Position numbers and translations under genes: made by a program. A DNA stretch of 64,000 nucleotides, taken from the NCBI GenBank assembly GCA_017630405.1, contig JAGBVH010000024.1, positions 31,638 to 95,637 on the forward strand, written 5' to 3'. This DNA is from Alphaproteobacteria bacterium (GTDB taxonomy: Bacteria; Pseudomonadota; Alphaproteobacteria; Rs-D84). Below the pieces are notes generated by a model, which ran no database searches, was not told the DNA's origin, and worked only from the letters and a program-made list of their open reading frames with translations. Shown in pieces: positions 1 through 64,000 of the stretch (its first letter is position 1; every line of letters starts with the position of its first letter).

Positions 1-732
1 GCCTGCGCGCGGTGGGTCCATTACAACACAATCGTATTGATTCAGCATACCGACCGTTAATGGGTTCTTGAAAAGGTCGCGCTTCATGCCAGTTCCAACG
101 ATATCAAATCCATCCGCGTTCAGTGCAAATGTGAAGTTGCCCAAACCACAGAATAAATCGGCCACGCGTTTTGCGCCACTTGCGTGTTTCAGTACAAGTT
201 GCCTTATGTTTTGTTCGCTTTCTTGTGTTGGTTGCAGGAAAGCGTTCGATGGATAGTCGATAATTTTGTCTTGAAATCTTATGGTTGGCTGTGCCGATTG
301 TTTAATAACTTTGTCGTTCCAGGTAATGCGTAATACGGGCAGTTTTTCAGCGGCCTGTTTAAATTCGGGTGTAAAGTAGGGAACACTTGAAGTTATTGCG
401 ATATCGATTCCGTTTTCGCAATCAGTGACCAGACACGAGCCCGCGCCACCCCAAGGTAATGCCGCCAGAGCAGGCAGTGTATTATTGATAGCCGGTGTCA
501 TATTTGGGCAATTGTGTACGGGGATGATATTTTTTGTGCCCGATTCGAATAAACCGAAATCGCGACCCGCAAAACAAAAGTCGCCACGACGACGCAATCC
601 AGCATTTGTCCATATGGCGGAATCTGTTGGTGTGTGGCCGCGCAATAATGATAATTTTTTTTCTTGATAATCAGGGGCGGTAAAATCAAATTTACAACCG
701 CCACATTTACCAAAGAAAGGACATGTTTTCAT
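1..732 (-). CDS. Class I SAM-dependent RNA (uracil-5)-methyltransferase, RlmD/RumA/TrmA family. N-terminus complete, C-terminus beyond window start.
   Basis: Manual minus-strand translation from ATG at 732 gives MKTCPFFGKCGGCKFDF... (Cys-cluster N-terminus typical of RumA-type MTases). SAM-binding-like VADLFCGLGNFTFAL and DCVVMDPPRAG follow. The ORF runs off the window edge, so it is absent from the ORF track. Its start lies 13 nt downstream of the OMP gene stop. Confidence 0.55.
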   Translation of the reverse strand, partial: MKTCPFFGKCGGCKFDFTAPDYQEKKLSLLRGHTPTDSAIWTNAGLRRRGDFCFAGRDFGLFESGTKNIIPVHNCPNMTPAINNTLPALAALPWGGAGSCLVTDCENGIDIAITSSVPYFTPEFKQAAEKLPVLRITWNDKVIKQSAQPTIRFQDKIIDYPSNAFLQPTQESEQNIRQLVLKHASGAKRVADLFCGLGNFTFALNADGFDIVGTGMKRDLFKNPLTVGMLNQYDCVVMDPPRAG

Positions 733-744
733 ATGTTATTAGCC

Positions 745-1398
745 CTAGAAACTTATGCGTGCACCTGCGCGAAACTGATGTGATGTTGGATTCAGGTCCG
801 CAACAATATCTGTGTCAGGATTAAACATATAAAAATATCTGTATCCAAAATCAAGTGCGAAGTGTGAATTAAATTCAATCCCAATACCCGCCAATGCTGC
901 AGCCACAGGTGTTATTTTTTTGTCCAGATGCACGCCATCATCGGCCGAGTTCCATGATAACCCACCGCCCAATCCAATATATGGAACAATCATTTGAGTG
1001 CGGAAAAGTCGATACATGCTGTCAATGCGAGCATCAAAGATAGCGTTAATAAATACTGTGTCGCCAGTAAATGACAATGCATTCCACTGTGCCTTGGTGT
1101 TCAGATAATTTGCTTCTAGTCTGAAAGTGTCATACACGCGGATGCCGGCCATAACTTCGAAACTGGATGTGTTTTTGCCGTTGATTGAAATGTCGTTTTT
1201 GTCTGTATAGTTCTGCCACATGGCAAAATTATATGCACCACCAATATAAAATCTGTGGTCGCGTGCCAAGGCTTCGTTATCATTGCCAGTTGGCAGTTCT
1301 GGTACGGGCAGTTTCATTAATTCTACGCGATATGGCAAACCCGCATTTGCGGCGATTGGTAAGATGCATAATGCTGTTAGTAATAATTTTGCTTTCAT
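745..1398 (-). CDS. Outer-membrane beta-barrel protein (OmpA-like/Omp25-type surface antigen family)
   Basis: Signal peptide MKAKLLLTALCILPIAANA. Alternating amphipathic beta-strand pattern. C-terminal ...GARISF with terminal Phe typical of OMPs. Paralogous to 1416..2198, 5953..6504 and 57405..58526. Confidence 0.7.
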   Translation of the reverse strand: MKAKLLLTALCILPIAANAGLPYRVELMKLPVPELPTGNDNEALARDHRFYIGGAYNFAMWQNYTDKNDISINGKNTSSFEVMAGIRVYDTFRLEANYLNTKAQWNALSFTGDTVFINAIFDARIDSMYRLFRTQMIVPYIGLGGGLSWNSADDGVHLDKKITPVAAALAGIGIEFNSHFALDFGYRYFYMFNPDTDIVADLNPTSHQFRAGARISF

Positions 1399-1415
1399 TT
1401 TTTTTATGTCCCTAA

Positions 1416-2198
1416 TTAAAAGTTTACACGCAATGTGGCCATGATGTTGCTGATGTTATCAACCCCGCCCGAGCGTACGCCCCAGCCAAAGCCGTTGCCA
1501 ATCATCATCTGGTACTGATACGCGATGTCAATGCCGATTAAGTCCGAAAACATAACATTAAATCCAAATGACGCGCGTGGTGCAGCGATGACCAGACCAT
1601 CTGAACCTGATGTTCCTTCGAATTCATATGTGCCAAGTCCAACACCGATGCCCATATATGGAACAAATGTGCGGCGGCGTGTGACATCGCCAGTTTGTAC
1701 ATAGCGGCGTGCAAAATCAAAATAAAGTGTTCCACCAATTGTTTGATATGTTGCTTGATGATTATCTAAATCCGAGAATTTCAGGGTTATTTGTTGGAAG
1801 TCAATTTCTGTGCGTACATATGATGACAGGTTCCAGCCAAGTCCGATTTGTGTGGTATATCCGCCGGATGCTTCGTGTTCTTGGTCCATGTATTGTGCTT
1901 TGTCCGTTGCAAAGCCCAGATTTAATCCGCCGCCCATACGCATATACATAGTTGTTGGGACAAATACGCGCATGTCATCCGATGATATGGAGCCTGCAAC
2001 CTCGTACACTTCCAGTCCCAGTTCGCCATCGGCGCGTGTCGGCGTTGTGTCGATTGTTTCGCGCGCGCTGATAAGGTCAAGGCCGGTTAAAACCTCGTCC
2101 TGAAAGCGGGTAGGGGTATAGTTTGCGTTTGCCTGACACATACATAGTGTCATGGATAAAATTCCAAAAAATGATATTTTCTTCATGTTGTTGTCCAT
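1416..2198 (-). CDS. Outer-membrane beta-barrel protein, paralog of the adjacent OMP
   Basis: Signal peptide MKKISFFGILSMTLCMCQANA. Gly/aromatic-rich beta-strand pattern. C-terminal ATLRVNF. Confidence 0.7.
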   Translation of the reverse strand: MDNNMKKISFFGILSMTLCMCQANANYTPTRFQDEVLTGLDLISARETIDTTPTRADGELGLEVYEVAGSISSDDMRVFVPTTMYMRMGGGLNLGFATDKAQYMDQEHEASGGYTTQIGLGWNLSSYVRTEIDFQQITLKFSDLDNHQATYQTIGGTLYFDFARRYVQTGDVTRRRTFVPYMGIGVGLGTYEFEGTSGSDGLVIAAPRASFGFNVMFSDLIGIDIAYQYQMMIGNGFGWGVRSGGVDNISNIMATLRVNF

Positions 2199-2268
2199 TT
2201 AAGTTCTGTTAAATTTTATCATAAATTGAAACTTGATTCCAGTCCGTTTTATGCGTACCCTTATAGGT

Positions 2269-3096
2269 ATGAGAAAAAAAATTACAGATAATAAAATTGC
2301 ATTGATTGCCGGCGCGCTGGATTTGCCGTTCTTTACGCGTGATGCGCTTAAGCGTGCGGGTTGGGATGTGTTTGTTGTGGGACTTAAGAATTTTTATAAT
2401 CCTAAATTGAATCCTGATTTAGTGGTACGGATTGGGGGTTCTGGGCGCGCGATACGCGAATTTAAGCGTCGTGGTATTCGTAAACTTACATTTGTTGGTG
2501 CGTTGGGACACCCAAATTTATCTGATATTCGTCCAGATTGGTGGACTTTTTGGACTTTGCTTAAAATTTTAAAAAATCAACGGGGGTATGATTCTATGGC
2601 AGTTGCATTGAATGGCGTTCTTGAAAAACAGGGCTTTGAAATTGTTGCCGCACAGGATTTGGCACCAGAATTAGCGTTCGAAAATGCTGGTGTGCAGACA
2701 CGCGTAAAGCCAACTGCGGCAGATAAAAAGAATATAGAACGTGCTATCGAGGTATCGCATACGATTGGTGCGGCTGATATTGGGGCATCTGTTGTGGTTG
2801 ATAAACAGGTTATTGCAGTTGAAGCCGCCGAAGGAACCGCAAAAATGTTAGAGCGAGTTGTTGCGATGCGCGCATCGAAACGCAGGGCCAGCGGTGTTTT
2901 TGCCAAAATGACAAAGCCAGGGCAGGATTTGCGTATCGATATTCCTGCGATTGGTGTTGACACAGTCAATGCGGTGGCGGATGCGAACCTTAAAGGTATT
3001 GTTGTTAATTCCAAGACTTGCTTTGTTGTTAACAAGCCGGCGGTTATTAAACAGGCGGACAAACGCGGAATCTTTATTTTGGCATTGGATGAATAA
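2269..3096 (+). CDS. lpxI: UDP-2,3-diacylglucosamine hydrolase LpxI (DUF1009)
   Basis: KIALIAGALDLP..., DIGASVVVDKQVIAVEAAEGTAKMLERV, RIDIPAIGVDTVNAVADANLKGIV and C-terminal RGIFILALDE align along the whole length with Caulobacter LpxI. The ORF could start at 2233, 2251 or 2269; 2269 (MRKKITDNKIALIAG) was chosen. Confidence 0.75.
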   Translation: MRKKITDNKIALIAGALDLPFFTRDALKRAGWDVFVVGLKNFYNPKLNPDLVVRIGGSGRAIREFKRRGIRKLTFVGALGHPNLSDIRPDWWTFWTLLKILKNQRGYDSMAVALNGVLEKQGFEIVAAQDLAPELAFENAGVQTRVKPTAADKKNIERAIEVSHTIGAADIGASVVVDKQVIAVEAAEGTAKMLERVVAMRASKRRASGVFAKMTKPGQDLRIDIPAIGVDTVNAVADANLKGIVVNSKTCFVVNKPAVIKQADKRGIFILALDE

Positions 3097-3121
3097 GAAA
3101 AGACCGCCGTTTGGCGGTTTT

Positions 3122-5896
3122 TTATTTGCCCCATGCGGGCCCGATTACATATTCTGCAACCAATGGTACGGACAGTTTTACTATGTGTTCCATGGCGTAC
3201 TTAATTTTTTCGGCAAATTGTTGCGCGCAGTCTGTGTCGCATTCGAATACGATTTCATCATGTACCTGCATAATCATTTTGATTTTATCTTGGTTTGGTA
3301 TTATCAGGTCACGATGGATTTCGATAATCGCACGTCGCATAAGGTCCGCTTCAAATCCTTGAATTGGGGCGTTAATCGCGGCACGCATCGCATATGCGCG
3401 CAGACGCGGATTTTTTGCTTCGGGTAATTCTATGCGGCGGCCCCAAGGTGTGTAAACACACGCGTTTTCCATCGCAAACTTTTTAGTGTTTTCAATATAT
3501 TCTTTAATTTCGGGTAGGCCAGCCATATAGGAATTGATTATGGATTGTGCCTGTTGTCTGGATACGCCCAGCTGGCCGGACAGTCCAAATGAAGATATTC
3601 CATATATAATGGAAAAGTTCACCGTTTTTGCTGCGCGGCGCAGTTCTTTGGGAACGGGTGCATCCGCAGGGATATCAAATATTTTTCGAGCGGTTTGTTC
3701 GTGAATGTCCGTGCCGCTGTTAAATGTATCGCGGAATGTTGTGATGCCTGCAACATCTGCCAACAGACGCAATTGTATCTGGGAATAATCGACCGATATC
3801 AATGTGCGGTTTAGGGGCGCGACAAAACATTTTCTGATTTCTTCGCCCAGTTCTGTTTTAATGGGAATGTTTTGCAGGTTTGGATCGCGACTGGACAGGC
3901 GACCTGTGTTTGTACTTGTTTGTAAATATGTGGTATGAATACGGCTGTCATTGGCAATTTGGCGCGGCAACGCGTCCGCGTAAGTGCCTGCTAGTTTTGC
4001 GATAGAACGCCAGTTAAGTATCTTTTCGATTATTTCGTGATGGTCGATTAAATCGGTCAATGTGTCTGCATCTGTTGAACGCTTTTTATTTTCTGGCAGG
4101 TGCAGTTCATCGAATAAAACTACGCCCAGTTGCTTTGGGCTGGCGATGTTAAATTCGTGCCCCGCCAATTGCCAAATTTCTTGTTCCAGTTTATGAAGCT
4201 GGTCGTGGAATACTGTGGACAGTTGTAATAATTTTTGGCGATCGGCCATAACGCCTGTGCGTTCAATCTGTAACAGCACCGGCATCAGGGGCAGGTCGCA
4301 TGTTTCGTACAGATTTCGTAGTGTTTCGTTGCTATCCAATTCTGGGCGCATTAAATCATAAAGTGCGCGCGATATACAGGCATCTTCGGCGGCGTATGTG
4401 CAGGCCGATTGGATTGATAATGTATCAAAATGCATATCTGTATCGCGGGTTTTTGGAGGAAACAGCGAAGCAAATTTGATGTTTTCGTGATTTAAATATT
4501 TAAGCGCCAATTCGTCAAGACCATGACCGTGCAGGCTGCCGTGTAATATGTATGACAGCAGCATTGTATCATCAAAAGGTCTGATTTTTGTGGTGTCCCA
4601 GCCTTCGTTTTCCATTATATGAAAATCATATTTAAGGTTGTGCCCGATTTTTATGATTTCTGGATTTGTCAGAATTGGCCATAATTTTTTATATGCGGTT
4701 TGAATGTCCAGTTGGTTGGGGGCGATTGTGTCGCCTCCAAAAAGGTCGGTTGCAGGGGCGCGATGACGAATTGGAATATATGCGCCATGCGTGGAATCCG
4801 TTGCCAATGATATGCCAACTATTTTATCTGATATTTGGTTAAGGCCGGTGGTTTCTGTGTCAATTGCCAGAATCTTGTCGATTTTTGATAGGAATTTATC
4901 CAGCGCATCGGCCGTTGTGATGGTTTCGCAATTGATTTCTAACTTTTTTGTTTCTGTGGGGGTGGGGCTGGATGTGCTTGGTACTTCGCATGCGTTGCCC
5001 GCGAATTCAAATATATTTTGGGGCAGGGCGACAGATTCTGGTACAGGAAATGTTTTTTCGATTTTAGCAAGCAATGAATTGCTTTCCAGTTTGTTGCGAA
5101 CAAAATCCAGCGCACCGCGTGTGTTAAATACAAAAGGTGTGATGACCAGACCTGTTAAATCCACATCGTCTTTTAGTGTGACAAGTTGTTTGGATATATA
5201 TGCCATTTCACGATTGTCACGCAGTAAATTACGTGTGCGTTCGTTTTTTATATCGTCCAGATTCGCGTAAAGATTGTCCAATGTGCCAAACTGGTTGATA
5301 AGTTCAGCGGCCTTTTTAGGACCAATGCCAGGGACCCCTGGGACATTATCTGACGAGTCGCCCATTAGTGATTGTACATCTATAACTTGATCGGGGCGTA
5401 CACCGAATTTTTCTAGAACCTGGGGTTCGTGAATGTCGCGTTGCTTCATACCGTCATACAGATATGTGCAGTCGTTGACCAGTTGCATCAGGTCTTTGTC
5501 ACTGGTTATGATGCGCGTTGTGTCCGTTCCGCTGCAGTTTTGTCGTGCCAGTGTCGCGATAACATCGTCTGCTTCGACATTTGGAACACACAGTACAGGC
5601 ATTCCCATTGCGGCCAGCGCTTCGCGGACCAGTATGCCCTGGGATATCAGGTCGGCCGGTGTTTCGCTGCGGTTCATTTTGTATTGTGGGTATATGTCCT
5701 GACGAAATGTGATGCGAGACGAGTCAAATACGCAAACAAAGCAATCTGATTGTTTGGCCGCAGCCAATATAGGTAAAATCATATTAAGAAAACCATAAAC
5801 GGCGCCAGTTGGGGTGCCGTCGCTGCGTGTCAGGCGGCTGTGCACACCATAATATGCACGAAATAACAAAGAATTCCCGTCAATTAGTGTCAGCAT
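3122..5896 (-). CDS. polA: DNA polymerase I
   Basis: 924 aa. 5'-3' exonuclease N-terminus MLTLIDGNSLLFRAYYG, 3'-5' exonuclease region, and polymerase motifs RRAAKTVNFSIIYGISSFGL and QVHDEIVFEC. Confidence 0.95.
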   Translation of the reverse strand: MLTLIDGNSLLFRAYYGVHSRLTRSDGTPTGAVYGFLNMILPILAAAKQSDCFVCVFDSSRITFRQDIYPQYKMNRSETPADLISQGILVREALAAMGMPVLCVPNVEADDVIATLARQNCSGTDTTRIITSDKDLMQLVNDCTYLYDGMKQRDIHEPQVLEKFGVRPDQVIDVQSLMGDSSDNVPGVPGIGPKKAAELINQFGTLDNLYANLDDIKNERTRNLLRDNREMAYISKQLVTLKDDVDLTGLVITPFVFNTRGALDFVRNKLESNSLLAKIEKTFPVPESVALPQNIFEFAGNACEVPSTSSPTPTETKKLEINCETITTADALDKFLSKIDKILAIDTETTGLNQISDKIVGISLATDSTHGAYIPIRHRAPATDLFGGDTIAPNQLDIQTAYKKLWPILTNPEIIKIGHNLKYDFHIMENEGWDTTKIRPFDDTMLLSYILHGSLHGHGLDELALKYLNHENIKFASLFPPKTRDTDMHFDTLSIQSACTYAAEDACISRALYDLMRPELDSNETLRNLYETCDLPLMPVLLQIERTGVMADRQKLLQLSTVFHDQLHKLEQEIWQLAGHEFNIASPKQLGVVLFDELHLPENKKRSTDADTLTDLIDHHEIIEKILNWRSIAKLAGTYADALPRQIANDSRIHTTYLQTSTNTGRLSSRDPNLQNIPIKTELGEEIRKCFVAPLNRTLISVDYSQIQLRLLADVAGITTFRDTFNSGTDIHEQTARKIFDIPADAPVPKELRRAAKTVNFSIIYGISSFGLSGQLGVSRQQAQSIINSYMAGLPEIKEYIENTKKFAMENACVYTPWGRRIELPEAKNPRLRAYAMRAAINAPIQGFEADLMRRAIIEIHRDLIIPNQDKIKMIMQVHDEIVFECDTDCAQQFAEKIKYAMEHIVKLSVPLVAEYVIGPAWGK

Positions 5897-5952
5897 ATGA
5901 TTTTATCCCCGTTGGTTTAATTCGGGGGCACGTGGCCCCCGTGTTTTAGTCT

Positions 5953-6504
5953 TTAGAACACATAGCGTAATTTTACGCGACCTTCGTATTGTAAAAAGTC
6001 TGCATCTTCATCGATGACTTTATATATGTCTTGGGCATATACTACGCGGCCTTCGATGTCGAATTTGACCGGCAGTACCGGCAAATCCAGCGTTACGCCC
6101 AGCATACCCTGATAGGCAGTTGTGTCTTCGATATCGATTGTTGTAATTTCGTTTGGTTCGTATTTGCTGTCAAATGTCATACCAATACCAACACCGATAT
6201 ATGGCTTTACCACAGGGGTTGGCAATTTAAAGTATGCATTTACCATACCGAGATTCATTGTCAGTGCATCGCCATTGATATAGTTGTATTCACCTTCTAG
6301 TCTGAACAAAGGCAGATCGATACCCAGTACGCCGCCATAAGACTGGCTTGATTTAGAAATCTTGGCATCGTCAATAAAGATTGTATTGCCGCCAACACCG
6401 AATGTGCCACCAGCATAAATATCAAACAAGAGATTTGCATCAGCAGCACCCGCCATTAACATAACAGAAGCCGCAGTTAATATGCTTAATGATTTTATTT
6501 TCAT
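5953..6504 (-). CDS. Small outer-membrane beta-barrel protein (OmpW/OmpA-like, 8-strand type)
   Basis: Signal peptide MKIKSLSILTAASVMLMAGAADA, beta-strand pattern, C-terminal KLRYVF. Confidence 0.65.
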   Translation of the reverse strand: MKIKSLSILTAASVMLMAGAADANLLFDIYAGGTFGVGGNTIFIDDAKISKSSQSYGGVLGIDLPLFRLEGEYNYINGDALTMNLGMVNAYFKLPTPVVKPYIGVGIGMTFDSKYEPNEITTIDIEDTTAYQGMLGVTLDLPVLPVKFDIEGRVVYAQDIYKVIDEDADFLQYEGRVKLRYVF

Positions 6505-6550
6505 ATTTTTCTCCTTTATATGATATCATAGTAAAAAAAGAGTGATAGAT

Positions 6551-7075
6551 ATGCAAGAAAATAAACCTTTGTTAGTTGTTGGATTGGGCAATCCTGGAAC
6601 GGAATATCGGACCACGCGTCATAATGTTGGATTTATGGCGGTGGATGCGCTGGCCGGTGATGGGGTGGTGTGGAAGTCTGAAAAAAATGCGCTGGTGGCA
6701 CGTGGTGATATTGATGGCCACAAGGTGATTTTTGTAAAGCCACAGACATTTATGAATAACAGTGGTGTTGCGGTTCAGGCATTGATGACATTTTATAAGA
6801 TACCGTTGGAAAATCTGGTTGTAATTCATGATGATATGGATTTGCCGGTTGCGGATTGCCGCACTAAAATTGGTGGTGGCAGTGCTGGACACAATGGTAT
6901 TCGTTCCATCGATGCGCATGTCGGGCGTGATTATACGCGTATCAGAATTGGTATTGGACACCCACGTGATTTTGATTTGCCGATGAATCCGGCGGATTGG
7001 GTGCTGGGGCGATTTGGGCCCGTTCAATTGGATTTGATACGCGCCACAATTGGCAATATTAAATTATTTGATTAA
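6551..7075 (+). CDS. pth: Peptidyl-tRNA hydrolase
   Basis: LVVGLGNPGTEYRTTRHNVGFMAVDALA near the N-terminus. The ORF begins at 6542; ATG 6551 (MQENKPLLVVGLGNPG) matches the canonical Pth N-terminus. Confidence 0.9.
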   Translation: MQENKPLLVVGLGNPGTEYRTTRHNVGFMAVDALAGDGVVWKSEKNALVARGDIDGHKVIFVKPQTFMNNSGVAVQALMTFYKIPLENLVVIHDDMDLPVADCRTKIGGGSAGHNGIRSIDAHVGRDYTRIRIGIGHPRDFDLPMNPADWVLGRFGPVQLDLIRATIGNIKLFD

Positions 7076-10000
7076 GGGTTTTCCGATTCTTCTGTGTCAG
7101 ATATTACCGTGGCATTACCCGATATGCATGGGTCGGAAAACGTTACCTGATAGTTGTTTATGATGTTTTCGTATGCGGTGTCTTCGGCGCCACACTTTTT
7201 GAATACAGGATTAGGGTTAGGTTCGTTTGTCACCCGATAGTAATATGTATCGTCCTTGTTGGTTCTGTAAAACAAATACATGTTTTCATGTGTTGTGGCC
7301 AGGTATTTGGTCTTTGAAGTTGCTGTGTCTTGCTGGACAAGCAACCAATCGCCATCGCATTCAATTGTGGTTCCGTTAGGGAAGGCTTCTGTATCAGTTT
7401 CACCTGTCGGTTGAACTGTGTCGCCGATACATATCATGAATTGTGTGGTGGTGGCAATTCCAGCCGCAGCATATGGTATTGCTGAGCCTGCTGGACCACA
7501 TAATGGACCGTATTTATAATCTGTTAGTTGTGTGGGATAATTGCTCCACATAAACTGTCCCGAAGGTGTTATGCTTGTTACGCAGCAATTGCCGGATTGA
7601 TCTTTGCTACCATCGCAGCAGTTAGTTATATTGCTTGATATGTTTATGTGGCCGGATTCGCAGTATTGACCCGCGGAATCAAAACCATTGGATGGTTTGC
7701 AAGAGCAAATGCTTTGTTGGTAGCAGTTGCCTTGTTGGTTGCAGTTGACTTGTTGGGTGCAGTAATTGATAAAACCAACGCCACATGTTGTATCGCGACA
7801 GCTGTCTGGCATATCGGCAGTGCCAGTATTTTTTGCAAACCATGCCAACAATGTATCTGTATCGCCAGTGTGCGGTATTTTTATCATGTTATGTTCGTCT
7901 GATGCCAGAACTGTTTGTGGCGCATTTTCGCAGTTGCCCCAAATGCGTTCGGCAAAGCGACAGATATAGCATTCTTCGGTGTTGTCACTGCTGCACTCAC
8001 TTGCACATATGTTATATATGCAGTTTTTGCTTGGAATGTTTGTTAATTGGTCCCCGTTTTCTTTAAAGTTTATACAGTCTGTATTTTGCCCGTTGTGAAT
8101 AATATCGATCCAGCTTTTGTTGCCACCGTAAAGTTTGTTGTAATCGAATGAAAAATATTCTTTGTCCCCAATGGTTGTTTTTGCCAGCGGATATTCTTCG
8201 CGAATATTGGCCAGTGATGTCGTGCCGGCATCGCGGATGCATTGAACAACCTCGTTCCAGCAGGCGGTGCGATTGATAATGGATTTGCGGTTAATGGATG
8301 TGTCAATGTTTTCGCAAAGACCAAAGTTACCAGAAATTGACTTGCAAGCCTGAATGATGCACGAACGTCCAACCTCGGTACAGGTTTGCAGGATTGTGTC
8401 ATATGTTTTGTTTGTGGCGATGCCGGTCATACCTGTTGACCAGTCTGTGTCTGCGTCTGGTGCGCTTTCTAACAGGGCCGTACAGGCGTTGCGTACATCA
8501 GAACACATTTCATTTACTGTTTTATCCGCCAATACGCCAAAGGTGGACAGGGCGCGCGCATCAAAATCCTCGATGGATTCGGCGGTGTCTGCCAAACATT
8601 GTGTGGTCAGTGTTGTGCAGGATTGGCGCACTTCTTCCAATTTTTTATCCTGGGCCAGTTTGATTTGTGCCAGCGCATCATCAATAAAGTTTGCCCAAAC
8701 TGTATCTGCAATATCCTGACATTTTTCCATCGCGGGTTCCAAGAATTTCTTTTTAGTGTTCAGGTATGATACGAATTTTTCGTTCCCTGGAACCTTGGAC
8801 CATGCGGTTTCGTCACTTGGGCGTATAATTAATTTGCCCAAATCAACAAGGTTTACAGTTAAAAATGCTTCACCTGTTGACGGGTCGATATAACGGCCGG
8901 TTGTATCAAGGCACTTGGATAGGTTGTCGCCGCATACGGTTGTGTCGGTCAACATATCAATCATTTTTGATTTACAGGTTAGTATGTCGTCTGAATTGCG
9001 TTTCTGGTGGATGTCAAGGCGGGACATATCAAGCAGCGCGCTGCTTTCCAGAACCTGCTCACGTGCCTGATCTGTCTGGGTTTGATACGATTTTGCAACC
9101 GTATTACAATCCTGTTCAATTGCCATTTGGTATCCGCTTTCGGCAACGGCTAAATCTTCGGCCGAGCAAACCTCCATCGCCATTTCACGACATACGGGCA
9201 GGGCAGCGGAATAAAGGGCGGTGCCTGATTTAGTCGTGGTGGATGCGCCGGCCAGTGAGTCAATATTATCAAATGCTGCATCCATGTTCAGGGATAATGA
9301 TATTGCACTAAGATCCTGATTAAAGTTGCTGTCGCTGAAACTGGTATTAAGTTTTTTTGCGATACTGTCCAACATTTTCTTGGATTCAGATTGGTCTTTG
9401 GTATCAAATGCTGTTTCGCCCTCGGTCGCGGTGTTGATGGCGGCCGCATCTTCTTTATCAAGATTTACAGTCAGCAAGCGTTGGTTAAATTCCAGCAGTT
9501 TATCTTCGACCTTGGCCAATTGTTTTTTTGTAGAATCAAATTCGTTAACGCGAACAGAGCAGGCACAACGTTTTAGTTGTGCATCCTTGTTAGCGCAGAA
9601 TTCATCCATACAATCATAGTAAACAGTGCGACATTTGCTAAAGTCGCGGGACATAATTTGGTCGCGCAGGTTCGTGTCAGTTGTGTTTCGTGCGATATTT
9701 GCAGCACGCGAACGGGACGCTGTATTAGTCGCAGGTAAGCGGGTGGTGGCCGCTGTGCGGGCAACCGTTGGGGTGCGTGTCGCAGGCTTGGTGCTGCGTG
9801 GTTGAACAGTTGTTGCCGCAGGCTTTGCGGATGTGGCGCGGGGCATAACATTTGATGTGGTGCGTGCCGATACGGTCCGGTTTTCATTCAACGCAGTGCG
9901 GCCGGTATTTTTAACGGTTGTGTCACCGCGTGGGCCCGTTGTTGTGCCGCGTTCGCCCGAGTTTGTTGATTTGGATGTGCCGCTGGCGCGTGAATTGCTG

Positions 10001-10155
10001 GTCTTATTAGTGGTGTTTTTTCGTGCAGAAGATATATTTTGGGACGAGGTACGACGAACAGCGGCGCGCGCCGAGTCCGCACCATCATCAGCCACCGCCC
10101 CCTGAAACACAAGCGGTGCAAGCAATACAGCCAAAAGTAGTCTAATTCCCTTCAT
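7072..10155 (-). CDS. Large secreted protein: signal peptide, Thr/Ser/Arg-rich low-complexity (mucin-like) N-terminal region, coiled-coil middle, cysteine-rich C-terminal half
   Basis: 1027 aa. Signal peptide MKGIRLLLAVLLAPLVFQGAVA. About 170 aa of T/S/R/A/N-rich low complexity, then long helical segments. The C-terminal ~450 aa contains more than 40 Cys in CxxC/CC clusters. No recognisable enzymatic motif. Confidence 0.6.
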   Translation of the reverse strand: MKGIRLLLAVLLAPLVFQGAVADDGADSARAAVRRTSSQNISSARKNTTNKTSNSRASGTSKSTNSGERGTTTGPRGDTTVKNTGRTALNENRTVSARTTSNVMPRATSAKPAATTVQPRSTKPATRTPTVARTAATTRLPATNTASRSRAANIARNTTDTNLRDQIMSRDFSKCRTVYYDCMDEFCANKDAQLKRCACSVRVNEFDSTKKQLAKVEDKLLEFNQRLLTVNLDKEDAAAINTATEGETAFDTKDQSESKKMLDSIAKKLNTSFSDSNFNQDLSAISLSLNMDAAFDNIDSLAGASTTTKSGTALYSAALPVCREMAMEVCSAEDLAVAESGYQMAIEQDCNTVAKSYQTQTDQAREQVLESSALLDMSRLDIHQKRNSDDILTCKSKMIDMLTDTTVCGDNLSKCLDTTGRYIDPSTGEAFLTVNLVDLGKLIIRPSDETAWSKVPGNEKFVSYLNTKKKFLEPAMEKCQDIADTVWANFIDDALAQIKLAQDKKLEEVRQSCTTLTTQCLADTAESIEDFDARALSTFGVLADKTVNEMCSDVRNACTALLESAPDADTDWSTGMTGIATNKTYDTILQTCTEVGRSCIIQACKSISGNFGLCENIDTSINRKSIINRTACWNEVVQCIRDAGTTSLANIREEYPLAKTTIGDKEYFSFDYNKLYGGNKSWIDIIHNGQNTDCINFKENGDQLTNIPSKNCIYNICASECSSDNTEECYICRFAERIWGNCENAPQTVLASDEHNMIKIPHTGDTDTLLAWFAKNTGTADMPDSCRDTTCGVGFINYCTQQVNCNQQGNCYQQSICSCKPSNGFDSAGQYCESGHINISSNITNCCDGSKDQSGNCCVTSITPSGQFMWSNYPTQLTDYKYGPLCGPAGSAIPYAAAGIATTTQFMICIGDTVQPTGETDTEAFPNGTTIECDGDWLLVQQDTATSKTKYLATTHENMYLFYRTNKDDTYYYRVTNEPNPNPVFKKCGAEDTAYENIINNYQVTFSDPCISGNATVISDTEESENP

Positions 10156-10388
10156 CCTTTGTATGTCAATGTTAGCAAATTTATAAATTTTTGGGCAAGC
10201 ACAAAATGTCAGGAATTTATATAAAATATATTATATATAATTTTACTTGATTTTTTGTGATGATTTCGCTATTATCGGGGCACGCACCAAGTGCGAATAA
10301 CACAGCCGCGCTGTAAAATTTCTGTCCGAATTGAAAGATTTGGTCTGGCACACGCGGTGAGGATAACAACAGAAAAAAGGATAAAATC

Positions 10389-11240
10389 ATGGCATTGCCA
10401 ACATTTACAATGAAACAGTTGATGGAAGCTGGTGTTCATTTTGGTCACCATACACGTCGCTGGAATCCTCTGATGACACCATATGTTTATGGCGTTAAGG
10501 ATAAAATTCACATTATTAACTTGAACAAAACTGCACCTTTGTTGCATCGTTCTTTGGTTGCATTGGAAGCTATTGCAGCCGCTGGTGGTAAAGTGTTGTT
10601 TGTTGCAACAAAACATCAGGCAAAAGATATCGTTAAAGATGCTGCTGAACGTTGCGGTCAGTACTATGTTAATAATCGTTGGTTGGGTGGTATGTTGACA
10701 AACTGGACTACAGTTTCTCAGTCTATCCGTCGTTTGAAAAAGATGGAAGCAGATATCGCCAATGCTGACAAATTGGGCTTGACCAAGAAAGAAGTCGGCG
10801 TTATGACCAAAGAAGTTGAAAAATTGCGTGGCATTTTCGGTGGTATTATGGAAATGCACGGCACACCTCAGGCAATGGTGGTTATCGATGTTCCACGTGA
10901 AATGAACGCTGTTCGTGAAGCGAAAAACTTGGATATCCCAACAATCGCAATTTGCGATACAAACGCAAACCCAGAAATTGTTGACTATCCAGTCCCAGGT
11001 AATGACGACGCAGCACGCGCAACACAGTTGTACTGTGACTTGTTCGTAGATGCGATTTTGTCTGGTATCGAAAAACGCTTGGGTGGCGCAGCGGGCAAAA
11101 AAGTTGAATCTGATATGAAAGCAGATGCAGCAGATGAATTGGAAGAAGAAGTTAAAGCAAAAGAAGCTAAAATCAAATCCAAAACATCAGAAGCACGTGC
11201 AGAACGCCGTGGCAAATTGGCCGAAAAAGCAGATAAATAA
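10389..11240 (+). CDS. rpsB: 30S ribosomal protein S2
   Basis: MALPTFTMKQLMEAGVHFGHHTRRWNP... Acidic Lys/Glu-rich C-terminal tail. Confidence 0.95.
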   Translation: MALPTFTMKQLMEAGVHFGHHTRRWNPLMTPYVYGVKDKIHIINLNKTAPLLHRSLVALEAIAAAGGKVLFVATKHQAKDIVKDAAERCGQYYVNNRWLGGMLTNWTTVSQSIRRLKKMEADIANADKLGLTKKEVGVMTKEVEKLRGIFGGIMEMHGTPQAMVVIDVPREMNAVREAKNLDIPTIAICDTNANPEIVDYPVPGNDDAARATQLYCDLFVDAILSGIEKRLGGAAGKKVESDMKADAADELEEEVKAKEAKIKSKTSEARAERRGKLAEKADK

Positions 11241-11311
11241 TATCTGATACACAAAATAAACACGCAGGGGGCAACCCCTGCGTACATCAAGAATTTATAT
11301 GGGAGAAAACA

Positions 11312-12181
11312 ATGGCAGAAATTACAGCAAAATTAATTCAAGAACTGCGCGAAAAAACCGCTGCGGGTATGATGGATTGTAAAAAAGCCCTGATGGAAAA
11401 CGATGGCGATATTCAGGCTGCCGCTGATTGGTTACGCCAGAAAGGTATTGTTAAAGCAGCATCCAAGGCTGGTCGTGTTGCCGCATCTGGTTTGGTCACA
11501 GTTGTAAAATGTGACGGTATGGGCTGTGTTGTTGAATTGAATGCAGAAACAGACTTTGTTGCGAAAAATGACAAGTTCCAGAAATTGGTTGCCGATGTTG
11601 CAGACAAAGCGATGGAATTCAAGGGTGACTTTGAAGCAACTATGAATGCAGTAAAAGATGATATCGCAGCAACAATCGCGACAATCGGTGAAAATATGAA
11701 TCTGCGCCGTATCGCAACTGTTAATGGTGATAAAATCTTTACATACATCCACAATGCTTTGGTCCCAGGTATGGGTCAGATTGGTGTTGCAGTTGCTATC
11801 AACGGAACAGATGAAAAAATCAATGAAATTGGTTCCAAGGTTGCAATGCACATCGCAGCTAATAAACCTGAATTTATGACAATTGCTGATGTTGATCCAG
11901 TTGCAGTTGAACGCGAAAAGAAAGTGTTCATTGAATCTGGCGCAACAGCGGGTAAACCTGAAAACATCGTTGAAAAGATGGTAGAAGGTCGTATTAAAAA
12001 ATACTATGGTGAAAGCGTTCTGGAAGAACAGGCATTCGTCATGGACCCAAGCAAGACAGTAAAAGAAGTTATCGCAGAAGTTGGTGGTAAATTGGCTGGC
12101 TTTGCATGCTTCGTTTTGGGTGAAGGTATCGAAAAACGCGAAGACAATTTGGCTGATGAAGTTGCCAAAATGTTGGCCTAG
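11312..12181 (+). CDS. tsf: Elongation factor Ts
   Basis: MAEITAKLIQELREKTAAGMMDCKKAL... and ETDFVAKNDKFQ. Immediately downstream of rpsB, as in the conserved operon. Confidence 0.95.
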   Translation: MAEITAKLIQELREKTAAGMMDCKKALMENDGDIQAAADWLRQKGIVKAASKAGRVAASGLVTVVKCDGMGCVVELNAETDFVAKNDKFQKLVADVADKAMEFKGDFEATMNAVKDDIAATIATIGENMNLRRIATVNGDKIFTYIHNALVPGMGQIGVAVAINGTDEKINEIGSKVAMHIAANKPEFMTIADVDPVAVEREKKVFIESGATAGKPENIVEKMVEGRIKKYYGESVLEEQAFVMDPSKTVKEVIAEVGGKLAGFACFVLGEGIEKREDNLADEVAKMLA

Positions 12182-12201
12182 GTTTTTTAGAAAAAATATA
12201 G

Positions 12202-12230
12202 AAAGTCCTGCCGTTTGGTGGGACTTTTTG
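12202..12230 (+). terminator. Rho-independent terminator after tsf
   Basis: AAAGTCC tgccgtttggtg GGACTTTTTG hairpin plus T-tract. Confidence 0.6.
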
Positions 12231-12260
12231 TTTGACAAAAATCCTTTTTGCGATAAGATG
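12231..12260 (+). promoter_or_regulatory. Sigma70-like promoter for the radical-SAM cassette
   Basis: TTGACA-N17-TAAGAT immediately upstream of ATG 12263. The very short leader may mean the true start is further downstream. Confidence 0.4.
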
Positions 12261-12262
12261 TC

Positions 12263-13330
12263 GTGGCTATGGAATATATTGACATTGCGGTTAATGCTTT
12301 TGCAGATGAGGTGTCGGACATCCTGTGTGATTTTCGCAATTACGAGGTCGAGGCTGTATTTTATTTGACCGAGCATTGTAATCTGGCGTGCCCTGGTTGC
12401 TATATGCAGGCATCCCCAAATAAGTCCAAGGACGTATTGCCGACTATGGATATAGAATTTTATTTGTATGAGTTAAAAAAATTACCAAATTTTGTTAATA
12501 CTGTCGTCTTTTCTGGGGGCGAGATTTTTACCACACCATTGGAGTATATAAAACGTAATGCCCAGCAGGTTTTGGACAATGGGTGTGCGTTGCAGCTTAA
12601 AACAAACGGTTCGTGGGCTAATAATCCAGCCCAGCGCAATCAAGTTTTGTCTATGTTGCGCCAATTGCGGCCATGGTATGGCAGGATGCAGTACGAGTAT
12701 TCGATTAACGATGTTTTTAATAATGTGCCGAATTGGTTAAACAAGGCCTTGGGGCGTTTATATTGGAATAGGCTTGTCAGGGTGCCGGCATTGGATATGG
12801 CAATTTCGGTCGATAATATTTTACATCCGGAAAAGTCTGCTGATTGGTTCTGTGATATTGTGAATGCGGTGACCGAGGACAAGGAATTGGCACGCAAAAT
12901 CAATCTTAAAAGTTTTAGTTTCTTTCAGGCAGGCAGCCATTTCCGCGATAAAGTGATTAATAACGAAAAATTAAAGATGACGCATTTTTCGGTGCACAGT
13001 CGTATCCCTGTATGTAAATATCGCGTTAATGGTCATCGCGTGGAATCTTATCTGGGGAATTATGTTAATGTTGCTAATATAGATATGTATGAAAAGTTAA
13101 GCAATATTGTATTGTGTCCAATCGGTAATGTGACCGGACGATTGGTTTACTGTTTTTACCCAGACGAAACGGTTGGATTGGATTGTCTGCATTTGGAATC
13201 GGTGGGGCGTGTACCATATATTGATGAAAATGGTGAATATAAAAGTATCAGCAGAATCACCAAGGATATACATGATAAACTGGTTGCGGATTATCGTGCT
13301 GAGTTGCTAAAGAGAACAAAGGTGAAATGA
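12263..13330 (+). CDS. Radical SAM domain protein, function unknown
   Basis: CNLACPGC (CX3CX2C) at 12377..12400, with a downstream SGGE glycine-rich SAM-binding motif. Six more Cys in the C-terminal third but no clean SPASM pattern. AT-rich codon usage relative to neighbours. Confidence 0.65.
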   Translation: MAMEYIDIAVNAFADEVSDILCDFRNYEVEAVFYLTEHCNLACPGCYMQASPNKSKDVLPTMDIEFYLYELKKLPNFVNTVVFSGGEIFTTPLEYIKRNAQQVLDNGCALQLKTNGSWANNPAQRNQVLSMLRQLRPWYGRMQYEYSINDVFNNVPNWLNKALGRLYWNRLVRVPALDMAISVDNILHPEKSADWFCDIVNAVTEDKELARKINLKSFSFFQAGSHFRDKVINNEKLKMTHFSVHSRIPVCKYRVNGHRVESYLGNYVNVANIDMYEKLSNIVLCPIGNVTGRLVYCFYPDETVGLDCLHLESVGRVPYIDENGEYKSISRITKDIHDKLVADYRAELLKRTKVK

Positions 13331-13938
13331 TGGCAAAATATTCGGTGACACAAGAAGAATATAATATTCTGTTGCGCGAGTACAAGCGTTTGGGGCTGAT
13401 GTTGGAAAATGTAGAGATTGTTAAGAAGCCAATCCCGCTTGAGCCGCATATGATTGATATGTTTGGTCAGTTGGATGCGGGTACAATGCAGCGCCTGTTT
13501 GGAAAAAATGCTGATAATATTTGGTACTATAATTTTGATGCTGGTAAGTGGTGTGCGAACGGGTTGCTGGAAAATGGTTTTTTTCATGCTCGCTATAACA
13601 CAACAAATGTAAAAGTGTTTAAGCGTGTGATCGAAGAGGAAAATAAGAATATCGAGGTTGCGGCCTGTGTTGTAATGCCGGTCGAAGGCGATGGTTCTGC
13701 GATTGAAACAGGGGCTATTGTAGAAAAGCCAAGGTTCTGTTTTGGCGGATTGGGGGCGGTTGCAACACTGGTGTGTCGTGATAAGGCAACCAAGCAGTTT
13801 ATGAAACCTTTTGATTGGATTTGGGTGGACTTGTATTCTTCGAAATACCAATGTATGCAGGCCGCGATGTCAAGATTTGCAGTCGAAGGGGCGCGTAATT
13901 ATTATTTTCGTCAGGCACTGCTTGGAAAGCGCAGATAA
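13327..13938 (+). CDS. Hypothetical protein, translationally coupled to the radical SAM gene (ATGA overlap)
   Basis: 203-aa ORF whose start overlaps the rSAM stop by 4 nt. No recognisable motifs and no P-loop. Confidence 0.45.
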   Translation: MMAKYSVTQEEYNILLREYKRLGLMLENVEIVKKPIPLEPHMIDMFGQLDAGTMQRLFGKNADNIWYYNFDAGKWCANGLLENGFFHARYNTTNVKVFKRVIEEENKNIEVAACVVMPVEGDGSAIETGAIVEKPRFCFGGLGAVATLVCRDKATKQFMKPFDWIWVDLYSSKYQCMQAAMSRFAVEGARNYYFRQALLGKRR

Positions 13939-14002
13939 TAATTTGTATGTTTCCTTGCGTGTGGCGTAAAAGAGTGATATTATCTGTCTTGATATAAAGG
14001 AA

Positions 14003-15223
14003 ATGGCGATGCAAAATGAGTTGTTAAAAGAATTAGAAGCGCGTGGTTTTATTAATCAGACTTCAAATATGGATGGCTTAAATGCGGCATTGAACGCCGG
14101 TAAAATCACAGCGTATTTGGGCTCTGACCCTACGGCGGACAGTTTACATGTTGGACACTTGGTGCCGGTTATGATGATGCGCTGGCTGCAGAAGTATGGT
14201 CATCGTCCGATTGCGTTGGTTGGTGGGGCAACAGGGCGCATTGGCGATCCGTCGGGTCGTGATTCTGGTCGTCCTATGATGACTGAAGAAGTTCTGGCAA
14301 AAAATGTTGCTGGATTAAAGAAGTCTTTTTCCAAGTTTTTGCGGTTTGGCGAAAATGATAATGATGCGCTGATGGTGGATAATTATGATTGGATGAAGCA
14401 GTACAGCCATTTGGATTTTTTGCGCGATTTTGGAACTGATTTTACTGTGCCAAGAATGTTGTCTATGGATTCTGTGAAACGCCGTTTGGATAATGGTATG
14501 ACTTTCTTGGAATTTAATTACATGACATTTCAGGCAGTTGACTTTTTGACATTGTATCGTGAACATAATTGCGTTCTGCAGACTTGTGGTGCTGACCAAT
14601 GGGGAAATGCGATTATGGGTATCGAACTGGTGCGTAAAAAACTGGGTAAAGAAGTTTTTGTTTTGTCGACTTCGTTGATTACAGATGCCAATGGTAATAA
14701 AATTGGTAAGTCTGCTGGTAATGCGGTTTGGGTAAATGAAGATAAAACTTCGCCATATGAATATTATCAGTATTTCCGTAATATATCGGATGATTTGGTT
14801 GAAAAGTTCCTGAAGATATTTACAGAAATTCCATTGGATGAGATTGCGCGTCTGTCTGCCTTGCGGGGCGCGGAATTAAATGAAGCCAAAAAAGTTTTGG
14901 CGTTTGCTGCAACCGAAATTGCACATGGACGTGAAGCTGCGGAAAAGGCTGCTGAAGCGGCGGCGGCGTTGTTCGGTGGCGGTGCAGATATGAGTAATGT
15001 TCCATCCAAGGAAATTGAAATGGTTGATGAAATGCCAATTTTGGATTTCTTGGTTATGACAGGTTTGTTCCCGTCTAAGTCCGAAGCGCGCCGTATGGTC
15101 GAGCAGGGCGGTGTTCAAATTGATGGTGTGAAAATCACAGATATCAAATATATTGTATCGCCGGCGGATGAATTGATGGTTCAAAAAGGGAAAAAGACTT
15201 TCTTGAAAGTTATCAAGAAATAA
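14003..15223 (+). CDS. tyrS: Tyrosyl-tRNA synthetase
   Basis: HIGH motif (DPTADSLHVGHLVPV), KMSKS-like KIGKSAGNAVW, and a C-terminal S4-like domain. ATG 14009 is an alternative start. Confidence 0.9.
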   Translation: MAMQNELLKELEARGFINQTSNMDGLNAALNAGKITAYLGSDPTADSLHVGHLVPVMMMRWLQKYGHRPIALVGGATGRIGDPSGRDSGRPMMTEEVLAKNVAGLKKSFSKFLRFGENDNDALMVDNYDWMKQYSHLDFLRDFGTDFTVPRMLSMDSVKRRLDNGMTFLEFNYMTFQAVDFLTLYREHNCVLQTCGADQWGNAIMGIELVRKKLGKEVFVLSTSLITDANGNKIGKSAGNAVWVNEDKTSPYEYYQYFRNISDDLVEKFLKIFTEIPLDEIARLSALRGAELNEAKKVLAFAATEIAHGREAAEKAAEAAAALFGGGADMSNVPSKEIEMVDEMPILDFLVMTGLFPSKSEARRMVEQGGVQIDGVKITDIKYIVSPADELMVQKGKKTFLKVIKK

Positions 15224-15250
15224 AAAACGGGGGAAACCCCGTTTTTTATT
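15222..15250. terminator. Bidirectional rho-independent terminator between tyrS (+) and the 15246..15764 (-) gene
   Basis: AAAAAACGGGGG aaa CCCCGTTTTTTATTT. Confidence 0.7.
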
Positions 15251-15764
15251 TGTTCATATACTCAACCAATGTTTGCAGATATTCGTGATATGCAGAATAT
15301 ACTGTTTCGTTTTCTGAATCAATAACGCCTGGGGCGGATTGCAGATAGTTGAAAGCAGCCTCGGCTGAATCAAAAATCAAGATGTCAGAATCCAAAGGGT
15401 TTTTGTTCATATGTTTTTTTGTTTCCGCATAGGATGCGCCGATTGTACCCTTTGGTGTGTCTGTTGGGTCAATCAAAATTGCGTTGATATGTAATGTTGT
15501 GGCATCCAATGTTTCTGCGACTAACTGTTTAATCTGGCGCATTGTTTTCAGCATAGCGGTGCTGGAAATCCCCTGGGCAGCAACCCATAATGTTTCGGCC
15601 GAATCATCATGTGCCAATGTGAAAACTGTTGAGTTTTTTCCGCTTTTTACAACGATTGGTGTTTCAATTGGTGTGAAATTTGCAGAACTAAAAATATATC
15701 CAAAACAATGAAAAATAGACAGATTGTGTATGAAATCTTGGTGTGTTGTATCTTGTTTAGCCAT
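15246..15764 (-). CDS. Hypothetical protein
   Basis: 172-aa ORF with its own terminator and a divergent promoter region. No recognisable motif. Confidence 0.4.
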   Translation of the reverse strand: MAKQDTTHQDFIHNLSIFHCFGYIFSSANFTPIETPIVVKSGKNSTVFTLAHDDSAETLWVAAQGISSTAMLKTMRQIKQLVAETLDATTLHINAILIDPTDTPKGTIGASYAETKKHMNKNPLDSDILIFDSAEAAFNYLQSAPGVIDSENETVYSAYHEYLQTLVEYMNK

Positions 15765-15845
15765 TGTATTTTCTCCCTTCTGAGAATTATTATATCATAA
15801 AAATCGATGCGTTGCAATTTGAATAAGTTTTGATATAATGTCGGC

Positions 15846-16919
15846 ATGCGTTTATTTATTATAATCTTTGCTTTTTTTGTTTCGTTTTCGGATTGTGGCT
15901 ATGCTGCATCTGAATTGTCAAAAATAAAAGCTGAAATTAAACAGACCGAGCAACAGAATAAAAAACTGGAGCAACAGGTTAAGACTTCTGAACGCGATGT
16001 GGCAAAAACCAAAAAGGATTTGGTCAAGGCCGCGGACAAGGTCAGCAGTCTGGAAGAACAGCGCAGTGCCATGGCGAAAAAGATTGCGGAATTGGATGCA
16101 CAACGCGATAAAATATCACGGGATATGTATAATAATCGTGAACGGGTTGCCGATGCTGCGGCCAGTATTTTGTTTGTTGCATCAAACCCAAGTTTCGATA
16201 CGGATAATATGCGTGAATATGTTTTGACATCTGCGGTTTTGTCTGGGGTGGCAAATGAACTGGATGTCGAGATAGAAAAGGCGGCTAAACAAATTGCAGA
16301 ACTGGAAGAAATCAGAAGCAAGCGTGCAATCGAAAAGGAAAAATTGGATCGTACGGCCAAGAAATATGCGACCGAAAAGAAGCAGTTGGATAAATTGCTG
16401 AAAACACGTAGCGCACAAAATGAAAAACTTAAAAATCAGCATTCGGCATTAAAAAAGAAATTGCGTGACCTGTCGGCACGCGCAAAAAGTATTTCTGAAT
16501 TGTCGGCCGGGGTTGGCAGTTCTGAGATGTCCGAGGATTCAAGATTTTCAAGACGAAAATTAAATTTGCCGGTACGCGGTCGTGTGGTCGTTAAGTTTGG
16601 GGAAAAGACGGCGCTGGGCCTGAAGTCTGATGGATGGCGTGTGCGTACGCGTGGCGAGTCGTTGGTTATGGCACCAGCAGATGGTGTGGTTAAGTTTGCG
16701 GACAGTTTCCGTGGCTTTGGCAAGGTGGTGATTATGTCACATAAAAATGGTTATAATACTGTTATGACAAATCTTGGGAATATCGATGTTATGTTGGAAC
16801 AGGAAGTGCTGGCGGGCGAACCGATTGGGCGCATGAATCCAGACAAGCCTGAAATGTATTTGGAAGTGCGGCGTGGTAACAAGGCGGTTGACCCTGCGCG
16901 ATTGTTCAAGGCTGAATAA
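15846..16919 (+). CDS. EnvC/NlpD-like murein hydrolase activator (coiled-coil plus degenerate LytM/M23 domain)
   Basis: Signal peptide. About 200 aa of Lys/Glu/Gln-rich coiled coil. C-terminal M23-type domain: GLKSDGWRVRTRGESLVMAPADGVVKFAD...GKVVIMSHKNGYNTVMTNL. Confidence 0.75.
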   Translation: MRLFIIIFAFFVSFSDCGYAASELSKIKAEIKQTEQQNKKLEQQVKTSERDVAKTKKDLVKAADKVSSLEEQRSAMAKKIAELDAQRDKISRDMYNNRERVADAAASILFVASNPSFDTDNMREYVLTSAVLSGVANELDVEIEKAAKQIAELEEIRSKRAIEKEKLDRTAKKYATEKKQLDKLLKTRSAQNEKLKNQHSALKKKLRDLSARAKSISELSAGVGSSEMSEDSRFSRRKLNLPVRGRVVVKFGEKTALGLKSDGWRVRTRGESLVMAPADGVVKFADSFRGFGKVVIMSHKNGYNTVMTNLGNIDVMLEQEVLAGEPIGRMNPDKPEMYLEVRRGNKAVDPARLFKAE

Positions 16920-16949
16920 AAAAACGCCCCAAGTGGGGCGAATTTTTTT
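16917..16949. terminator. Bidirectional terminator between the envC-like (+) and Fic/Doc-like (-) genes
   Basis: AAAAAACGCCCC aagt GGGGCG aaTTTTTTT. Confidence 0.65.
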
Positions 16950-17661
16950 AGATTGAGTGGTAATTTAATTTTTCTATGAATAAATCTTGTGTTCTGGACA
17001 TGCATTTGTACATATAATTATAATATGATTTTTTGTCACCACGCATGCCAAGGCGCAGGGCGTTCATATAATCTTGGTTGTCTGAAATCGCATTAAATGC
17101 GATTGGACGATAGCCACGATTGATTAAGAACCAATTCATCAACATACGCGCTGTGCGTTTGTTAAAATCTGTGAAAGGCTGCAGCATGATAATGTCATAA
17201 TGCACATCAAATGCGCGTTGCAGTATGCTGGCGTTGCCGCTGTTAAGGCGATATAAGATATCATCTAGCTTTTGGCGAACAACTTCTTGGCTTGCAGGTG
17301 CTTCGATAATTGTTTGTAGGTTGCATACGCTTTTTATGCGGATTTCCCCCGGTATAACATCTGTTTCTTGGGCCAGACTGCGATGAATATCAAATACTTC
17401 CCTGATGGTAAAGTTAGCGATATTTGTTCTTGATACAATCATATCCCATGTTTGTCCAATATTGTGAATGCTTTCGCTGCTTGTTTCATGACGAATATGC
17501 GCATCGTGACATTGGTTTAATACAAGTGTTTCTTTGATAAAGGCGCTTTTAATCCATGCGATATCATCAAGGTGTTTAGCCTTGCTGTGAAGTAATTGTG
17601 TAATAGTTTCGCGTTTTTCTTCTATTGCGCGTTTGATATCATATACTTGTTTTTTAGTCAT
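16948..17661 (-). CDS. Fic/Doc-family protein with non-canonical active-site motif
   Basis: The segment LQPFTDFNKRTARMLMNW (nt 17146..17181) aligns with the Fic HPFx(D/E)GNGR and Doc HxFx(D/N)(A/G)NKR motifs. Here His is replaced by Gln and Gly-Asn-Gly by Phe-Asn-Lys. Confidence 0.55.
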   Translation of the reverse strand: MTKKQVYDIKRAIEEKRETITQLLHSKAKHLDDIAWIKSAFIKETLVLNQCHDAHIRHETSSESIHNIGQTWDMIVSRTNIANFTIREVFDIHRSLAQETDVIPGEIRIKSVCNLQTIIEAPASQEVVRQKLDDILYRLNSGNASILQRAFDVHYDIIMLQPFTDFNKRTARMLMNWFLINRGYRPIAFNAISDNQDYMNALRLGMRGDKKSYYNYMYKCMSRTQDLFIEKLNYHSI

Positions 17662-17807
17662 GATACAACCTCTTGCTTTCTATAAATATAGCACAGAATA
17701 CGGATTTGTCAATATTTTGATTCAAAAGAGTTTTTTGTGGAAATTTGGGGTTGAATGCTGGATTTTTTTGCTTTATGCTGTTGGTACTGAACGAAAGGAA
17801 TTTATAT

Positions 17808-19211
17808 ATGTTTAAGAAGCTGCTGGTTTTATTGTTGGTGTTGATACCTATGGTTGCGGATGCCGCGCCAAAGAAAAATAAGAAAAAAGAAGAACCTGTG
17901 GTTCATTTGACTGACGAGCAGATATATCAGGAATTGAAAAAGTTGGCGCTTATCTTTGAAACAGCGCGTGCGAACTTTGTGGAAGAGGCTGATGAAAAAA
18001 AGATGTTAGAGGCCGCTATGAACGGTATGTTGGGCGCGTTGGACCCTCATTCTTCGTATCTGTCGTTGGACGATTTCAAGGAATTTAGCGAAAAGTCACA
18101 TGGTGAATTTGGTGGTTTGGGTATTCAAATTACCAGTGATCGTGGGGCGGTGCGCGTAATTTCGCCAATCGATGATACACCTGCGGACAAGGCTGGTATC
18201 AAAGCAGGGGACTATATTACCCATATTGATGGTGAACAAGTGTTTGATTTAACTTTGAATCAGGCGGTTAAAAAGATGAAAGGTCGCCCAGGGACCAAGG
18301 TTAAGTTAACCATTGTTTCTGATGATGGCGAATCCAAGACTCTGACGTTGAAACGTGATATTATCAAGGTTAAGTCCGTTAAGTATGAAGAAAAGATGCT
18401 GGCAGATGCTGATAAGGAAGACGAAGAGACGCCAAAAGTTGGGTATGTTCGTATTTCGGATTTCGGTGCAACCACCGCCAAAGATTTGAAGGCTGCATTG
18501 AAGGACTTGGAAAAGAAGGATGTGGTTGGGTATGTGTTGGATGTACGTAATAATCCAGGGGGCTATTTAACCGCAGCGATAGAGGTTTCGGATGCGTTTC
18601 TTGATTCCGGAGAGATTGTTTCAACGCGCGGCAAAGAGAAGACGGATATTGAACGCAGTTTTGCGACCAAAGGTGATTTGGTCAATGGTAAACCAGTGGT
18701 TGTTTTGATAAATCATGGTTCGGCATCTGCGTCTGAAATTGTGGCCGGTGCGTTACAGGATAATGGACGTGCATTGGTTATGGGGTCGCAGTCATTTGGC
18801 AAGGGCAGCGTTCAACAGCAAAAGCCACTTGGCGATGGTACGGCAATCCATATAACAATTGCGCGTTATTATACGCCATCTGGACGGTCTATCCAGAACG
18901 AAGGTATTACACCAGATGTTGAGGTTCTGCATAGTAAAGTGGAAGTGATAGAGAAAAAAGAAAGTATGTATTCCGAGGCTTCTTTTAAAAATTCTTTGAA
19001 AAATGACAAGTCGTCTAAAAAGAAGGATGATAAAAAATCGGATGATGACGAAGATGAAAAAGAAGATTTGACCGATGAAGAAAAGGATGCTTTGGATTAT
19101 CAATTACAACGTGCGATGGATATGGTGATTGCTATGGGCAAGATGCAGGCGCGCCAATCTGATAAAGTTGTGACGGACAATGAGGAAGAAAAGTCCGAAA
19201 AGAAGAAATAA
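17808..19211 (+). CDS. ctpA: Carboxy-terminal processing protease (S41 peptidase with PDZ domain)
   Basis: Signal peptide MFKKLLVLLLVLIPMVADA. PDZ segment GLGIQITSDRGAVRVISPIDDTPADKAGIKAGDYI. S41 catalytic region NHGSASASEIVAGALQDNGRALVMGSQSFGKGSVQ. Unusual ~70-aa Lys/Asp/Glu-rich C-terminal tail. Confidence 0.9.
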   Translation: MFKKLLVLLLVLIPMVADAAPKKNKKKEEPVVHLTDEQIYQELKKLALIFETARANFVEEADEKKMLEAAMNGMLGALDPHSSYLSLDDFKEFSEKSHGEFGGLGIQITSDRGAVRVISPIDDTPADKAGIKAGDYITHIDGEQVFDLTLNQAVKKMKGRPGTKVKLTIVSDDGESKTLTLKRDIIKVKSVKYEEKMLADADKEDEETPKVGYVRISDFGATTAKDLKAALKDLEKKDVVGYVLDVRNNPGGYLTAAIEVSDAFLDSGEIVSTRGKEKTDIERSFATKGDLVNGKPVVVLINHGSASASEIVAGALQDNGRALVMGSQSFGKGSVQQQKPLGDGTAIHITIARYYTPSGRSIQNEGITPDVEVLHSKVEVIEKKESMYSEASFKNSLKNDKSSKKKDDKKSDDDEDEKEDLTDEEKDALDYQLQRAMDMVIAMGKMQARQSDKVVTDNEEEKSEKKK

Positions 19212-19240
19212 AAAACTGGGGAAATCCCCAGTTTTTTATT
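19211..19240. terminator. Bidirectional terminator between ctpA (+) and the 19236..19796 (-) gene
   Basis: AAAAAACTGGGG aaat CCCCAGTTTTTTATT. Confidence 0.7.
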
Positions 19241-19796
19241 CCTTCAGCAAATCCGAAAGTCTCATCATAAGAATTTGCAGTTCTTTGTCCTTGGGATACG
19301 GATCACTTTTTTGTGTTTGGAAGGGGTTATTTTCAAGTTCTGGCATTTGTGCTGCTTTCATTATTTCTTCCAGCAGTGTGGCCCATTTGGAATCTTTTGC
19401 CCCGAGGTTTTTTACTTCGATTATCATACCGTTGCGTGCAACCTTGTATAATGTTTCGATTACATCCTGCATACGCTCGTCAATAAATTCATCCGGACAG
19501 TTTACATGAAATGTTAACTTTGGTTTATTTGAATTTGGTGCAGGTTCCCAATCAAGTGGAACAAGATCATCTTTGTCGTCAAGGGTTGTTTTATATGCTT
19601 GCATTATTGCCGCATTTACTCTGAGGCGAAAAGCAGCGATTTTGTGATTGCTTTTTCCTTTGAACGAATCCAACAAATAAACATCTGAACCTTTTGTGAA
19701 AAGATCTTTTCTTTTTAATGGGTCTTTGACTGGGATGACAACTGATGGCCCCAGTTCAAGTTCAAAGTCTTCCATAAAATTCGGTTTGTTTGCCAT
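19236..19796 (-). CDS. Hypothetical protein
   Basis: 186-aa ORF bounded by a terminator and a divergent promoter region. No recognisable motif. Confidence 0.4.
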   Translation of the reverse strand: MANKPNFMEDFELELGPSVVIPVKDPLKRKDLFTKGSDVYLLDSFKGKSNHKIAAFRLRVNAAIMQAYKTTLDDKDDLVPLDWEPAPNSNKPKLTFHVNCPDEFIDERMQDVIETLYKVARNGMIIEVKNLGAKDSKWATLLEEIMKAAQMPELENNPFQTQKSDPYPKDKELQILMMRLSDLLKE

Positions 19797-19940
19797 TTTC
19801 CTTTCCTTTTTTATGTTTTATCATTGTACAGTGTAGCACAAAATGTGATATTTGACAACAAAAAATATTTCGATAAATCTTGCCTTAATTTGAAAATAGG
19901 AGTATCATTTAGCCAGACAAAAAAGTTTAAGGAAGTGCAA

Positions 19941-22900
19941 ATGTCGAAATTAATTGTTGATGGAAACTGGGCAGCGGCTGATGTTGCGTACAGATGTGTT
20001 GATTTTGCGGCGATTTATCCAATTACGCCAAGTAGTACAATGGGTGAATTAGCGGATGAATGGTCGTTCCAGCATAAAAAGAATATTTGGGGCGCAATCC
20101 CACAAATTATAGAAATGCAGTCCGAAGCCGGTGCGGCGGGTGCTATGCATGGTGCGTTGCAGATGGGAAGTTTGGCAACCACATTTACCGCATCACAGGG
20201 ATTGCTGTTGATGATTCCTAATATGTATAAAATTGCGGGTGAACAAACGCCATTTGTTATGCATGTGGCGGCGCGTGCGTTGGCGACCCATGCGTTGTCT
20301 ATTTTTGGCGATCACAGTGACGTTATGTCTGTGCGTTCGACTGGTTTTGCGATGCTGTCTTCGCATAATGTGCAGCAGGCCCACGATATGGCGGCAATTG
20401 CTCATGCAGCCACATTGCGTACACGTGTGCCGTTCTTGCACTTCTTTGATGGGTTCCGTACCAGTCATGAAGAATCGCGTTTGACCCGTATTGATGATGC
20501 GGTGCTAAAGGAAATGTTGCCTGATTCATTGGTGCTGGAAAACAGGGCGCGTGGTATGACACCTGATAATCCAACAATTCGTGGTACTGCACAAAATCCC
20601 GATGTCTATTTCCAAGGACGCGAGGCGGCAAATCCTTTATACGATAATGCGCCGGCTGTTGTTCAGGAAATGATGGATAAATTCGCTGAATTGACAGGTC
20701 GTAAGTATAATCTGGTTGATTATGTTGGTGGTAAAAATGCCGAACATGTAATTGTTGCTATGGGCAGCGCATGTGAAACAATCGAAGAAACCTTGCCACA
20801 TTTGCCAGCGGGATTGGGGCTGTTAAAAGTACACTTGTATCGTCCTTTCCCAGTTGCCGCGTTCCGTAACGCATTGCCGCGGTCGGTTAAGTCGATTGCT
20901 GTTCTGGACAGAACCAAAGAACCAGGCAGTATTGGCGAGCCGTTGTTCCAAGATGTTCGTTCCGTTGTTGGGGATGATATCGCGGTGTTTGGCGGTCGAT
21001 ATGGTTTGGGTTCCAAGGAATTTAAACCAAGAGATGTCAAGGCAATTTATGAAAATATGATGCTGGGAACATTAAAGCATAACTTTACAGTTGGTATTGA
21101 TGATGATTTGACCAACTTGTCCTTGAAAACAGACCCAGCATTTGCGGTTGAAGATCCTAATTTCAAGACCGCGATTTTGTATGGTATCGGCAGTGATGGT
21201 ACAGTTGGTGCGGTTAAAAATATTGTAAAAATTGTTGGGGAAAATTCTGATTTGTATCCACAATCCTATGCGGTGTACGATTCCAAGAAGTCGGGCGGAC
21301 TGACCGCATCGCACATCAGATTTTCTGATGCGCCGATTAAAAGTCAGTATTTGGTTGAAGTTGCTGATTTTATTAGTGTTTCAAACTTTATGATTGCCCA
21401 GCGATTTGATGTGTTCCGCGGATTGCGTGCGGGTGGTACTGTTATGATTAATACATCAATGGCACCTGATGTTGCGTTTGCGAATTTGCCACGCGATACC
21501 CAGGAACATTTGATAAGAATTCGCGCAAATGTTTATTTCTTGGATGCGAATCGTGCGGCAGCAGAATTGGGACTTGGGAATCGTATCAACACATTTATTA
21601 TGTTGAACTTCTTTAATTTGACCCAGGTTATTGATCCAGCGGTTGCAGCGGAAAGCGCCAAGGTTGCGATTGAAAAAACATACAAGAAAAAGGGTATGGA
21701 AGTTGTTCAGGCCAACTGGCGTGCGGTTGATACTGCAGCACAATATTTAAAGCAGTATAAGTTGCCATCGTCTGTATCAAGTTTTGCGCCTGATTTTGTG
21801 CCTGCGATGACATTGGATACACCGGCGGAAATCGCGGGAACTTTGGGTGAAATGGCGGCACAACGTGGTGATGCGTTGCCTGTATCACGTTTCCGTGTTG
21901 ATGGCGAATTTGGTGGCGGTCAGTATCCGGTTGGTACATCCAAGTATGAAAAGCGCGCTATATCGGACAAGGTTGCGACAGTTGATATTGAAAAATGTAT
22001 CCAGTGTGGCAAGTGTTCTATGTTGTGTCCACATGCGGCAATTCGTATCAAGGCATTGACAGAAGAGCAGGCGGAAGAACTGCGTGCCAAGGGTGTGACA
22101 GTTGTTCCTATGAAGACGCCAGAGTTGGGGCCAAATATGTATTTCACAATCAATATTTCACCAGCAGATTGTACAGGGTGTAATGTTTGTGTAAAGAATT
22201 GTCCTGTGGGTGCATTGGCGATGAAGCCGGCAAGTGAAGTAATGGCAGATAATCAAGCCGCATTTAATGCTGCTGAAAAAATGCCTGATATTCCACGCGA
22301 AAAGTTGAATTTGAACATTCCAAAGCATGTGGAACTGTTGCCTCATTACTTTGAATTCCCAGGGGCATGTGCAGGTTGTGGCGAAACCCCATATGTAAAG
22401 TTGCTGTCGCACTTGTTTGGGGACCGCATGGTTGTTGCGAATGCAACAGGTTGTTCTTCTATTTATGGTGCGAATTTGCCAACAACACCATGGACCAAGG
22501 ATGCGGCGGGACGTGGCCCAGCGTGGTCTAATTCCTTGTTCGAAGACAATGCTGAATATGGATTGGGGATGCGCTTGGCATTAAACCAAAAGCGTGATAA
22601 TTTAAAGGCTTTGTTGTTTGAATTGGGTGTTGAAAATGTCGAAGGTTTGTTTGATGAAACGGATGCAGTAAAGCAGCGTCAAATCGAGGCAGACTTGCGC
22701 AAGCAGTTGGCGCAGATTGATGGCCCGCGTGCCAGATTGGCGGAAAGTTTGGTCGGCGAAATCGTGGGCAAGTCCGTATGGATTATCGGTGGTGACGGCT
22801 GGGCGTATGATATTGGGTATGGTGGTGTTGACCATATTTTACACAGTGGTGAAAATGTGAATATCTTGGTGCTTGATACCGAAGGATACTCTAATACCGG

Positions 22901-23450
22901 TGGTCAGCAGTCAAAATCTACACCATTTGGTGCCAGTATGAAGTTTGCGATTGGTGGTAAAGAACATGCGAAAAAAGATTTGGGTATGATTGCGATGATG
23001 AGTGGTGCATATGTTGCCCAGATTTCGTTGGGTGCAAATCAGGCCCAGGCAATTCGCGCGTTCCGCGAAGCGGAAAGCTTTAACGGCCCATCAATTATAT
23101 TAGCGTATGCACCATGTATTGCACATGGATTTGCGCTGCAAAATGGGGTTGAGCATCAGATGCAAATGGTTCAGACAGGTTCTTGGCCACTGTATAGATT
23201 TGATCCGCGTTTGATTGCAGATGGGCATAATCCTTTGACCATGGATTCAAGTGTTGATAATCCGTTGCCATTGGAAGAGTTTTTGAAAACTGAATCTAGA
23301 TTTGCGGCAGCACGTGCGGCAAATCCACAGTTTAATAAACTGGTTGATATGGCCAAGGCTAATAATAAGTATAAAAGCGAATTGAAAAAGCATATCGCGC
23401 ATTTTGCGATGCTTAATCAGCCTGAAGTAAAAGAAAACGGGGAAGGATAA
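19941..23450 (+). CDS. Pyruvate:ferredoxin (flavodoxin) oxidoreductase, single-polypeptide NifJ/PorA type
   Basis: MSKLIVDGNWAAADVAYRCVDFAAIYPITPSS... Two ferredoxin-like CxxCxxCxxxCP motifs (CIQCGKCSMLCP and CTGCNVCVKNCP). TPP-binding GGDGWAYDIGYGG. The ORF in the track starts at 19824, but ATG 19941 has an AGGAAG Shine-Dalgarno and matches the PFOR N-terminus. Confidence 0.95.
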   Translation: MSKLIVDGNWAAADVAYRCVDFAAIYPITPSSTMGELADEWSFQHKKNIWGAIPQIIEMQSEAGAAGAMHGALQMGSLATTFTASQGLLLMIPNMYKIAGEQTPFVMHVAARALATHALSIFGDHSDVMSVRSTGFAMLSSHNVQQAHDMAAIAHAATLRTRVPFLHFFDGFRTSHEESRLTRIDDAVLKEMLPDSLVLENRARGMTPDNPTIRGTAQNPDVYFQGREAANPLYDNAPAVVQEMMDKFAELTGRKYNLVDYVGGKNAEHVIVAMGSACETIEETLPHLPAGLGLLKVHLYRPFPVAAFRNALPRSVKSIAVLDRTKEPGSIGEPLFQDVRSVVGDDIAVFGGRYGLGSKEFKPRDVKAIYENMMLGTLKHNFTVGIDDDLTNLSLKTDPAFAVEDPNFKTAILYGIGSDGTVGAVKNIVKIVGENSDLYPQSYAVYDSKKSGGLTASHIRFSDAPIKSQYLVEVADFISVSNFMIAQRFDVFRGLRAGGTVMINTSMAPDVAFANLPRDTQEHLIRIRANVYFLDANRAAAELGLGNRINTFIMLNFFNLTQVIDPAVAAESAKVAIEKTYKKKGMEVVQANWRAVDTAAQYLKQYKLPSSVSSFAPDFVPAMTLDTPAEIAGTLGEMAAQRGDALPVSRFRVDGEFGGGQYPVGTSKYEKRAISDKVATVDIEKCIQCGKCSMLCPHAAIRIKALTEEQAEELRAKGVTVVPMKTPELGPNMYFTINISPADCTGCNVCVKNCPVGALAMKPASEVMADNQAAFNAAEKMPDIPREKLNLNIPKHVELLPHYFEFPGACAGCGETPYVKLLSHLFGDRMVVANATGCSSIYGANLPTTPWTKDAAGRGPAWSNSLFEDNAEYGLGMRLALNQKRDNLKALLFELGVENVEGLFDETDAVKQRQIEADLRKQLAQIDGPRARLAESLVGEIVGKSVWIIGGDGWAYDIGYGGVDHILHSGENVNILVLDTEGYSNTGGQQSKSTPFGASMKFAIGGKEHAKKDLGMIAMMSGAYVAQISLGANQAQAIRAFREAESFNGPSIILAYAPCIAHGFALQNGVEHQMQMVQTGSWPLYRFDPRLIADGHNPLTMDSSVDNPLPLEEFLKTESRFAAARAANPQFNKLVDMAKANNKYKSELKKHIAHFAMLNQPEVKENGEG

Positions 23451-23452
23451 AT

Positions 23453-23485
23453 AAAAAAAACCGGCATTTGCCGGTTTTTTTATTT
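23453..23485. terminator. Bidirectional terminator after the PFOR gene
   Basis: AAAAAAAACCGGCA ttt GCCGGTTTTTTTATTT. Confidence 0.7.
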
Positions 23486-23998
23486 CTGGTTTTGTTGTTC
23501 TAAGATTTTAAGAAACGCTTTATGGGCTTCGTTGTATTGACCGATACCGCTTAAATACAAAGAGGTCTTGATTAAATCTTGACGGTCCAATACGGAACGC
23601 GCATAGGAACGATTTACCTGTGCAGTGCGTTTTTTCAAGTTGTTGTACATATCGCCAAATGCCTGTTCCGCGGAGAAATAGTGAATTTTTGGTTTTACCG
23701 TAAATACACCGTTTTGAGTGTTGCCCATCCAGTACATGGGAACACCGTTTACCTTGTGTGTGCCTGTTGCGGTTAATTTTGCGTAATCCTGTGTGCGTTC
23801 TATTTCATAGAAACAGATGTTGCCACCAACAGAAACAGCCAGTTCAGACAGGTCCTTGATGGCTACGCATGGTTGGCCCATTGTTTTTATTACTGTAATT
23901 TGTTTGTCGTTATCTGTTGTAAATTCATCGATACGCGCAACCTGTAATTCTACGCCGAATTCGTGTGCCATTTCGATACGTTTTGTAAATTTTGCCAT
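23480..23998 (-). CDS. Hypothetical protein
   Basis: The ORF extends to 24034, but ATG at 23998 (MAKFTKRIEMAHEF...) has an AGGAAA Shine-Dalgarno. No recognisable motif. Confidence 0.4.
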   Translation of the reverse strand: MAKFTKRIEMAHEFGVELQVARIDEFTTDNDKQITVIKTMGQPCVAIKDLSELAVSVGGNICFYEIERTQDYAKLTATGTHKVNGVPMYWMGNTQNGVFTVKPKIHYFSAEQAFGDMYNNLKKRTAQVNRSYARSVLDRQDLIKTSLYLSGIGQYNEAHKAFLKILEQQNQK

Positions 23999-24118
23999 TA
24001 TATATTTCCTTTTTTTCAAAGTAGGGACACCCATAGTATGTGATATAAGATAAAAGTCAAATCAAAAAAATACTTTTTTTGTTGATTTTTTGGCGGATTT
24101 ATAGTACTTTTATGGACC

Positions 24119-24547
24119 ATGAAGAGAATTGTTTTGTTTTTATTGGTGGTGTTATCCGCCTGTACTTTCCAGACCAAACATCGTGGTTATGTTTTCCCTG
24201 TGGATGTTGAGACCAAGGTCGCGAATGTTAAAACAACTGAACAGTTAATTGATATTGTTGGCGTGCCCCAGGTCAAGACTGTGTATGGCGATAATGTCTG
24301 GATTTATTATGGTGCGGATGAAAATTATCGTGGACCACTGGCACCGACATTTACAAATGAAACCGTTTTGCTGGCGTGGGTGCGTGGCAATCGTGTGGTT
24401 CGGACCGCTGTTTTACATGACGCGGATTTGCCGGACGTTGTTGTGGCTGATGGCGAAACGGAAATTCCAGCAGCGATTGAGCTAAATGCACTGGAAGAAT
24501 TGTTTAATAATATAGGCAGATTTAGTCCGGCAGGATTGGGACAATAA
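24119..24547 (+). CDS. bamE: Outer-membrane protein assembly factor BamE (SmpA/OmlA lipoprotein)
   Basis: Lipobox LLVVLSAC. RGYVF...TTEQLIDIVGVPQVKTVYGDNVWIYYG pattern matches the SmpA/OmlA fold. Size and GC are typical of core genes. Confidence 0.6.
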   Translation: MKRIVLFLLVVLSACTFQTKHRGYVFPVDVETKVANVKTTEQLIDIVGVPQVKTVYGDNVWIYYGADENYRGPLAPTFTNETVLLAWVRGNRVVRTAVLHDADLPDVVVADGETEIPAAIELNALEELFNNIGRFSPAGLGQ

Positions 24548-24575
24548 AAACACCCCATGGCGGGGTGTTTTTTTG
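24545..24575 (+). terminator. Rho-independent terminator after bamE
   Basis: AAAAACACCCC atgg CGGGGTGTTTTTTTG. It has the same ACACCCCG/CGGGGTGT stem family as the terminators at 27079 and 28320. Confidence 0.7.
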
Positions 24576-24628
24576 CTTGTGCTGGTTATGTGTTTTTTTC
24601 TATCATATTAATATTAATAGGGAAGGAC

Positions 24629-25417
24629 GTGGGAAAAATAACCAGATTTTTGCGGTTTTTAACGGTTTTTGCGATGCTGCCTTTGGGCATGGATGCGTTT
24701 GCTGTGGGTTATGTGTGTGAATCGGTACGCGTTTATACATCCTGTATGGAAGGTTACTATTTATCTGATTGTGGTGGGACTGAAACGGATTGGGATGGTC
24801 GAACATTGGGCGAAGCGGAATTTGTGGCAGGTAACTACTGTGCATCATGTCCAGAAGGATATGACTGTGAAGGTGGTATGAAGTGTCCTTATAATCCAAA
24901 TTCTGTTGTTGAGGGTGGATTTGTTTGCGAAGAAGCATATTTCACATGTGAGGCAGGATATTATTTGTCCGATTGTGGTTCGAATAGTGCGAATTGGTCG
25001 GGCCAGGAACTGACACAAACGGATGTGACAGCGGGTAATTCGTGTGCCATTTGTCCTGTGGGGTATGACTGTGCGGGTGGTATGAAATGTCCGCTTAGAG
25101 TAACAATAAAATGTGAGGCGGGTCAGTATTTGCCTGCAAATTCGGAAGAATGTAAGATATGTTCGATGGGGTCTTATTGTCCTGGTGGTGATTTGGCGCC
25201 TGGTGATAAGGACGCGGGAATTGTTCCTTGTGGTGATGGGACATATGCAGATGAAGAGGGATTGGCGGCATGTAAAAGTTGTGAACCTTTCCATGGCGCA
25301 TCAATAAAGTCTGATGGGGAACGTGACAGTCGTTTGAATTGTTATGTGCCAGCGGACGAACAAGTGACTGATGAAACAGGCAGTTTCACGTATGTGATGG
25401 ATTGTTTTTATGAATAA
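24629..25417 (+). CDS. Secreted cysteine-rich repeat protein, paralog 1 of a tandem family
   Basis: The ATG at 24557 of the track ORF lies inside the bamE terminator hairpin. GTG 24629, preceded by GGAAGGAC, gives a signal peptide (KITRFLRFLTVFAMLPLGMDAFA) that matches paralog 4. Two ~47-aa YYLSDCG...AGNSC.xCPxGYDCEGGMKCP repeats. C-terminal module CYVPADEQVTDETGSFTYVMDCFYE is shared with paralogs 2-4. Confidence 0.65.
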   Translation: MGKITRFLRFLTVFAMLPLGMDAFAVGYVCESVRVYTSCMEGYYLSDCGGTETDWDGRTLGEAEFVAGNYCASCPEGYDCEGGMKCPYNPNSVVEGGFVCEEAYFTCEAGYYLSDCGSNSANWSGQELTQTDVTAGNSCAICPVGYDCAGGMKCPLRVTIKCEAGQYLPANSEECKICSMGSYCPGGDLAPGDKDAGIVPCGDGTYADEEGLAACKSCEPFHGASIKSDGERDSRLNCYVPADEQVTDETGSFTYVMDCFYE

Positions 25418-25436
25418 AAATCATAAGAGTAAACCA

Positions 25437-25513
25437 TCAGGAAGTTTTTTTGCTTGCCTTGCTTGTGGAAAAATTTCTAGAATTTATTTGTAAGGAATAA
25501 AAAGGAGAAAAAA
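25437..25513 (+). promoter_or_regulatory. Conserved promoter/5'UTR cassette of the Cys-rich family (copy 1)
   Basis: TTGCTTGTGGAAAAATTTCTAGAATTTATTTGTAAGGAATAAAAAGGAG is near-identical to 27113..27189. It contains a TAGAAT -10-like element and an AGGAG Shine-Dalgarno. Confidence 0.5.
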
Positions 25514-27061
25514 GTGTCAAAAAGTTCACGTTTTTATGTGGCTTCTTTGGCGGTATTGCTGTCATATAACGCATATGGTGCGGGGTATGTTTGCGATTCG
25601 CTGATGCAGTATAATAGCTGTAAGGAAGGCTTGTATATGGTGTATGGTCAGACAAACAAATATGACCCTGTGCCATCTACTACTAATGATTGTAGACAAT
25701 GTCCAACGAATGCGGCATACTGCGCAGGTGGTGTAGAAGCGCCTTTGTATGCGGTTACATTGGATCCAAATGGCGGTACTGCGGGCGCTATGAATACATT
25801 TTATGTTGCGCAGAGTAAGGCCGATACAAACACCGTGACATACTGTATGGCGGATGCGGAATCTTTGGATACATGTGCAACAAATACTTCGAATCAGTTG
25901 CCACAGGCTGCGATGCCAACTTATGACAGATATCATAGTTTTGTGGGTTTCTTTACCGAGGCAGAAGGTGGCACAATGTTGTCGAATAGTTCGCTTTTGC
26001 TGGGTTATCCCCTATCGGGTGGTTTGACAGGTACAGCGCCTGCGACATTGTATGCTCAGTGGGAGCAGATTCTTTGTTATCCTGGTGAATATATGACGGA
26101 TGATGGGTGTAAGACTTGTCCGGTTACGGCTATGGCTGGCCCAGCATACTGTGAAGGTGATCTGTACAACCCACTGTACACAGTTACCTTAAAGCCAGCA
26201 GGTGGTACGGTTCAGGCCGATCATTTCTGGATTGGTCAAAGCAACAGTGATCAAACATATTACTGCGATGCAAGTGATGATACCAAAAAGTCCGAGTGCG
26301 TGACGAATGCTGGAGGTTCGGTTGCGTTGACGTTCCCATTGGACAGCAAGTATATCCCAACGCGTGATAAACATGCGTTCCTTGGTTGGTCATTGACACC
26401 ACAAATGGATGGCCAGACTGCTAATTATGTAATTGATGCGAATGGTGCTTTGATTGGTACGATTCCATCAGACACCAGTCCACTCTTGTATGCATGGTGG
26501 GAAACAACATCTTGCGAACCAGGTCAGTATCTGGATGAAAGCAAGACATGTCAGTCATGTCCAGAAAACTATAAGGACAGCTCGGGTGCGGGTACAAACG
26601 GCATTGGCGAATGTTACCTGATTACAAAGCCAGGTTATATGGTTGGCTTCGAGGGTCAGGGCGAAATGGATTGCCAAGGCGGATTCTGGTGCCCAGGTAG
26701 TGTCACAGTTTACTATGACAAGACAGGTGGTATGAATCAGTGTCCAGGTAATTATCGTTCCGGTGGTAATAACTTGTCCGCAGAAGCAGAGTGTGCTTGG
26801 AACGTTCCAGGTGGATCTTATGTCAAGAACGCTAAGGACGTTGCGGCAACTGCTTGTGAGTCCGGTGAATGGAAGGCGGCACATACAGTTAAGTATGGCG
26901 AAACCTCCGCGCCACAGACTTGTGCGGGCTTGGATGGCCAGAAGGGTGAATCTGCAGAGCCACGTGACGCAGTAACAACCTGCTTCATCCCAGCGGAACA
27001 GTCGCTGACAAATACCAAGGGTGACTACGTCTTTACAGAAGATTGTAAGTGGACGGAATAA
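25514..27061 (+). CDS. Secreted cysteine-rich repeat protein, paralog 2
   Basis: GTG start, with signal peptide MSKSSRFYVASLAVLLSYNAYGAGYVCDS. Multiple CxxCP...YC / CxxCPENYKDSSG modules. Conserved C-terminal module CFIPAEQSLTNTKGDYVFTEDCKWTE. Confidence 0.7.
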   Translation: MSKSSRFYVASLAVLLSYNAYGAGYVCDSLMQYNSCKEGLYMVYGQTNKYDPVPSTTNDCRQCPTNAAYCAGGVEAPLYAVTLDPNGGTAGAMNTFYVAQSKADTNTVTYCMADAESLDTCATNTSNQLPQAAMPTYDRYHSFVGFFTEAEGGTMLSNSSLLLGYPLSGGLTGTAPATLYAQWEQILCYPGEYMTDDGCKTCPVTAMAGPAYCEGDLYNPLYTVTLKPAGGTVQADHFWIGQSNSDQTYYCDASDDTKKSECVTNAGGSVALTFPLDSKYIPTRDKHAFLGWSLTPQMDGQTANYVIDANGALIGTIPSDTSPLLYAWWETTSCEPGQYLDESKTCQSCPENYKDSSGAGTNGIGECYLITKPGYMVGFEGQGEMDCQGGFWCPGSVTVYYDKTGGMNQCPGNYRSGGNNLSAEAECAWNVPGGSYVKNAKDVAATACESGEWKAAHTVKYGETSAPQTCAGLDGQKGESAEPRDAVTTCFIPAEQSLTNTKGDYVFTEDCKWTE

Positions 27062-27078
27062 TCCTGAGGTTAGCACTA

Positions 27079-27112
27079 AAAAGACACCCCGTTCCCGGGG
27101 TGTTTTTTTTTG
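27079..27112 (+). terminator. Rho-independent terminator after paralog 2
   Basis: AAAAAGACACCCCG ttc CCGGGGTGTTTTTTTTT. Confidence 0.7.
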
Positions 27113-27189
27113 AAGTTCTGCTTTTTTCTCTTGCGTCGATTGTGGAAATTTTTCTAGAATTTGTCTGTAAGGAATAAAAGGAGAAGAAA
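27113..27189 (+). promoter_or_regulatory. Conserved promoter/5'UTR cassette of the Cys-rich family (copy 2)
   Basis: TTGTGGAAATTTTTCTAGAATTTGTCTGTAAGGAATAAAAGGAG aligns with 25437..25513. Confidence 0.5.
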
Positions 27190-28302
27190 TTGTCAAAATA
27201 TTCACGTTTTTATGTAGGGACTCTGGCGGTATTGCTGTCATACAATGCATATGGTGCAGGGTTCGTCTGCGATTCGATTAAGCAGTATGATAGCTGTGAT
27301 ACAGGATACTATTTGTATGGCACAAATGGACTGGGTTCAGTTAATCCTGGAAATGAGTGTAAGACGTGTCCTGATTTACAGGCATTCTGTCCTGGTGGCG
27401 TCAATGGTCCATTGTATCAGACAAAGTTTGGTGTGCAAAACAACGAAGGTGTTGTATTGCGTGACACTCTTATGATTGGTGAAAAATCAGATGGCAGTTT
27501 GTATTGGTGTGATGCTACATTGGACGATCACATTGCAATAGAAGACTGTGTTGAAGCCGGTGGGAATAGTTTTGAAAGTGGAATCGCATCGGACTTTATA
27601 CCGACGCGTCCGCAGTATGCGTTTAGAGGTTGGGCGAATAGTGATGATCTGAGTACTTTGCTTTTTGACAGTCGTGGTAAGATTGCTAATCAGGAAGAGG
27701 TGTCTAGTAGATTGGGTACTATGCAACTGGTTGCAATTTGGGAAAGAACATCATGTAATGCCAATGAATATCTTGAGAATGCGGCATGTAAGCCTTGCCC
27801 AACAGAATTCCCGAACAGCGATGGATCGGGCGGCATCAATACATGTTATGTAGATGTTCAGCCAGGTAAGTATGTATATGGCTTTGCACAGTCCGGCAAG
27901 GGTCAGGAAGACTGCCCAGCTGGTCATTACTGTGAAGGTGGTATGAGAGCGTACTATAATGATCAAGAGATTGGTGCGACACAGTGTCCAGAGAACTATA
28001 GAAATGGTGGCGCTGGATATACTTCAATCACTCAGTGTGTTGCAACAGTTCAGGGTGGTTATCGTATCGAAACAGAGAACAGTGCACCAGCTGTCTGTGC
28101 AAGTGGCACATGGAGCCTTGAACACTCGGTCACATATGGTCAGACATCCACATGTGAATCCTGTGGTACATTGGATGGTGTTGCAGCCTCGTCTAAGGAA
28201 CCACGTAATTCCAAGACAAGTTGCTATATCGCTCCAAATCAGGGAACTAAGGACGATAGAGGTAACTATACCTTTACACAAGACTGCGTATGGACAGAAT
28301 AA
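27190..28302 (+). CDS. Secreted cysteine-rich repeat protein, paralog 3
   Basis: TTG start, with signal peptide MSKYSRFYVGTLAVLLSYNAYGAGFVCDS. The N-terminus is near-identical to paralog 2. Conserved C-terminal module CYIAPNQGTKDDRGNYTFTQDCVWTE. Confidence 0.7.
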   Translation: MSKYSRFYVGTLAVLLSYNAYGAGFVCDSIKQYDSCDTGYYLYGTNGLGSVNPGNECKTCPDLQAFCPGGVNGPLYQTKFGVQNNEGVVLRDTLMIGEKSDGSLYWCDATLDDHIAIEDCVEAGGNSFESGIASDFIPTRPQYAFRGWANSDDLSTLLFDSRGKIANQEEVSSRLGTMQLVAIWERTSCNANEYLENAACKPCPTEFPNSDGSGGINTCYVDVQPGKYVYGFAQSGKGQEDCPAGHYCEGGMRAYYNDQEIGATQCPENYRNGGAGYTSITQCVATVQGGYRIETENSAPAVCASGTWSLEHSVTYGQTSTCESCGTLDGVAASSKEPRNSKTSCYIAPNQGTKDDRGNYTFTQDCVWTE

Positions 28303-28319
28303 TCTTGTTCGTATTGGTC

Positions 28320-28352
28320 AAAAAAACACCCCGATTGCGGGGTGTTTTTTTG
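28320..28352 (+). terminator. Rho-independent terminator after paralog 3
   Basis: AAAAAAACACCCCG attg CGGGGTGTTTTTTTG. Confidence 0.7.
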
Positions 28353-28432
28353 TGAATTTTTGCTTTTTTGGCTTGCGTCAATTTGGCTAATTTTATACCA
28401 TTAGATATAAAGGGATAAGGAAAGATATTCAT

Positions 28433-31400
28433 ATGTTTAGATTTCTGCGTTTTTTAGCAGTTTTTGTAGCGTTATTTGTTAGTGCAAATGCGTTAGCTGT
28501 TGGTTTTGTTTGCGAATCGGAACGTACTTATACATCGTGTGTAAGCGGGTATTATTTGTCCGATTGTGGCAGTTATTCCGATGGCCGCACATTGACCGAA
28601 TCGGATTTGTCGGCTGGAAATTCGTGCGTTCTATGCCCAGATGGTTATGACTGTGAAGGTGGTATGAAGTGTCCCTATGATCCGAATGCGGATGAAGATG
28701 ATGGTTTTGTCTGTGATGAAGCGTATTTCTCGTGTGAGTCTGGTTATTATCTGTCTGACTGTGGTGATACAGAGTATGCTTGGGATGGGCGCACTTTGAC
28801 CAAAGATGAAGTTACATTTGGCAACTCTTGTGAAGCCTGTCCAGAAGGTTATGATTGTGAAGGTGGTATGACATGTCCAGCAGGTAGTAATAAGCCGATA
28901 ACCAGCTGTCCAGCCGATCAGTTTTTATCTGATTGTAATAATCTTTCTTCTTGGACAGGCCAGACACTGGATAGTAGTAATTTAAGTGCAAATAATAGTT
29001 GTGTGTCTTGTCCCGATGAATATTCTTGTTCTGGTGGTTTGAGTTGTCCTGCTAGAATAACTGGTGAGTCTGGATTTACTTGTGATTATAAAATATTTAC
29101 GGGGTGTGGAGAAGGGCGTTTCTTGTCCGATTGTGGTGCTTCATCTAATTGGATTGGGCAGACATTGGAAAGAGATGAACTTGAAGCTGGTAATAGTTGT
29201 CTTGCTTGTCCAGATGGTTATGACTGTGAAGGTGGGACGACATGTCCGATTAATATGAATCTGGAGTATTTGTTTGAGGTTATAACTACGTCTGGAACGA
29301 CAAGCTTTAAGTTTAATATCAACGCATCTGGTAATTACTGGGTTGATTGGGGTGATGGCAAGGTTGAAATGAGGAAGTCTGTAGAGTCAACAACCTTTGA
29401 CCATACGTATGCTAGCGCTGGTGCTTATACAATTAAGATTGGTGGTGTGTCTGGATCCTATCCATATGCGGAAGATGATACGCCAGCGATGACATTTTAC
29501 AACAAGACCAATGTTGCGGCTTTGGATGGTAGCCTTGGTAAATTGTTCCCTGTATTAAAGGATTCTGGGGTAAATCCATACTTTGGGTATATGTTCTCGG
29601 GCGCGACTAATTTGAAGCAAATTCCATCGACTCTGTTTTTGGGAATTGGTGATACAGATCGTCCAGCTATGTTTGAAGGTATGTTTGCGAATTCTGGTTT
29701 GACTTCGATTCCTGTCGGTCTGTTCAACAGTATAACTCAACCTGCGGATGGATTGTTTAGTGATATGTTCTTGGGAATTAAAGCGTTAACCAGTTTGCCA
29801 GAAGGTTTGTTTGCTCATATTGATGCGGCCGCGGGCGAAGCAGAATATATGTTCAGCTATACATTTAGTGGTACTGGGCTGACAAGTTTGCCGGATTCGC
29901 TGTTTGGTGAGTTGGAAGCATCTGATGGATTGTTCTCTAATACCTTTTCGAATACACCATTGGAGCAGATTCCTGCGGATTTGTTTAGCGGTGTAACAGG
30001 TGTGGCGCCTGCTATGTATCAGGCTACGTTTGATACTGCTGATGTAAGATCTATACCTGTTGGCTTGTTTGATGGCTTGTATGGTCAGGATAGTATACCG
30101 GATACAATGTTTGAGGGCACGTTTAGTGCGTGTACATCTTTGTCTGGTCCTGCGGCGCGATTCTCGGATAATTTGGGTGGCAAGTTCCTGCACGAGGTTT
30201 GGCCGATGTTGGAAGCCGATATGGGTACATATGCCGATACAAATATTGATAATTTGAAGTATATCCCAACATCTTGGGGTGGTGGTGGCCTTGTAAAGTG
30301 TGCGGCTGGTACATATTTGCCAGAAAATGCATATGTTTGCGAAACCTGTCCAGCTGGCTCATATTGCCCAGGTGTTGATGAGTTGTTTATTGATTCTGTT
30401 GAGCAGGGACGGGTATCTTGTCCTGCGGGTTATACAAGCAATGCAACTGGTAATACCAGTGGTGTAGATTGCTTTGGTGGGTACAAGTTCACAATCGAGA
30501 CTCTGCCTATGACTGGTGCGTTTGAATTGTCTCTGGTATCTGTTAAGGGTAATTATTGGATTGATTGGGGTGATGATACACCGGTGGAATATATACCAGT
30601 AACCGATTTTGCCAACAAAACCGTTCCACACACATATGAAGGTTCTGCTGAGGCGCGCACGATTAAGATTGGCGGTTTGACAACGGAGTATAATCAAGAT
30701 ATGGCGGCATGGAGTTCTGGTGTATTCAAAATCAATGGGAATCAGTATGTGTCGAAGGTTTCGGGCAGTTTGGGTGCCATATTCCCAACAATGTCAGACG
30801 GAACACAGCCTGGATTCTTTAATTTGTTTATGAGCTGTCCAAATCTGACTGAAATTCCATCGACATTGTTTGATGGTGTCCATGGTCAGCCACGTGTCCA
30901 GATGTTCTTTAATTCCTTTGCTGGAACAGGTTTGACATCAATCCCAGAAGGCTTGTTTGCTGGATTGGATGGCGCGCCAACCGAAATGTTGTTTGCAAAT
31001 ACTTTTGCGGGCACCAAAACTACATCGATACCGGATGGACTGTTTGATGGGCTGGACACATCGGCACCAGGTGCAGAAAATATGTTTGCGCAGACATTTT
31101 ATAATTGCACGTCTTTGACTGGTCCTGCGGCGAAAATGTCCGCGGCCAATGGTGGTCAGTATCTGCATAAAATCTGGCCGATGAGTGGTGCGACTATGCA
31201 GACTTATACCGGCACAAATATTGATGGGCTGCGTGCTATCCCAGTGTCTTGGGGTGGCGAGGGTGTCTTGGATTGTGTCGCTGGTACATATCAGTCTGCG
31301 GACGAAACAGAGTGTTTGACATGTGCTTTGGGTGCTTTCTGTGTTGGTGGATTAGCACCACAGGAAACATGCGCTGATGGTACTTATGCTGACGAAACTG

Positions 31401-31558
31401 GCTTGGCAGAATGTAAAGCGTGTGATAAGTTGTATGGAGTTGGCGCTTCGTCGTCCTTGCCTCGTACTTCAATAAATAATTGCTATATTCCAAAGGATGT
31501 GGGGTTAAGTGATGGTAAGGGTAATTTCTCATTTATAGAGAATTGCCAGTATCAGTAA
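28433..31558 (+). CDS. Large secreted cysteine-rich protein, paralog 4, with four N-terminal Cys repeats and an internally duplicated beta-sandwich plus BspA-like leucine-rich repeat module
   Basis: 1041 aa. Signal peptide MFRFLRFLAVFVALFVSANALA. Four ~47-aa CPxGYDCEGG repeats (nt ~28520..29248). Two ~300-aa modules (nt ~29261..30292 and ~30485..31267), each with GNYW(V/I)DWGD, followed by ...LTSIP.GLF... repeats and ...YLH.(V/I)WPM...IP.SWGG. Family C-terminal module ...CYIPKDVGLSDGKGNFSFIENCQYQ. Confidence 0.75.
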   Translation: MFRFLRFLAVFVALFVSANALAVGFVCESERTYTSCVSGYYLSDCGSYSDGRTLTESDLSAGNSCVLCPDGYDCEGGMKCPYDPNADEDDGFVCDEAYFSCESGYYLSDCGDTEYAWDGRTLTKDEVTFGNSCEACPEGYDCEGGMTCPAGSNKPITSCPADQFLSDCNNLSSWTGQTLDSSNLSANNSCVSCPDEYSCSGGLSCPARITGESGFTCDYKIFTGCGEGRFLSDCGASSNWIGQTLERDELEAGNSCLACPDGYDCEGGTTCPINMNLEYLFEVITTSGTTSFKFNINASGNYWVDWGDGKVEMRKSVESTTFDHTYASAGAYTIKIGGVSGSYPYAEDDTPAMTFYNKTNVAALDGSLGKLFPVLKDSGVNPYFGYMFSGATNLKQIPSTLFLGIGDTDRPAMFEGMFANSGLTSIPVGLFNSITQPADGLFSDMFLGIKALTSLPEGLFAHIDAAAGEAEYMFSYTFSGTGLTSLPDSLFGELEASDGLFSNTFSNTPLEQIPADLFSGVTGVAPAMYQATFDTADVRSIPVGLFDGLYGQDSIPDTMFEGTFSACTSLSGPAARFSDNLGGKFLHEVWPMLEADMGTYADTNIDNLKYIPTSWGGGGLVKCAAGTYLPENAYVCETCPAGSYCPGVDELFIDSVEQGRVSCPAGYTSNATGNTSGVDCFGGYKFTIETLPMTGAFELSLVSVKGNYWIDWGDDTPVEYIPVTDFANKTVPHTYEGSAEARTIKIGGLTTEYNQDMAAWSSGVFKINGNQYVSKVSGSLGAIFPTMSDGTQPGFFNLFMSCPNLTEIPSTLFDGVHGQPRVQMFFNSFAGTGLTSIPEGLFAGLDGAPTEMLFANTFAGTKTTSIPDGLFDGLDTSAPGAENMFAQTFYNCTSLTGPAAKMSAANGGQYLHKIWPMSGATMQTYTGTNIDGLRAIPVSWGGEGVLDCVAGTYQSADETECLTCALGAFCVGGLAPQETCADGTYADETGLAECKACDKLYGVGASSSLPRTSINNCYIPKDVGLSDGKGNFSFIENCQYQ

Positions 31559-31618
31559 AAAAAATTGCGTTTGTAAAGTGCAGTCAAAAAGTGTAAAATA
31601 AGGTAAAGCGAGAAAAAT

Positions 31619-32152
31619 ATGGTAAAAAAGATTTTGTTTTCGATTCTGGTTTTATTTTGTGCTGTGCCAATGGCAATGGCTGACTTTTCTTGTGGGGCAG
31701 GATATGTTCTGGCTAAACATAAGGATATAGACGGTATTCCTGCGATGGAATGTCAGAAGTTGTGGTGTCGTGACTTGGAAACGGGCAAGGTTATGGGCAA
31801 GGGAAATACCGCAAATACTGGTTATCAGGCAACAAGCGCGCCGGTTCAGGTTTGTGATGCCAAGGATAATTGTATAGAATGTTGGGGGCAGCGCAGATGG
31901 TGTGCTGGTAATGTGCGTGGGGATTGGAATCCTGAATATGGTGCATATACACGCGGTGGTGACAGTGTGACATATAAATCTTATCAAAAGGGTGGCTGTT
32001 TTGCGTGGCGTTTGCAAAAGGCGGACTGCCCAGATGGTCAGGCGGCCGTTTTGCAGGGTGATGAATGGGTTTGTGTGGTGTCGTCGGGCGGTTCCAGTGC
32101 ACAACGCGCACCGGCTATTCGTAGAACTGGCGCGATTCGAGCCACAAAATAG
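31619..32152 (+). CDS. Small secreted cysteine-rich protein
   Basis: Signal peptide MVKKILFSILVLFCAVPMAMA. 14 Cys in 155 mature residues. No separate terminator from paralog 4, so possibly co-transcribed. Terminator hairpin at 32159..32190. Confidence 0.55.
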   Translation: MVKKILFSILVLFCAVPMAMADFSCGAGYVLAKHKDIDGIPAMECQKLWCRDLETGKVMGKGNTANTGYQATSAPVQVCDAKDNCIECWGQRRWCAGNVRGDWNPEYGAYTRGGDSVTYKSYQKGGCFAWRLQKADCPDGQAAVLQGDEWVCVVSSGGSSAQRAPAIRRTGAIRATK

Positions 32153-32272
32153 TGCTTTTAAGGTCCGAGGTTTCGGACCTTTTATTTTTTTTGTCCATTT
32201 ATTTGTTTTTTTGACTTTTTTGTGATATACTGTTCTGGACAGAGAGAATGACAACCGGATAAAGGTAGTCTT

Positions 32273-32833
32273 ATGCCAAGTAAGAAATTAGATTTTAAAG
32301 CAGGACAGTATGTCGTTTACCCAACACAAGGTGTGGGTAAGTTGTTGCGTATAGAAGAGCAAACAATCGCAGGTCAAAAAATTAAATTGATGGTTATTGA
32401 TTTCGAAAGAAATCATATGACTTTGCGTGTGCCATTGGAACGGGCCGAGATTTCAGGATTGCGTCCTTTGACCAGTGCCAAGAAAATGGACGAAGCAATT
32501 GCGTCAGCCAAGGGCAAGGCGGGTGCCAAGCGTATGATTTGGGCGCGTCGTGCCGCGCAGTATGAAGAAAATATTAACTCGGGCGATCCTATGAAGTTGG
32601 CCGAGGTTGTGCGTGATTTACAGCGCCGTACCGCCGCTGATACGATGACATTTTCTGCACGCCAGTTGTATTTGCGTGCGTTAGAGCGTATGGCCCAAGA
32701 GTTTGCAGTTTTACATAAAATTGATTTGGATTCTGCATCTGAAAAAATTGAAGATATTTTGGGGATTCCAAAAGAAATCGATTTGAATGCTGCGGATGTG
32801 GACGAAGAAGAGATAGAGGAAGAAGATTCCTAG
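32273..32833 (+). CDS. CarD/CdnL-family RNA polymerase-binding transcription factor
   Basis: DFKAGQYVVYPTQGVGKLLRIEEQTIAGQKIKLMVIDFERNHMTLRVPLERAE matches the CarD_CdnL_TRCF N-terminal domain. Acidic C-terminal tail. Confidence 0.8.
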   Translation: MPSKKLDFKAGQYVVYPTQGVGKLLRIEEQTIAGQKIKLMVIDFERNHMTLRVPLERAEISGLRPLTSAKKMDEAIASAKGKAGAKRMIWARRAAQYEENINSGDPMKLAEVVRDLQRRTAADTMTFSARQLYLRALERMAQEFAVLHKIDLDSASEKIEDILGIPKEIDLNAADVDEEEIEEEDS

Positions 32834-32835
32834 AA

Positions 32836-32872
32836 TAAAAAATCCTGCCGATGGCAGGTTTTTTATTTTTTT
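32836..32872. terminator. Bidirectional terminator after the carD-like gene
   Basis: AAAAAATCCTGCC gat GGCAGGTTTTTTATTTTTTTG. Confidence 0.7.
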
Positions 32873-33069
32873 GTTGCCCAAAATAATGCCCAAAGCCAAG
32901 CCAGACCAGACCAACCAAAAAGCCAGCTGCCTAGACGCACAGCGTGCATTGCGGGTTTGCCTTTGCCGTTTTGGCGTGCAACCCATGCGGGGGCTAAAAC
33001 AATCGCGATGATAATAGTTATGCCGGCGGCATATTTTATAATCTGTGAAATAATATTTGCATCTATCAT
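32863..33069 (-). CDS. Small hydrophobic membrane protein (68 aa)
   Basis: Two predicted TM helices (ITIIIAIVLAPAWVA and LGSWLFGWSGLAWLWALFWA). Function unknown. Confidence 0.35.
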   Translation of the reverse strand: MIDANIISQIIKYAAGITIIIAIVLAPAWVARQNGKGKPAMHAVRLGSWLFGWSGLAWLWALFWATKK

Positions 33070-33121
33070 CTTAATAAATTAAGGGGGCTTTTTTATGCCC
33101 CCCATTTCCATTCCGTTTGGA

Positions 33122-34399
<1,278 letters not shown>

Positions 34400-34478
34400 C
34401 TAGTGAATTTCGTCTTGCCTTGATAAAACGAATTGTGCCATAATATAATCACAAATAGGATTGGAAGAAAATAAAAAA

Positions 34479-37400
34479 ATGATGAAAAAGTTAATTTCCT
34501 TGATTTGCTGCTTGTTGCCAATGGGTGCGGTGGCTGGTGTTTCGTATATTTCGCCAAGTGAAACTGGTGGTGCGGTTTCGACTGAACAGGCTGATTGGCC
34601 TGCGGGTTCGAACAATACCGTTGTGGTACAGGAGGCCAGTGGAATTAATGCGCCTGGCGGTTTGTCGTTTCGTGAAATGTATGCGGGGCAGGCGACTGAC
34701 AGTGGCAGTGCGTTGGCTACAGAAGGCGTATTGTATGTGAACCAGTTGTCTGGCGAGGGACCTTTTACGGTTTCTTCTGGTGGTGCTGTATCGCTGAACG
34801 CATTGTTGAGTGTTTTAAATAATAATGAGCTTGCTTTTATTGGTGCTGATAATGGTGCGTATGATTTTACCGTTGGAAATATGGATGTTGCACAGTCGGG
34901 GGCGGTTAATGTGGCGGCAGGTTCTTCTTTGACAGTGAAAAATGCTGATGATTTTGCTGTCTATGGGACTGTTACAAATTCAGGAAATGTCGAGGTTGTT
35001 GCGAATTCCGTTGTTGCCGGTAAATTAGAAGCCGCAGATGGCGATATGGGACTTAGCGCGGCAAATGGTGTGTTTGTTGCTGGTGTTGGTACTGACGCTG
35101 ATGCAAGTGTTACGATTTCGGCAAGTGGCGAAAGTCAGCAAAATATATCTGGTACTGATATTGAGGGCGGAATCATTTCATATGGTACCGTTCAGAATAA
35201 TGGTACGGGCAGCGTAAATCTTAATTCGGCATCTGGTATATATGTTCTTGATGGTGATGCGGATGATGATACAGGGAACCTTGAAAACAATAATGTAGAT
35301 GGTACTTTGACTGTGGCGGGTGCTGATGGTACTGGGGCTGCGGGCGCTTTGATTGTTGATGGAACTATTAACAATTCTGGAAATATGAACGTGAGTGCCG
35401 ATTCGTTGTTGGTCAAAGGCGGTGATAGTGCGACCGGTTCTATTCAAAATACTGGTGATTTAGTTGTCGCTGTGACAAATGAAGCCAATGTTGGTTATGG
35501 TGTTAATTTGTCTGGTATGTCTGCTGATAAAAAGTTTGATTTTACTGCAGGTAGTTTGGCGTTTGGTCAGGATGCGAGCGCAGATATGATTCAGGGGATG
35601 TTTTCAAATGACTTGAATTCATATAATTTGTCTGTTGGCGGTGCGCTGGATTTAAGTCAATCAGATGTTGATATTGTTAACAACTCGGGAAATATGTCTG
35701 TAGGTGCTGGTAATGTCAGTGTTAATAATGTTTCAAATGCGGGACAAGAATTGAAGGTTGTTGCATCTGGTGAGGCTGGCGGTAATGTTGAAGTTGAAGG
35801 ACAAGTTGTAGGTTCGGCTGGTTCTGTGACTAATGTTACGGCAGAAAATGAGTTGAGTGTGGCTGATGCGGTTTCCAATCAAGGAACGATGACATTAAGC
35901 GGTACTACAGTTAAATTAACTTCTGTTTCTAATAGTGGTGCGGATTCTGATTTGACTGTTTCTTCTTCAACTGAAGGTGGGGCTGTTCTGGTTAGTGGTG
36001 AAGTTACAAATGCCGATGGTAATATGTTGGTTCAGGCCGAAGATATTACATTTGGCGCGATGGTGACAAATAATAGTGGTACTATGACAGTAAAGGGTTC
36101 GGATAGTGATAATGGTGCTGTTGCATTCGAGTCTATTGATGTTGCGGGGGGGACAGTTAATATTGATGCACTTGGTGGTGCGGTTTCGTTTGGTGGTAAT
36201 GCGCCATCGCCGGTAGCAGAAGGGGCACAGGCTGATTCTCAGGTTGCGATTAATGTTTCTGGTGGTGTGTTGAATTTTGGAACAAATGTTCGTGATGTTC
36301 AGTCCGCAGAAAATGTAAATATTGATGGCGGATTGTATGCTCGTGAAAATCTGATGACAGAAGCGGGCAGTGTGAATGTTCAATCAACGATGGCTGGTGG
36401 TGCGTCTGCATTTACTTTGGATGCTGGGTCGAATGATGTTGTTTTGGGCAAGGTTGTTGCTGATGGCTCGATTTCCGGCGGTGATATTATAATTGATGAT
36501 GCAACGGTAAAGCGCGGGGTGACTATCTCCGCGGATGGTTTGCATGCGATGGGGGATGTGACTGTTGCGAATTCTGGCAGTATGTTGTCTTTGACAGCGA
36601 ATTCGCTGGATATTGATGGATTGTTGACTGTTGGTGAAGGCAATTCGTTAAATCTTACTGCAGCGCAGGTTTATACCGGTTCGGTTGAATCGCATGGTAA
36701 AATTATGGCAGCAACATCCTTGATTACTGCTGACAATGGCAATGTGTTGTTTGATGGTAATTTATATATGGGTGTGACCGATAGTTATGCTGCTGCTGGT
36801 TTGTTTGCAAATGGTAATACTTTAACCATAACAACTACTGGGACTGATGGTTATGATATCAGTTTTGGTGGTGCACAGATTGCCAATGGTAATACTTTGA
36901 CAGTCAGCGCAAGCGGTGATGTTTCATTTGGTACAGAAATGAATAATGCTGGTGTTGTGACAATGAACGCTGATAATGCTTCGTTTGCGGCTGTCACGAA
37001 TTCAGGAACAACTACAGTGATTGTGACCGAAGATATTACAGCAACTGGCACAATTGATAATGACAAGAATTTGATTATGACAGCGGCTGATTTTAATTTG
37101 GCCAATGTTGATAATAGCGATACTTTGAATATCAATTCATTGGCAGGAACTGTGACGATGGCGGATGTGGATAACACAAGTTCTATGGTTGTTGCTGGTG
37201 CCAAGGCGATTGTAGCTGGCGATATTGAAAATAATGCTGGTGTTATGAATCTTAATGCCACAGAAAGCATCAACGGACAAAGTTTGGCGATTTCTGGTAC
37301 TGGTGCTAAGGCGACATTGAATACGGCAAAGGCTGAGTTTGCAAATGCTGTTAGTGTTGCTGGCGATATGGTCCAGGGCGCAACAAGTGGCGCGTTGAAT

Positions 37401-39815
37401 AATTTGGCAGCAACCTTTAAGGCCGGCTCGTTGGATATCACAAATGGTGGCGATTTGAAGTTTGTTGCGGGTGGTGCAGAATATAATATTGCCCAGAATG
37501 TTAATGTTGCTGGTGATATTATTATGAGCGGTGACGCATTGACGGTTGTTAATGCCGGTGGTATTCTGACAGCAGCAGGCCTTGAAAATAATAATGTTTT
37601 GACCATTGATGCAACTGGCGGCATGAGTTTGGGCAGTGTTGTTAATAATTTTGGTACTTTGACACTGGATTCAAATGATAATTGGACTGCTTTGTCGGAT
37701 TTAACTGTTAATGCGGGCGCGGTGGCTTTGTATGGGGCTGGTATCCGTGGCGCAGAGGCAATCGATACAGATTTTGCATTGACACAAGGTACATCTGGTG
37801 TGCTGGCAAATGGTGTTAATGTTCGTGCCGAGGACTTTGTTATAGAGACTAATAACTTGGTTGTAGGTGAAGTTAATCAGAAATCTGGTTCAATGATAGT
37901 CAAGGCCACGAATGTTGATGTCGGTGGCAGTATTATGGCCCAGGATTTGACATTTGCGGTACCAAATCAGACCAATTGGATGAGTGTAAATGTCGGTGGT
38001 GATGTTTCTGGTGGAGTTGGATTCTTGGGTGTTGGCACAATGGGTGTTGGTGGTAACTATATCTTTGATTCTGGCAGTCAATTAAGCGCTGTTGTTTTAC
38101 CATACGCAGAGGGTGATGGAACGGGTGTTAACAACTATTGGTCAACAATCAGCCTTAACGAAGATGATACTTTGGGACAGATTACCAATGCCGAAGGCGG
38201 TAGTGCCTTGATTAGTATAGAGGGCACATTCAAGGGTGGTTCGGATTATACTGGTGCATCCGTTGTAAATGGTGCCGCTTTGGGTGAATCCCAGATTGGT
38301 ATTACATTAAAGGATGCGGTAAATCAGGGTACTGCAATTTGGTTGTTACATGCCAATGGCGGGGTTGAAAACTTTAGCGATTTGGAATTGTTGCGTAATT
38401 TGGATGTGCGCTATTGCAACGCAGATGGTTCTATTTGCTATGATTATTTGACTTCTTTGGATGATAAGAATTCTTCAGATGAGGATTTGCCAGCATATGT
38501 TTCTGTGCGTGATAATGATTTGGATGGGACTACGGACAGTTTGTATGTTGTGTTTGATCCAAGATTTGGCGGCCCAGTATTGGTTGAAAATATGAAGTTG
38601 CAGCCAATTGTTGCGCGTCAGCCAGATTCTACGGATGGCGAATATGTTTCCGCAGGTGCTTTGGATGCTTTGATTGCGGGGCAGTTGCAGGACAAGAAGT
38701 TCTATAACAAAACACCAATCGAAGTGATTCCATTGGCGTTTGAGGGTTCGGTAATGTCAAATGCAGCAAACGAACTGTATAATCGTATGGAATATTATGT
38801 TGAAACAGCGGATGGTGCACCTTTGGCGAACTTTAGCCATTTGTTCCAAGTGTATGAGGCTGAACAGGTCGCTGGTGTAATGTCCTTGAATGAACATACC
38901 GCGTTCCGTTCGTTTGAAGATCGTATGATGGATGAGTTTATCTGGCATCGCAATCGTAATCTGCGCAAGGCATGGTTGGATGTGGACTATGGTATGTCGT
39001 ATCAGAATATAAGCACCGGTACACATGCTGATGGTCATCGCTTTAGTGTTTCGGGTGGTTTTGACTGGCAGGATTCAGATACTGTTATTCTGGGATTGAC
39101 AGGGCGTGTATCACGTACGTCATCCAAGGCTTCTGATTCTGTAGATTTGAGTTATAGCACAAATGTTTTGGCGGGCCACAGCAGTGTTGAAGTGACCGAT
39201 ACGAATGTTGGATTGGGTGGTTATATGATGAAGACATTGGGTGATAAGACACGTCTTTATGGAAATGCGTTCTTGGATCTGCATATGTTTGATATCAATC
39301 GTGAACAGAACTTTGTGACCCCAATCGATGGTTCTGGGTCTGCGTTCAGTTTGATTTCCGAATGGGGATTGATGCATGATATCTTGAATCAGTATGTTGT
39401 TGGTAATATCTATGCGCGTGCTGGTTATAACTTTGGTTTTGATATAACCGAAGAAGTGACAGGTGGCGATTATATGCAACTTGAATCTGATGGCTATTTC
39501 GTTTTGACACCAGGTTATACTTTGATGGCGCAGAAGCGTATCTATCCATCAGCATGGTTCCAGATTCGTCCATATATGGCTTTGGGCGTTGAATATGATG
39601 TTATTGGTGGTCCAGACAAGGCAAGATATAAATTCGATGCCGCCAAGCATTATACAAACTATGATGTAGCTATTGATCCATTGTGGGCAAATATCGGTGG
39701 TGGTGTGGAATTCTTGTCAGCACATGGATTCCAGTTGGGTGTTGATTACCGTTATCAATACAACTCGGATATTCAGTTGCACAATATCAAGGTTTCTGGT
39801 TCATACAGATTCTGA
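34479..39815 (+). CDS. Type Va autotransporter adhesin with a very large passenger domain
   Basis: Signal peptide MMKKLISLICCLLPMGAVAG. About 1450 aa of Gly/Ser/Asn/Thr/Ala/Val-rich beta-helix-like passenger sequence. A C-terminal ~280-aa beta-barrel translocator ends ...NIKVSGSYRF. The track ORF starts at TTG 34461; ATG 34479 was preferred. Confidence 0.85.
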   Translation: MMKKLISLICCLLPMGAVAGVSYISPSETGGAVSTEQADWPAGSNNTVVVQEASGINAPGGLSFREMYAGQATDSGSALATEGVLYVNQLSGEGPFTVSSGGAVSLNALLSVLNNNELAFIGADNGAYDFTVGNMDVAQSGAVNVAAGSSLTVKNADDFAVYGTVTNSGNVEVVANSVVAGKLEAADGDMGLSAANGVFVAGVGTDADASVTISASGESQQNISGTDIEGGIISYGTVQNNGTGSVNLNSASGIYVLDGDADDDTGNLENNNVDGTLTVAGADGTGAAGALIVDGTINNSGNMNVSADSLLVKGGDSATGSIQNTGDLVVAVTNEANVGYGVNLSGMSADKKFDFTAGSLAFGQDASADMIQGMFSNDLNSYNLSVGGALDLSQSDVDIVNNSGNMSVGAGNVSVNNVSNAGQELKVVASGEAGGNVEVEGQVVGSAGSVTNVTAENELSVADAVSNQGTMTLSGTTVKLTSVSNSGADSDLTVSSSTEGGAVLVSGEVTNADGNMLVQAEDITFGAMVTNNSGTMTVKGSDSDNGAVAFESIDVAGGTVNIDALGGAVSFGGNAPSPVAEGAQADSQVAINVSGGVLNFGTNVRDVQSAENVNIDGGLYARENLMTEAGSVNVQSTMAGGASAFTLDAGSNDVVLGKVVADGSISGGDIIIDDATVKRGVTISADGLHAMGDVTVANSGSMLSLTANSLDIDGLLTVGEGNSLNLTAAQVYTGSVESHGKIMAATSLITADNGNVLFDGNLYMGVTDSYAAAGLFANGNTLTITTTGTDGYDISFGGAQIANGNTLTVSASGDVSFGTEMNNAGVVTMNADNASFAAVTNSGTTTVIVTEDITATGTIDNDKNLIMTAADFNLANVDNSDTLNINSLAGTVTMADVDNTSSMVVAGAKAIVAGDIENNAGVMNLNATESINGQSLAISGTGAKATLNTAKAEFANAVSVAGDMVQGATSGALNNLAATFKAGSLDITNGGDLKFVAGGAEYNIAQNVNVAGDIIMSGDALTVVNAGGILTAAGLENNNVLTIDATGGMSLGSVVNNFGTLTLDSNDNWTALSDLTVNAGAVALYGAGIRGAEAIDTDFALTQGTSGVLANGVNVRAEDFVIETNNLVVGEVNQKSGSMIVKATNVDVGGSIMAQDLTFAVPNQTNWMSVNVGGDVSGGVGFLGVGTMGVGGNYIFDSGSQLSAVVLPYAEGDGTGVNNYWSTISLNEDDTLGQITNAEGGSALISIEGTFKGGSDYTGASVVNGAALGESQIGITLKDAVNQGTAIWLLHANGGVENFSDLELLRNLDVRYCNADGSICYDYLTSLDDKNSSDEDLPAYVSVRDNDLDGTTDSLYVVFDPRFGGPVLVENMKLQPIVARQPDSTDGEYVSAGALDALIAGQLQDKKFYNKTPIEVIPLAFEGSVMSNAANELYNRMEYYVETADGAPLANFSHLFQVYEAEQVAGVMSLNEHTAFRSFEDRMMDEFIWHRNRNLRKAWLDVDYGMSYQNISTGTHADGHRFSVSGGFDWQDSDTVILGLTGRVSRTSSKASDSVDLSYSTNVLAGHSSVEVTDTNVGLGGYMMKTLGDKTRLYGNAFLDLHMFDINREQNFVTPIDGSGSAFSLISEWGLMHDILNQYVVGNIYARAGYNFGFDITEEVTGGDYMQLESDGYFVLTPGYTLMAQKRIYPSAWFQIRPYMALGVEYDVIGGPDKARYKFDAAKHYTNYDVAIDPLWANIGGGVEFLSAHGFQLGVDYRYQYNSDIQLHNIKVSGSYRF

Positions 39816-39817
39816 TA

Positions 39818-39850
39818 ATAGCCCCGCCGAAATGGCGGGGCTTTGTTTGG
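39818..39850 (+). terminator. Rho-independent terminator after the autotransporter gene
   Basis: ATAGCCCCGCC gaaat GGCGGGGCTTTGTTTGG. Confidence 0.65.
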
Positions 39851-39926
39851 GGTAAATTTTTCCTAGACAAATTGTATTCTTCATATGATATAATTTTTTT
39901 AGAAAACGAAAATAAAGGAGATGCAA

Positions 39927-40313
39927 ATGAAAAAGATTTCTTTGGTCGCATTGATGGGCGTGTTGTCTGTTGGCGCAGCATTGGCTGAGTTTCAGGCCCC
40001 AGCACCGATGGTTGCAACACATACAAATACCAAAGGCGGATTTGTCAGTGGTGATGAAGTTATCGTGACAGTAAAACAAGTTAATGAAATGCGTGATGAT
40101 GTGCCGGTTGTTGTCAAGGGACATATTGTTCAGCGTATGGGTGATGAAAAATATTTGTTTGAAGATTCTACTGGTTCTATTACTGTTGAAATCGATGATG
40201 AAGACTGGCGCGGTCAGACGATTACATCAACAGATACTGTAAAATTGACAGGTGAAGTTGATCGTGGTATTTTCAAAACAGAAATCGAAGTAGATTATGT
40301 TGAAAAAATCTAG
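39927..40313 (+). CDS. YgiW/YdeI (BOF, bacterial OB-fold) periplasmic stress protein
   Basis: Signal peptide. VKGHIVQRMGDEKYLFEDSTGSITVEIDDEDW...VKLTGEVDRGIFKTEIEVDYVEKI matches the YgiW OB-fold family. AAGGAG Shine-Dalgarno sits 6 nt upstream of ATG 39927. Confidence 0.7.
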   Translation: MKKISLVALMGVLSVGAALAEFQAPAPMVATHTNTKGGFVSGDEVIVTVKQVNEMRDDVPVVVKGHIVQRMGDEKYLFEDSTGSITVEIDDEDWRGQTITSTDTVKLTGEVDRGIFKTEIEVDYVEKI

Positions 40314-40412
40314 AATTTAATCGCCCGTTTGGGCGATTTTTTTAAGAATAGATACCAATACATATTGCGCGGTATATTGATAAAATAGATATGGTAAAAA
40401 TAGGAGAGAGAT

Positions 40413-41006
40413 ATGCCAAGCAAACAAACTATTAAAAACGCAAATGCGGCTTATACCAAGCGCATTTATGATAAAAGCATACCATTGCTAATTTTTGAAT
40501 CCATCGTATTGATTTTTGTCGCTGCATTTATGCTGATAAAGCCTATGGTGGCATTGGGGGCGATTACAGTGGTTTTTGGACTGACATTGGTCTTTATCGG
40601 ACTCTATAGAACGGTGGTAGGTTTTATAATATCTGGTATGCGTGGAGGGGGATGGTTGGATTTGTCCTTTGGTGTATTGGATGTCTTGGTCGGTATTTTG
40701 TTTTTGGTCTATCCAGTGGCAACTGCGGTTGGATTGGCCTATATATTTATCATATGGTTTTTTCTTAAGGCATTACAGGCGGTTATTTTTTCGATTAATA
40801 TGTGGCGTGCCAGAATAGGGCATTATGTGATTAATTTTATTGTGTCGGCGTTTTTATTGTTTTTGGCCGTAATGCTGCTGTTTTATCCGGCGGTTGGTGC
40901 GCTGTCGCTGGTGTATTATATGGCTGTAATGTTGCTGTTTTTTGCGGTGGCGGATCTGTATATGTACCTTGAATTTCGGCGTTTGCGTGGCTTTGACGCG
41001 GACTAG
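40413..41006 (+). CDS. HdeD-like (DUF308) integral membrane protein
   Basis: Six predicted TM helices with internally repeated short segments. Adjacent to the ygiW-like stress gene. Confidence 0.45.
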   Translation: MPSKQTIKNANAAYTKRIYDKSIPLLIFESIVLIFVAAFMLIKPMVALGAITVVFGLTLVFIGLYRTVVGFIISGMRGGGWLDLSFGVLDVLVGILFLVYPVATAVGLAYIFIIWFFLKALQAVIFSINMWRARIGHYVINFIVSAFLLFLAVMLLFYPAVGALSLVYYMAVMLLFFAVADLYMYLEFRRLRGFDAD

Positions 41007-41069
41007 GGTGGATAAAAAAGTAACACGGGCTTGAAATTTAGATATTTTTAATATAAAATACATGGCGTT

Positions 41070-41146
41070 GCGCCCTTAGCTCAGCTGGATAGAGCATCAG
41101 ATTTCTAATCTGCAGGTCACAGGTTCGAATCCTGTAGGGCGTGCCA
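41070..41146 (+). tRNA. tRNA-Arg (anticodon TCT), CCA encoded
   Basis: Cloverleaf: acceptor GCGCCCT/AGGGCGT, D-arm GCTC-AGCTGGATA-GAGC, anticodon loop TTTCTAA (U33, anticodon TCT, A37), T-arm ACAGG-TTCGAAT-CCTGT, discriminator G plus CCA. One mismatch at the top of the anticodon stem. Confidence 0.8.
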
Positions 41147-41329
41147 AGAATTCAACCGTCGCGAATGCGGCGGTTTAATTTTTGTTGTCACGACCTTGGA
41201 TGAGAACCTGTAGGTTCGAGCCGAAGGCGAAAGGGGCCCATAAAGCGTAAGCGTGTATGGGAATTTACAATCCTGTAGGGCGTGCCAGGAATTCAACCGT
41301 CGCGAATGCGGCGGTTTAATTTTTGTTGT
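41127..41329 (+). repeat. Two 61-62 nt direct repeats (41127..41188 and 41269..41329, 1 mismatch), each consisting of the tRNA-Arg 3' end plus ~42 nt of downstream sequence
   Basis: The sequence aatcctgtagggcgtgcca(a/g)gaattcaaccgtcgcgaatgcggcggtttaatttttgttgt occurs twice, separated by 80 nt. It resembles an att-site duplication at a tRNA integration target. Confidence 0.7.
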
Positions 41330-41422
41330 GGCGGAGCCTAATAGGAAAAAATACTTTATATGTTGGCTTTTTAGGAATTTATATGTTATGTTGATAGCGC
41401 AAACGATTATAAAAGGTCGATT

Positions 41423-42850
41423 ATGAAACTTGATTTAAATTGGAAATTTAATAAAAAAGTTCTGTGGGTTTGGTTGGTATTCCTTATTGTCTTATTGTTG
41501 GAATGTGCAATGAAGTGGACCTATGGCCAGTTTAAGCGAATAAATCTTGATGAAGTTGCTTTGGTGATACAGGTTGGTACGGGTGGCGTTGATGATAAAA
41601 TGCTGTGGGGTTTTATTAAACGTGTGATATTCCGTGCGGGTGGCTGGTCTGTTGCGTTGACAGCAATATACCAGATTTTTTATAACTATAAATTTGTAAG
41701 ATGTACTTTGTTTGCAATTGTATTTGGGATATTGGGAATGCGTTTCGCAACAACAAATGTTCAGTTGGGCAGTTTCTTTAATCGTACAACATCTGATTTT
41801 TATGAACGCGAGTATGTGAATCCGGAAAGCGTGAATATATCGTTCCCAAAGAAACGCAATGTGTTGATGATTGCATTGGAAAGTATTGAAAAATCGTACG
41901 GCGATACCAAGATGTTTGGCAAAAAGGGACTGACACCACATATTTCCAAATTACAAAAAAATCATGTGTCATTTGAACAATATGAAGAGTTGTCAGGGCT
42001 GACACATACTATTGCTGCTATTACTGGTATGACAACAGGACTGCCTATGTTTTACACCAGTTATAAAAATATAGAAAAAATGGTGGGGGCACATGGTATT
42101 GGTAGAATATTCAAGAAAAATGGATATCAAACTTATTCTTTCTTTCCTGCCAGTGGTAAATTTTCGTTAAAGGAAAACTTCCTTAGACGAATGGGCTTCG
42201 ATACGATTTATGATGGTGAAAAGTTATTATCCATGTTGGATTATGAATTGGATGTCAAGCCATTTGATGGAATCGATGATGGAACACTCTTTCGTATGAC
42301 TAAGCCGATGATAAAGGATATTATCAATGACAAAAAACCTTACTTTATCTTGATGGAAACGATTAATGTTCATTCCGAAGGTTATTTTACACAGGCCTGT
42401 CGTGATTTAGGTTTTAAGCAGGAAACATTAGAGGATATTATTAAATGTGAAGACAAAATTATTGCGGATTTTGTTAAATGGTTCCGTGCTCAGGATCCAA
42501 GTGCTGTTGTGATTTTGATTAATGATCATACTGCGCATTTGGCTATTGGCAGTTTGGAACAATTGGAAGGTCTTAAATCGCGTCCATTGGCAAATGCCTT
42601 TATTAATACAAATGTTTTTTACGGGACAAATGTAAAGCGACCTGTGGCGGCGTTTGACTTTTTTCCAACGATTATAGAGGCTGCGGGCGGAAAAATTGCC
42701 GGCTGTCGTTTGGGATTGGGGACTTCGTTGACTGCGTGGTGTAAAGGTGTCAAAACTTTGCGCGAGAAGTATGGTGATAAAGAGTTAGAGCGTTTGATGG
42801 AACAGAAAAACGATTTGTATTATAAACTTGCAACAGGAAAGGGTAAGTAA
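41423..42850 (+). CDS. Sulfatase-family membrane transferase (LTA synthase / phosphoethanolamine or phosphoglycerol transferase-like)
   Basis: N-terminal TM helices followed by NVLMIALESIEKSY (alkaline-phosphatase-superfamily metal-binding region). Markedly AT-rich codon usage. Immediately followed, with an ATG/TAA overlap, by dgkA; this is the eptA-dgkA-type arrangement. Confidence 0.6.
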   Translation: MKLDLNWKFNKKVLWVWLVFLIVLLLECAMKWTYGQFKRINLDEVALVIQVGTGGVDDKMLWGFIKRVIFRAGGWSVALTAIYQIFYNYKFVRCTLFAIVFGILGMRFATTNVQLGSFFNRTTSDFYEREYVNPESVNISFPKKRNVLMIALESIEKSYGDTKMFGKKGLTPHISKLQKNHVSFEQYEELSGLTHTIAAITGMTTGLPMFYTSYKNIEKMVGAHGIGRIFKKNGYQTYSFFPASGKFSLKENFLRRMGFDTIYDGEKLLSMLDYELDVKPFDGIDDGTLFRMTKPMIKDIINDKKPYFILMETINVHSEGYFTQACRDLGFKQETLEDIIKCEDKIIADFVKWFRAQDPSAVVILINDHTAHLAIGSLEQLEGLKSRPLANAFINTNVFYGTNVKRPVAAFDFFPTIIEAAGGKIAGCRLGLGTSLTAWCKGVKTLREKYGDKELERLMEQKNDLYYKLATGKGK

Positions 42851-43200
42851 TGAGGGTATTAAAAAGGCTTTATAAGGCGACATTGTATTCAATGGCTGGT
42901 TTGCGTACAGTCTTTCGCGATGAGGTTGCGTTTAAACAGGAATTATTGTTGCTTGCCTTGGGGTTTGGGGTGCTGCCGTTTTTAAATGTAGAAGCACTGA
43001 CAAAAGTATTATTGGGTTTTTCATTGGTGTCAATATTGATTGCGGAATTGATAAATACTGCAATTGAAAATGTCGTGGATAGAATTGGAACGGAATATCA
43101 CGAGTTATCTAAAAAGGCCAAGGATATTGGCAGTGCGTTGGTGTTTTTAACCATAGTTTGTGTCGCGATATTTTGGTGCCTTTTAATTTTGTATGTGTAA
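42850..43200 (+). CDS. dgkA: Diacylglycerol kinase
   Basis: MRVLKRLYKATLYSMAGLRTVFRDEVAFKQE...ELINTAIENVVDRIGTEYHELSKKAKDIGSALV aligns with E. coli DgkA along its length. Confidence 0.85.
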   Translation: MRVLKRLYKATLYSMAGLRTVFRDEVAFKQELLLLALGFGVLPFLNVEALTKVLLGFSLVSILIAELINTAIENVVDRIGTEYHELSKKAKDIGSALVFLTIVCVAIFWCLLILYV

Positions 43201-43202
43201 AA

Positions 43203-43240
43203 TAAAAATCCCCAAACTGGGGATTTTTATTTTACTTTTT
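43203..43240. terminator. Bidirectional terminator after dgkA
   Basis: AAAAATCCCCA aact GGGGATTTTTATTTTACTTTTTG. Confidence 0.65.
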
Positions 43241-43661
43241 GTTTTGACATTGTTGCTTTTATTTTTGCCTTTTGATGCTGGTATGATGTGTTGCGCAGAT
43301 GAATCAATGATGGAAAGGTTAACAATGTTTCTCCATTTGTCATAGGTACAAATTGATTTGTACGAACCATGGTGCCTGTTTTTTCAAATTCTGCTGCGAA
43401 ATCTGGTTCTACAAACAAGAATACGCAATCTGTGCCCCAGGACCAGCAATAGATGCCATTTTCATATGTTAAAACTGGTATGTTTAATTCTGTTGATAAT
43501 TTTGCTGCATTTATTACATCTTCGTGGGTTATGTGTTTGGCGGTACGGTTGCCCATTGCGTCAAAGCCAGATATATATGGCGTTCCAGCCTTGAAAGGGA
43601 TGTATTGGAAAACCTGTGGATTTAATTTTGCTACTTTTAAAAATGCTTCTTCTTTTTTCAT
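43227..43661 (-). CDS. Hypothetical protein
   Basis: 144-aa ORF ending in the bidirectional terminator. No recognisable motif. Confidence 0.4.
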   Translation of the reverse strand: MKKEEAFLKVAKLNPQVFQYIPFKAGTPYISGFDAMGNRTAKHITHEDVINAAKLSTELNIPVLTYENGIYCWSWGTDCVFLFVEPDFAAEFEKTGTMVRTNQFVPMTNGETLLTFPSLIHLRNTSYQHQKAKIKATMSKQKVK

Positions 43662-43788
43662 AACTTCTCCTTAAAGCATATATTTTGTAGCCCATTTTGT
43701 ACCGCTTTGTCAAGACTAGAAAAAGGTTCCTAGGGCAGAATAGATGTGAAAGTGATATTATTGTGTTTAAAGGAAAAAAGGAGATGAA

Positions 43789-44262
43789 ATGAAGAAGTTT
43801 TGGTTGTTTGTCTTGGCAATGGTAATTGCTTTTGTGCCGGGGATATTTGGGGTGTTCTTTACACCGGAAAATAGCGGGGATTTGTGGTATAATGCGTTGA
43901 ATAAGTCTGTGCTGACTCCAGTGGGCTGGGTCTTTGGTGTGGCGTGGACTATATTGTATGCGCTGTTGGGTATAGCGCTTTATTTGGTTATGCGTGCAGG
44001 TAAGGCGCGTCAATCCAAAGCTACTGCATATTTTTTATTTACATCTCAGATGTTTCTTAATTTGCTGTGGTCCTATTTGTTCTTTGGTGTACAACAGGTT
44101 GCAGCCGCGTTATTAGTTTTGGTGTTGCTGATAGGAATATCTGTATGGATGGCCAAAAGTTTCCGTGCGTTTAGCAAGGGGGCATCTTATATGGTGTGGC
44201 CATATATTATCTGGATGTGTTTTGCGTTATATTTAAATGGGACGATTTTGGTTTTGAATTAA
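43789..44262 (+). CDS. tspO: TspO/MBR (tryptophan-rich sensory protein) family membrane protein
   Basis: WYNALNKSVLTPVGWVFGVAWTILYALLGIALYLV, with five predicted TM helices and conserved Trp positions. Confidence 0.75.
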   Translation: MKKFWLFVLAMVIAFVPGIFGVFFTPENSGDLWYNALNKSVLTPVGWVFGVAWTILYALLGIALYLVMRAGKARQSKATAYFLFTSQMFLNLLWSYLFFGVQQVAAALLVLVLLIGISVWMAKSFRAFSKGASYMVWPYIIWMCFALYLNGTILVLN

Positions 44263-44594
44263 ATCTTTAATATTTTAGCCTTGGGGTCGCCAACATTAAG
44301 GTATTTTAGGCCAAGTTCTTCGATATAATCGGGACTTTGCGTTTGTAAAAGCTTAATATGTCGTTCAAGACTGTTAAGCTTTTTCTGTTCTTCGGCCAGA
44401 TGTGACTGTTCGTTTTCAAGTCGCCAAATGTTTACAATGAATCTTTGAATATTTACATCGCCGAAAAACATGCGGATAAACATAAATGCCGCAAACAGTG
44501 CAAACAAAATACCAAGTTTGCCATTGGCGCCGCCAGACCAAGCGCGCCCGATAAAGCCAAAGAAATTTTTGATTTTTTCCCTCATCGATGGCAT
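44259..44594 (-). CDS. FtsB/DivIC-like septum formation initiator
   Basis: Single TM helix, then a coiled coil (EQSHLAEEQKKLNSLERHIKLLQ), then SPDYIEELGLKYLNVGDP, resembling the FtsB C-terminus. Confidence 0.5.
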   Translation of the reverse strand: MPSMREKIKNFFGFIGRAWSGGANGKLGILFALFAAFMFIRMFFGDVNIQRFIVNIWRLENEQSHLAEEQKKLNSLERHIKLLQTQSPDYIEELGLKYLNVGDPKAKILKI

Positions 44595-44604
44595 TATATC
44601 ATAA

Positions 44605-45516
44605 ATGTTTAGTCAGAATCAAATTTTTGCTGCACCCCTTGCTGGGATTACAGATAAACCTTTTAGGCGACTGATTCGTCAGTTTTCGCCACATGCACCA
44701 ATGGTGACTGAAATGATTTCTTGTCATTCTTTGGTAGGGGCGCATAAAAATTGTTTACGGAATTTTGATAACTATGCTGATGAAGGTAATATTGGTGCCC
44801 AGATATTTGGTGCGGATGTCAGATTAATGGCCGAAGCCGCTAAAATCCTTGAAAATCAAGGCGCACAGTGGATTGATATTAATATGGGATGTCCTGTGCC
44901 AAAGGTTGCAACAAGGGCAGGTGCTGGTGCGCATTTGATGCGCGATCACAAGTTGGCGGGACAGATTATGTCCGCGGTTGTTGGGGCTGTAAAGATACCT
45001 GTTTCTATTAAGACAAGACTTGGCTGGGATGAACAACACAAGGATTGGCAGAACTTGATTCATATTGCGGCGGATAATGGTGTCCGATTCGCTGCGTTGC
45101 ATGGTCGCACGCGTGCGCAGTTGTATGTGGGACCTGCGGTATTGCCAGATGTACATGATGCACCAATTCCAATTATTGCCAATGGCGATATAAAAACAGC
45201 GGATGATTTGCTGCGTGTGGAACGGTTGGGTTTTTCTGGTGCTATGATTGGTCGCGGGTTGCTGGGGCGACCATGGGCATTGGCAGAAGCGCTGGGTGAT
45301 GTGACACAGAAAAACATAGGCGAAATCGTGTTGCAACATTTAGAGTATGCTTTGGAATATTATGGTGAAAAAACAGCGATCCCAATGTTTCGAAAACATG
45401 CGGCGTGGTACAGTGCGGGAATGCCTAATTCTGCGGAGTTCAGAATCAAAGTTAATCAGATAACAGATGCAGATGTCTTAAAGGTTGCAATTCGCGAATT
45501 TTGGGGTATCATTTAG
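44605..45516 (+). CDS. tRNA-dihydrouridine synthase
   Basis: FAAPLAGITDKPFRRLIRQFS... and IDINMGCPVPKV (catalytic Cys) in a TIM-barrel Dus signature. Confidence 0.85.
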   Translation: MFSQNQIFAAPLAGITDKPFRRLIRQFSPHAPMVTEMISCHSLVGAHKNCLRNFDNYADEGNIGAQIFGADVRLMAEAAKILENQGAQWIDINMGCPVPKVATRAGAGAHLMRDHKLAGQIMSAVVGAVKIPVSIKTRLGWDEQHKDWQNLIHIAADNGVRFAALHGRTRAQLYVGPAVLPDVHDAPIPIIANGDIKTADDLLRVERLGFSGAMIGRGLLGRPWALAEALGDVTQKNIGEIVLQHLEYALEYYGEKTAIPMFRKHAAWYSAGMPNSAEFRIKVNQITDADVLKVAIREFWGII

Positions 45517-45546
45517 GACAAATTATATAACAGGGGACGGTAAAAT

Positions 45547-46395
45547 ATGACAGAAAATATTGAAAATAGTGAAGTTGTTGTTGAAACACCTGTGGAATTG
45601 ACTGCGGGCGAGATGTTGCGTGCCGCGCGTACAACAGGTCGTCGTAAACGCGAAATTCCAACAATTTCAAAACAACTGTGTATTCGCGAAGAATTTTTAA
45701 CGGCATTGGAAGAAGGCAATTATTCTGTTATCCCAGAACCGGTTTATATCCTTGGGTTTGCGCGTAATTATGCGATGGAATTGGGGCTGAATCCTGATGA
45801 AATCGTTGCAAAGATTAAAAAGGAAATGGGTTTGGTTTCTGATTGTGCAGCTGATGACGATGAAGATGTTACTGCATGCGCGATGCCAAGCATCAAAGAA
45901 GAACACTGGGCCAAGATTTGGTTTGTAAAGGCGTATCAGTTTGTTTATCAGAATTGGATTTGGTTCTTGGGCGGATTGTTGGTTCTGATTTTTGCGATTG
46001 TTATGATTGTAAGTTTTTCTGGGGCAGGCGAATCTGATGCTAAAACAGAAGATGTAGTTGTTGTCGAAGAAACAATCAAAGAACCAGAATATAAAATCGC
46101 AGTTCGTGAACGTTTCGGAACAAATAATCGTGAAAAAGCAGATGTTATATTACAGGCAGTACAGGAATCTTGGGTGAAAATAGAAGATGCACGTGGCAAT
46201 ACTGTATTTAGTCGTGTATTGGTCCCAGGTGATGTTTATTATGTGCCTGCGGGTGATAAGTACAAGGCTACATTTGGTAATGCGGGTGGTATCGATATTT
46301 GGGTTAATGGTGTTTTGGCTCCAGATGCTGGGCCGGACCACACCAGAAAAACTGGTATATCCATGTCGCCGGATAGTTTGATGGCCAATAAGTAA
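45547..46395 (+). CDS. RodZ-like cytoskeleton protein (XRE-type HTH, TM segment, C-terminal DUF4115)
   Basis: N-terminal HTH (GEMLRAARTTGRRKREIPTISKQLCIREEFLTALEEGNY). One TM helix (WFLGGLLVLIFAIVMIV). C-terminal beta-rich domain. Confidence 0.6.
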   Translation: MTENIENSEVVVETPVELTAGEMLRAARTTGRRKREIPTISKQLCIREEFLTALEEGNYSVIPEPVYILGFARNYAMELGLNPDEIVAKIKKEMGLVSDCAADDDEDVTACAMPSIKEEHWAKIWFVKAYQFVYQNWIWFLGGLLVLIFAIVMIVSFSGAGESDAKTEDVVVVEETIKEPEYKIAVRERFGTNNREKADVILQAVQESWVKIEDARGNTVFSRVLVPGDVYYVPAGDKYKATFGNAGGIDIWVNGVLAPDAGPDHTRKTGISMSPDSLMANK

Positions 46396-46475
46396 AATGA
46401 AAATTACGAGGGGCGAAAGGAATCTTCGCCCCTTGTCTTGAAAAAGCAAATATTTAATCTATATTTTATCTTGCT

Positions 46476-49310
46476 ATGACAGGTGTAATAAAAATTCGCG
46501 GTGCGCGCGAAAATAATCTTAAAAATATCGATTTGGATCTGCCAAAAAATAAATTGGTGGTCTTTACTGGCGTGTCCGGATCGGGTAAGTCGTCATTGGC
46601 ATTTAATACAATTTACGCCGAAGGCCAGCGCAGATATGTGGAATCATTGTCCAGTTATGCGCGTCAGTTTTTGGATATGCAAAAAAAACCAGATGTTGAC
46701 TTTATAGAAGGACTTTCGCCTGCAATTTCAATCGAACAAAAAACAACATCAAAAAATCCGCGTTCAACTGTTGGTACTGTGACGGAAATTTATGATTATT
46801 TAAGATTGTTGTGGGCACGTATTGGGGTGCCGCATTCGCCTGTGACAGGATTGCCGATTAAATCACAAACGATTGCGGAAATGGTCGATTGGACTATGAA
46901 AATTCCAAGTGGAACCAAGATATTTATTATGGCCCCACTTGTGCGCGAGCGTAAGGGTGAATATCGCAAGGAATTGGCGTTCTTGATAAAACAGGGGTAT
47001 CAGCGCGCGATTATTGATGGGGAATTGGTCGATTTGTTCGCAGTTGGTACACTGGACAAGAATAAAAAACACAATATCTTTGTTATTGTGGATCGTTTGC
47101 AGATGCCAGCGGAGGGTAGTGATGATGAAGAATTTCGTTCGCGCCTTTATTCATCGTTCGAAGGCTCGTTGCGATTGGTGCCTGGGGCCGTGTTGGTGCG
47201 CAGACTGGATACAAATGAAGATACATTATATTCACAAAGCTATGCCTGTCCGGTCAGTGGGTTTACTGTGCCAAAGATAGAGCCAAGATTGTTTTCTTTT
47301 AATGCTCCAATGGGCGCGTGCCAAAATTGTGATGGTTTAGGTGTGCAGTTAAATATGTCACCTGATTTGGTGGTGCCAGATCCTTCTAAATCTATATTGG
47401 GTGGTGCGATTGCACCTTGGTCACGTGGTGGGATGTTAAGCCAGTTTGAACATCTGTTGGATGCATTACATAAAAAATTCAAGATTCCTTTGTCCAAGCC
47501 TTGGCATACATTGACCCAGGAACAAAAAGATTTGATTTTGTATGGCAGTGGTGATGAAACTATTAAAATTAACTGGAATGGTTTTGTGTATGAAAAACCA
47601 TACGAAGGCGTTATCCCAAATATCGAGCGTCGCTGGCGCGAATCGGAATCAGAAGCGATGCGTGCGGAATTGGCGAAATATCAATCTGAAAAGCCTTGCC
47701 CCGTTTGTCACGGCAAGCGTTTGAATATTCATGCGCTGTGTGTTCGTATCAATGGTGCGGATATTATGGATGTGTGTGATATGGCTGTTGATGACAGTTT
47801 AAAATGGTTCAAAGATTTGCCGAATCATTTGTCACAGAAAGAAAACGATATCGCGCGAATTGTTCTGCGTGAAATTACAGACAGATTATACTTTTTACAA
47901 AATGTTGGATTGGGGTATTTGACCCTTTCGCGTATGGCGGGAACTTTGTCCGGTGGTGAAGCACAACGAATCAGACTTGCATCACAAATTGGCAGTGGGT
48001 TGTCTGGTGTTTTATATGTTTTGGACGAGCCTTCGATTGGTTTGCATCAGTGTGATAATGATAAATTGCTGGATACTTTGAAGATGTTGCGCGATAAAGA
48101 CAATACTGTGATTGTTGTCGAACATGATGAAGATGCGATGCGTGCCGCGGACTATTTAGTTGATATTGGTCGTGGTGCGGGTGTTAACGGTGGTAATGTT
48201 GTAGCACATGGAACTCCAGCGCAGGTTATCAAGAACAAGGATTCTATTACTGGTCAATATTTATCAGGGAAAAGAAAAATCGAAGTTCCTAAAAAACGGC
48301 GCGCGGGTAATGGCAAAGTAATCAGCGTTATGGGCGCACATGGTAATAATCTAAAGAACATAAATGTTGATTTCCCGTTGGGTAAGTTTGTTGCCTTGAC
48401 TGGTGTTTCGGGGTCTGGCAAATCAACTTTGTTGTTGAATACGCTTTATCCTGCCTTGATGCGTGCACTTTATAATTCCAAGATGGAAACTGCGCCGCAC
48501 GATATCATTCGTGGCATGGAAAATGTGGACAAGGTTGTCGATATAGACCAGTCGCCAATTGGGCGCACGCCACGCAGTAATCCTGCGACATATACTGGTG
48601 TGTTTGGCGATATTCGAGATTTCTTTGCAGGCCTGCCCGAGGCGAAGGCGCGTGGATACACTTCTGGGCGTTTTTCGTTTAATGTCAAAGGCGGTCGATG
48701 CGAAGCCTGTCAGGGCGATGGTCAGATTAAGATTGAAATGAATTTCTTGGCTGATGTTTATGTTCAATGTGACTGTTGTCATGGAACACGATATAACGAA
48801 GAAACATTGGCGGTTAAGTATAAGGGTAAATCAATCGCTGATGTGTTGGATATGACCGTTGATGAAGCGTACAGATTCTTTATCAATGTGCCAAAAATTG
48901 CGCGCAAGTTGGAATTGTTAAAGCGTGTTGGATTGGATTATATCAAATTGGGGCAAAGTTCACTTGATTTATCCGGTGGTGAGGCCCAGCGTATAAAGTT
49001 GTCCAAGGAATTGGCGGCACGCAGTACAGGACAAACGATTTATATTTTGGACGAGCCAACAACAGGGTTGCATTTCGAAGATATAAAAATGCTGCTGTCT
49101 GTATTACATGAATTGGTCGAGCAGGGCAATACTGTAATCGTTATCGAACACAATCTGGAAGTAATTAAAACAGCGGATTGGATTATTGATTTGGGACCAA
49201 CCGGTGGTGCGGGCGGTGGTCAGTTAATCGCGTATGGTACCCCAGAGGACATCGTAAAAGTTCCAGAATCCAAGACAGGAAAATATTTACAAAAGTATCT
49301 GGACAAATAG
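46476..49310 (+). CDS. uvrA: Excinuclease ABC subunit A
   Basis: 944 aa. Two ABC ATPase modules with Walker [10 protein letters not shown] / GVSGSGKST. Zinc-finger Cys pairs. LSGGEAQRI signature twice. Confidence 0.95.
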
Positions 49311-49348
49311 GCTTAATGACAATAAAATCATAGAAAAGGAGTGAAAAA

Positions 49349-49873
49349 ATGTTTGGTTTCGGTAAAAAGAAAGAAAAAAAAGTAGTTGATAATTCTGTTC
49401 AAAATGATGCGGCAGCGGTTGAAAAAGAATTGGAAGCAAAAATGCCTAGCGGTATGAAGGAAACTGCCCAGCGTATGATGTCTGGTCAATTTGATATGAA
49501 CGATATGTTGGCCCAGTTAAAGCAGATTAAAAAGATGAGCAATTTTAGCGGACTGTTGAAAATGGTGCCTGGGATGAGTGGTGCTGTGTCTGCGATGAAG
49601 GAAAAGATTAAAGACGGCAGCGTTGATGCCCAGATTAAAATCTTGGAAGCGATGACTGTTGCGGAACGCGCAGAACCAGAAAAAGTTTTCGCAAATGCCA
49701 AGGCGCGTATCGCTGAAACAGCGGGTTGCACTGTGCGCGAAGTTGAACATATTATTAAGCAGTATACCAAGATGAAACAGCAGATGGCTATGATTCAGCG
49801 TATGGGTGGAATGGAAGCGATTATGGCAAAAATGCAACAGCAGCCAGGACCAAAACCTCAGGGAGTTAAATAA
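49349..49873 (+). CDS. Stand-alone SRP54/Ffh M-domain homolog (no NG GTPase domain)
   Basis: SGQFDMNDMLAQLKQIKKMSNFSGLLKMVPGM and AMTVAERAEPEKVFANAKARIAETAGCTVREVEHIIKQYTKMKQQMAMIQRMGGM align with the Ffh linker and M domain (E. coli GDGFDLNDFLEQLRQMKNMGGMASLMGKLPGM ... [48 protein letters not shown]). Confidence 0.7.
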   Translation: MFGFGKKKEKKVVDNSVQNDAAAVEKELEAKMPSGMKETAQRMMSGQFDMNDMLAQLKQIKKMSNFSGLLKMVPGMSGAVSAMKEKIKDGSVDAQIKILEAMTVAERAEPEKVFANAKARIAETAGCTVREVEHIIKQYTKMKQQMAMIQRMGGMEAIMAKMQQQPGPKPQGVK

Positions 49874-49875
49874 TA

Positions 49876-50151
49876 ATGTTGCTTGATAAGGTTGTGATGG
49901 GTGTTGCTAAAAGGTTTCAAAGAACGCCTGTGCATGTTGTGCCTCCTGTGGTGGTTTATCGTGAATATCGTGATGCAGGGCGAACATTGGTTGGTGTTCG
50001 TGTGACAGTACGGTATGTCGAATGTGGTATAGTTGAACATTGGTTTACGTCTGATGAAGATAATTTGTGTATTGTGTCTGCAGACAAGGCACATGAAAAC
50101 GCAATCGCCTTTTATCAAAAGGTGGCAAGCAGATTGTATAGGCAAAGATAA
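49876..50151 (+). CDS. Hypothetical small protein
   Basis: 91-aa ORF starting 3 nt after the M-domain gene stop. No motifs. Confidence 0.3.
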   Translation: MLLDKVVMGVAKRFQRTPVHVVPPVVVYREYRDAGRTLVGVRVTVRYVECGIVEHWFTSDEDNLCIVSADKAHENAIAFYQKVASRLYRQR

Positions 50152-50162
50152 AGGATAATATC

Positions 50163-50426
50163 ATGAAGATAGATTGGAAACATTTGTTTAATTGGGAAAT
50201 TTCCAAAGTTTATCGTCCGGTTAAGGCGGTGCAATCTGGTGTGCATGGCTATATGGTTGCCGTAGAGTACAAGTTTCATGGTAAGGAAGAGCTTTTCTTT
50301 TCGGTAGAAGATGAGCGTATGTACACAACATATGTTAATCCTGAAACAGCAGCACATGAATGCTATGAGGCTTATGTGAAGCATCAAGAAAGACAAATGG
50401 GGCGTAATGTTGCGCGGGTGCGTTAA
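50163..50426 (+). CDS. Hypothetical small protein
   Basis: 87-aa ORF tightly packed between the previous ORF and rlmE. No motifs. Confidence 0.3.
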   Translation: MKIDWKHLFNWEISKVYRPVKAVQSGVHGYMVAVEYKFHGKEELFFSVEDERMYTTYVNPETAAHECYEAYVKHQERQMGRNVARVR

Positions 50427-50432
50427 TTTGAT

Positions 50433-51098
50433 ATGAAAATAACGAATAAAAAAATTGCATCAAGAAAATCATCGGTCGCGTGGCTGCAGCGTCAGGCGAA
50501 TGATCCTTATGTGGCGCGTGCGCATAAAGATGGATATCGTGCGCGTGCGGCATATAAATTGATTGAAATGGATGAAAAGTTTCATTTCCTGCGCAATGGT
50601 CAGGTCGTGGTTGATTTAGGGGCTGCACCTGGGTCTTGGTCGCAATATATCGCGCGTACATATCCAAAATCCAAAATTTTTGCTATGGATTTGTTGGAAA
50701 TATCACCAATTGTAGGCGTGGAAACATATCAAGGGGACTTTACCAGTGACGAAGCGTTGCGCTGGCTAGAGGATAAACTGGGCTTGCCTGCGGAAGAATA
50801 TGGCGCAGGGACGGCTGATGTGGTTGTTTCTGATATGGCGCCAAATACGGTTGGACATAAAAAGACAGATCATATTCGTCAAATGGTTTTGTTGGAATAT
50901 GCGCTGGATTTTGCGTTGCGTGCGCTAAAGGTCGGCGGAACATTTGTTGTAAAATCTTTTACGGGTGGGTCAACTGGCGAATTAGTTAAACAGATTAAAG
51001 AAAATTTTGAAACAGTGCATCATATTAAGCCACCTTCGTCACGCAAGGATAGCGTGGAAATGTTTATCGTTGCACTTGGATTCAAGGGTATAAAATAA
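50433..51098 (+). CDS. rlmE: 23S rRNA (uridine-2'-O)-methyltransferase RlmE/FtsJ
   Basis: SRKSSVAWLQRQANDPYVARAHKDGYRARAAYKLIEMDEKF...VVDLGAAPGSWSQYI, with conserved K-D-K-E residues. Confidence 0.9.
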   Translation: MKITNKKIASRKSSVAWLQRQANDPYVARAHKDGYRARAAYKLIEMDEKFHFLRNGQVVVDLGAAPGSWSQYIARTYPKSKIFAMDLLEISPIVGVETYQGDFTSDEALRWLEDKLGLPAEEYGAGTADVVVSDMAPNTVGHKKTDHIRQMVLLEYALDFALRALKVGGTFVVKSFTGGSTGELVKQIKENFETVHHIKPPSSRKDSVEMFIVALGFKGIK

Positions 51099-51173
51099 AA
51101 CGGCATTATTGTCGTTTTATTTTTTTATAAATTTATGATATAATACACAGGTCAGATAATAAGGAGAGATCTT

Positions 51174-51638
51174 ATGGCAAAACAAAAAATGGTGCCGTTT
51201 CATGTGGCAGTTAAAAACTTTTTTACGCGTTATTTTGAATTTTCCGGAACCACCACGCGCAGTGAGTATTGGTTTGCGATACTGTTTTTGTGGCTGATGG
51301 GGATGGTATTGGCGTTGATAGGGGTTGGTCTGTTGGATAATATATGGTCGTTGGCTATATTTATTCCACAGTTGGCGATGGGTGCTCGTCGTTTCCATGA
51401 CGCTGGATATTCAACCAAAAGATTCTTTGGTTTGGTGGGTACGATTTTTGTCTTATATATTTTTATGGCCGCTTTGACATTGTTGGGCGAGGCAGGGTAT
51501 GAGATGGCCTGGGGCTGGGCGGAAATACCTGCTATGCTTTCTGTTTTTGCTGTTTTGGGATTGACAATTTATACAATCTATATCATGTGCAAACCAACAA
51601 AAGTAATATCAAAGACAAAAAGAGCCAAAAAGAAATAA
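51174..51638 (+). CDS. DUF805 (YhaH-like) inner-membrane protein
   Basis: RSEYWFAILFLWLMGM... and GARRFHDAGYS, characteristic of DUF805. Confidence 0.65.
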   Translation: MAKQKMVPFHVAVKNFFTRYFEFSGTTTRSEYWFAILFLWLMGMVLALIGVGLLDNIWSLAIFIPQLAMGARRFHDAGYSTKRFFGLVGTIFVLYIFMAALTLLGEAGYEMAWGWAEIPAMLSVFAVLGLTIYTIYIMCKPTKVISKTKRAKKK

Positions 51639-51672
51639 AAGAATTCCCGCGTTTGCGGGATTTTTTTTATTG
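51637..51672. terminator. Bidirectional terminator between the DUF805 gene (+) and rnhA (-)
   Basis: AAAGAATTCCCGC gttt GCGGGATTTTTTTTATTG. Confidence 0.7.
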
Positions 51673-51682
51673 TTGTTGTATG

Positions 51683-52111
51683 TTATTTTAATTTTTCGGC
51701 GGCGGTGCGGGCCAATGTATCAACGCGTTCGTTCATTTCTTCGCCGGCGTGTCCTTTGACCCAATGCCAATGAATTTTTTTAGTAGATGCCAATTCGTCC
51801 AACTGCATCCACAAGTCCTGATTTTTAACAGGTTTCTTGTCCGCGGTGCGCCAATTATTTTTTTTCCAATTTTTTACCCAGGATTGCATTCCGTTTTTTA
51901 CATACTGGCTGTCGGTGTGAATTTCCAACTCGTCATGACGGCTGGCCGCCGTCAGGGCCCGGATAACCGCCATTAATTCCATGCGATTGTTTGTTGTGTT
52001 TTGTTCGCCACCGCTGCGTTCTGCGATGTTTTTCCCATCAGTTGCAACAAATCCCCAGCCCCCTGGGCCAGGATTTCCAAGACAACTGCCATCAGTCCAA
52101 ATTTTTAACAT
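51683..52111 (-). CDS. rnhA: Ribonuclease HI
   Basis: MLKIWTDGSCLGNPGPGGWGFV... and TNNRMELMAVIRAL...HWHWVKGHAGEEMNERVDTLA, with the conserved DEDD/His residues. Confidence 0.9.
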   Translation of the reverse strand: MLKIWTDGSCLGNPGPGGWGFVATDGKNIAERSGGEQNTTNNRMELMAVIRALTAASRHDELEIHTDSQYVKNGMQSWVKNWKKNNWRTADKKPVKNQDLWMQLDELASTKKIHWHWVKGHAGEEMNERVDTLARTAAEKLK

Positions 52112-52147
52112 TTTTTATTCACCTGTTTTGTGGTATAATACCATAAA

Positions 52148-53929
52148 ATGAAGTTCGATGCCAAACAATTAAAAGATATGTCAAATGCCGTCCGCGCTTG
52201 GGCGGTGCATGCTGTGCGTATGGCGCGCAGTGGGCATGTTGGCATTGTTTTGGGGGCGGCCGATGTTGTGACAACGGTTTTTGCAAATTTTATGCGATTT
52301 GGCCGTGACCGATTCGTTATGTCTGCGGGGCATGGCAGTGCGCTGTTGTATTCTGTCCTAAAAATGTGCGGATATGATGTCGGTGATTTAAATGCTTTTC
52401 GTAAAATTGGTGGGCCGGCAGGGCATCCTGAATATGGTACGCCCGGCGTTGATGCGACAACTGGTCCTTTGGGGCAGGGTGTTGGTAATGCCGTTGGGTT
52501 GGCGTTGGCGGAAAAAATTAACAAGACCGATGCGCGCGTTTATTGTCTTTGTTCTGATGGCGATTTGATGGAGGGTGTGGCCCAGGAATCAATCGCGTTT
52601 GCAGGACGATATGGGTTAAATAATCTGGTGTTGCTGTGGGATGATAATGGTATATCTATTGATGGTGCGGCGATGACGGATGTTGATGTGGCTGCGCGTA
52701 TGGCGGCGGCGGGATTCCATGTGCTGCGTGTGGCGGGTGATGACTTTGCCAAGATAAATCGTGCGTTGACGGCAGCGCAAAAGTCCAGCAGCGCGCCTGT
52801 GTTTATTCAATGTTGTACCCAGATTGGACGCGGGTCCAGTTTGGCAGGCAAAAGCAAGGCGCATGGTAACGCATTAAGCGATTCGGAAATGATGCAGTTG
52901 GTTGAAAAATATCTGTGTCCGCGTGGTGAAAGTTTATGGGCCAAGGTTGCTGCCGATAAGAAAGATGTATTTCGTGCGGCGGCGATTGAGAATATTCCAA
53001 ATGTTTCGTTGCCACCGGTGGGGGAATATGTTTCTACGCGTGAATTGTCGGGAATGTATTTAAATGGTCTGTTGAAAACTGGGTTGCGATTGATTGGCGG
53101 CAGTGCGGATTTGGGTGGCAGTACCAATGTTAGGGTTGAAAACTCGCGCGAGATTACAGCCGATGATTTTACCGGTAATTATATAAACTATGGCGTTCGT
53201 GAACATGCGATGGGTGCGATAATGAACGGCCTTTCCATTGCTGGATTACATCCGTATGGTTCGACTTTCTTGGTGTTTAGTGACTATATGCGTCCAAGTA
53301 TTCGTTTGGCTGCTTTGTCGGGGTTGTCGGTCATATATGTGTTTACGCATGACAGTATTGCGGTTGGCGAAGATGGTCCAACGCATCAACCGATTGAGCA
53401 GTTGCCATCGTTGCGACTGATTCCTGGTTTAAATGTATTTCGACCATGTAATGGGCTAGAGGTTGCATATGCGTGGCGGCGTGCATTGGCAGATATATCA
53501 CATCCGTCCGCGATTATTTTGTCGCGTCAGGCATTTAAGCAGATTCCTACACCGCTGGATGTGGAAATAGGGCGCGGTGCGTATATTATTCATCCTGCGC
53601 GCGCACGACGCGTTCGTGCGACTATTTTGGCCACAGGCAGTGAAGTGCCGCTGGCGGTTGAAGTTGCAGCGCGTTTAGGTGATGCGGTTCAGGTTGTGTC
53701 TGTGCCGTCTGTGGCTGATTTTCGCGCACAGGATTCAGAATATAAAAATAAAATGTTGGCGGGATTTGTGGTCGCGATTGAGGCGGCAGCATCCGCGCCT
53801 TGGTTTGAATTTGCAGATGCCGTTGTTGGTATCGATAACTTCGGTGTTTCGGGGCCTGGGGCCGAAGTGTATGCGCGTATGGGATTTGATGCCGATATAA
53901 TCGCGCGTGATATAAAGGCCAAGATGTGA
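52148..53929 (+). CDS. tkt: Transketolase (compact, 593 aa)
   Basis: SGHVGIVLGAADVVTTVF, SAGHGSALLYSVLKMCGYD, and the TPP motif CSDGDLMEGV. Pyrimidine-binding and C-terminal domains present. Confidence 0.85.
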   Translation: MKFDAKQLKDMSNAVRAWAVHAVRMARSGHVGIVLGAADVVTTVFANFMRFGRDRFVMSAGHGSALLYSVLKMCGYDVGDLNAFRKIGGPAGHPEYGTPGVDATTGPLGQGVGNAVGLALAEKINKTDARVYCLCSDGDLMEGVAQESIAFAGRYGLNNLVLLWDDNGISIDGAAMTDVDVAARMAAAGFHVLRVAGDDFAKINRALTAAQKSSSAPVFIQCCTQIGRGSSLAGKSKAHGNALSDSEMMQLVEKYLCPRGESLWAKVAADKKDVFRAAAIENIPNVSLPPVGEYVSTRELSGMYLNGLLKTGLRLIGGSADLGGSTNVRVENSREITADDFTGNYINYGVREHAMGAIMNGLSIAGLHPYGSTFLVFSDYMRPSIRLAALSGLSVIYVFTHDSIAVGEDGPTHQPIEQLPSLRLIPGLNVFRPCNGLEVAYAWRRALADISHPSAIILSRQAFKQIPTPLDVEIGRGAYIIHPARARRVRATILATGSEVPLAVEVAARLGDAVQVVSVPSVADFRAQDSEYKNKMLAGFVVAIEAAASAPWFEFADAVVGIDNFGVSGPGAEVYARMGFDADIIARDIKAKM

Positions 53930-53932
53930 TTT

Positions 53933-54640
53933 ATGGCGGAATATGTTTTTGTTTTGTCGGATGATTCCCAAGTTCCTGTTGTGATTAACAGTCGTCGTGG
54001 TTTGCGTAATATAACAATTCGGCCAAAGTTTGCGCCGGTGCGGGAAATTCATATATCTAAACCTTGGCTGGTGTCGGACAGGGCGGCAATTAAGTTTCTG
54101 GAATCAAAACAGCGATGGGTTGAGTCTGTGTTTGCAAAATGTCCTGAAAAGCAGGCTATTTATCCGAATATGGAATTGGAATTTTTGGGGCGGCGGGTGT
54201 TGCTGGTACATGATTCAACGCGTCATTCGAATAAATTTCAAATTTTGGATGATGGGACGGCCCAACTGATTGTTGGGGGCGATATTTCTATGTTCCCGCG
54301 GCGCGTTCGTGACTTTATCAAAGCTGAATTTTTGCGCGAATTAAAGAATATGATTCATAGCGCGCCACGCGAATTTTGGCCAGCACGAATTGCTGTGCGC
54401 GATACGACGAGTCGTTGGGGCAGTTGTTCCAGTACAGGAACAATGTCTTTTTCTTGGCGGTTGGCTTTTGCGCCAACAGATGTGATGCGATATGTCGTAA
54501 TGCATGAATTAGCACATAAAAAACATATGGATCATTCGCCAGAATTTTGGGCCGAAGTTCGTGGCTTGTATGGATTTGGCGTGGAACGCGCAAAACGCTG
54601 GCTGGCGCAAAATGGTGCAGGGCTGCATGCGTTATTTTAA
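53933..54640 (+). CDS. YgjP-like metal-dependent hydrolase (DUF45/WLM family, HExxH)
   Basis: VVMHELAHKKHMDHSPEFWAEV contains HExxH plus a downstream E, typical of DUF45. Confidence 0.6.
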   Translation: MAEYVFVLSDDSQVPVVINSRRGLRNITIRPKFAPVREIHISKPWLVSDRAAIKFLESKQRWVESVFAKCPEKQAIYPNMELEFLGRRVLLVHDSTRHSNKFQILDDGTAQLIVGGDISMFPRRVRDFIKAEFLRELKNMIHSAPREFWPARIAVRDTTSRWGSCSSTGTMSFSWRLAFAPTDVMRYVVMHELAHKKHMDHSPEFWAEVRGLYGFGVERAKRWLAQNGAGLHALF

Positions 54641-54972
54641 GGCGGAATATGTGCCTGTGGCGAATTAATCTAATTTTTTGTATCATATATATTGTCGTGG
54701 GGCGTATCAGAACGATAAAAACACAGATGTTATAAGTAAGTTTAATCTTTTCTTTCGTCATTTGTGTGTTTTGTGCGTCCCCGACACTTGTTTTTACTTG
54801 AAAAATGAAAAAAATGCCCTAGAATTATAGGGAAATGATAGAAAATAAGTTCATTTTTGTTGTTTTTCATCACGCCCACGCGGGCGAATATTAGCATATT
54901 GACTTTTTATATGATATAATTGGCATTAATAGTGTCACAGGTTTCCATACAAAAACAATAGGAATAAATAAA

Positions 54973-56274
54973 ATGGATTTGAAACCAACAAAACCCTTGT
55001 CGGGATTTATAGAATTATTACCAGCCGAGCAGCGTTGCTTTGATTTTTGTGCTGCGCGTATGCTGGATGTGTTGAAAAACTCTGGTTTTAACCAGTTGGA
55101 TTTGCCGGCCATTGAACGAGCCGAAGTTTTAACGGACAAAGATAACTGGGATGAAATTGAAACCCAGATGTTCTTGTTCCAAAAAGGCGATACAAAAATG
55201 GGTTTGCGTTATGATGGGACTGTTGGATTGTCGCGCTATGTTGCGGGGCATCTTAATAATTTGACGTTTCCGTTCCGCGCAAGTCAGTTTTCTAAGCGTT
55301 ATCGTGGTGAACGCGCGCAGCGTGGTCGCTATCGCGAATTTTATCAGATGGATATGGATATAATGGGTGTTAATTCATTGTCCACGAATTATGATGCTGA
55401 AATTATTTCTGTGATTCAGCGTACATTGAATTCTGTGTCCGAATTTATTGGTGAAAACGAAGTGCGTGTAGGTTCTCGTCCATTCTGGGATGCATTGTTT
55501 GACTATCTGGAAATGACAGACGGCCAGAAAAAAGATGTGTTCGTTTTAATCGATAAAAAAGATAAAATGGGCGATGAAGACTTTGCCGAGGGGCTGCGTG
55601 ATACATTAAATGATGCCGAAAAAGAAAGTCAAATCAAATCAGTATTTACAAATGGTTATTCTGGGTTCTTGAACAAGTCTGACAAGTTGGATGCAGCGGT
55701 CGCGGAACTGAATAATTTTATGAATACGCTGGAATTGTTTGGTGTAAAAAATGCGACAATAGATTTATCTATTACACGTGGTTTGGCATATTATACGGGC
55801 TTGGTGTTTGAATTTAAGTTGTTAAGTCATCCGGAACTGGGTACCGCGGCCGGTGGTGGTCGTTATGCGGACTTGGCGGGTAAATTTAGCAAGACTAAAA
55901 TTATTGGTGTTGGTGCCGCGATTGGTTTTTCGCGTATATTTGTTGCGCTGATGGAAGCAGGCGCGATTGATTTGACACAATTTGAGTCGCCGGTAGAAGT
56001 TTCTGTACTGTGTATGGGGGCGGATAATTTGGCGTATGCTGTATCTGTTTTGAATGCTCTGCGTGATGAAGATATTGCCGCAGTTGCGTATTTGGATGCG
56101 GATAAAAAGTTTAAAAATCAAATTGAATATTCTGATAAAATCAAGGCTAAATACAGTATAATAATTGGTGAAGATGAAGCAAAAAATCAAGCTGTTGCAT
56201 TGAAAGATATGACTTCGGGACAGCAACAAACATTGACTTTGTCGGATGCTGTAAAATTGTTAAAGGTTGCGTAA
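54973..56274 (+). CDS. hisS: Histidyl-tRNA synthetase (class II)
   Basis: Class II motif region [33 protein letters not shown]-terminal alpha/beta anticodon-binding domain ([11 protein letters not shown]...[18 protein letters not shown]). Divergent N-terminus. Confidence 0.7.
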
Positions 56275-57340
56275 TATGATTATAGAACAAAAGTTAAAAG
56301 ATATTCAGGCGCGTGCAGCAGCTATCGAGGCGCAGATGAATTCGGGCGAGGTTGCTGGTGATGATTTGGCTAAATTGTCCAAGGAATATTCTCGCCTTAA
56401 TGAAATACTGCCGCTGATTAACGAATATTTTCAAACTACGGCTGGTATCGCGGATGCAGAAGCGATGCAGGCTGATCCTGAATGGCGCGATTTAGCGACA
56501 GAGCAGTTGATTGAATTGAATCATGCGCTGCCTGATATTGAAAAAAAGTTGCAAATTGCGTTGTTGCCACGTGATGATGCGGATGACAATAGTGTGATTA
56601 TGGAAATTCGTGCTGGCGTTGGTGGTGAAGAATCTGCGCTTTTTGCGGGCGATTTGTATAATCAGTACAAATCTTATGCGTTGCGTCAGGGCTGGAAGGT
56701 TGAAGTTATTGAAGAAAACGCAACTTCGTTGCGCGGGTACAAGGAAATTGTATTCAAAATTGATGGCGCGGGCGCGTATGGTCGTATGAAATTTGAATCA
56801 GGTATTCATCGCGTTCAGCGTGTGCCAGAAACAGAGGCGGGCGGTCGTATTCATACCAGTGCAGCATCTGTGGCTGTTATGCCTGAAGCAAAAGAAATTG
56901 ATGTTGTTATCGAAGATAAAGATATCCGAATTGATGTGTTTCGTGCGTCTGGTGCAGGCGGTCAGCACGTTAATAAAACAGATAGCGCTATTCGTATTAC
57001 GCATTTCCCAACAGGGATTGTTGTCACATGTCAAAATGAACGCAGTCAGTTCCAGAACAAAGCTGCGGCGATGGCGGTGTTGCGTTCTAAACTGTATGAA
57101 AAGCAACGCAACGAACAGGTTGGGGCAAGTAATGATGCGCGTAAAAGCATGGTTGGCTCGGGCGATCGCAGTGAAAAGATTCGTACATATAATTTTCCAG
57201 AACAACGTGTCACAGATCATCGTATTAAGTTGACATTGTACAAATTAGATGATATCCTATCTGGTGGAGCAGGGTTAGATGAAATGATTGATGCGCTGAT
57301 TGCTGCTGACCAGTTGGAACAACTGGCAAATATGGAATAA
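56267..57340 (+). CDS. prfA: Peptide chain release factor 1
   Basis: RF1-type ...[14 protein letters not shown] and the GGQ motif ([20 protein letters not shown]). Overlaps hisS by 8 nt. Confidence 0.9.
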
Positions 57341-57359
57341 AAAAGTTTCTTTCTTGTCT

Positions 57360-57392
57360 AAAAATCCCGCGATTGCGGGATTTTTAATTTTT
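57360..57392. terminator. Bidirectional terminator between prfA (+) and an OMP gene (-)
   Basis: AAAAATCCCGC gatt GCGGGATTTTTAATTTTTG. Confidence 0.7.
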
Positions 57393-57404
57393 GTTTTCAA
57401 AGTT

Positions 57405-58526
57405 TTAGAATATGTATTTCAAATTAAGTCCGCCGACCCAGCCGGTGTGTCCGCCATCGCGACGGCCAACATTGGCTGTGATATTGAATCTGTCGATTGT
57501 TTTTTCAAGTGCCAGACCGTATTCTGTAAAGTGATCGGATTCCAATGTGCTTAATTCTGTTCCGTTAACTTTGGTTTCGCCGCCGTTGTCGAAAATCATA
57601 ACGTATTTTGCGTGCATTGCGCCAAACCATCCGTTGCCAATGTGTTTGATAAAGCGGATTGCTGGACTGATTTCAAACATATGGAAATCCTTGTTTTTGA
57701 TAACATCGCCTGATGAGGTTGTGTAGTTATCGGACTTAATCCATGTATAGCCCGCATAAATAGATGGGCGGAATATGAAACTGTCGTCCATTGGGATAGT
57801 GTAAGCAGCGCTAAAGCCGCCACCTGCCCAGATGTTGGTAAAATCATCGGTTAGTGCGGTCTTGTCAGATGCGATTGCATCGATATTGTTGCTTAATACG
57901 CCGCTGTTTAATGCGAAAGATATAGCGGCGCGACCCGCGGTCAGTTTCTTGTATGCGCCGAAATATCCGCCGTCTTCGTTGATTGTCAGGTTTTGTTGTG
58001 TTTGGTCGCCGCCGATATATCCGGTGAAAAGACCCCATTCGCTCATGCCGTATTCTGTTTGTAGTTTGTCACCGGCCAATCCGATCATTGCTAGTTCCAA
58101 ATCGGATTCCAGAACATGGATGTCTTGGAATTTTGTGTCGTTACCAAAATGTTGCCATGCGAACCATGCGTGTCCAAGTGTTGGCGCGTTGTCGCCACCG
58201 TTGCGGCCAATCGATCCGTCATCGTTGTATTCGCCATACATCGGTGCGGTGCCGTACATAGGTGCGCGGCCATATATGGATGCCGGATCAACTTTTTGTT
58301 GTGTTTTTTTTGCAGCGTGTTGTTTGAAAATTTCTTCTGGTCGAAGTACTGATGCGGCCATGCGGTCGCTTGCGCCCATTGCGGTGCTGATAATAGAGTG
58401 TTGCATTACGGCAATATTGTTTGCAGTGATTGCGTTTGCGTAATGGTATGGTGTGGCAGCCCAAGCATCAGGCAGGGCGGCACCCAAAATAATCAGAGAT
58501 GATGTTATTATTAGGTTTTGTTTCAT
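57405..58526 (-). CDS. Outer-membrane beta-barrel protein (larger paralog, 373 aa)
   Basis: Signal peptide MKQNLIITSSLIILGAALPDAWA. Beta-strand pattern. C-terminal GLNLKYIF. Confidence 0.65.
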   Translation of the reverse strand: MKQNLIITSSLIILGAALPDAWAATPYHYANAITANNIAVMQHSIISTAMGASDRMAASVLRPEEIFKQHAAKKTQQKVDPASIYGRAPMYGTAPMYGEYNDDGSIGRNGGDNAPTLGHAWFAWQHFGNDTKFQDIHVLESDLELAMIGLAGDKLQTEYGMSEWGLFTGYIGGDQTQQNLTINEDGGYFGAYKKLTAGRAAISFALNSGVLSNNIDAIASDKTALTDDFTNIWAGGGFSAAYTIPMDDSFIFRPSIYAGYTWIKSDNYTTSSGDVIKNKDFHMFEISPAIRFIKHIGNGWFGAMHAKYVMIFDNGGETKVNGTELSTLESDHFTEYGLALEKTIDRFNITANVGRRDGGHTGWVGGLNLKYIF

Positions 58527-58635
58527 GTTTATTCTCTCTTATATAGTATATGTGAATTATAGCATATTTTGGATTTATAACAAACAACAAAAATGCGTCT
58601 GGGAATTTTTTATTGTTTGTTGCTGATTTTTTGGT

Positions 58636-59235
58636 ATGATATCTAGCATTATGAATAACGAGTTTGAAGGATTGATTGATAAGCCAATCGTTATGGTTGG
58701 GTTAATGGGTGCGGGTAAAACCAGTGTGGGGCGTGCGTTGGCGCGCAAACTTGGTATCCCGTTTGTTGATTCTGATAAAGAAATCGAAGCAGCTGCGGGT
58801 TGTAGTGTGGTTGATATATTTTCCTTGTACGGCGAGGCTGAATTTCGGCGCGTAGAACAGCGTGTAATTGCGCGTTTGTTGGATACGCCACCTGCGCTAA
58901 AGGTGATTTCGACGGGCGAGGGTGCTTTTATCACGCCTGCAGTGCGCGAGATGGCTCTTAAACGCGCGTTGACTATATGGTTGCGTGCGGATTTGGATTT
59001 GCTGGTCAAGCGTACTGGTGCACGCGATACGCGTCCGCAGCTGTTGAATGCGGATAGTCGCAAAATTTTAGGGCAGTTAATTGACGAAAGATACAAGACT
59101 TATGCGTTGGCTGATATAACGGTTCAGACGTGTGATGAAAGTCTTAGAAAAACGCTGGGCAAGGTTGTTAAAGCCGTCCAGGAACATGCGAAACAAAAAA
59201 CAAAAAACAAAGGAGAAAACAATGGCAAAAACTAA
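58636..59235 (+). CDS. aroK: Shikimate kinase
   Basis: IVMVGLMGAGKTSVGRALARKLGIPFVDSD (Walker A plus shikimate-binding). Confidence 0.85.
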   Translation: MISSIMNNEFEGLIDKPIVMVGLMGAGKTSVGRALARKLGIPFVDSDKEIEAAAGCSVVDIFSLYGEAEFRRVEQRVIARLLDTPPALKVISTGEGAFITPAVREMALKRALTIWLRADLDLLVKRTGARDTRPQLLNADSRKILGQLIDERYKTYALADITVQTCDESLRKTLGKVVKAVQEHAKQKTKNKGENNGKN

Positions 59236-59791
59236 TTTATTAAAGGAATTTGGGAACTTTATTCAGCGTGGTAATGCTATCGATATGGCGGTCGGTATCA
59301 TTGTTGGTAGTGTGATGACCGGGGTGGTTAATTCTTTGGTAAAAGATGTTATGATGCCGCCGATTGGATTGCTGGTTGGTGGGGTTGATTTCTCGCAATG
59401 GTTCTTTGTTTTGGGCGGTGGTGAACCGGGCGCGACATATGAAACAATTGCACAGGCACAGGCTGCTGGGGCAACTACTTTGAATATGGGGTTGTTCTTG
59501 AATTCTATTGTAAGTTTCTTGATAACAATGTTTGCTATATTCTTGTTTGTGCGCACAGTAAATAAGATGCGCGATAAAAAGCCTGCGAACACTCATTCGT
59601 GTCCATATTGTAAGTCGAACATCAATAATGCGGCTACAAAATGTCCGTTTTGTTGCTCGAAAGTAGAGCCAGTAGAAACTGTAGCGGTTCAGGAAAGTGA
59701 TTTGAAAAAGAGCCTTAAGGGTATTAAGAAAATGGCGTCCGGGGTTGCAAATGAAGGTTTGTCTAAAATCAAAAAAATAACAAAGCGTTAA
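59222..59791 (+). CDS. mscL: Large-conductance mechanosensitive channel with C-terminal zinc-ribbon extension
   Basis: MAKTNLLKEFGNFIQRGNAIDMAVGIIVGS...MPPIGLLVGGVDF is the canonical MscL sequence. It is followed by HSCPYCKSNINNAATKCPFCCS (nt ~59624..59689) and a Lys-rich tail. The track ORF starts at 59132 inside aroK. ATG 59222 has an AGGAGAAAA Shine-Dalgarno and the MscL N-terminus. Confidence 0.85.
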   Translation: MAKTNLLKEFGNFIQRGNAIDMAVGIIVGSVMTGVVNSLVKDVMMPPIGLLVGGVDFSQWFFVLGGGEPGATYETIAQAQAAGATTLNMGLFLNSIVSFLITMFAIFLFVRTVNKMRDKKPANTHSCPYCKSNINNAATKCPFCCSKVEPVETVAVQESDLKKSLKGIKKMASGVANEGLSKIKKITKR

Positions 59792-59819
59792 TTATTGAAT
59801 TTAACAAATTACATTATGT

Positions 59820-59852
59820 GTTGGGTTGGTGTCACACCAGCCCAATTTTTTT
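59820..59852 (+). terminator. Rho-independent terminator after mscL
   Basis: GTTGGGTTGGTGTCACACCAGCCCAATTTTTTTTG. Confidence 0.65.
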
Positions 59853-60262
59853 TGTTCCTGGGTTGTGTTTAATGGCGGGTTATGTATAGTTTTTTTGGCT
59901 AAAATTGGCAAAAATACGGTAAAAGGGCAAAAAAATAGCAAAAAAATGGCGGATTTCTGCGGGTTGCGGCGGTTTTTTTTGCGGGGTGGGGTGGTGTTTG
60001 TGGGGTTTTAAGTGTCGTTATGGGCAAAATGTTGAAAAGTGGGTTCGGCTGATGGAGAGTTTGTTTGTGGATTGGGTGCATGTTGTATGGTTGTGGAATA
60101 AACGGTGGCGAAAAAAATGCGGGTGTGGGGTGTGTTGGTGCTGAATAATTTTATTTGTGAAAAATATTGTCTGGTGTGCGTGAAAGAAAAGTCCAAGAAA
60201 AAGCGCGGGGCGCAGCGTTTTTAGGCGATTGCAGAAAGGCGCATAATGTATATTATGTATAG

Positions 60263-60410
60263 TTTGATATTGCTTCGCGCATCAAACGTATACATAATAT
60301 GGATATTTCTTTTGATATTGTTTCGCGCATCAAACGTATGCATAATATGGATATTTCTTAGGTTTTGTGTTCTGGGCTCGTTGTTTGATATTGCTTTGCG
60401 TATTTAAATG
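60263..60410. repeat. Two perfect-register 48-bp tandem repeats (60263..60310, 60311..60358) plus a partial third (60385..60410), each containing the inverted repeat TTTGAT-N12-ATCAAA
   Basis: TTTGATATTG(C/T)TTCGCGCATCAAACGTAT(A/G)CATAATATGGATATTTCT occurs twice in tandem. The flanking ATATTATGTA / TACATAATAT pair forms a second palindrome. Confidence 0.7.
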
Positions 60411-61169
60411 CTTGTGTGTTGATTGTGCACATGTTGTCTTATGGTGTTGTGCTGTTGTATGTGTGGCCTTTTTTGTGGTGGCTGGTTTTTGTGCTCACTG
60501 TTTTTTCTGGCTGAAAATCTTTGTTTGTTTATTTTTATGGATAATTTGTTTGTTGTGTTCTATGGGTGGTGCGTGTAGTTGATATTTTGTGTTAAAAGTT
60601 GTTTTTATCATTTTGATTATAGTTTTATAAATTGTGTTATGTTGTTGTGTGGTTTTGTTGGCAAAAATGGGCTTTCTTGTTGTGTAAAATGGTAAAAAAT
60701 TGGGTTTTGTGCCCTATTCTGACCGGTAAAATTATAAAAAATGGCGGATTTCTGCGGGTTTGCGGGTAAAAAATGCACAATGGGGCGGTTTTTGGTGGTA
60801 TTTTTGCCCCGGGGTGGGTGATAATATATAAAAATTAAAAAAGTTCTTTAATTTATATGAATAATAATTTGTTATTACAAATAATTATGTTTGTTAACAT
60901 TTTTATAAAATATGTGCTTCTTTATAAAAAAAACGCCCAAGTGGGCGGTGTAATTTTTATTTTGAGTTCATTTTATGATTTGCGCATTCTAGTGATATTT
61001 GTTGGGCACGCATGAATGCTTCTTCGGCCGTTTTTGATGGTTGAACATGGACTATCATACTTGTCTCCAATTCATATATGTTTTTATTATGTTATGGTCA
61101 ATGGTTGGCATATAGTATGCTGTATAGATTCCAGATGAATATGGATTTTGGATCTGAGCCGACTATTCT

Positions 61170-61451
61170 TTATTTTTGTTTTTGGATTTTGCGAATTTGT
61201 TTGCGATGCCACATGGCCTGTTGTTTGGCGCTGTGTGATATGCGCAGGCACATTGTGCCAAGCAAAACCTCAACTATAGCAATTGGGGCCAAATTCATAG
61301 TTGAATCACTGTCCTTTTGAAAAAAACAGGCAACGATTGTTGCAACGCCAGCGCAAGTGGTCAGCAAACCAATAGCCTTGGTTGCTACCGCTGTTTTGGA
61401 GTTGGATTCTTTCTGTTCAGTGTGAAACTTGATTTTGTTGCTTTTATTCAT
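61170..61451 (-). CDS. Hypothetical small membrane protein
   Basis: 93-aa ORF with one hydrophobic helix (AIGLLTTCAGVATIVACFF) and a basic C-terminus. Confidence 0.3.
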   Translation of the reverse strand: MNKSNKIKFHTEQKESNSKTAVATKAIGLLTTCAGVATIVACFFQKDSDSTMNLAPIAIVEVLLGTMCLRISHSAKQQAMWHRKQIRKIQKQK

Positions 61452-61465
61452 CGTATGGCGCCCTA

Positions 61466-61783
61466 TTATTTCGCGTTCTGGCTGTGGTTACAACAGAATG
61501 TTGAAATATGCTTCGCCAATTCTTGCGCTTCTTGAGCTGTTTTGCACAAAGGTGTTGTGTGCTTTTTGCCATTGTTGTCATAATAAGCGGCGATAATGGT
61601 ATTTCCCAATGCTGGGATGTAATATGGTTGTTCGATATCAATCGAGTATTCGTTTGTGATGGGCGCAGAGTTAAAAGTGCAACGTCTTTTGCAGCCTGTA
61701 CATATTTCTAATGTCATTTTTTTAAATCCTTGTTCTTTGTTTAAAGTGGGTACCCAGTATAGCCAAAAAATAAAACTTGGCAA
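61466..61783 (-). CDS. Hypothetical protein
   Basis: 105-aa ORF upstream of and co-oriented with 61170..61451. Contains CTGCKRRC. Confidence 0.3.
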   Translation of the reverse strand: MPSFIFWLYWVPTLNKEQGFKKMTLEICTGCKRRCTFNSAPITNEYSIDIEQPYYIPALGNTIIAAYYDNNGKKHTTPLCKTAQEAQELAKHISTFCCNHSQNAK

Positions 61784-61812
61784 GTCTTTTCTTAATTGCT
61801 AGGATGAAGGTC

Positions 61813-62526
61813 ATGAGATTAGATTTGGCTCTTATTCAGCGGGGATTGTATCCAACGCGTGCACGCGCGGTGGCGGCTATTCGTACGGGACTGGTGATGA
61901 TTAATGGGGCACCGGCCAAGAAACCCAGTCAGGATATTGTGGAATCGGATGTGATTGTGGCGGGCGATTTGCCCTATTCTGTTGGTCGTGGCAGTTTGAA
62001 ACTGGCGCATGCGTTGGAGTGTTTTAATATCAATCCGGATGGTATGTTTTGCTTGGATATCGGTGCTAGTACTGGTGGTTTTACAGATGTGCTGTTAAAG
62101 CGTGGAGCACAGCGCGTGTATGCGGTGGATGTTGGGACTAATCAACTGGCGGATGAATTGCGCGAAAATCCACGTGTGATTTCTATGGAACAGACTGATA
62201 TTCGTGATGTTGTGCCCAGCGAAAACGTTGATTTGGTTGTGATTGATGTTTCTTTTATTTCGCTGACGAATATTGTGGCGGCCCTGCCCCAATGGAATCC
62301 AAAATATATTGTCGCGCTGATTAAGCCCCAGTTCGAGGTTCCGCGTGAAATTGCCGCTAAATCGAACGGTGTGATACGCGCGCAACAATGGCATGATTTT
62401 TCCAAAGAAAAAGTTGTAACAAGTTTTTCTGATTCTGGTTTTCGATTGTGTGGAATCACGGATTCGCCAATTCACGGTGGCAGCGGTAATACCGAGTTCT
62501 TGGCGTGTTTTGAAAAAAATGATTAA
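61813..62526 (+). CDS. tlyA: TlyA-family rRNA 2'-O-methyltransferase (S4 domain plus FtsJ-like MTase)
   Basis: MRLDLALIQRGLYPTRARAVAAIRTGLVMING (S4-like), then DIGASTGGFTDVLLKRGAQRVYAVDVG (SAM-binding). AAGG sits 4 nt upstream of ATG 61813. Confidence 0.85.
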   Translation: MRLDLALIQRGLYPTRARAVAAIRTGLVMINGAPAKKPSQDIVESDVIVAGDLPYSVGRGSLKLAHALECFNINPDGMFCLDIGASTGGFTDVLLKRGAQRVYAVDVGTNQLADELRENPRVISMEQTDIRDVVPSENVDLVVIDVSFISLTNIVAALPQWNPKYIVALIKPQFEVPREIAAKSNGVIRAQQWHDFSKEKVVTSFSDSGFRLCGITDSPIHGGSGNTEFLACFEKND

Positions 62527-62594
62527 AGCCCTTGAATTTATTAGGGTTTGCGTATAAAATTTACCTGGTTTACAGAAAAAAATAGGATGAAGAT

Positions 62595-64000
62595 ATGGCT
62601 GATGATATCAAAAAGATTCATGACCGTGAATCAAAGTGGCAGAAAAAATGGATGGACACACGTGCATTTGTGCCGAAAAATGATGGTTCCAAACCAAAAT
62701 ATTATAACTTGATTGAATTTCCGTTCCCAAGTGGTTCTGGTTTGCATGTTGGTCATATGTTGCCTTATACCGGTATGGATGTAATGGCGCGCTTTCGTCG
62801 CAAGCGTGGATATGATGTATTGTTCCCTATTGGATATGATTCCATGGGTATTTCATCCGAAAATTATGCGACCAAGATTGGTAAGCACCCAAGTGAATCT
62901 GTGGCTGAGTTGATTAAGATTTTTGAACGCGATATTTCGATAATGGGACTTTCTTTTGACCCAGAATCCAAGGTCGCAACATCGGATCCTGAATTTATCA
63001 AGTGGACCCAGTGGATGTTTATTCAGTTCTTTAAGGCGGGTTTGGCGTATAAGTCTGAATTGCCGATGAACTGGTGCCCTGCGTGTAAAACTAATCTGAC
63101 CAATGAAGAATTGGAAGATGGTTGCTGTGAACGCTGCCATGGGCCGGTTGAAAAGAAAATGAAGTTGCAGTGGAATCTGGCGATTACCAAGTACGCAGAC
63201 CGTCTGATTGATGATTTGGTACATGTTGATTATCCAGAACGCGTAAAAACAGAACAGATTAACTGGATTGGGCGTTCGTATGGTGCGGATGTGGACTTTA
63301 TGGTCGGTGATGACAAGATGACCGTTTATACTACACGCGTTGATACTATATTTGGTGTGACTTTCTGTGTTATTGCACCAGAACATGCGTTGGTTAAAAA
63401 ATGGATTGATGAAGGCAAGATTAAAAATGTGGCCGAAGTTAATGAATATATAGCCGCTGCACGTGCGAAATCTGAATTTGAACGCACCGATGTAACCAAA
63501 GATAAAACAGGTGTCCGTTTGGATGGCGTGATGGCCAAGAATCCGTTTAACGGTCGCGAAATTCCAATCTTTATTTCGGACTATGTATTGGCGGATTATG
63601 GATTTGGTGCGATTATGGCGGTGCCGGCACATGATGGTCGTGACTGGGATTTTGCCAAGAAATTCGGGTTGGAAATTATTCCAGTGTTGGCCGGTGGTGA
63701 ACCTGATAAGGTATGGGAAGGTGATGGCGCGCATATCAATTCATCTTTCTTGGATGGTATGGGCAAAGAAGAAGCCATCGCGGCCGCTATTAAGTATGGT
63801 ACAGAACATGGGTTTGCGCGTGGTACCAAAAAGTACAAGTTAAAGGATTGGGGTTTTTCGCGCCAGATGTACTGGGGTGAACCTATTCCATTGGTATATT
63901 GTGAAAAATGTGGCTGGGTGCCGGTTCCTGAATCCGAACTGCCATTAATGCAGCCATATATGTCCGACTATAAACCAACTGATGATGGCGAAGGCCCATT
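62595..64000 (+). CDS. leuS: Leucyl-tRNA synthetase, N-terminal part (continues beyond window end)
   Basis: MADDIKKIHDRESKWQKKWMD...FPFPSGSGLHVGHMLPYTGMDVMARFRRKRGYDVLFPIGYDSMG (HIGH motif), then editing-domain sequence. Absent from the ORF track because it runs off the window edge. The listed minus-strand ORF 62853..63734 lies antisense to it. Confidence 0.85.
   Translation, partial: MADDIKKIHDRESKWQKKWMDTRAFVPKNDGSKPKYYNLIEFPFPSGSGLHVGHMLPYTGMDVMARFRRKRGYDVLFPIGYDSMGISSENYATKIGKHPSESVAELIKIFERDISIMGLSFDPESKVATSDPEFIKWTQWMFIQFFKAGLAYKSELPMNWCPACKTNLTNEELEDGCCERCHGPVEKKMKLQWNLAITKYADRLIDDLVHVDYPERVKTEQINWIGRSYGADVDFMVGDDKMTVYTTRVDTIFGVTFCVIAPEHALVKKWIDEGKIKNVAEVNEYIAAARAKSEFERTDVTKDKTGVRLDGVMAKNPFNGREIPIFISDYVLADYGFGAIMAVPAHDGRDWDFAKKFGLEIIPVLAGGEPDKVWEGDGAHINSSFLDGMGKEEAIAAAIKYGTEHGFARGTKKYKLKDWGFSRQMYWGEPIPLVYCEKCGWVPVPESELPLMQPYMSDYKPTDDGEGP

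Follow-up and report, generated by a model that had tools for sequence, protein, structure and literature searches.

A duplicated PKD-like/LRR-like module in a predicted secreted, cysteine-rich protein of an Rs-D84 alphaproteobacterium

Introduction

Several described repeat systems resemble the protein reported here. The BspA/TpLRR proteins, among them BspA of Tannerella forsythia, LrrA/TpLRR of Treponema and TvBspA of Trichomonas, are secreted or surface-exposed and consist of tandem units belonging to the clan of leucine-rich repeats (LRR) with an 'F..C..L(T/S)SI.P' core, which our family shares. They form expanded families in host-associated microbes, and their formal pattern spans 23 residues (PMC2843621). 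DUF285/PARCEL proteins share with our family an 'MF..C..L' core, a predicted LRR-clan solenoid, an enrichment in reduced genomes and matches in a library of predicted viral structures. The DUF285 motif reads 'dls.wdts.vt', in place of which our family has 'IP..LF.G..G'. PARCELs are enriched in reduced-genome Mollicutes and carry palindromic (dyad-symmetric) motifs in their repeat-coding DNA (PMC2996958).

The typical-type LRR ectodomains (Toll, LRRTM, lamprey variable lymphocyte receptors or VLRs, and repebodies) resemble our family in their overall concept, a capped LRR solenoid that offers a diversifiable surface for binding. Two further domain types are relevant: PKD domains (PF00801/PF18911), found in ColH and in bacterial surface proteins, with whose WxxGDG...HxY...GxYxV signature and roughly seven-stranded sandwich our family agrees, and Ephrin_rec_like/TNFR repeats (PF07699, e.g. 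ELAPOR1), whose C..G.Y....C..C..G.YC.G spacing recurs in the linkers described below.

The host belongs to the Rs-D84/Enterousia lineage, which occurs widely in the guts of humans, ruminants, horses and birds. Its members have genomes below 1 Mbp, lack respiration and standard transporters, and are predicted to be obligate symbionts or parasites living off partner cells; a role in contacts with other cells has been proposed for their 'hypothetical membrane-bound proteins' (PMC12306168).

Results

A modular gene among housekeeping genes and paralogues

The window, a 64-kb stretch of DNA from a metagenome-assembled genome (MAG), contains the following genes and signal.

28433..31558, + strand: gene for a predicted secreted, Cys-rich modular protein of 1041 aa (ORF list, exact-sequence look-up)
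28433..28501, + strand: predicted Sec signal peptide, aa 1-23, MFRFLRFLAVFVALFVSANALAV (by eye from the sequence)
24557..25417, + strand: 286-aa paralogue without the PKD-LRR module (blastp against the 1041-aa protein)

An exact-sequence look-up identified the 1041-aa product as MBO5834128.1, an NCBI 'hypothetical protein' of a MAG labelled Alphaproteobacteria bacterium. Its N-terminus combines a basic n-region, a hydrophobic core and ANA-LA, and AlphaFold2 (AF2) models a helix at aa 2-16, features from which Sec export is predicted. In the protein, whose C-terminal domain is modelled with low confidence, we found neither an outer-membrane anchor nor a secretion signal. Pfam and NCBIfam profile searches returned no enzymatic domain, and NCBIfam offered no usable family. 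No homologue is characterised, all relatives being annotated as 'hypothetical' or 'PKD domain-containing'.

The surrounding genes encode PFOR, CarD, enolase, UvrA, PolA and paralogous secreted proteins, and no mobile-element genes adjoin the ORF. The 286-aa paralogue is 60% identical to aa 3-165 and 42% identical to aa 946-1041 of the larger protein (blastp); it shares the frame of the larger protein, with a signal peptide, two N-terminal Cys repeats, an ephrin-like knot and the C-terminal domain.

Two copies of a composite module

The central part of the protein is organised as follows.

29240..30292, + strand: module A, aa 270-620; PKD-like head followed by 7 LRR-like units and a cap (blastp, AF2)
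29267..29548, + strand: head A, aa 279-372, GNYWVDWGDG...HTY...GAYTIKIGG (AF2 strands at aa 281-366, sub-threshold Pfam, family profile)
29549..30157, + strand: solenoid A, aa 373-575 (pattern matches, unit table, phmmer)
30158..30292, + strand: cap A, aa 576-620, GGKFLHEVWPM...TYADTNIDNLKYIPTSWGG (family conservation, P0120)
30461..31267, + strand: module B, aa 677-945; PKD-like head followed by 4 LRR-like units and a cap (blastp, tblastn, AF2)
30485..30781, + strand: head B, aa 685-783, GNYWIDWGDD...HTY...ARTIKIGG (AF2 strands at aa 686-778, DNA motif)
30782..31132, + strand: solenoid B, aa 784-900 (pattern matches, unit table)
31133..31267, + strand: cap B, aa 901-945, GGQYLHKIWPM...TYTGTNIDGLRAIPVSWGG (P0120, alignment with cap A)

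A preliminary description of this DNA had proposed an internal duplication, and comparing the protein with itself by blastp bears this out, as modules A and B align with E = 5e-47 and 34% identity. All of the motifs that it quoted are present (GNYW(V/I)DWGD, HTY...TIKIGG, LTSIP.GLF and GG(K/Q)(F/Y)LH(E/K)(V/I)WPM...IP.SWGG), and tblastn found exactly two copies of the module in the window. The limits required adjustment, since both copies start about 7-8 residues further upstream than proposed, at about aa 270 and 677; the length of about 300 aa given in that description applies to the whole module, and the sandwich itself has about 95 aa. The AF2 model of module A (pLDDT 93, pTM 0.91) shows a sandwich followed by a low-regularity solenoid and a cap, and module B has the same order of secondary structure in the whole-protein model (pLDDT about 90-96). 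Module A has 76 homologues.

Both heads carry the PKD signature W.FGDG...H.Y...G.Y.V and are modelled with about seven strands at high confidence (pLDDT >90 for both, >95 for head A). The family profile matches the PKD structures 4xed and ColH at about 1e-3, and the top fold matches of the module among predicted viral structures are annotated 'PKD domain-containing protein'. These observations support the proposed assignment of the head as a PKD-like beta-sandwich. In Pfam, module A scores below threshold against PKD/PKD_4 (PF00801/PF18911; 16.5/16.7 bits against cut-offs of 23.5/27, E about 0.008) and module B has no PKD match, but a PKD match at E <= 0.01 is obtained for 11 of 50 relatives, and many multi-module relatives carry precomputed PF00801/PF18911 annotations. 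In contrast to other PKD domains, the head ends in its own 'GG.ATGY' segment leading into the solenoid, and within this family it is never seen alone.

Age of the duplication

Modules A and B lie in tandem, and their similarity crosses the cap-to-linker junction (30262-30316 versus 31237-31291, 73% identical over 55 nt); the DNA encoding the GNYW.DWGD motif of the two heads is 93% identical over 28 nt. Because the A/B similarity extends some 30 residues beyond the cap and takes in the first Cys knot of each following linker, the duplicated unit comprises the module and the start of the linker. Together with relatives such as P0122, in which modules of one protein are mutual best matches at about 60%, these features would fit a recent in-place tandem duplication, possibly a young repeat that slippage or recombination still expand or contract. 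Against such an event, protein identity between the modules is only 34%, and their DNA similarity is confined to conserved motifs.

P0120, a paralogue from the same MAG, carries both modules in the same order. Between the two proteins, identity is 52% for the A modules and 68% for the B modules, against 33-43% for A with B. Since the A-A and B-B identities exceed the A-B identity, the A/B split predates the duplication that separated the 1041-aa gene from P0120. In addition, modules of other proteins are at least as close to A and B as these are to each other (38-42%), and the heads of A and B are each nearer to heads of other proteins than to one another. We therefore rejected a recent duplication, which we regard as very improbable; the 'internal duplication' does not hold as a fresh event, and the comparison indicates that A and B are anciently diverged paralogues. 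They would have been assembled by module shuffling, gain and loss of units, and insertion into a conserved Cys-rich frame.

Divergence between the 1041-aa protein and P0120 is uneven along the module. The caps are 87% (A) and 97% (B) identical, while the head and LRR region of module A reaches 44-51%. Gene conversion, instead of a structural constraint, could be what keeps the caps alike.

A long-period solenoid of the LRR clan

Instead of the five to six repeats per module originally counted, module A has six full units (starting at aa 383, 413, 441, 473, 500 and 528, with a spacing of 27-31 residues) and a capping unit at aa 559, and module B has three full units (aa 795, 824 and 853) and a capping unit at aa 884, thus lacking about three units relative to A. 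The family consensus is mF..TF.gCtgLTsIP..LFsGitG.a.. for the unit and G.YLYEIWP...Y...L.DY..IP..W for the cap. A family-specific unit pattern matched the 1041-aa protein 8 times, against no match in 500 shuffles, and across the family the unit spacings are 29 (764 cases), 31 (740), 30 (354), 27 (247) and 28 (137) residues.

The family profile matches solved LRR structures, namely Toll/VLR (4e-21), LRRTM (1e-20) and the BspA-type 4fs7 and 4gt6 (about 1e-9). A phmmer search with module A alone gives 1.6e-8 for 4psj, a designed LRR, and about 1e-4 for VLRs. These matches support placing the repeat region in the LRR clan, although none of the window modules passes a Pfam or NCBIfam LRR threshold. 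The strongest matches, with E-values down to 4e-21, arise from the alignment of 'L..LP.g.F..L' of typical-type LRRs with 'LTSIP..LF.G(I/V)' of our family. However, our unit is 4-7 residues longer, F/M replaces L in its first half, and its consensus has Cys at the conserved Asn position of the typical-type repeats. Furthermore, the N-terminal partner of our solenoid is a PKD-like sandwich and not an LRRNT cap.

We searched two fold libraries with Foldseek, the PDB (solved structures) and BFVD (predicted viral structures). Neither module A nor the whole-protein model gave a PDB match at E <= 1e-3, and no LRR protein, typical-type or other, was among the 50 matches listed. This null result does not prove the fold to be new, given that predicted viral proteins of the LRR_5/DUF285 type are matched by the same model. 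The nearest kin, found in BFVD, are annotated as 'PKD domain-containing', 'Leucine rich repeat 5', '26-residue repeat', 'BspA family' and DUF285 (E 5e-11 to 7e-7), and one cyanophage protein aligns over nearly the full length of both partners (364 aligned columns, TM 0.54 both ways). DSSP assigned almost no strands to the repeat region of the AF2 models, so that the solenoid geometry rests on prediction. The solenoid may represent a long-period LRR subclass without a solved representative.

As the best fold matches are phage proteins with a PKD-plus-solenoid layout, the protein might be a prophage receptor-binding or decoration protein. The viral bias of these matches is an artefact of the libraries searched, BFVD and the PDB; moreover, the neighbouring genes are housekeeping genes and genes of paralogous secreted proteins with no phage genes among them, a signal peptide is predicted, and the genomic loci of the family are chromosomal, with several per genome. 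A prophage origin was rejected on gene context and appears extremely improbable.

Relationship to BspA/TpLRR and to DUF285/PARCEL

The preliminary description had called the repeats BspA-type/DUF285-like LRRs. The affiliation to the LRR clan (4e-21) and the kin in BFVD agree with this view, but the TpLRR pattern is absent and the period differs. If the protein were a bona fide BspA/TpLRR (LRR_5) member, it would be expected to bind host matrix or cells by means of TpLRR repeats, as BspA of Tannerella does. Consistent with membership, LRR_5 is matched by 9 of 50 relatives (best E 2.5e-13), the family profile retrieves 4fs7 and 4gt6 as given above and the TpLRR structure 6mlx at 0.05, and the BFVD matches include 'Leucine rich repeat 5' proteins and a 'BspA family' fragment with a TM of 0.60 normalised to the target. 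On the other hand, the TpLRR pattern has no match in the 1041-aa protein, even with A relaxed to any residue, nor in any of 309 compared proteins; the period is 27-31 instead of 23 residues; LRR_5 (PF13306) gives no match on the protein or its modules at E <= 1; and the strongest PDB profile matches are to typical-type LRRs through the L..LP.g.F segment. Moreover, our solenoid always occurs with a PKD-like head and a dedicated cap, as a discrete stackable module. Strict membership was rejected on pattern and period, and we consider it unlikely; since LRR_5 matches relatives and not the window protein, the kinship with LRR_5 holds at family level only.

A second possibility is that the repeats are PARCEL elements (DUF285/TIGR02167), i.e. 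mobile, palindromic DNA coding for amphipathic repeats and spread by horizontal transfer. The occurrence of PARCELs in reduced genomes, the DUF285 matches in 3 of 50 relatives, the '26-residue repeat' proteins in BFVD and a faint TIGR02167 match (E = 0.01, over a stretch of 9 residues) point in this direction. Yet the TIGR02167 score of 15.6 bits stays below the cut-off of 30, and the Pfam check proposed earlier gave no DUF285 match on the 1041-aa protein. The period of 27-31 residues also departs from the canonical 25-26. Inverted k-mer pairs are no more numerous in the DNA that codes for the LRRs than in codon-shuffled controls (e.g. 0 against a mean of 1.2 for LRR A at k = 8; 3 against 3.1 for both modules at k = 9), which gives no excess of dyad symmetry, and no mobile-element genes are adjacent. 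Based on the HMM score, the period and the lack of dyad symmetry, PARCEL identity was rejected as quite improbable.

Cysteine-rich stalk and linkers

The modules are set in the following Cys-rich regions.

28502..29251, + strand: four Cys repeats of ~55-60 aa (aa 24-82, 91-150, 157-208 and 215-273; DNA and protein repeats)
30293..30460, + strand: Cys linker 1, aa 621-676, ephrin-receptor/TNFR-like knot (Pfam Ephrin_rec_like)
31268..31555, + strand: Cys linker 2 and C-terminal domain common to neighbouring paralogues, aa 946-1041 (Pfam, blastp)

The N-terminal repeats each end in C..CP.GY.C.GG..CP, are modelled with a pLDDT of about 70-88 and probably form a disulfide-bonded stalk. They match DUF7631 weakly (E = 7e-4, 20.4 bits over 4 stretches). 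The whole protein marginally reaches the threshold of DUF7631 (PF24634, a family of unknown function; 28.1 bits against 27, E = 3e-6), with a partial match of aa 958-976 to positions 3-21 of 50.

Ephrin-receptor-like Cys modules had been proposed around the repeats. Linker 1 aligns with the full Ephrin_rec_like profile (1-48 of 48; 19.8 bits, E = 6.8e-4), and linker 2 with the C-terminus scores 23.0 bits (E = 7e-5), both just under the gathering cut-off of 23.1; the linkers are also modelled with low confidence. Linker 2 further matches TNFR_c6 (E = 1.5e-3), and six relatives carry precomputed PF07699 annotations. The best whole-protein Foldseek matches in the PDB are ELAPOR1, RANK and CD40, with E-values that are not significant. 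A single-sequence PDB search with linker 1 and a Pfam scan of the Cys-rich tail of P0120 returned no match.

A large family in gut Rs-D84/Ca. Enterousia

The family comprises 2,477 representative proteins at E <= 1e-3, of which 388 at E <= 1e-30. Some members are 6,000-7,600 aa long, the largest of these giants having 7,626 aa, and up to 21 stretches are matched in one protein; arrays read in the sequences show that other members stack the module 3-13 or more times. A genome scan by tight head alignment with the pattern Gx[FY]x[VI]DWGDG confirmed 274 loci, with multiple loci in several genomes. The best 80 of the 274 all come from gut MAGs, labelled Ca. Enterousia (many), Alphaproteobacteria, Rickettsiales, proteobacterium or 'bacterium'; because the pattern favours close relatives, this taxonomic restriction may be overstated. 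Thus, the architecture regarded at first as an unusual chimera is recurrent within the lineage, and the 1041-aa protein is a small two-module family member, not a unique chimera.

We found no description of this PKD-LRR module in the literature on Enterousia, Rs-D84 or DUF285 combined with PKD. Within the Rs-D84/Ca. Enterousia lineage, the module is the characteristic building block of a large family of proteins that is as yet undescribed. The 1041-aa protein is best read as an undescribed variant within a known kind of protein.

Discussion

Considering the above results, we propose, with a probability of about 0.6, that the 1041-aa protein is a multivalent adhesin, a Sec-exported, disulfide-rich modular protein of the surface or extracellular space of a partner-dependent, uncultured gut bacterium with a reduced genome. 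Its surface display and its adhesion are inferred. The ephrin-receptor/TNFR-type Cys knots and the four N-terminal Cys repeats would serve as rigid spacing elements that precede and separate the modules, and these stalk elements would project two ligand-binding solenoids outwards. Specificity would be set by the divergent surfaces of heads and LRRs, and the caps and Cys frames would be structural. By analogy with BspA, the protein may bind host cells, and the PKD-LRR module most likely serves for adhesion to partner cells.

Alternatively, the protein may not be an adhesin, being instead a structural, S-layer-like component of the envelope or a surface scaffold capturing nutrients or enzymes. 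Envelope, enzyme-associated and phage structural proteins likewise contain PKD and LRR domains, the surface capture of substrates is conceivable in a bacterium without standard transporters (PMC12306168), and the present evidence does not discriminate between binding partners. However, the strong divergence of heads and LRRs between paralogues and the extreme variation in copy number and length within the family suit recognition better than a uniform lattice, and an enzymatic domain is absent. We consequently hold a role other than adhesion to be rather doubtful, and retain the multivalent adhesin as the preferred reading.

A more specific and tentative version of the adhesin reading is that the module is a dedicated partner-recognition device of Rs-D84 (Ca. 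Enterousia), a diversifiable cassette comparable to variable lymphocyte receptors and stacked in giant surface proteins. Which host, protist or bacterial cell these obligately dependent bacteria bind would then be decided by fast-evolving faces of head and LRR, and the giant module-stacked proteins would take up a sizeable share of a genome below 1 Mbp. If this proved true, the recognition solenoid would belong to an LRR subclass without an experimentally solved representative.

The long-period LRR subclass is missed by the Pfam LRR models in the window protein and in most relatives. As Foldseek likewise finds no significant solved match, a structure of the module and a new family model would both be worthwhile aims. 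Since the conserved and divergent parts of the module are clearly separated, these can be expressed and tested for binding. For the biology of the lineage, the large, lineage-enriched PKD-LRR family provides a concrete candidate for the means by which Rs-D84/Enterousia may attach to their partner cells.

An old duplication inside the 1041-aa protein

We found that the 1041-aa secreted-type, Cys-rich protein carries two copies of one module, each made of a PKD-like head, an LRR-like solenoid and a cap, and each followed by a Cys linker.

28433..31558 (+), ORF of 1041 aa, from the ORF list

When the protein was compared with itself by blastp, aa 277-620 (module A) aligned to aa 685-945 (module B) with E = 5e-47 and 34% identity. 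The pattern of one repeat unit had 8 matches in the protein and 0 in 500 shuffles, and tblastn against the 64-kb window recovered these two module copies alone. The internal duplication put forward in the preliminary description is real and far above chance, and all motifs quoted for it were found. Its anatomy had to be revised: rather than 5-6 repeats per module, module A contains six full units and module B three, each with a capping unit. The similarity between the proposed stretches stood and their bounds shifted, since in the AF2 models the first strand of each module starts about 7-8 residues further upstream, and in blastp the A/B similarity runs about 30 residues past each module into the following Cys knot. 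At the DNA level, 30262-30316 and 31237-31291 are 73% identical.

Modules of other proteins (38-42% identity) resemble A and B at least as well as A and B resemble each other (34%). Both A and B are present, in the same order, in P0120. This paralogue of 1681 aa comes from the same MAG and has 61% identity across 94% of the query. Between the two paralogues, identity is 52% for A-A and 68% for B-B, versus 33-43% for A-B; the A/B split therefore predates the gene duplication that gave the two proteins, and comparisons of the heads alone give the same picture. Module B of P0120 has more units than its counterpart, so unit number drifts. The comparison also shows a mosaic divergence: identity is 87-97% in the caps, 70% in the N-terminal frame and only 44-51% in module A's head and LRR. 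The 286-aa neighbour (24557..25417) has the same frame and zero modules. The modules behave as cassettes placed into a conserved Cys-rich frame.

Head, cap and Cys linkers

The AlphaFold2 model of module A, run with a 50-sequence alignment, reached pLDDT 93 and pTM 0.91. It consists of a beta-sandwich of about seven strands (module residues 10-97), a long stretch with almost no DSSP-regular structure, and a terminal cap with short helices; in the whole-protein model both modules have this layout (pLDDT about 90-98). The head bears a PKD signature, G.(F/Y).(V/I)DWGDG followed by H.Y and G.Y.I.I.G. Pfam PKD models fall just under threshold on this copy (E = 0.008) and match in 11 of 50 relatives and in many multi-module relatives, and the family profile matches the PKD domains of ColH and of peptidase 4xed.

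As for the Cys modules, described earlier as ephrin-receptor-like, linker 1 aligns to the full Ephrin_rec_like profile. The threshold is 23.1 bits, and the two linkers reach 19.8 and 23.0. The top fold matches of the whole model (ELAPOR1, RANK and CD40; Foldseek) are non-significant. An "ephrin-receptor/TNFR-like" label is reasonable but borderline.

Kinship of the repeats

Across the family, units are spaced by 29, 31, 30, 27 or 28 residues (2,686 spacings, 309 proteins), and the 29-residue unit has the consensus mF..TF.gCTgLTsIP..LFsGitG.a... Profile comparisons show kinship with the LRR clan: the family profile matches solved LRR proteins (Toll/VLR 4e-21, LRRTM 1e-20) and the LRR_5-type structures 4fs7 and 4gt6 (about 1e-9), and module A alone matches a designed LRR (1.6e-8) and VLRs (about 1e-4) in an alignment that passes through the "LTSLP.GLF..L" segment. 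Pfam found LRR_5 in 9, DUF285 in 3 and LRR_8 in 3 of 50 relatives, and none of the three on the 1041-aa protein itself.

Among predicted viral structures (BFVD), strong fold matches were obtained (E 4.8e-11 to 7e-7, probability 1.00), including a 353-aa protein of cyanophage S-SKS1 that aligns over 364 columns, nearly the full length of both proteins, with a TM of 0.54 in either direction. Because of these matches, the predicted solenoid can be placed in the LRR_5/DUF285 structural neighbourhood, and the pairing of PKD head and solenoid also occurs outside this lineage. Foldseek recognised no solved structure of this solenoid class. The LRR assignment is well supported by sequence, and by fold it is supported among predictions only.

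The same pairing of PKD-like head and LRR_5/DUF285-like solenoid is seen in phage proteins, e.g. M4QPG4 of Synechococcus phage S-SKS1 (E = 4.8e-11, TM 0.54 in either direction). The composite may have been swapped between phages and bacteria, or may be a phage receptor-binding scaffold.

The repeats had been called BspA-type or DUF285-like, and neither name holds in the strict sense. The formal TpLRR (BspA-type) pattern (PMC2843621) has 0 matches in the 1041-aa protein and 0 in the 309 proteins of the family set, and the period is wrong for that type. PARCEL/DUF285 repeats are defined by a 25-residue unit, by HMMs of their own and by repeat DNA with dyad symmetry (PMC2996958). Here, the period is not 25 residues, TIGR02167 reaches 15.6 bits where 30 are required, and inverted k-mer pairs are no more frequent in the repeat-coding DNA than in codon-shuffled controls.

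A large family in gut bacteria

With module A as query, phmmer was run exhaustively against 1.84 billion representatives. It returned 2,477 proteins at E <= 1e-3, of which 1,285 pass E <= 1e-10 and 388 pass E <= 1e-30. The best matches are giant proteins, 2,000-7,600 aa long, in which up to 21 stretches match. Some relatives are simple stacks (P0113 with five modules; P0122, P0126 and P0133 with three each), in all of which a motif scan found the cap type of the 1041-aa protein, though not behind every module. Others are mixed arrays (P0103 with at least 13 heads, P0104 with seven), where the module has an alternative Cys-containing cap at its end and alternates with Listeria-Bacteroides/InlB-B-type repeats. 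The architecture, first taken for an unusual chimera, is recurrent in this lineage. The literature search found no paper describing the PKD-LRR module.

In the giant relatives P0103, P0104 and P0107, the alternative cap reads ...NLSGYIPP..F...CP.G..QY.TGYE..W..KVSC, and modules and InlB-B/Listeria-Bacteroides-type repeats follow each other in regular alternation, which gives a higher-order super-repeat of about 500-600 aa. Behind the signal peptide, the relatives P0002, P0008, P0010, P0113, P0122, P0126 and P0133 share a conserved N-terminal region absent from the 1041-aa protein (...VNVEYIH..I...W.(I/V)..PYNP.L....VAANM.YLL..VD.AN..L.G...), which may represent another type of anchoring or assembly domain.

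Scanning one genome for each GTDB species gave 274 confirmed loci. Every one of the best 80 comes from a gut MAG, under the labels Ca. Enterousia, "Alphaproteobacteria bacterium", "uncultured Rickettsiales", proteobacterium or "bacterium"; among these 80, the named sources are ruminants, horse, human cohorts and birds (avistercoris), and several genomes give five to seven loci each. The 1041-aa protein itself is listed at NCBI as MBO5834128.1, with the name "hypothetical protein", from an alphaproteobacterial MAG, and the CarD encoded next to it clusters with Ca. Enterousia. Rs-D84/Enterousia genomes are below 1 Mbp and have neither respiration nor a TCA cycle (PMC12306168).

Genomic neighbourhood

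24557..32152 (+), five consecutive secreted Cys-rich protein genes (286, 515, 370, 1041 and 177 aa)
24546-24572 (+), 27084-27103 (-), 28319-28352 (+), terminator-like hairpins with the common core ACACCCC-N4-GGGGTGT, between paralogous genes
32160-32181, next strong hairpin after the 1041-aa gene
34461..39815 (+), 1784-aa Gly/Asn/Val/Ser-rich repetitive protein with a signal-like N-terminus and C-terminus ...SGSYRF
7072..10155 (-), 1027-aa protein with a low-complexity Thr/Ser/Arg-rich N-terminal region and a Cys-rich body

The first four genes of the cluster share signal-peptide and C-terminal similarity with the 1041-aa protein. Where PKD-LRR modules would be, the 515- and 370-aa members have weak Listeria-Bacteroides-repeat (Flg_new) or DUF7631 similarity, which suggests a family that swaps cassettes on one frame. 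Terminator-like sites are commoner than in shuffles (18 vs 7.9), and the shared-core hairpins may be copies of an intergenic repeat and not independent terminators. Within 31559..32181, no such site separates the 1041-aa gene from the 177-aa Cys-rich ORF (31619..32152), the next strong hairpin being the one at 32160-32181, and the two genes may be co-transcribed.

By eye, the 1784-aa protein looks like an autotransporter or outer-membrane protein; it has no Pfam match at E <= 1e-3. The 1027-aa protein, also without a Pfam match, is a further large, secreted-looking uncharacterised protein in a genome reported to be < 1 Mbp. GC skew is positive in all 2-kb bins of 1..64000, its cumulative curve climbs monotonically and the + strand carries most of the large genes, which fits a position of the whole window on the leading strand of one replichore.

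A possible role

The preliminary observation is confirmed and its interpretation partly supported: the 1041-aa protein is neither a unique chimera nor a strict BspA or DUF285 member. Export would proceed via Sec, with a putative signal peptide recognised by eye and as an AF2 helix at aa 2-16; neither an anchor, a route across the outer membrane nor a ligand was identified for this protein. The Cys repeats, presumably stabilised by disulfides, could act as rigid spacers and the two PKD-LRR modules as ligand-binding units, with specificity residing on the divergent head and solenoid faces. The whole protein would then be a multivalent adhesin for a partner-dependent lifestyle.

As a putative LRR-type surface protein it is of an already known kind, and it belongs, with its two modules, to a large family that has not been described before. 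Its interest would rise if the solenoid were a structurally distinct LRR subclass, or if the module were the means of attachment of these reduced-genome gut bacteria.
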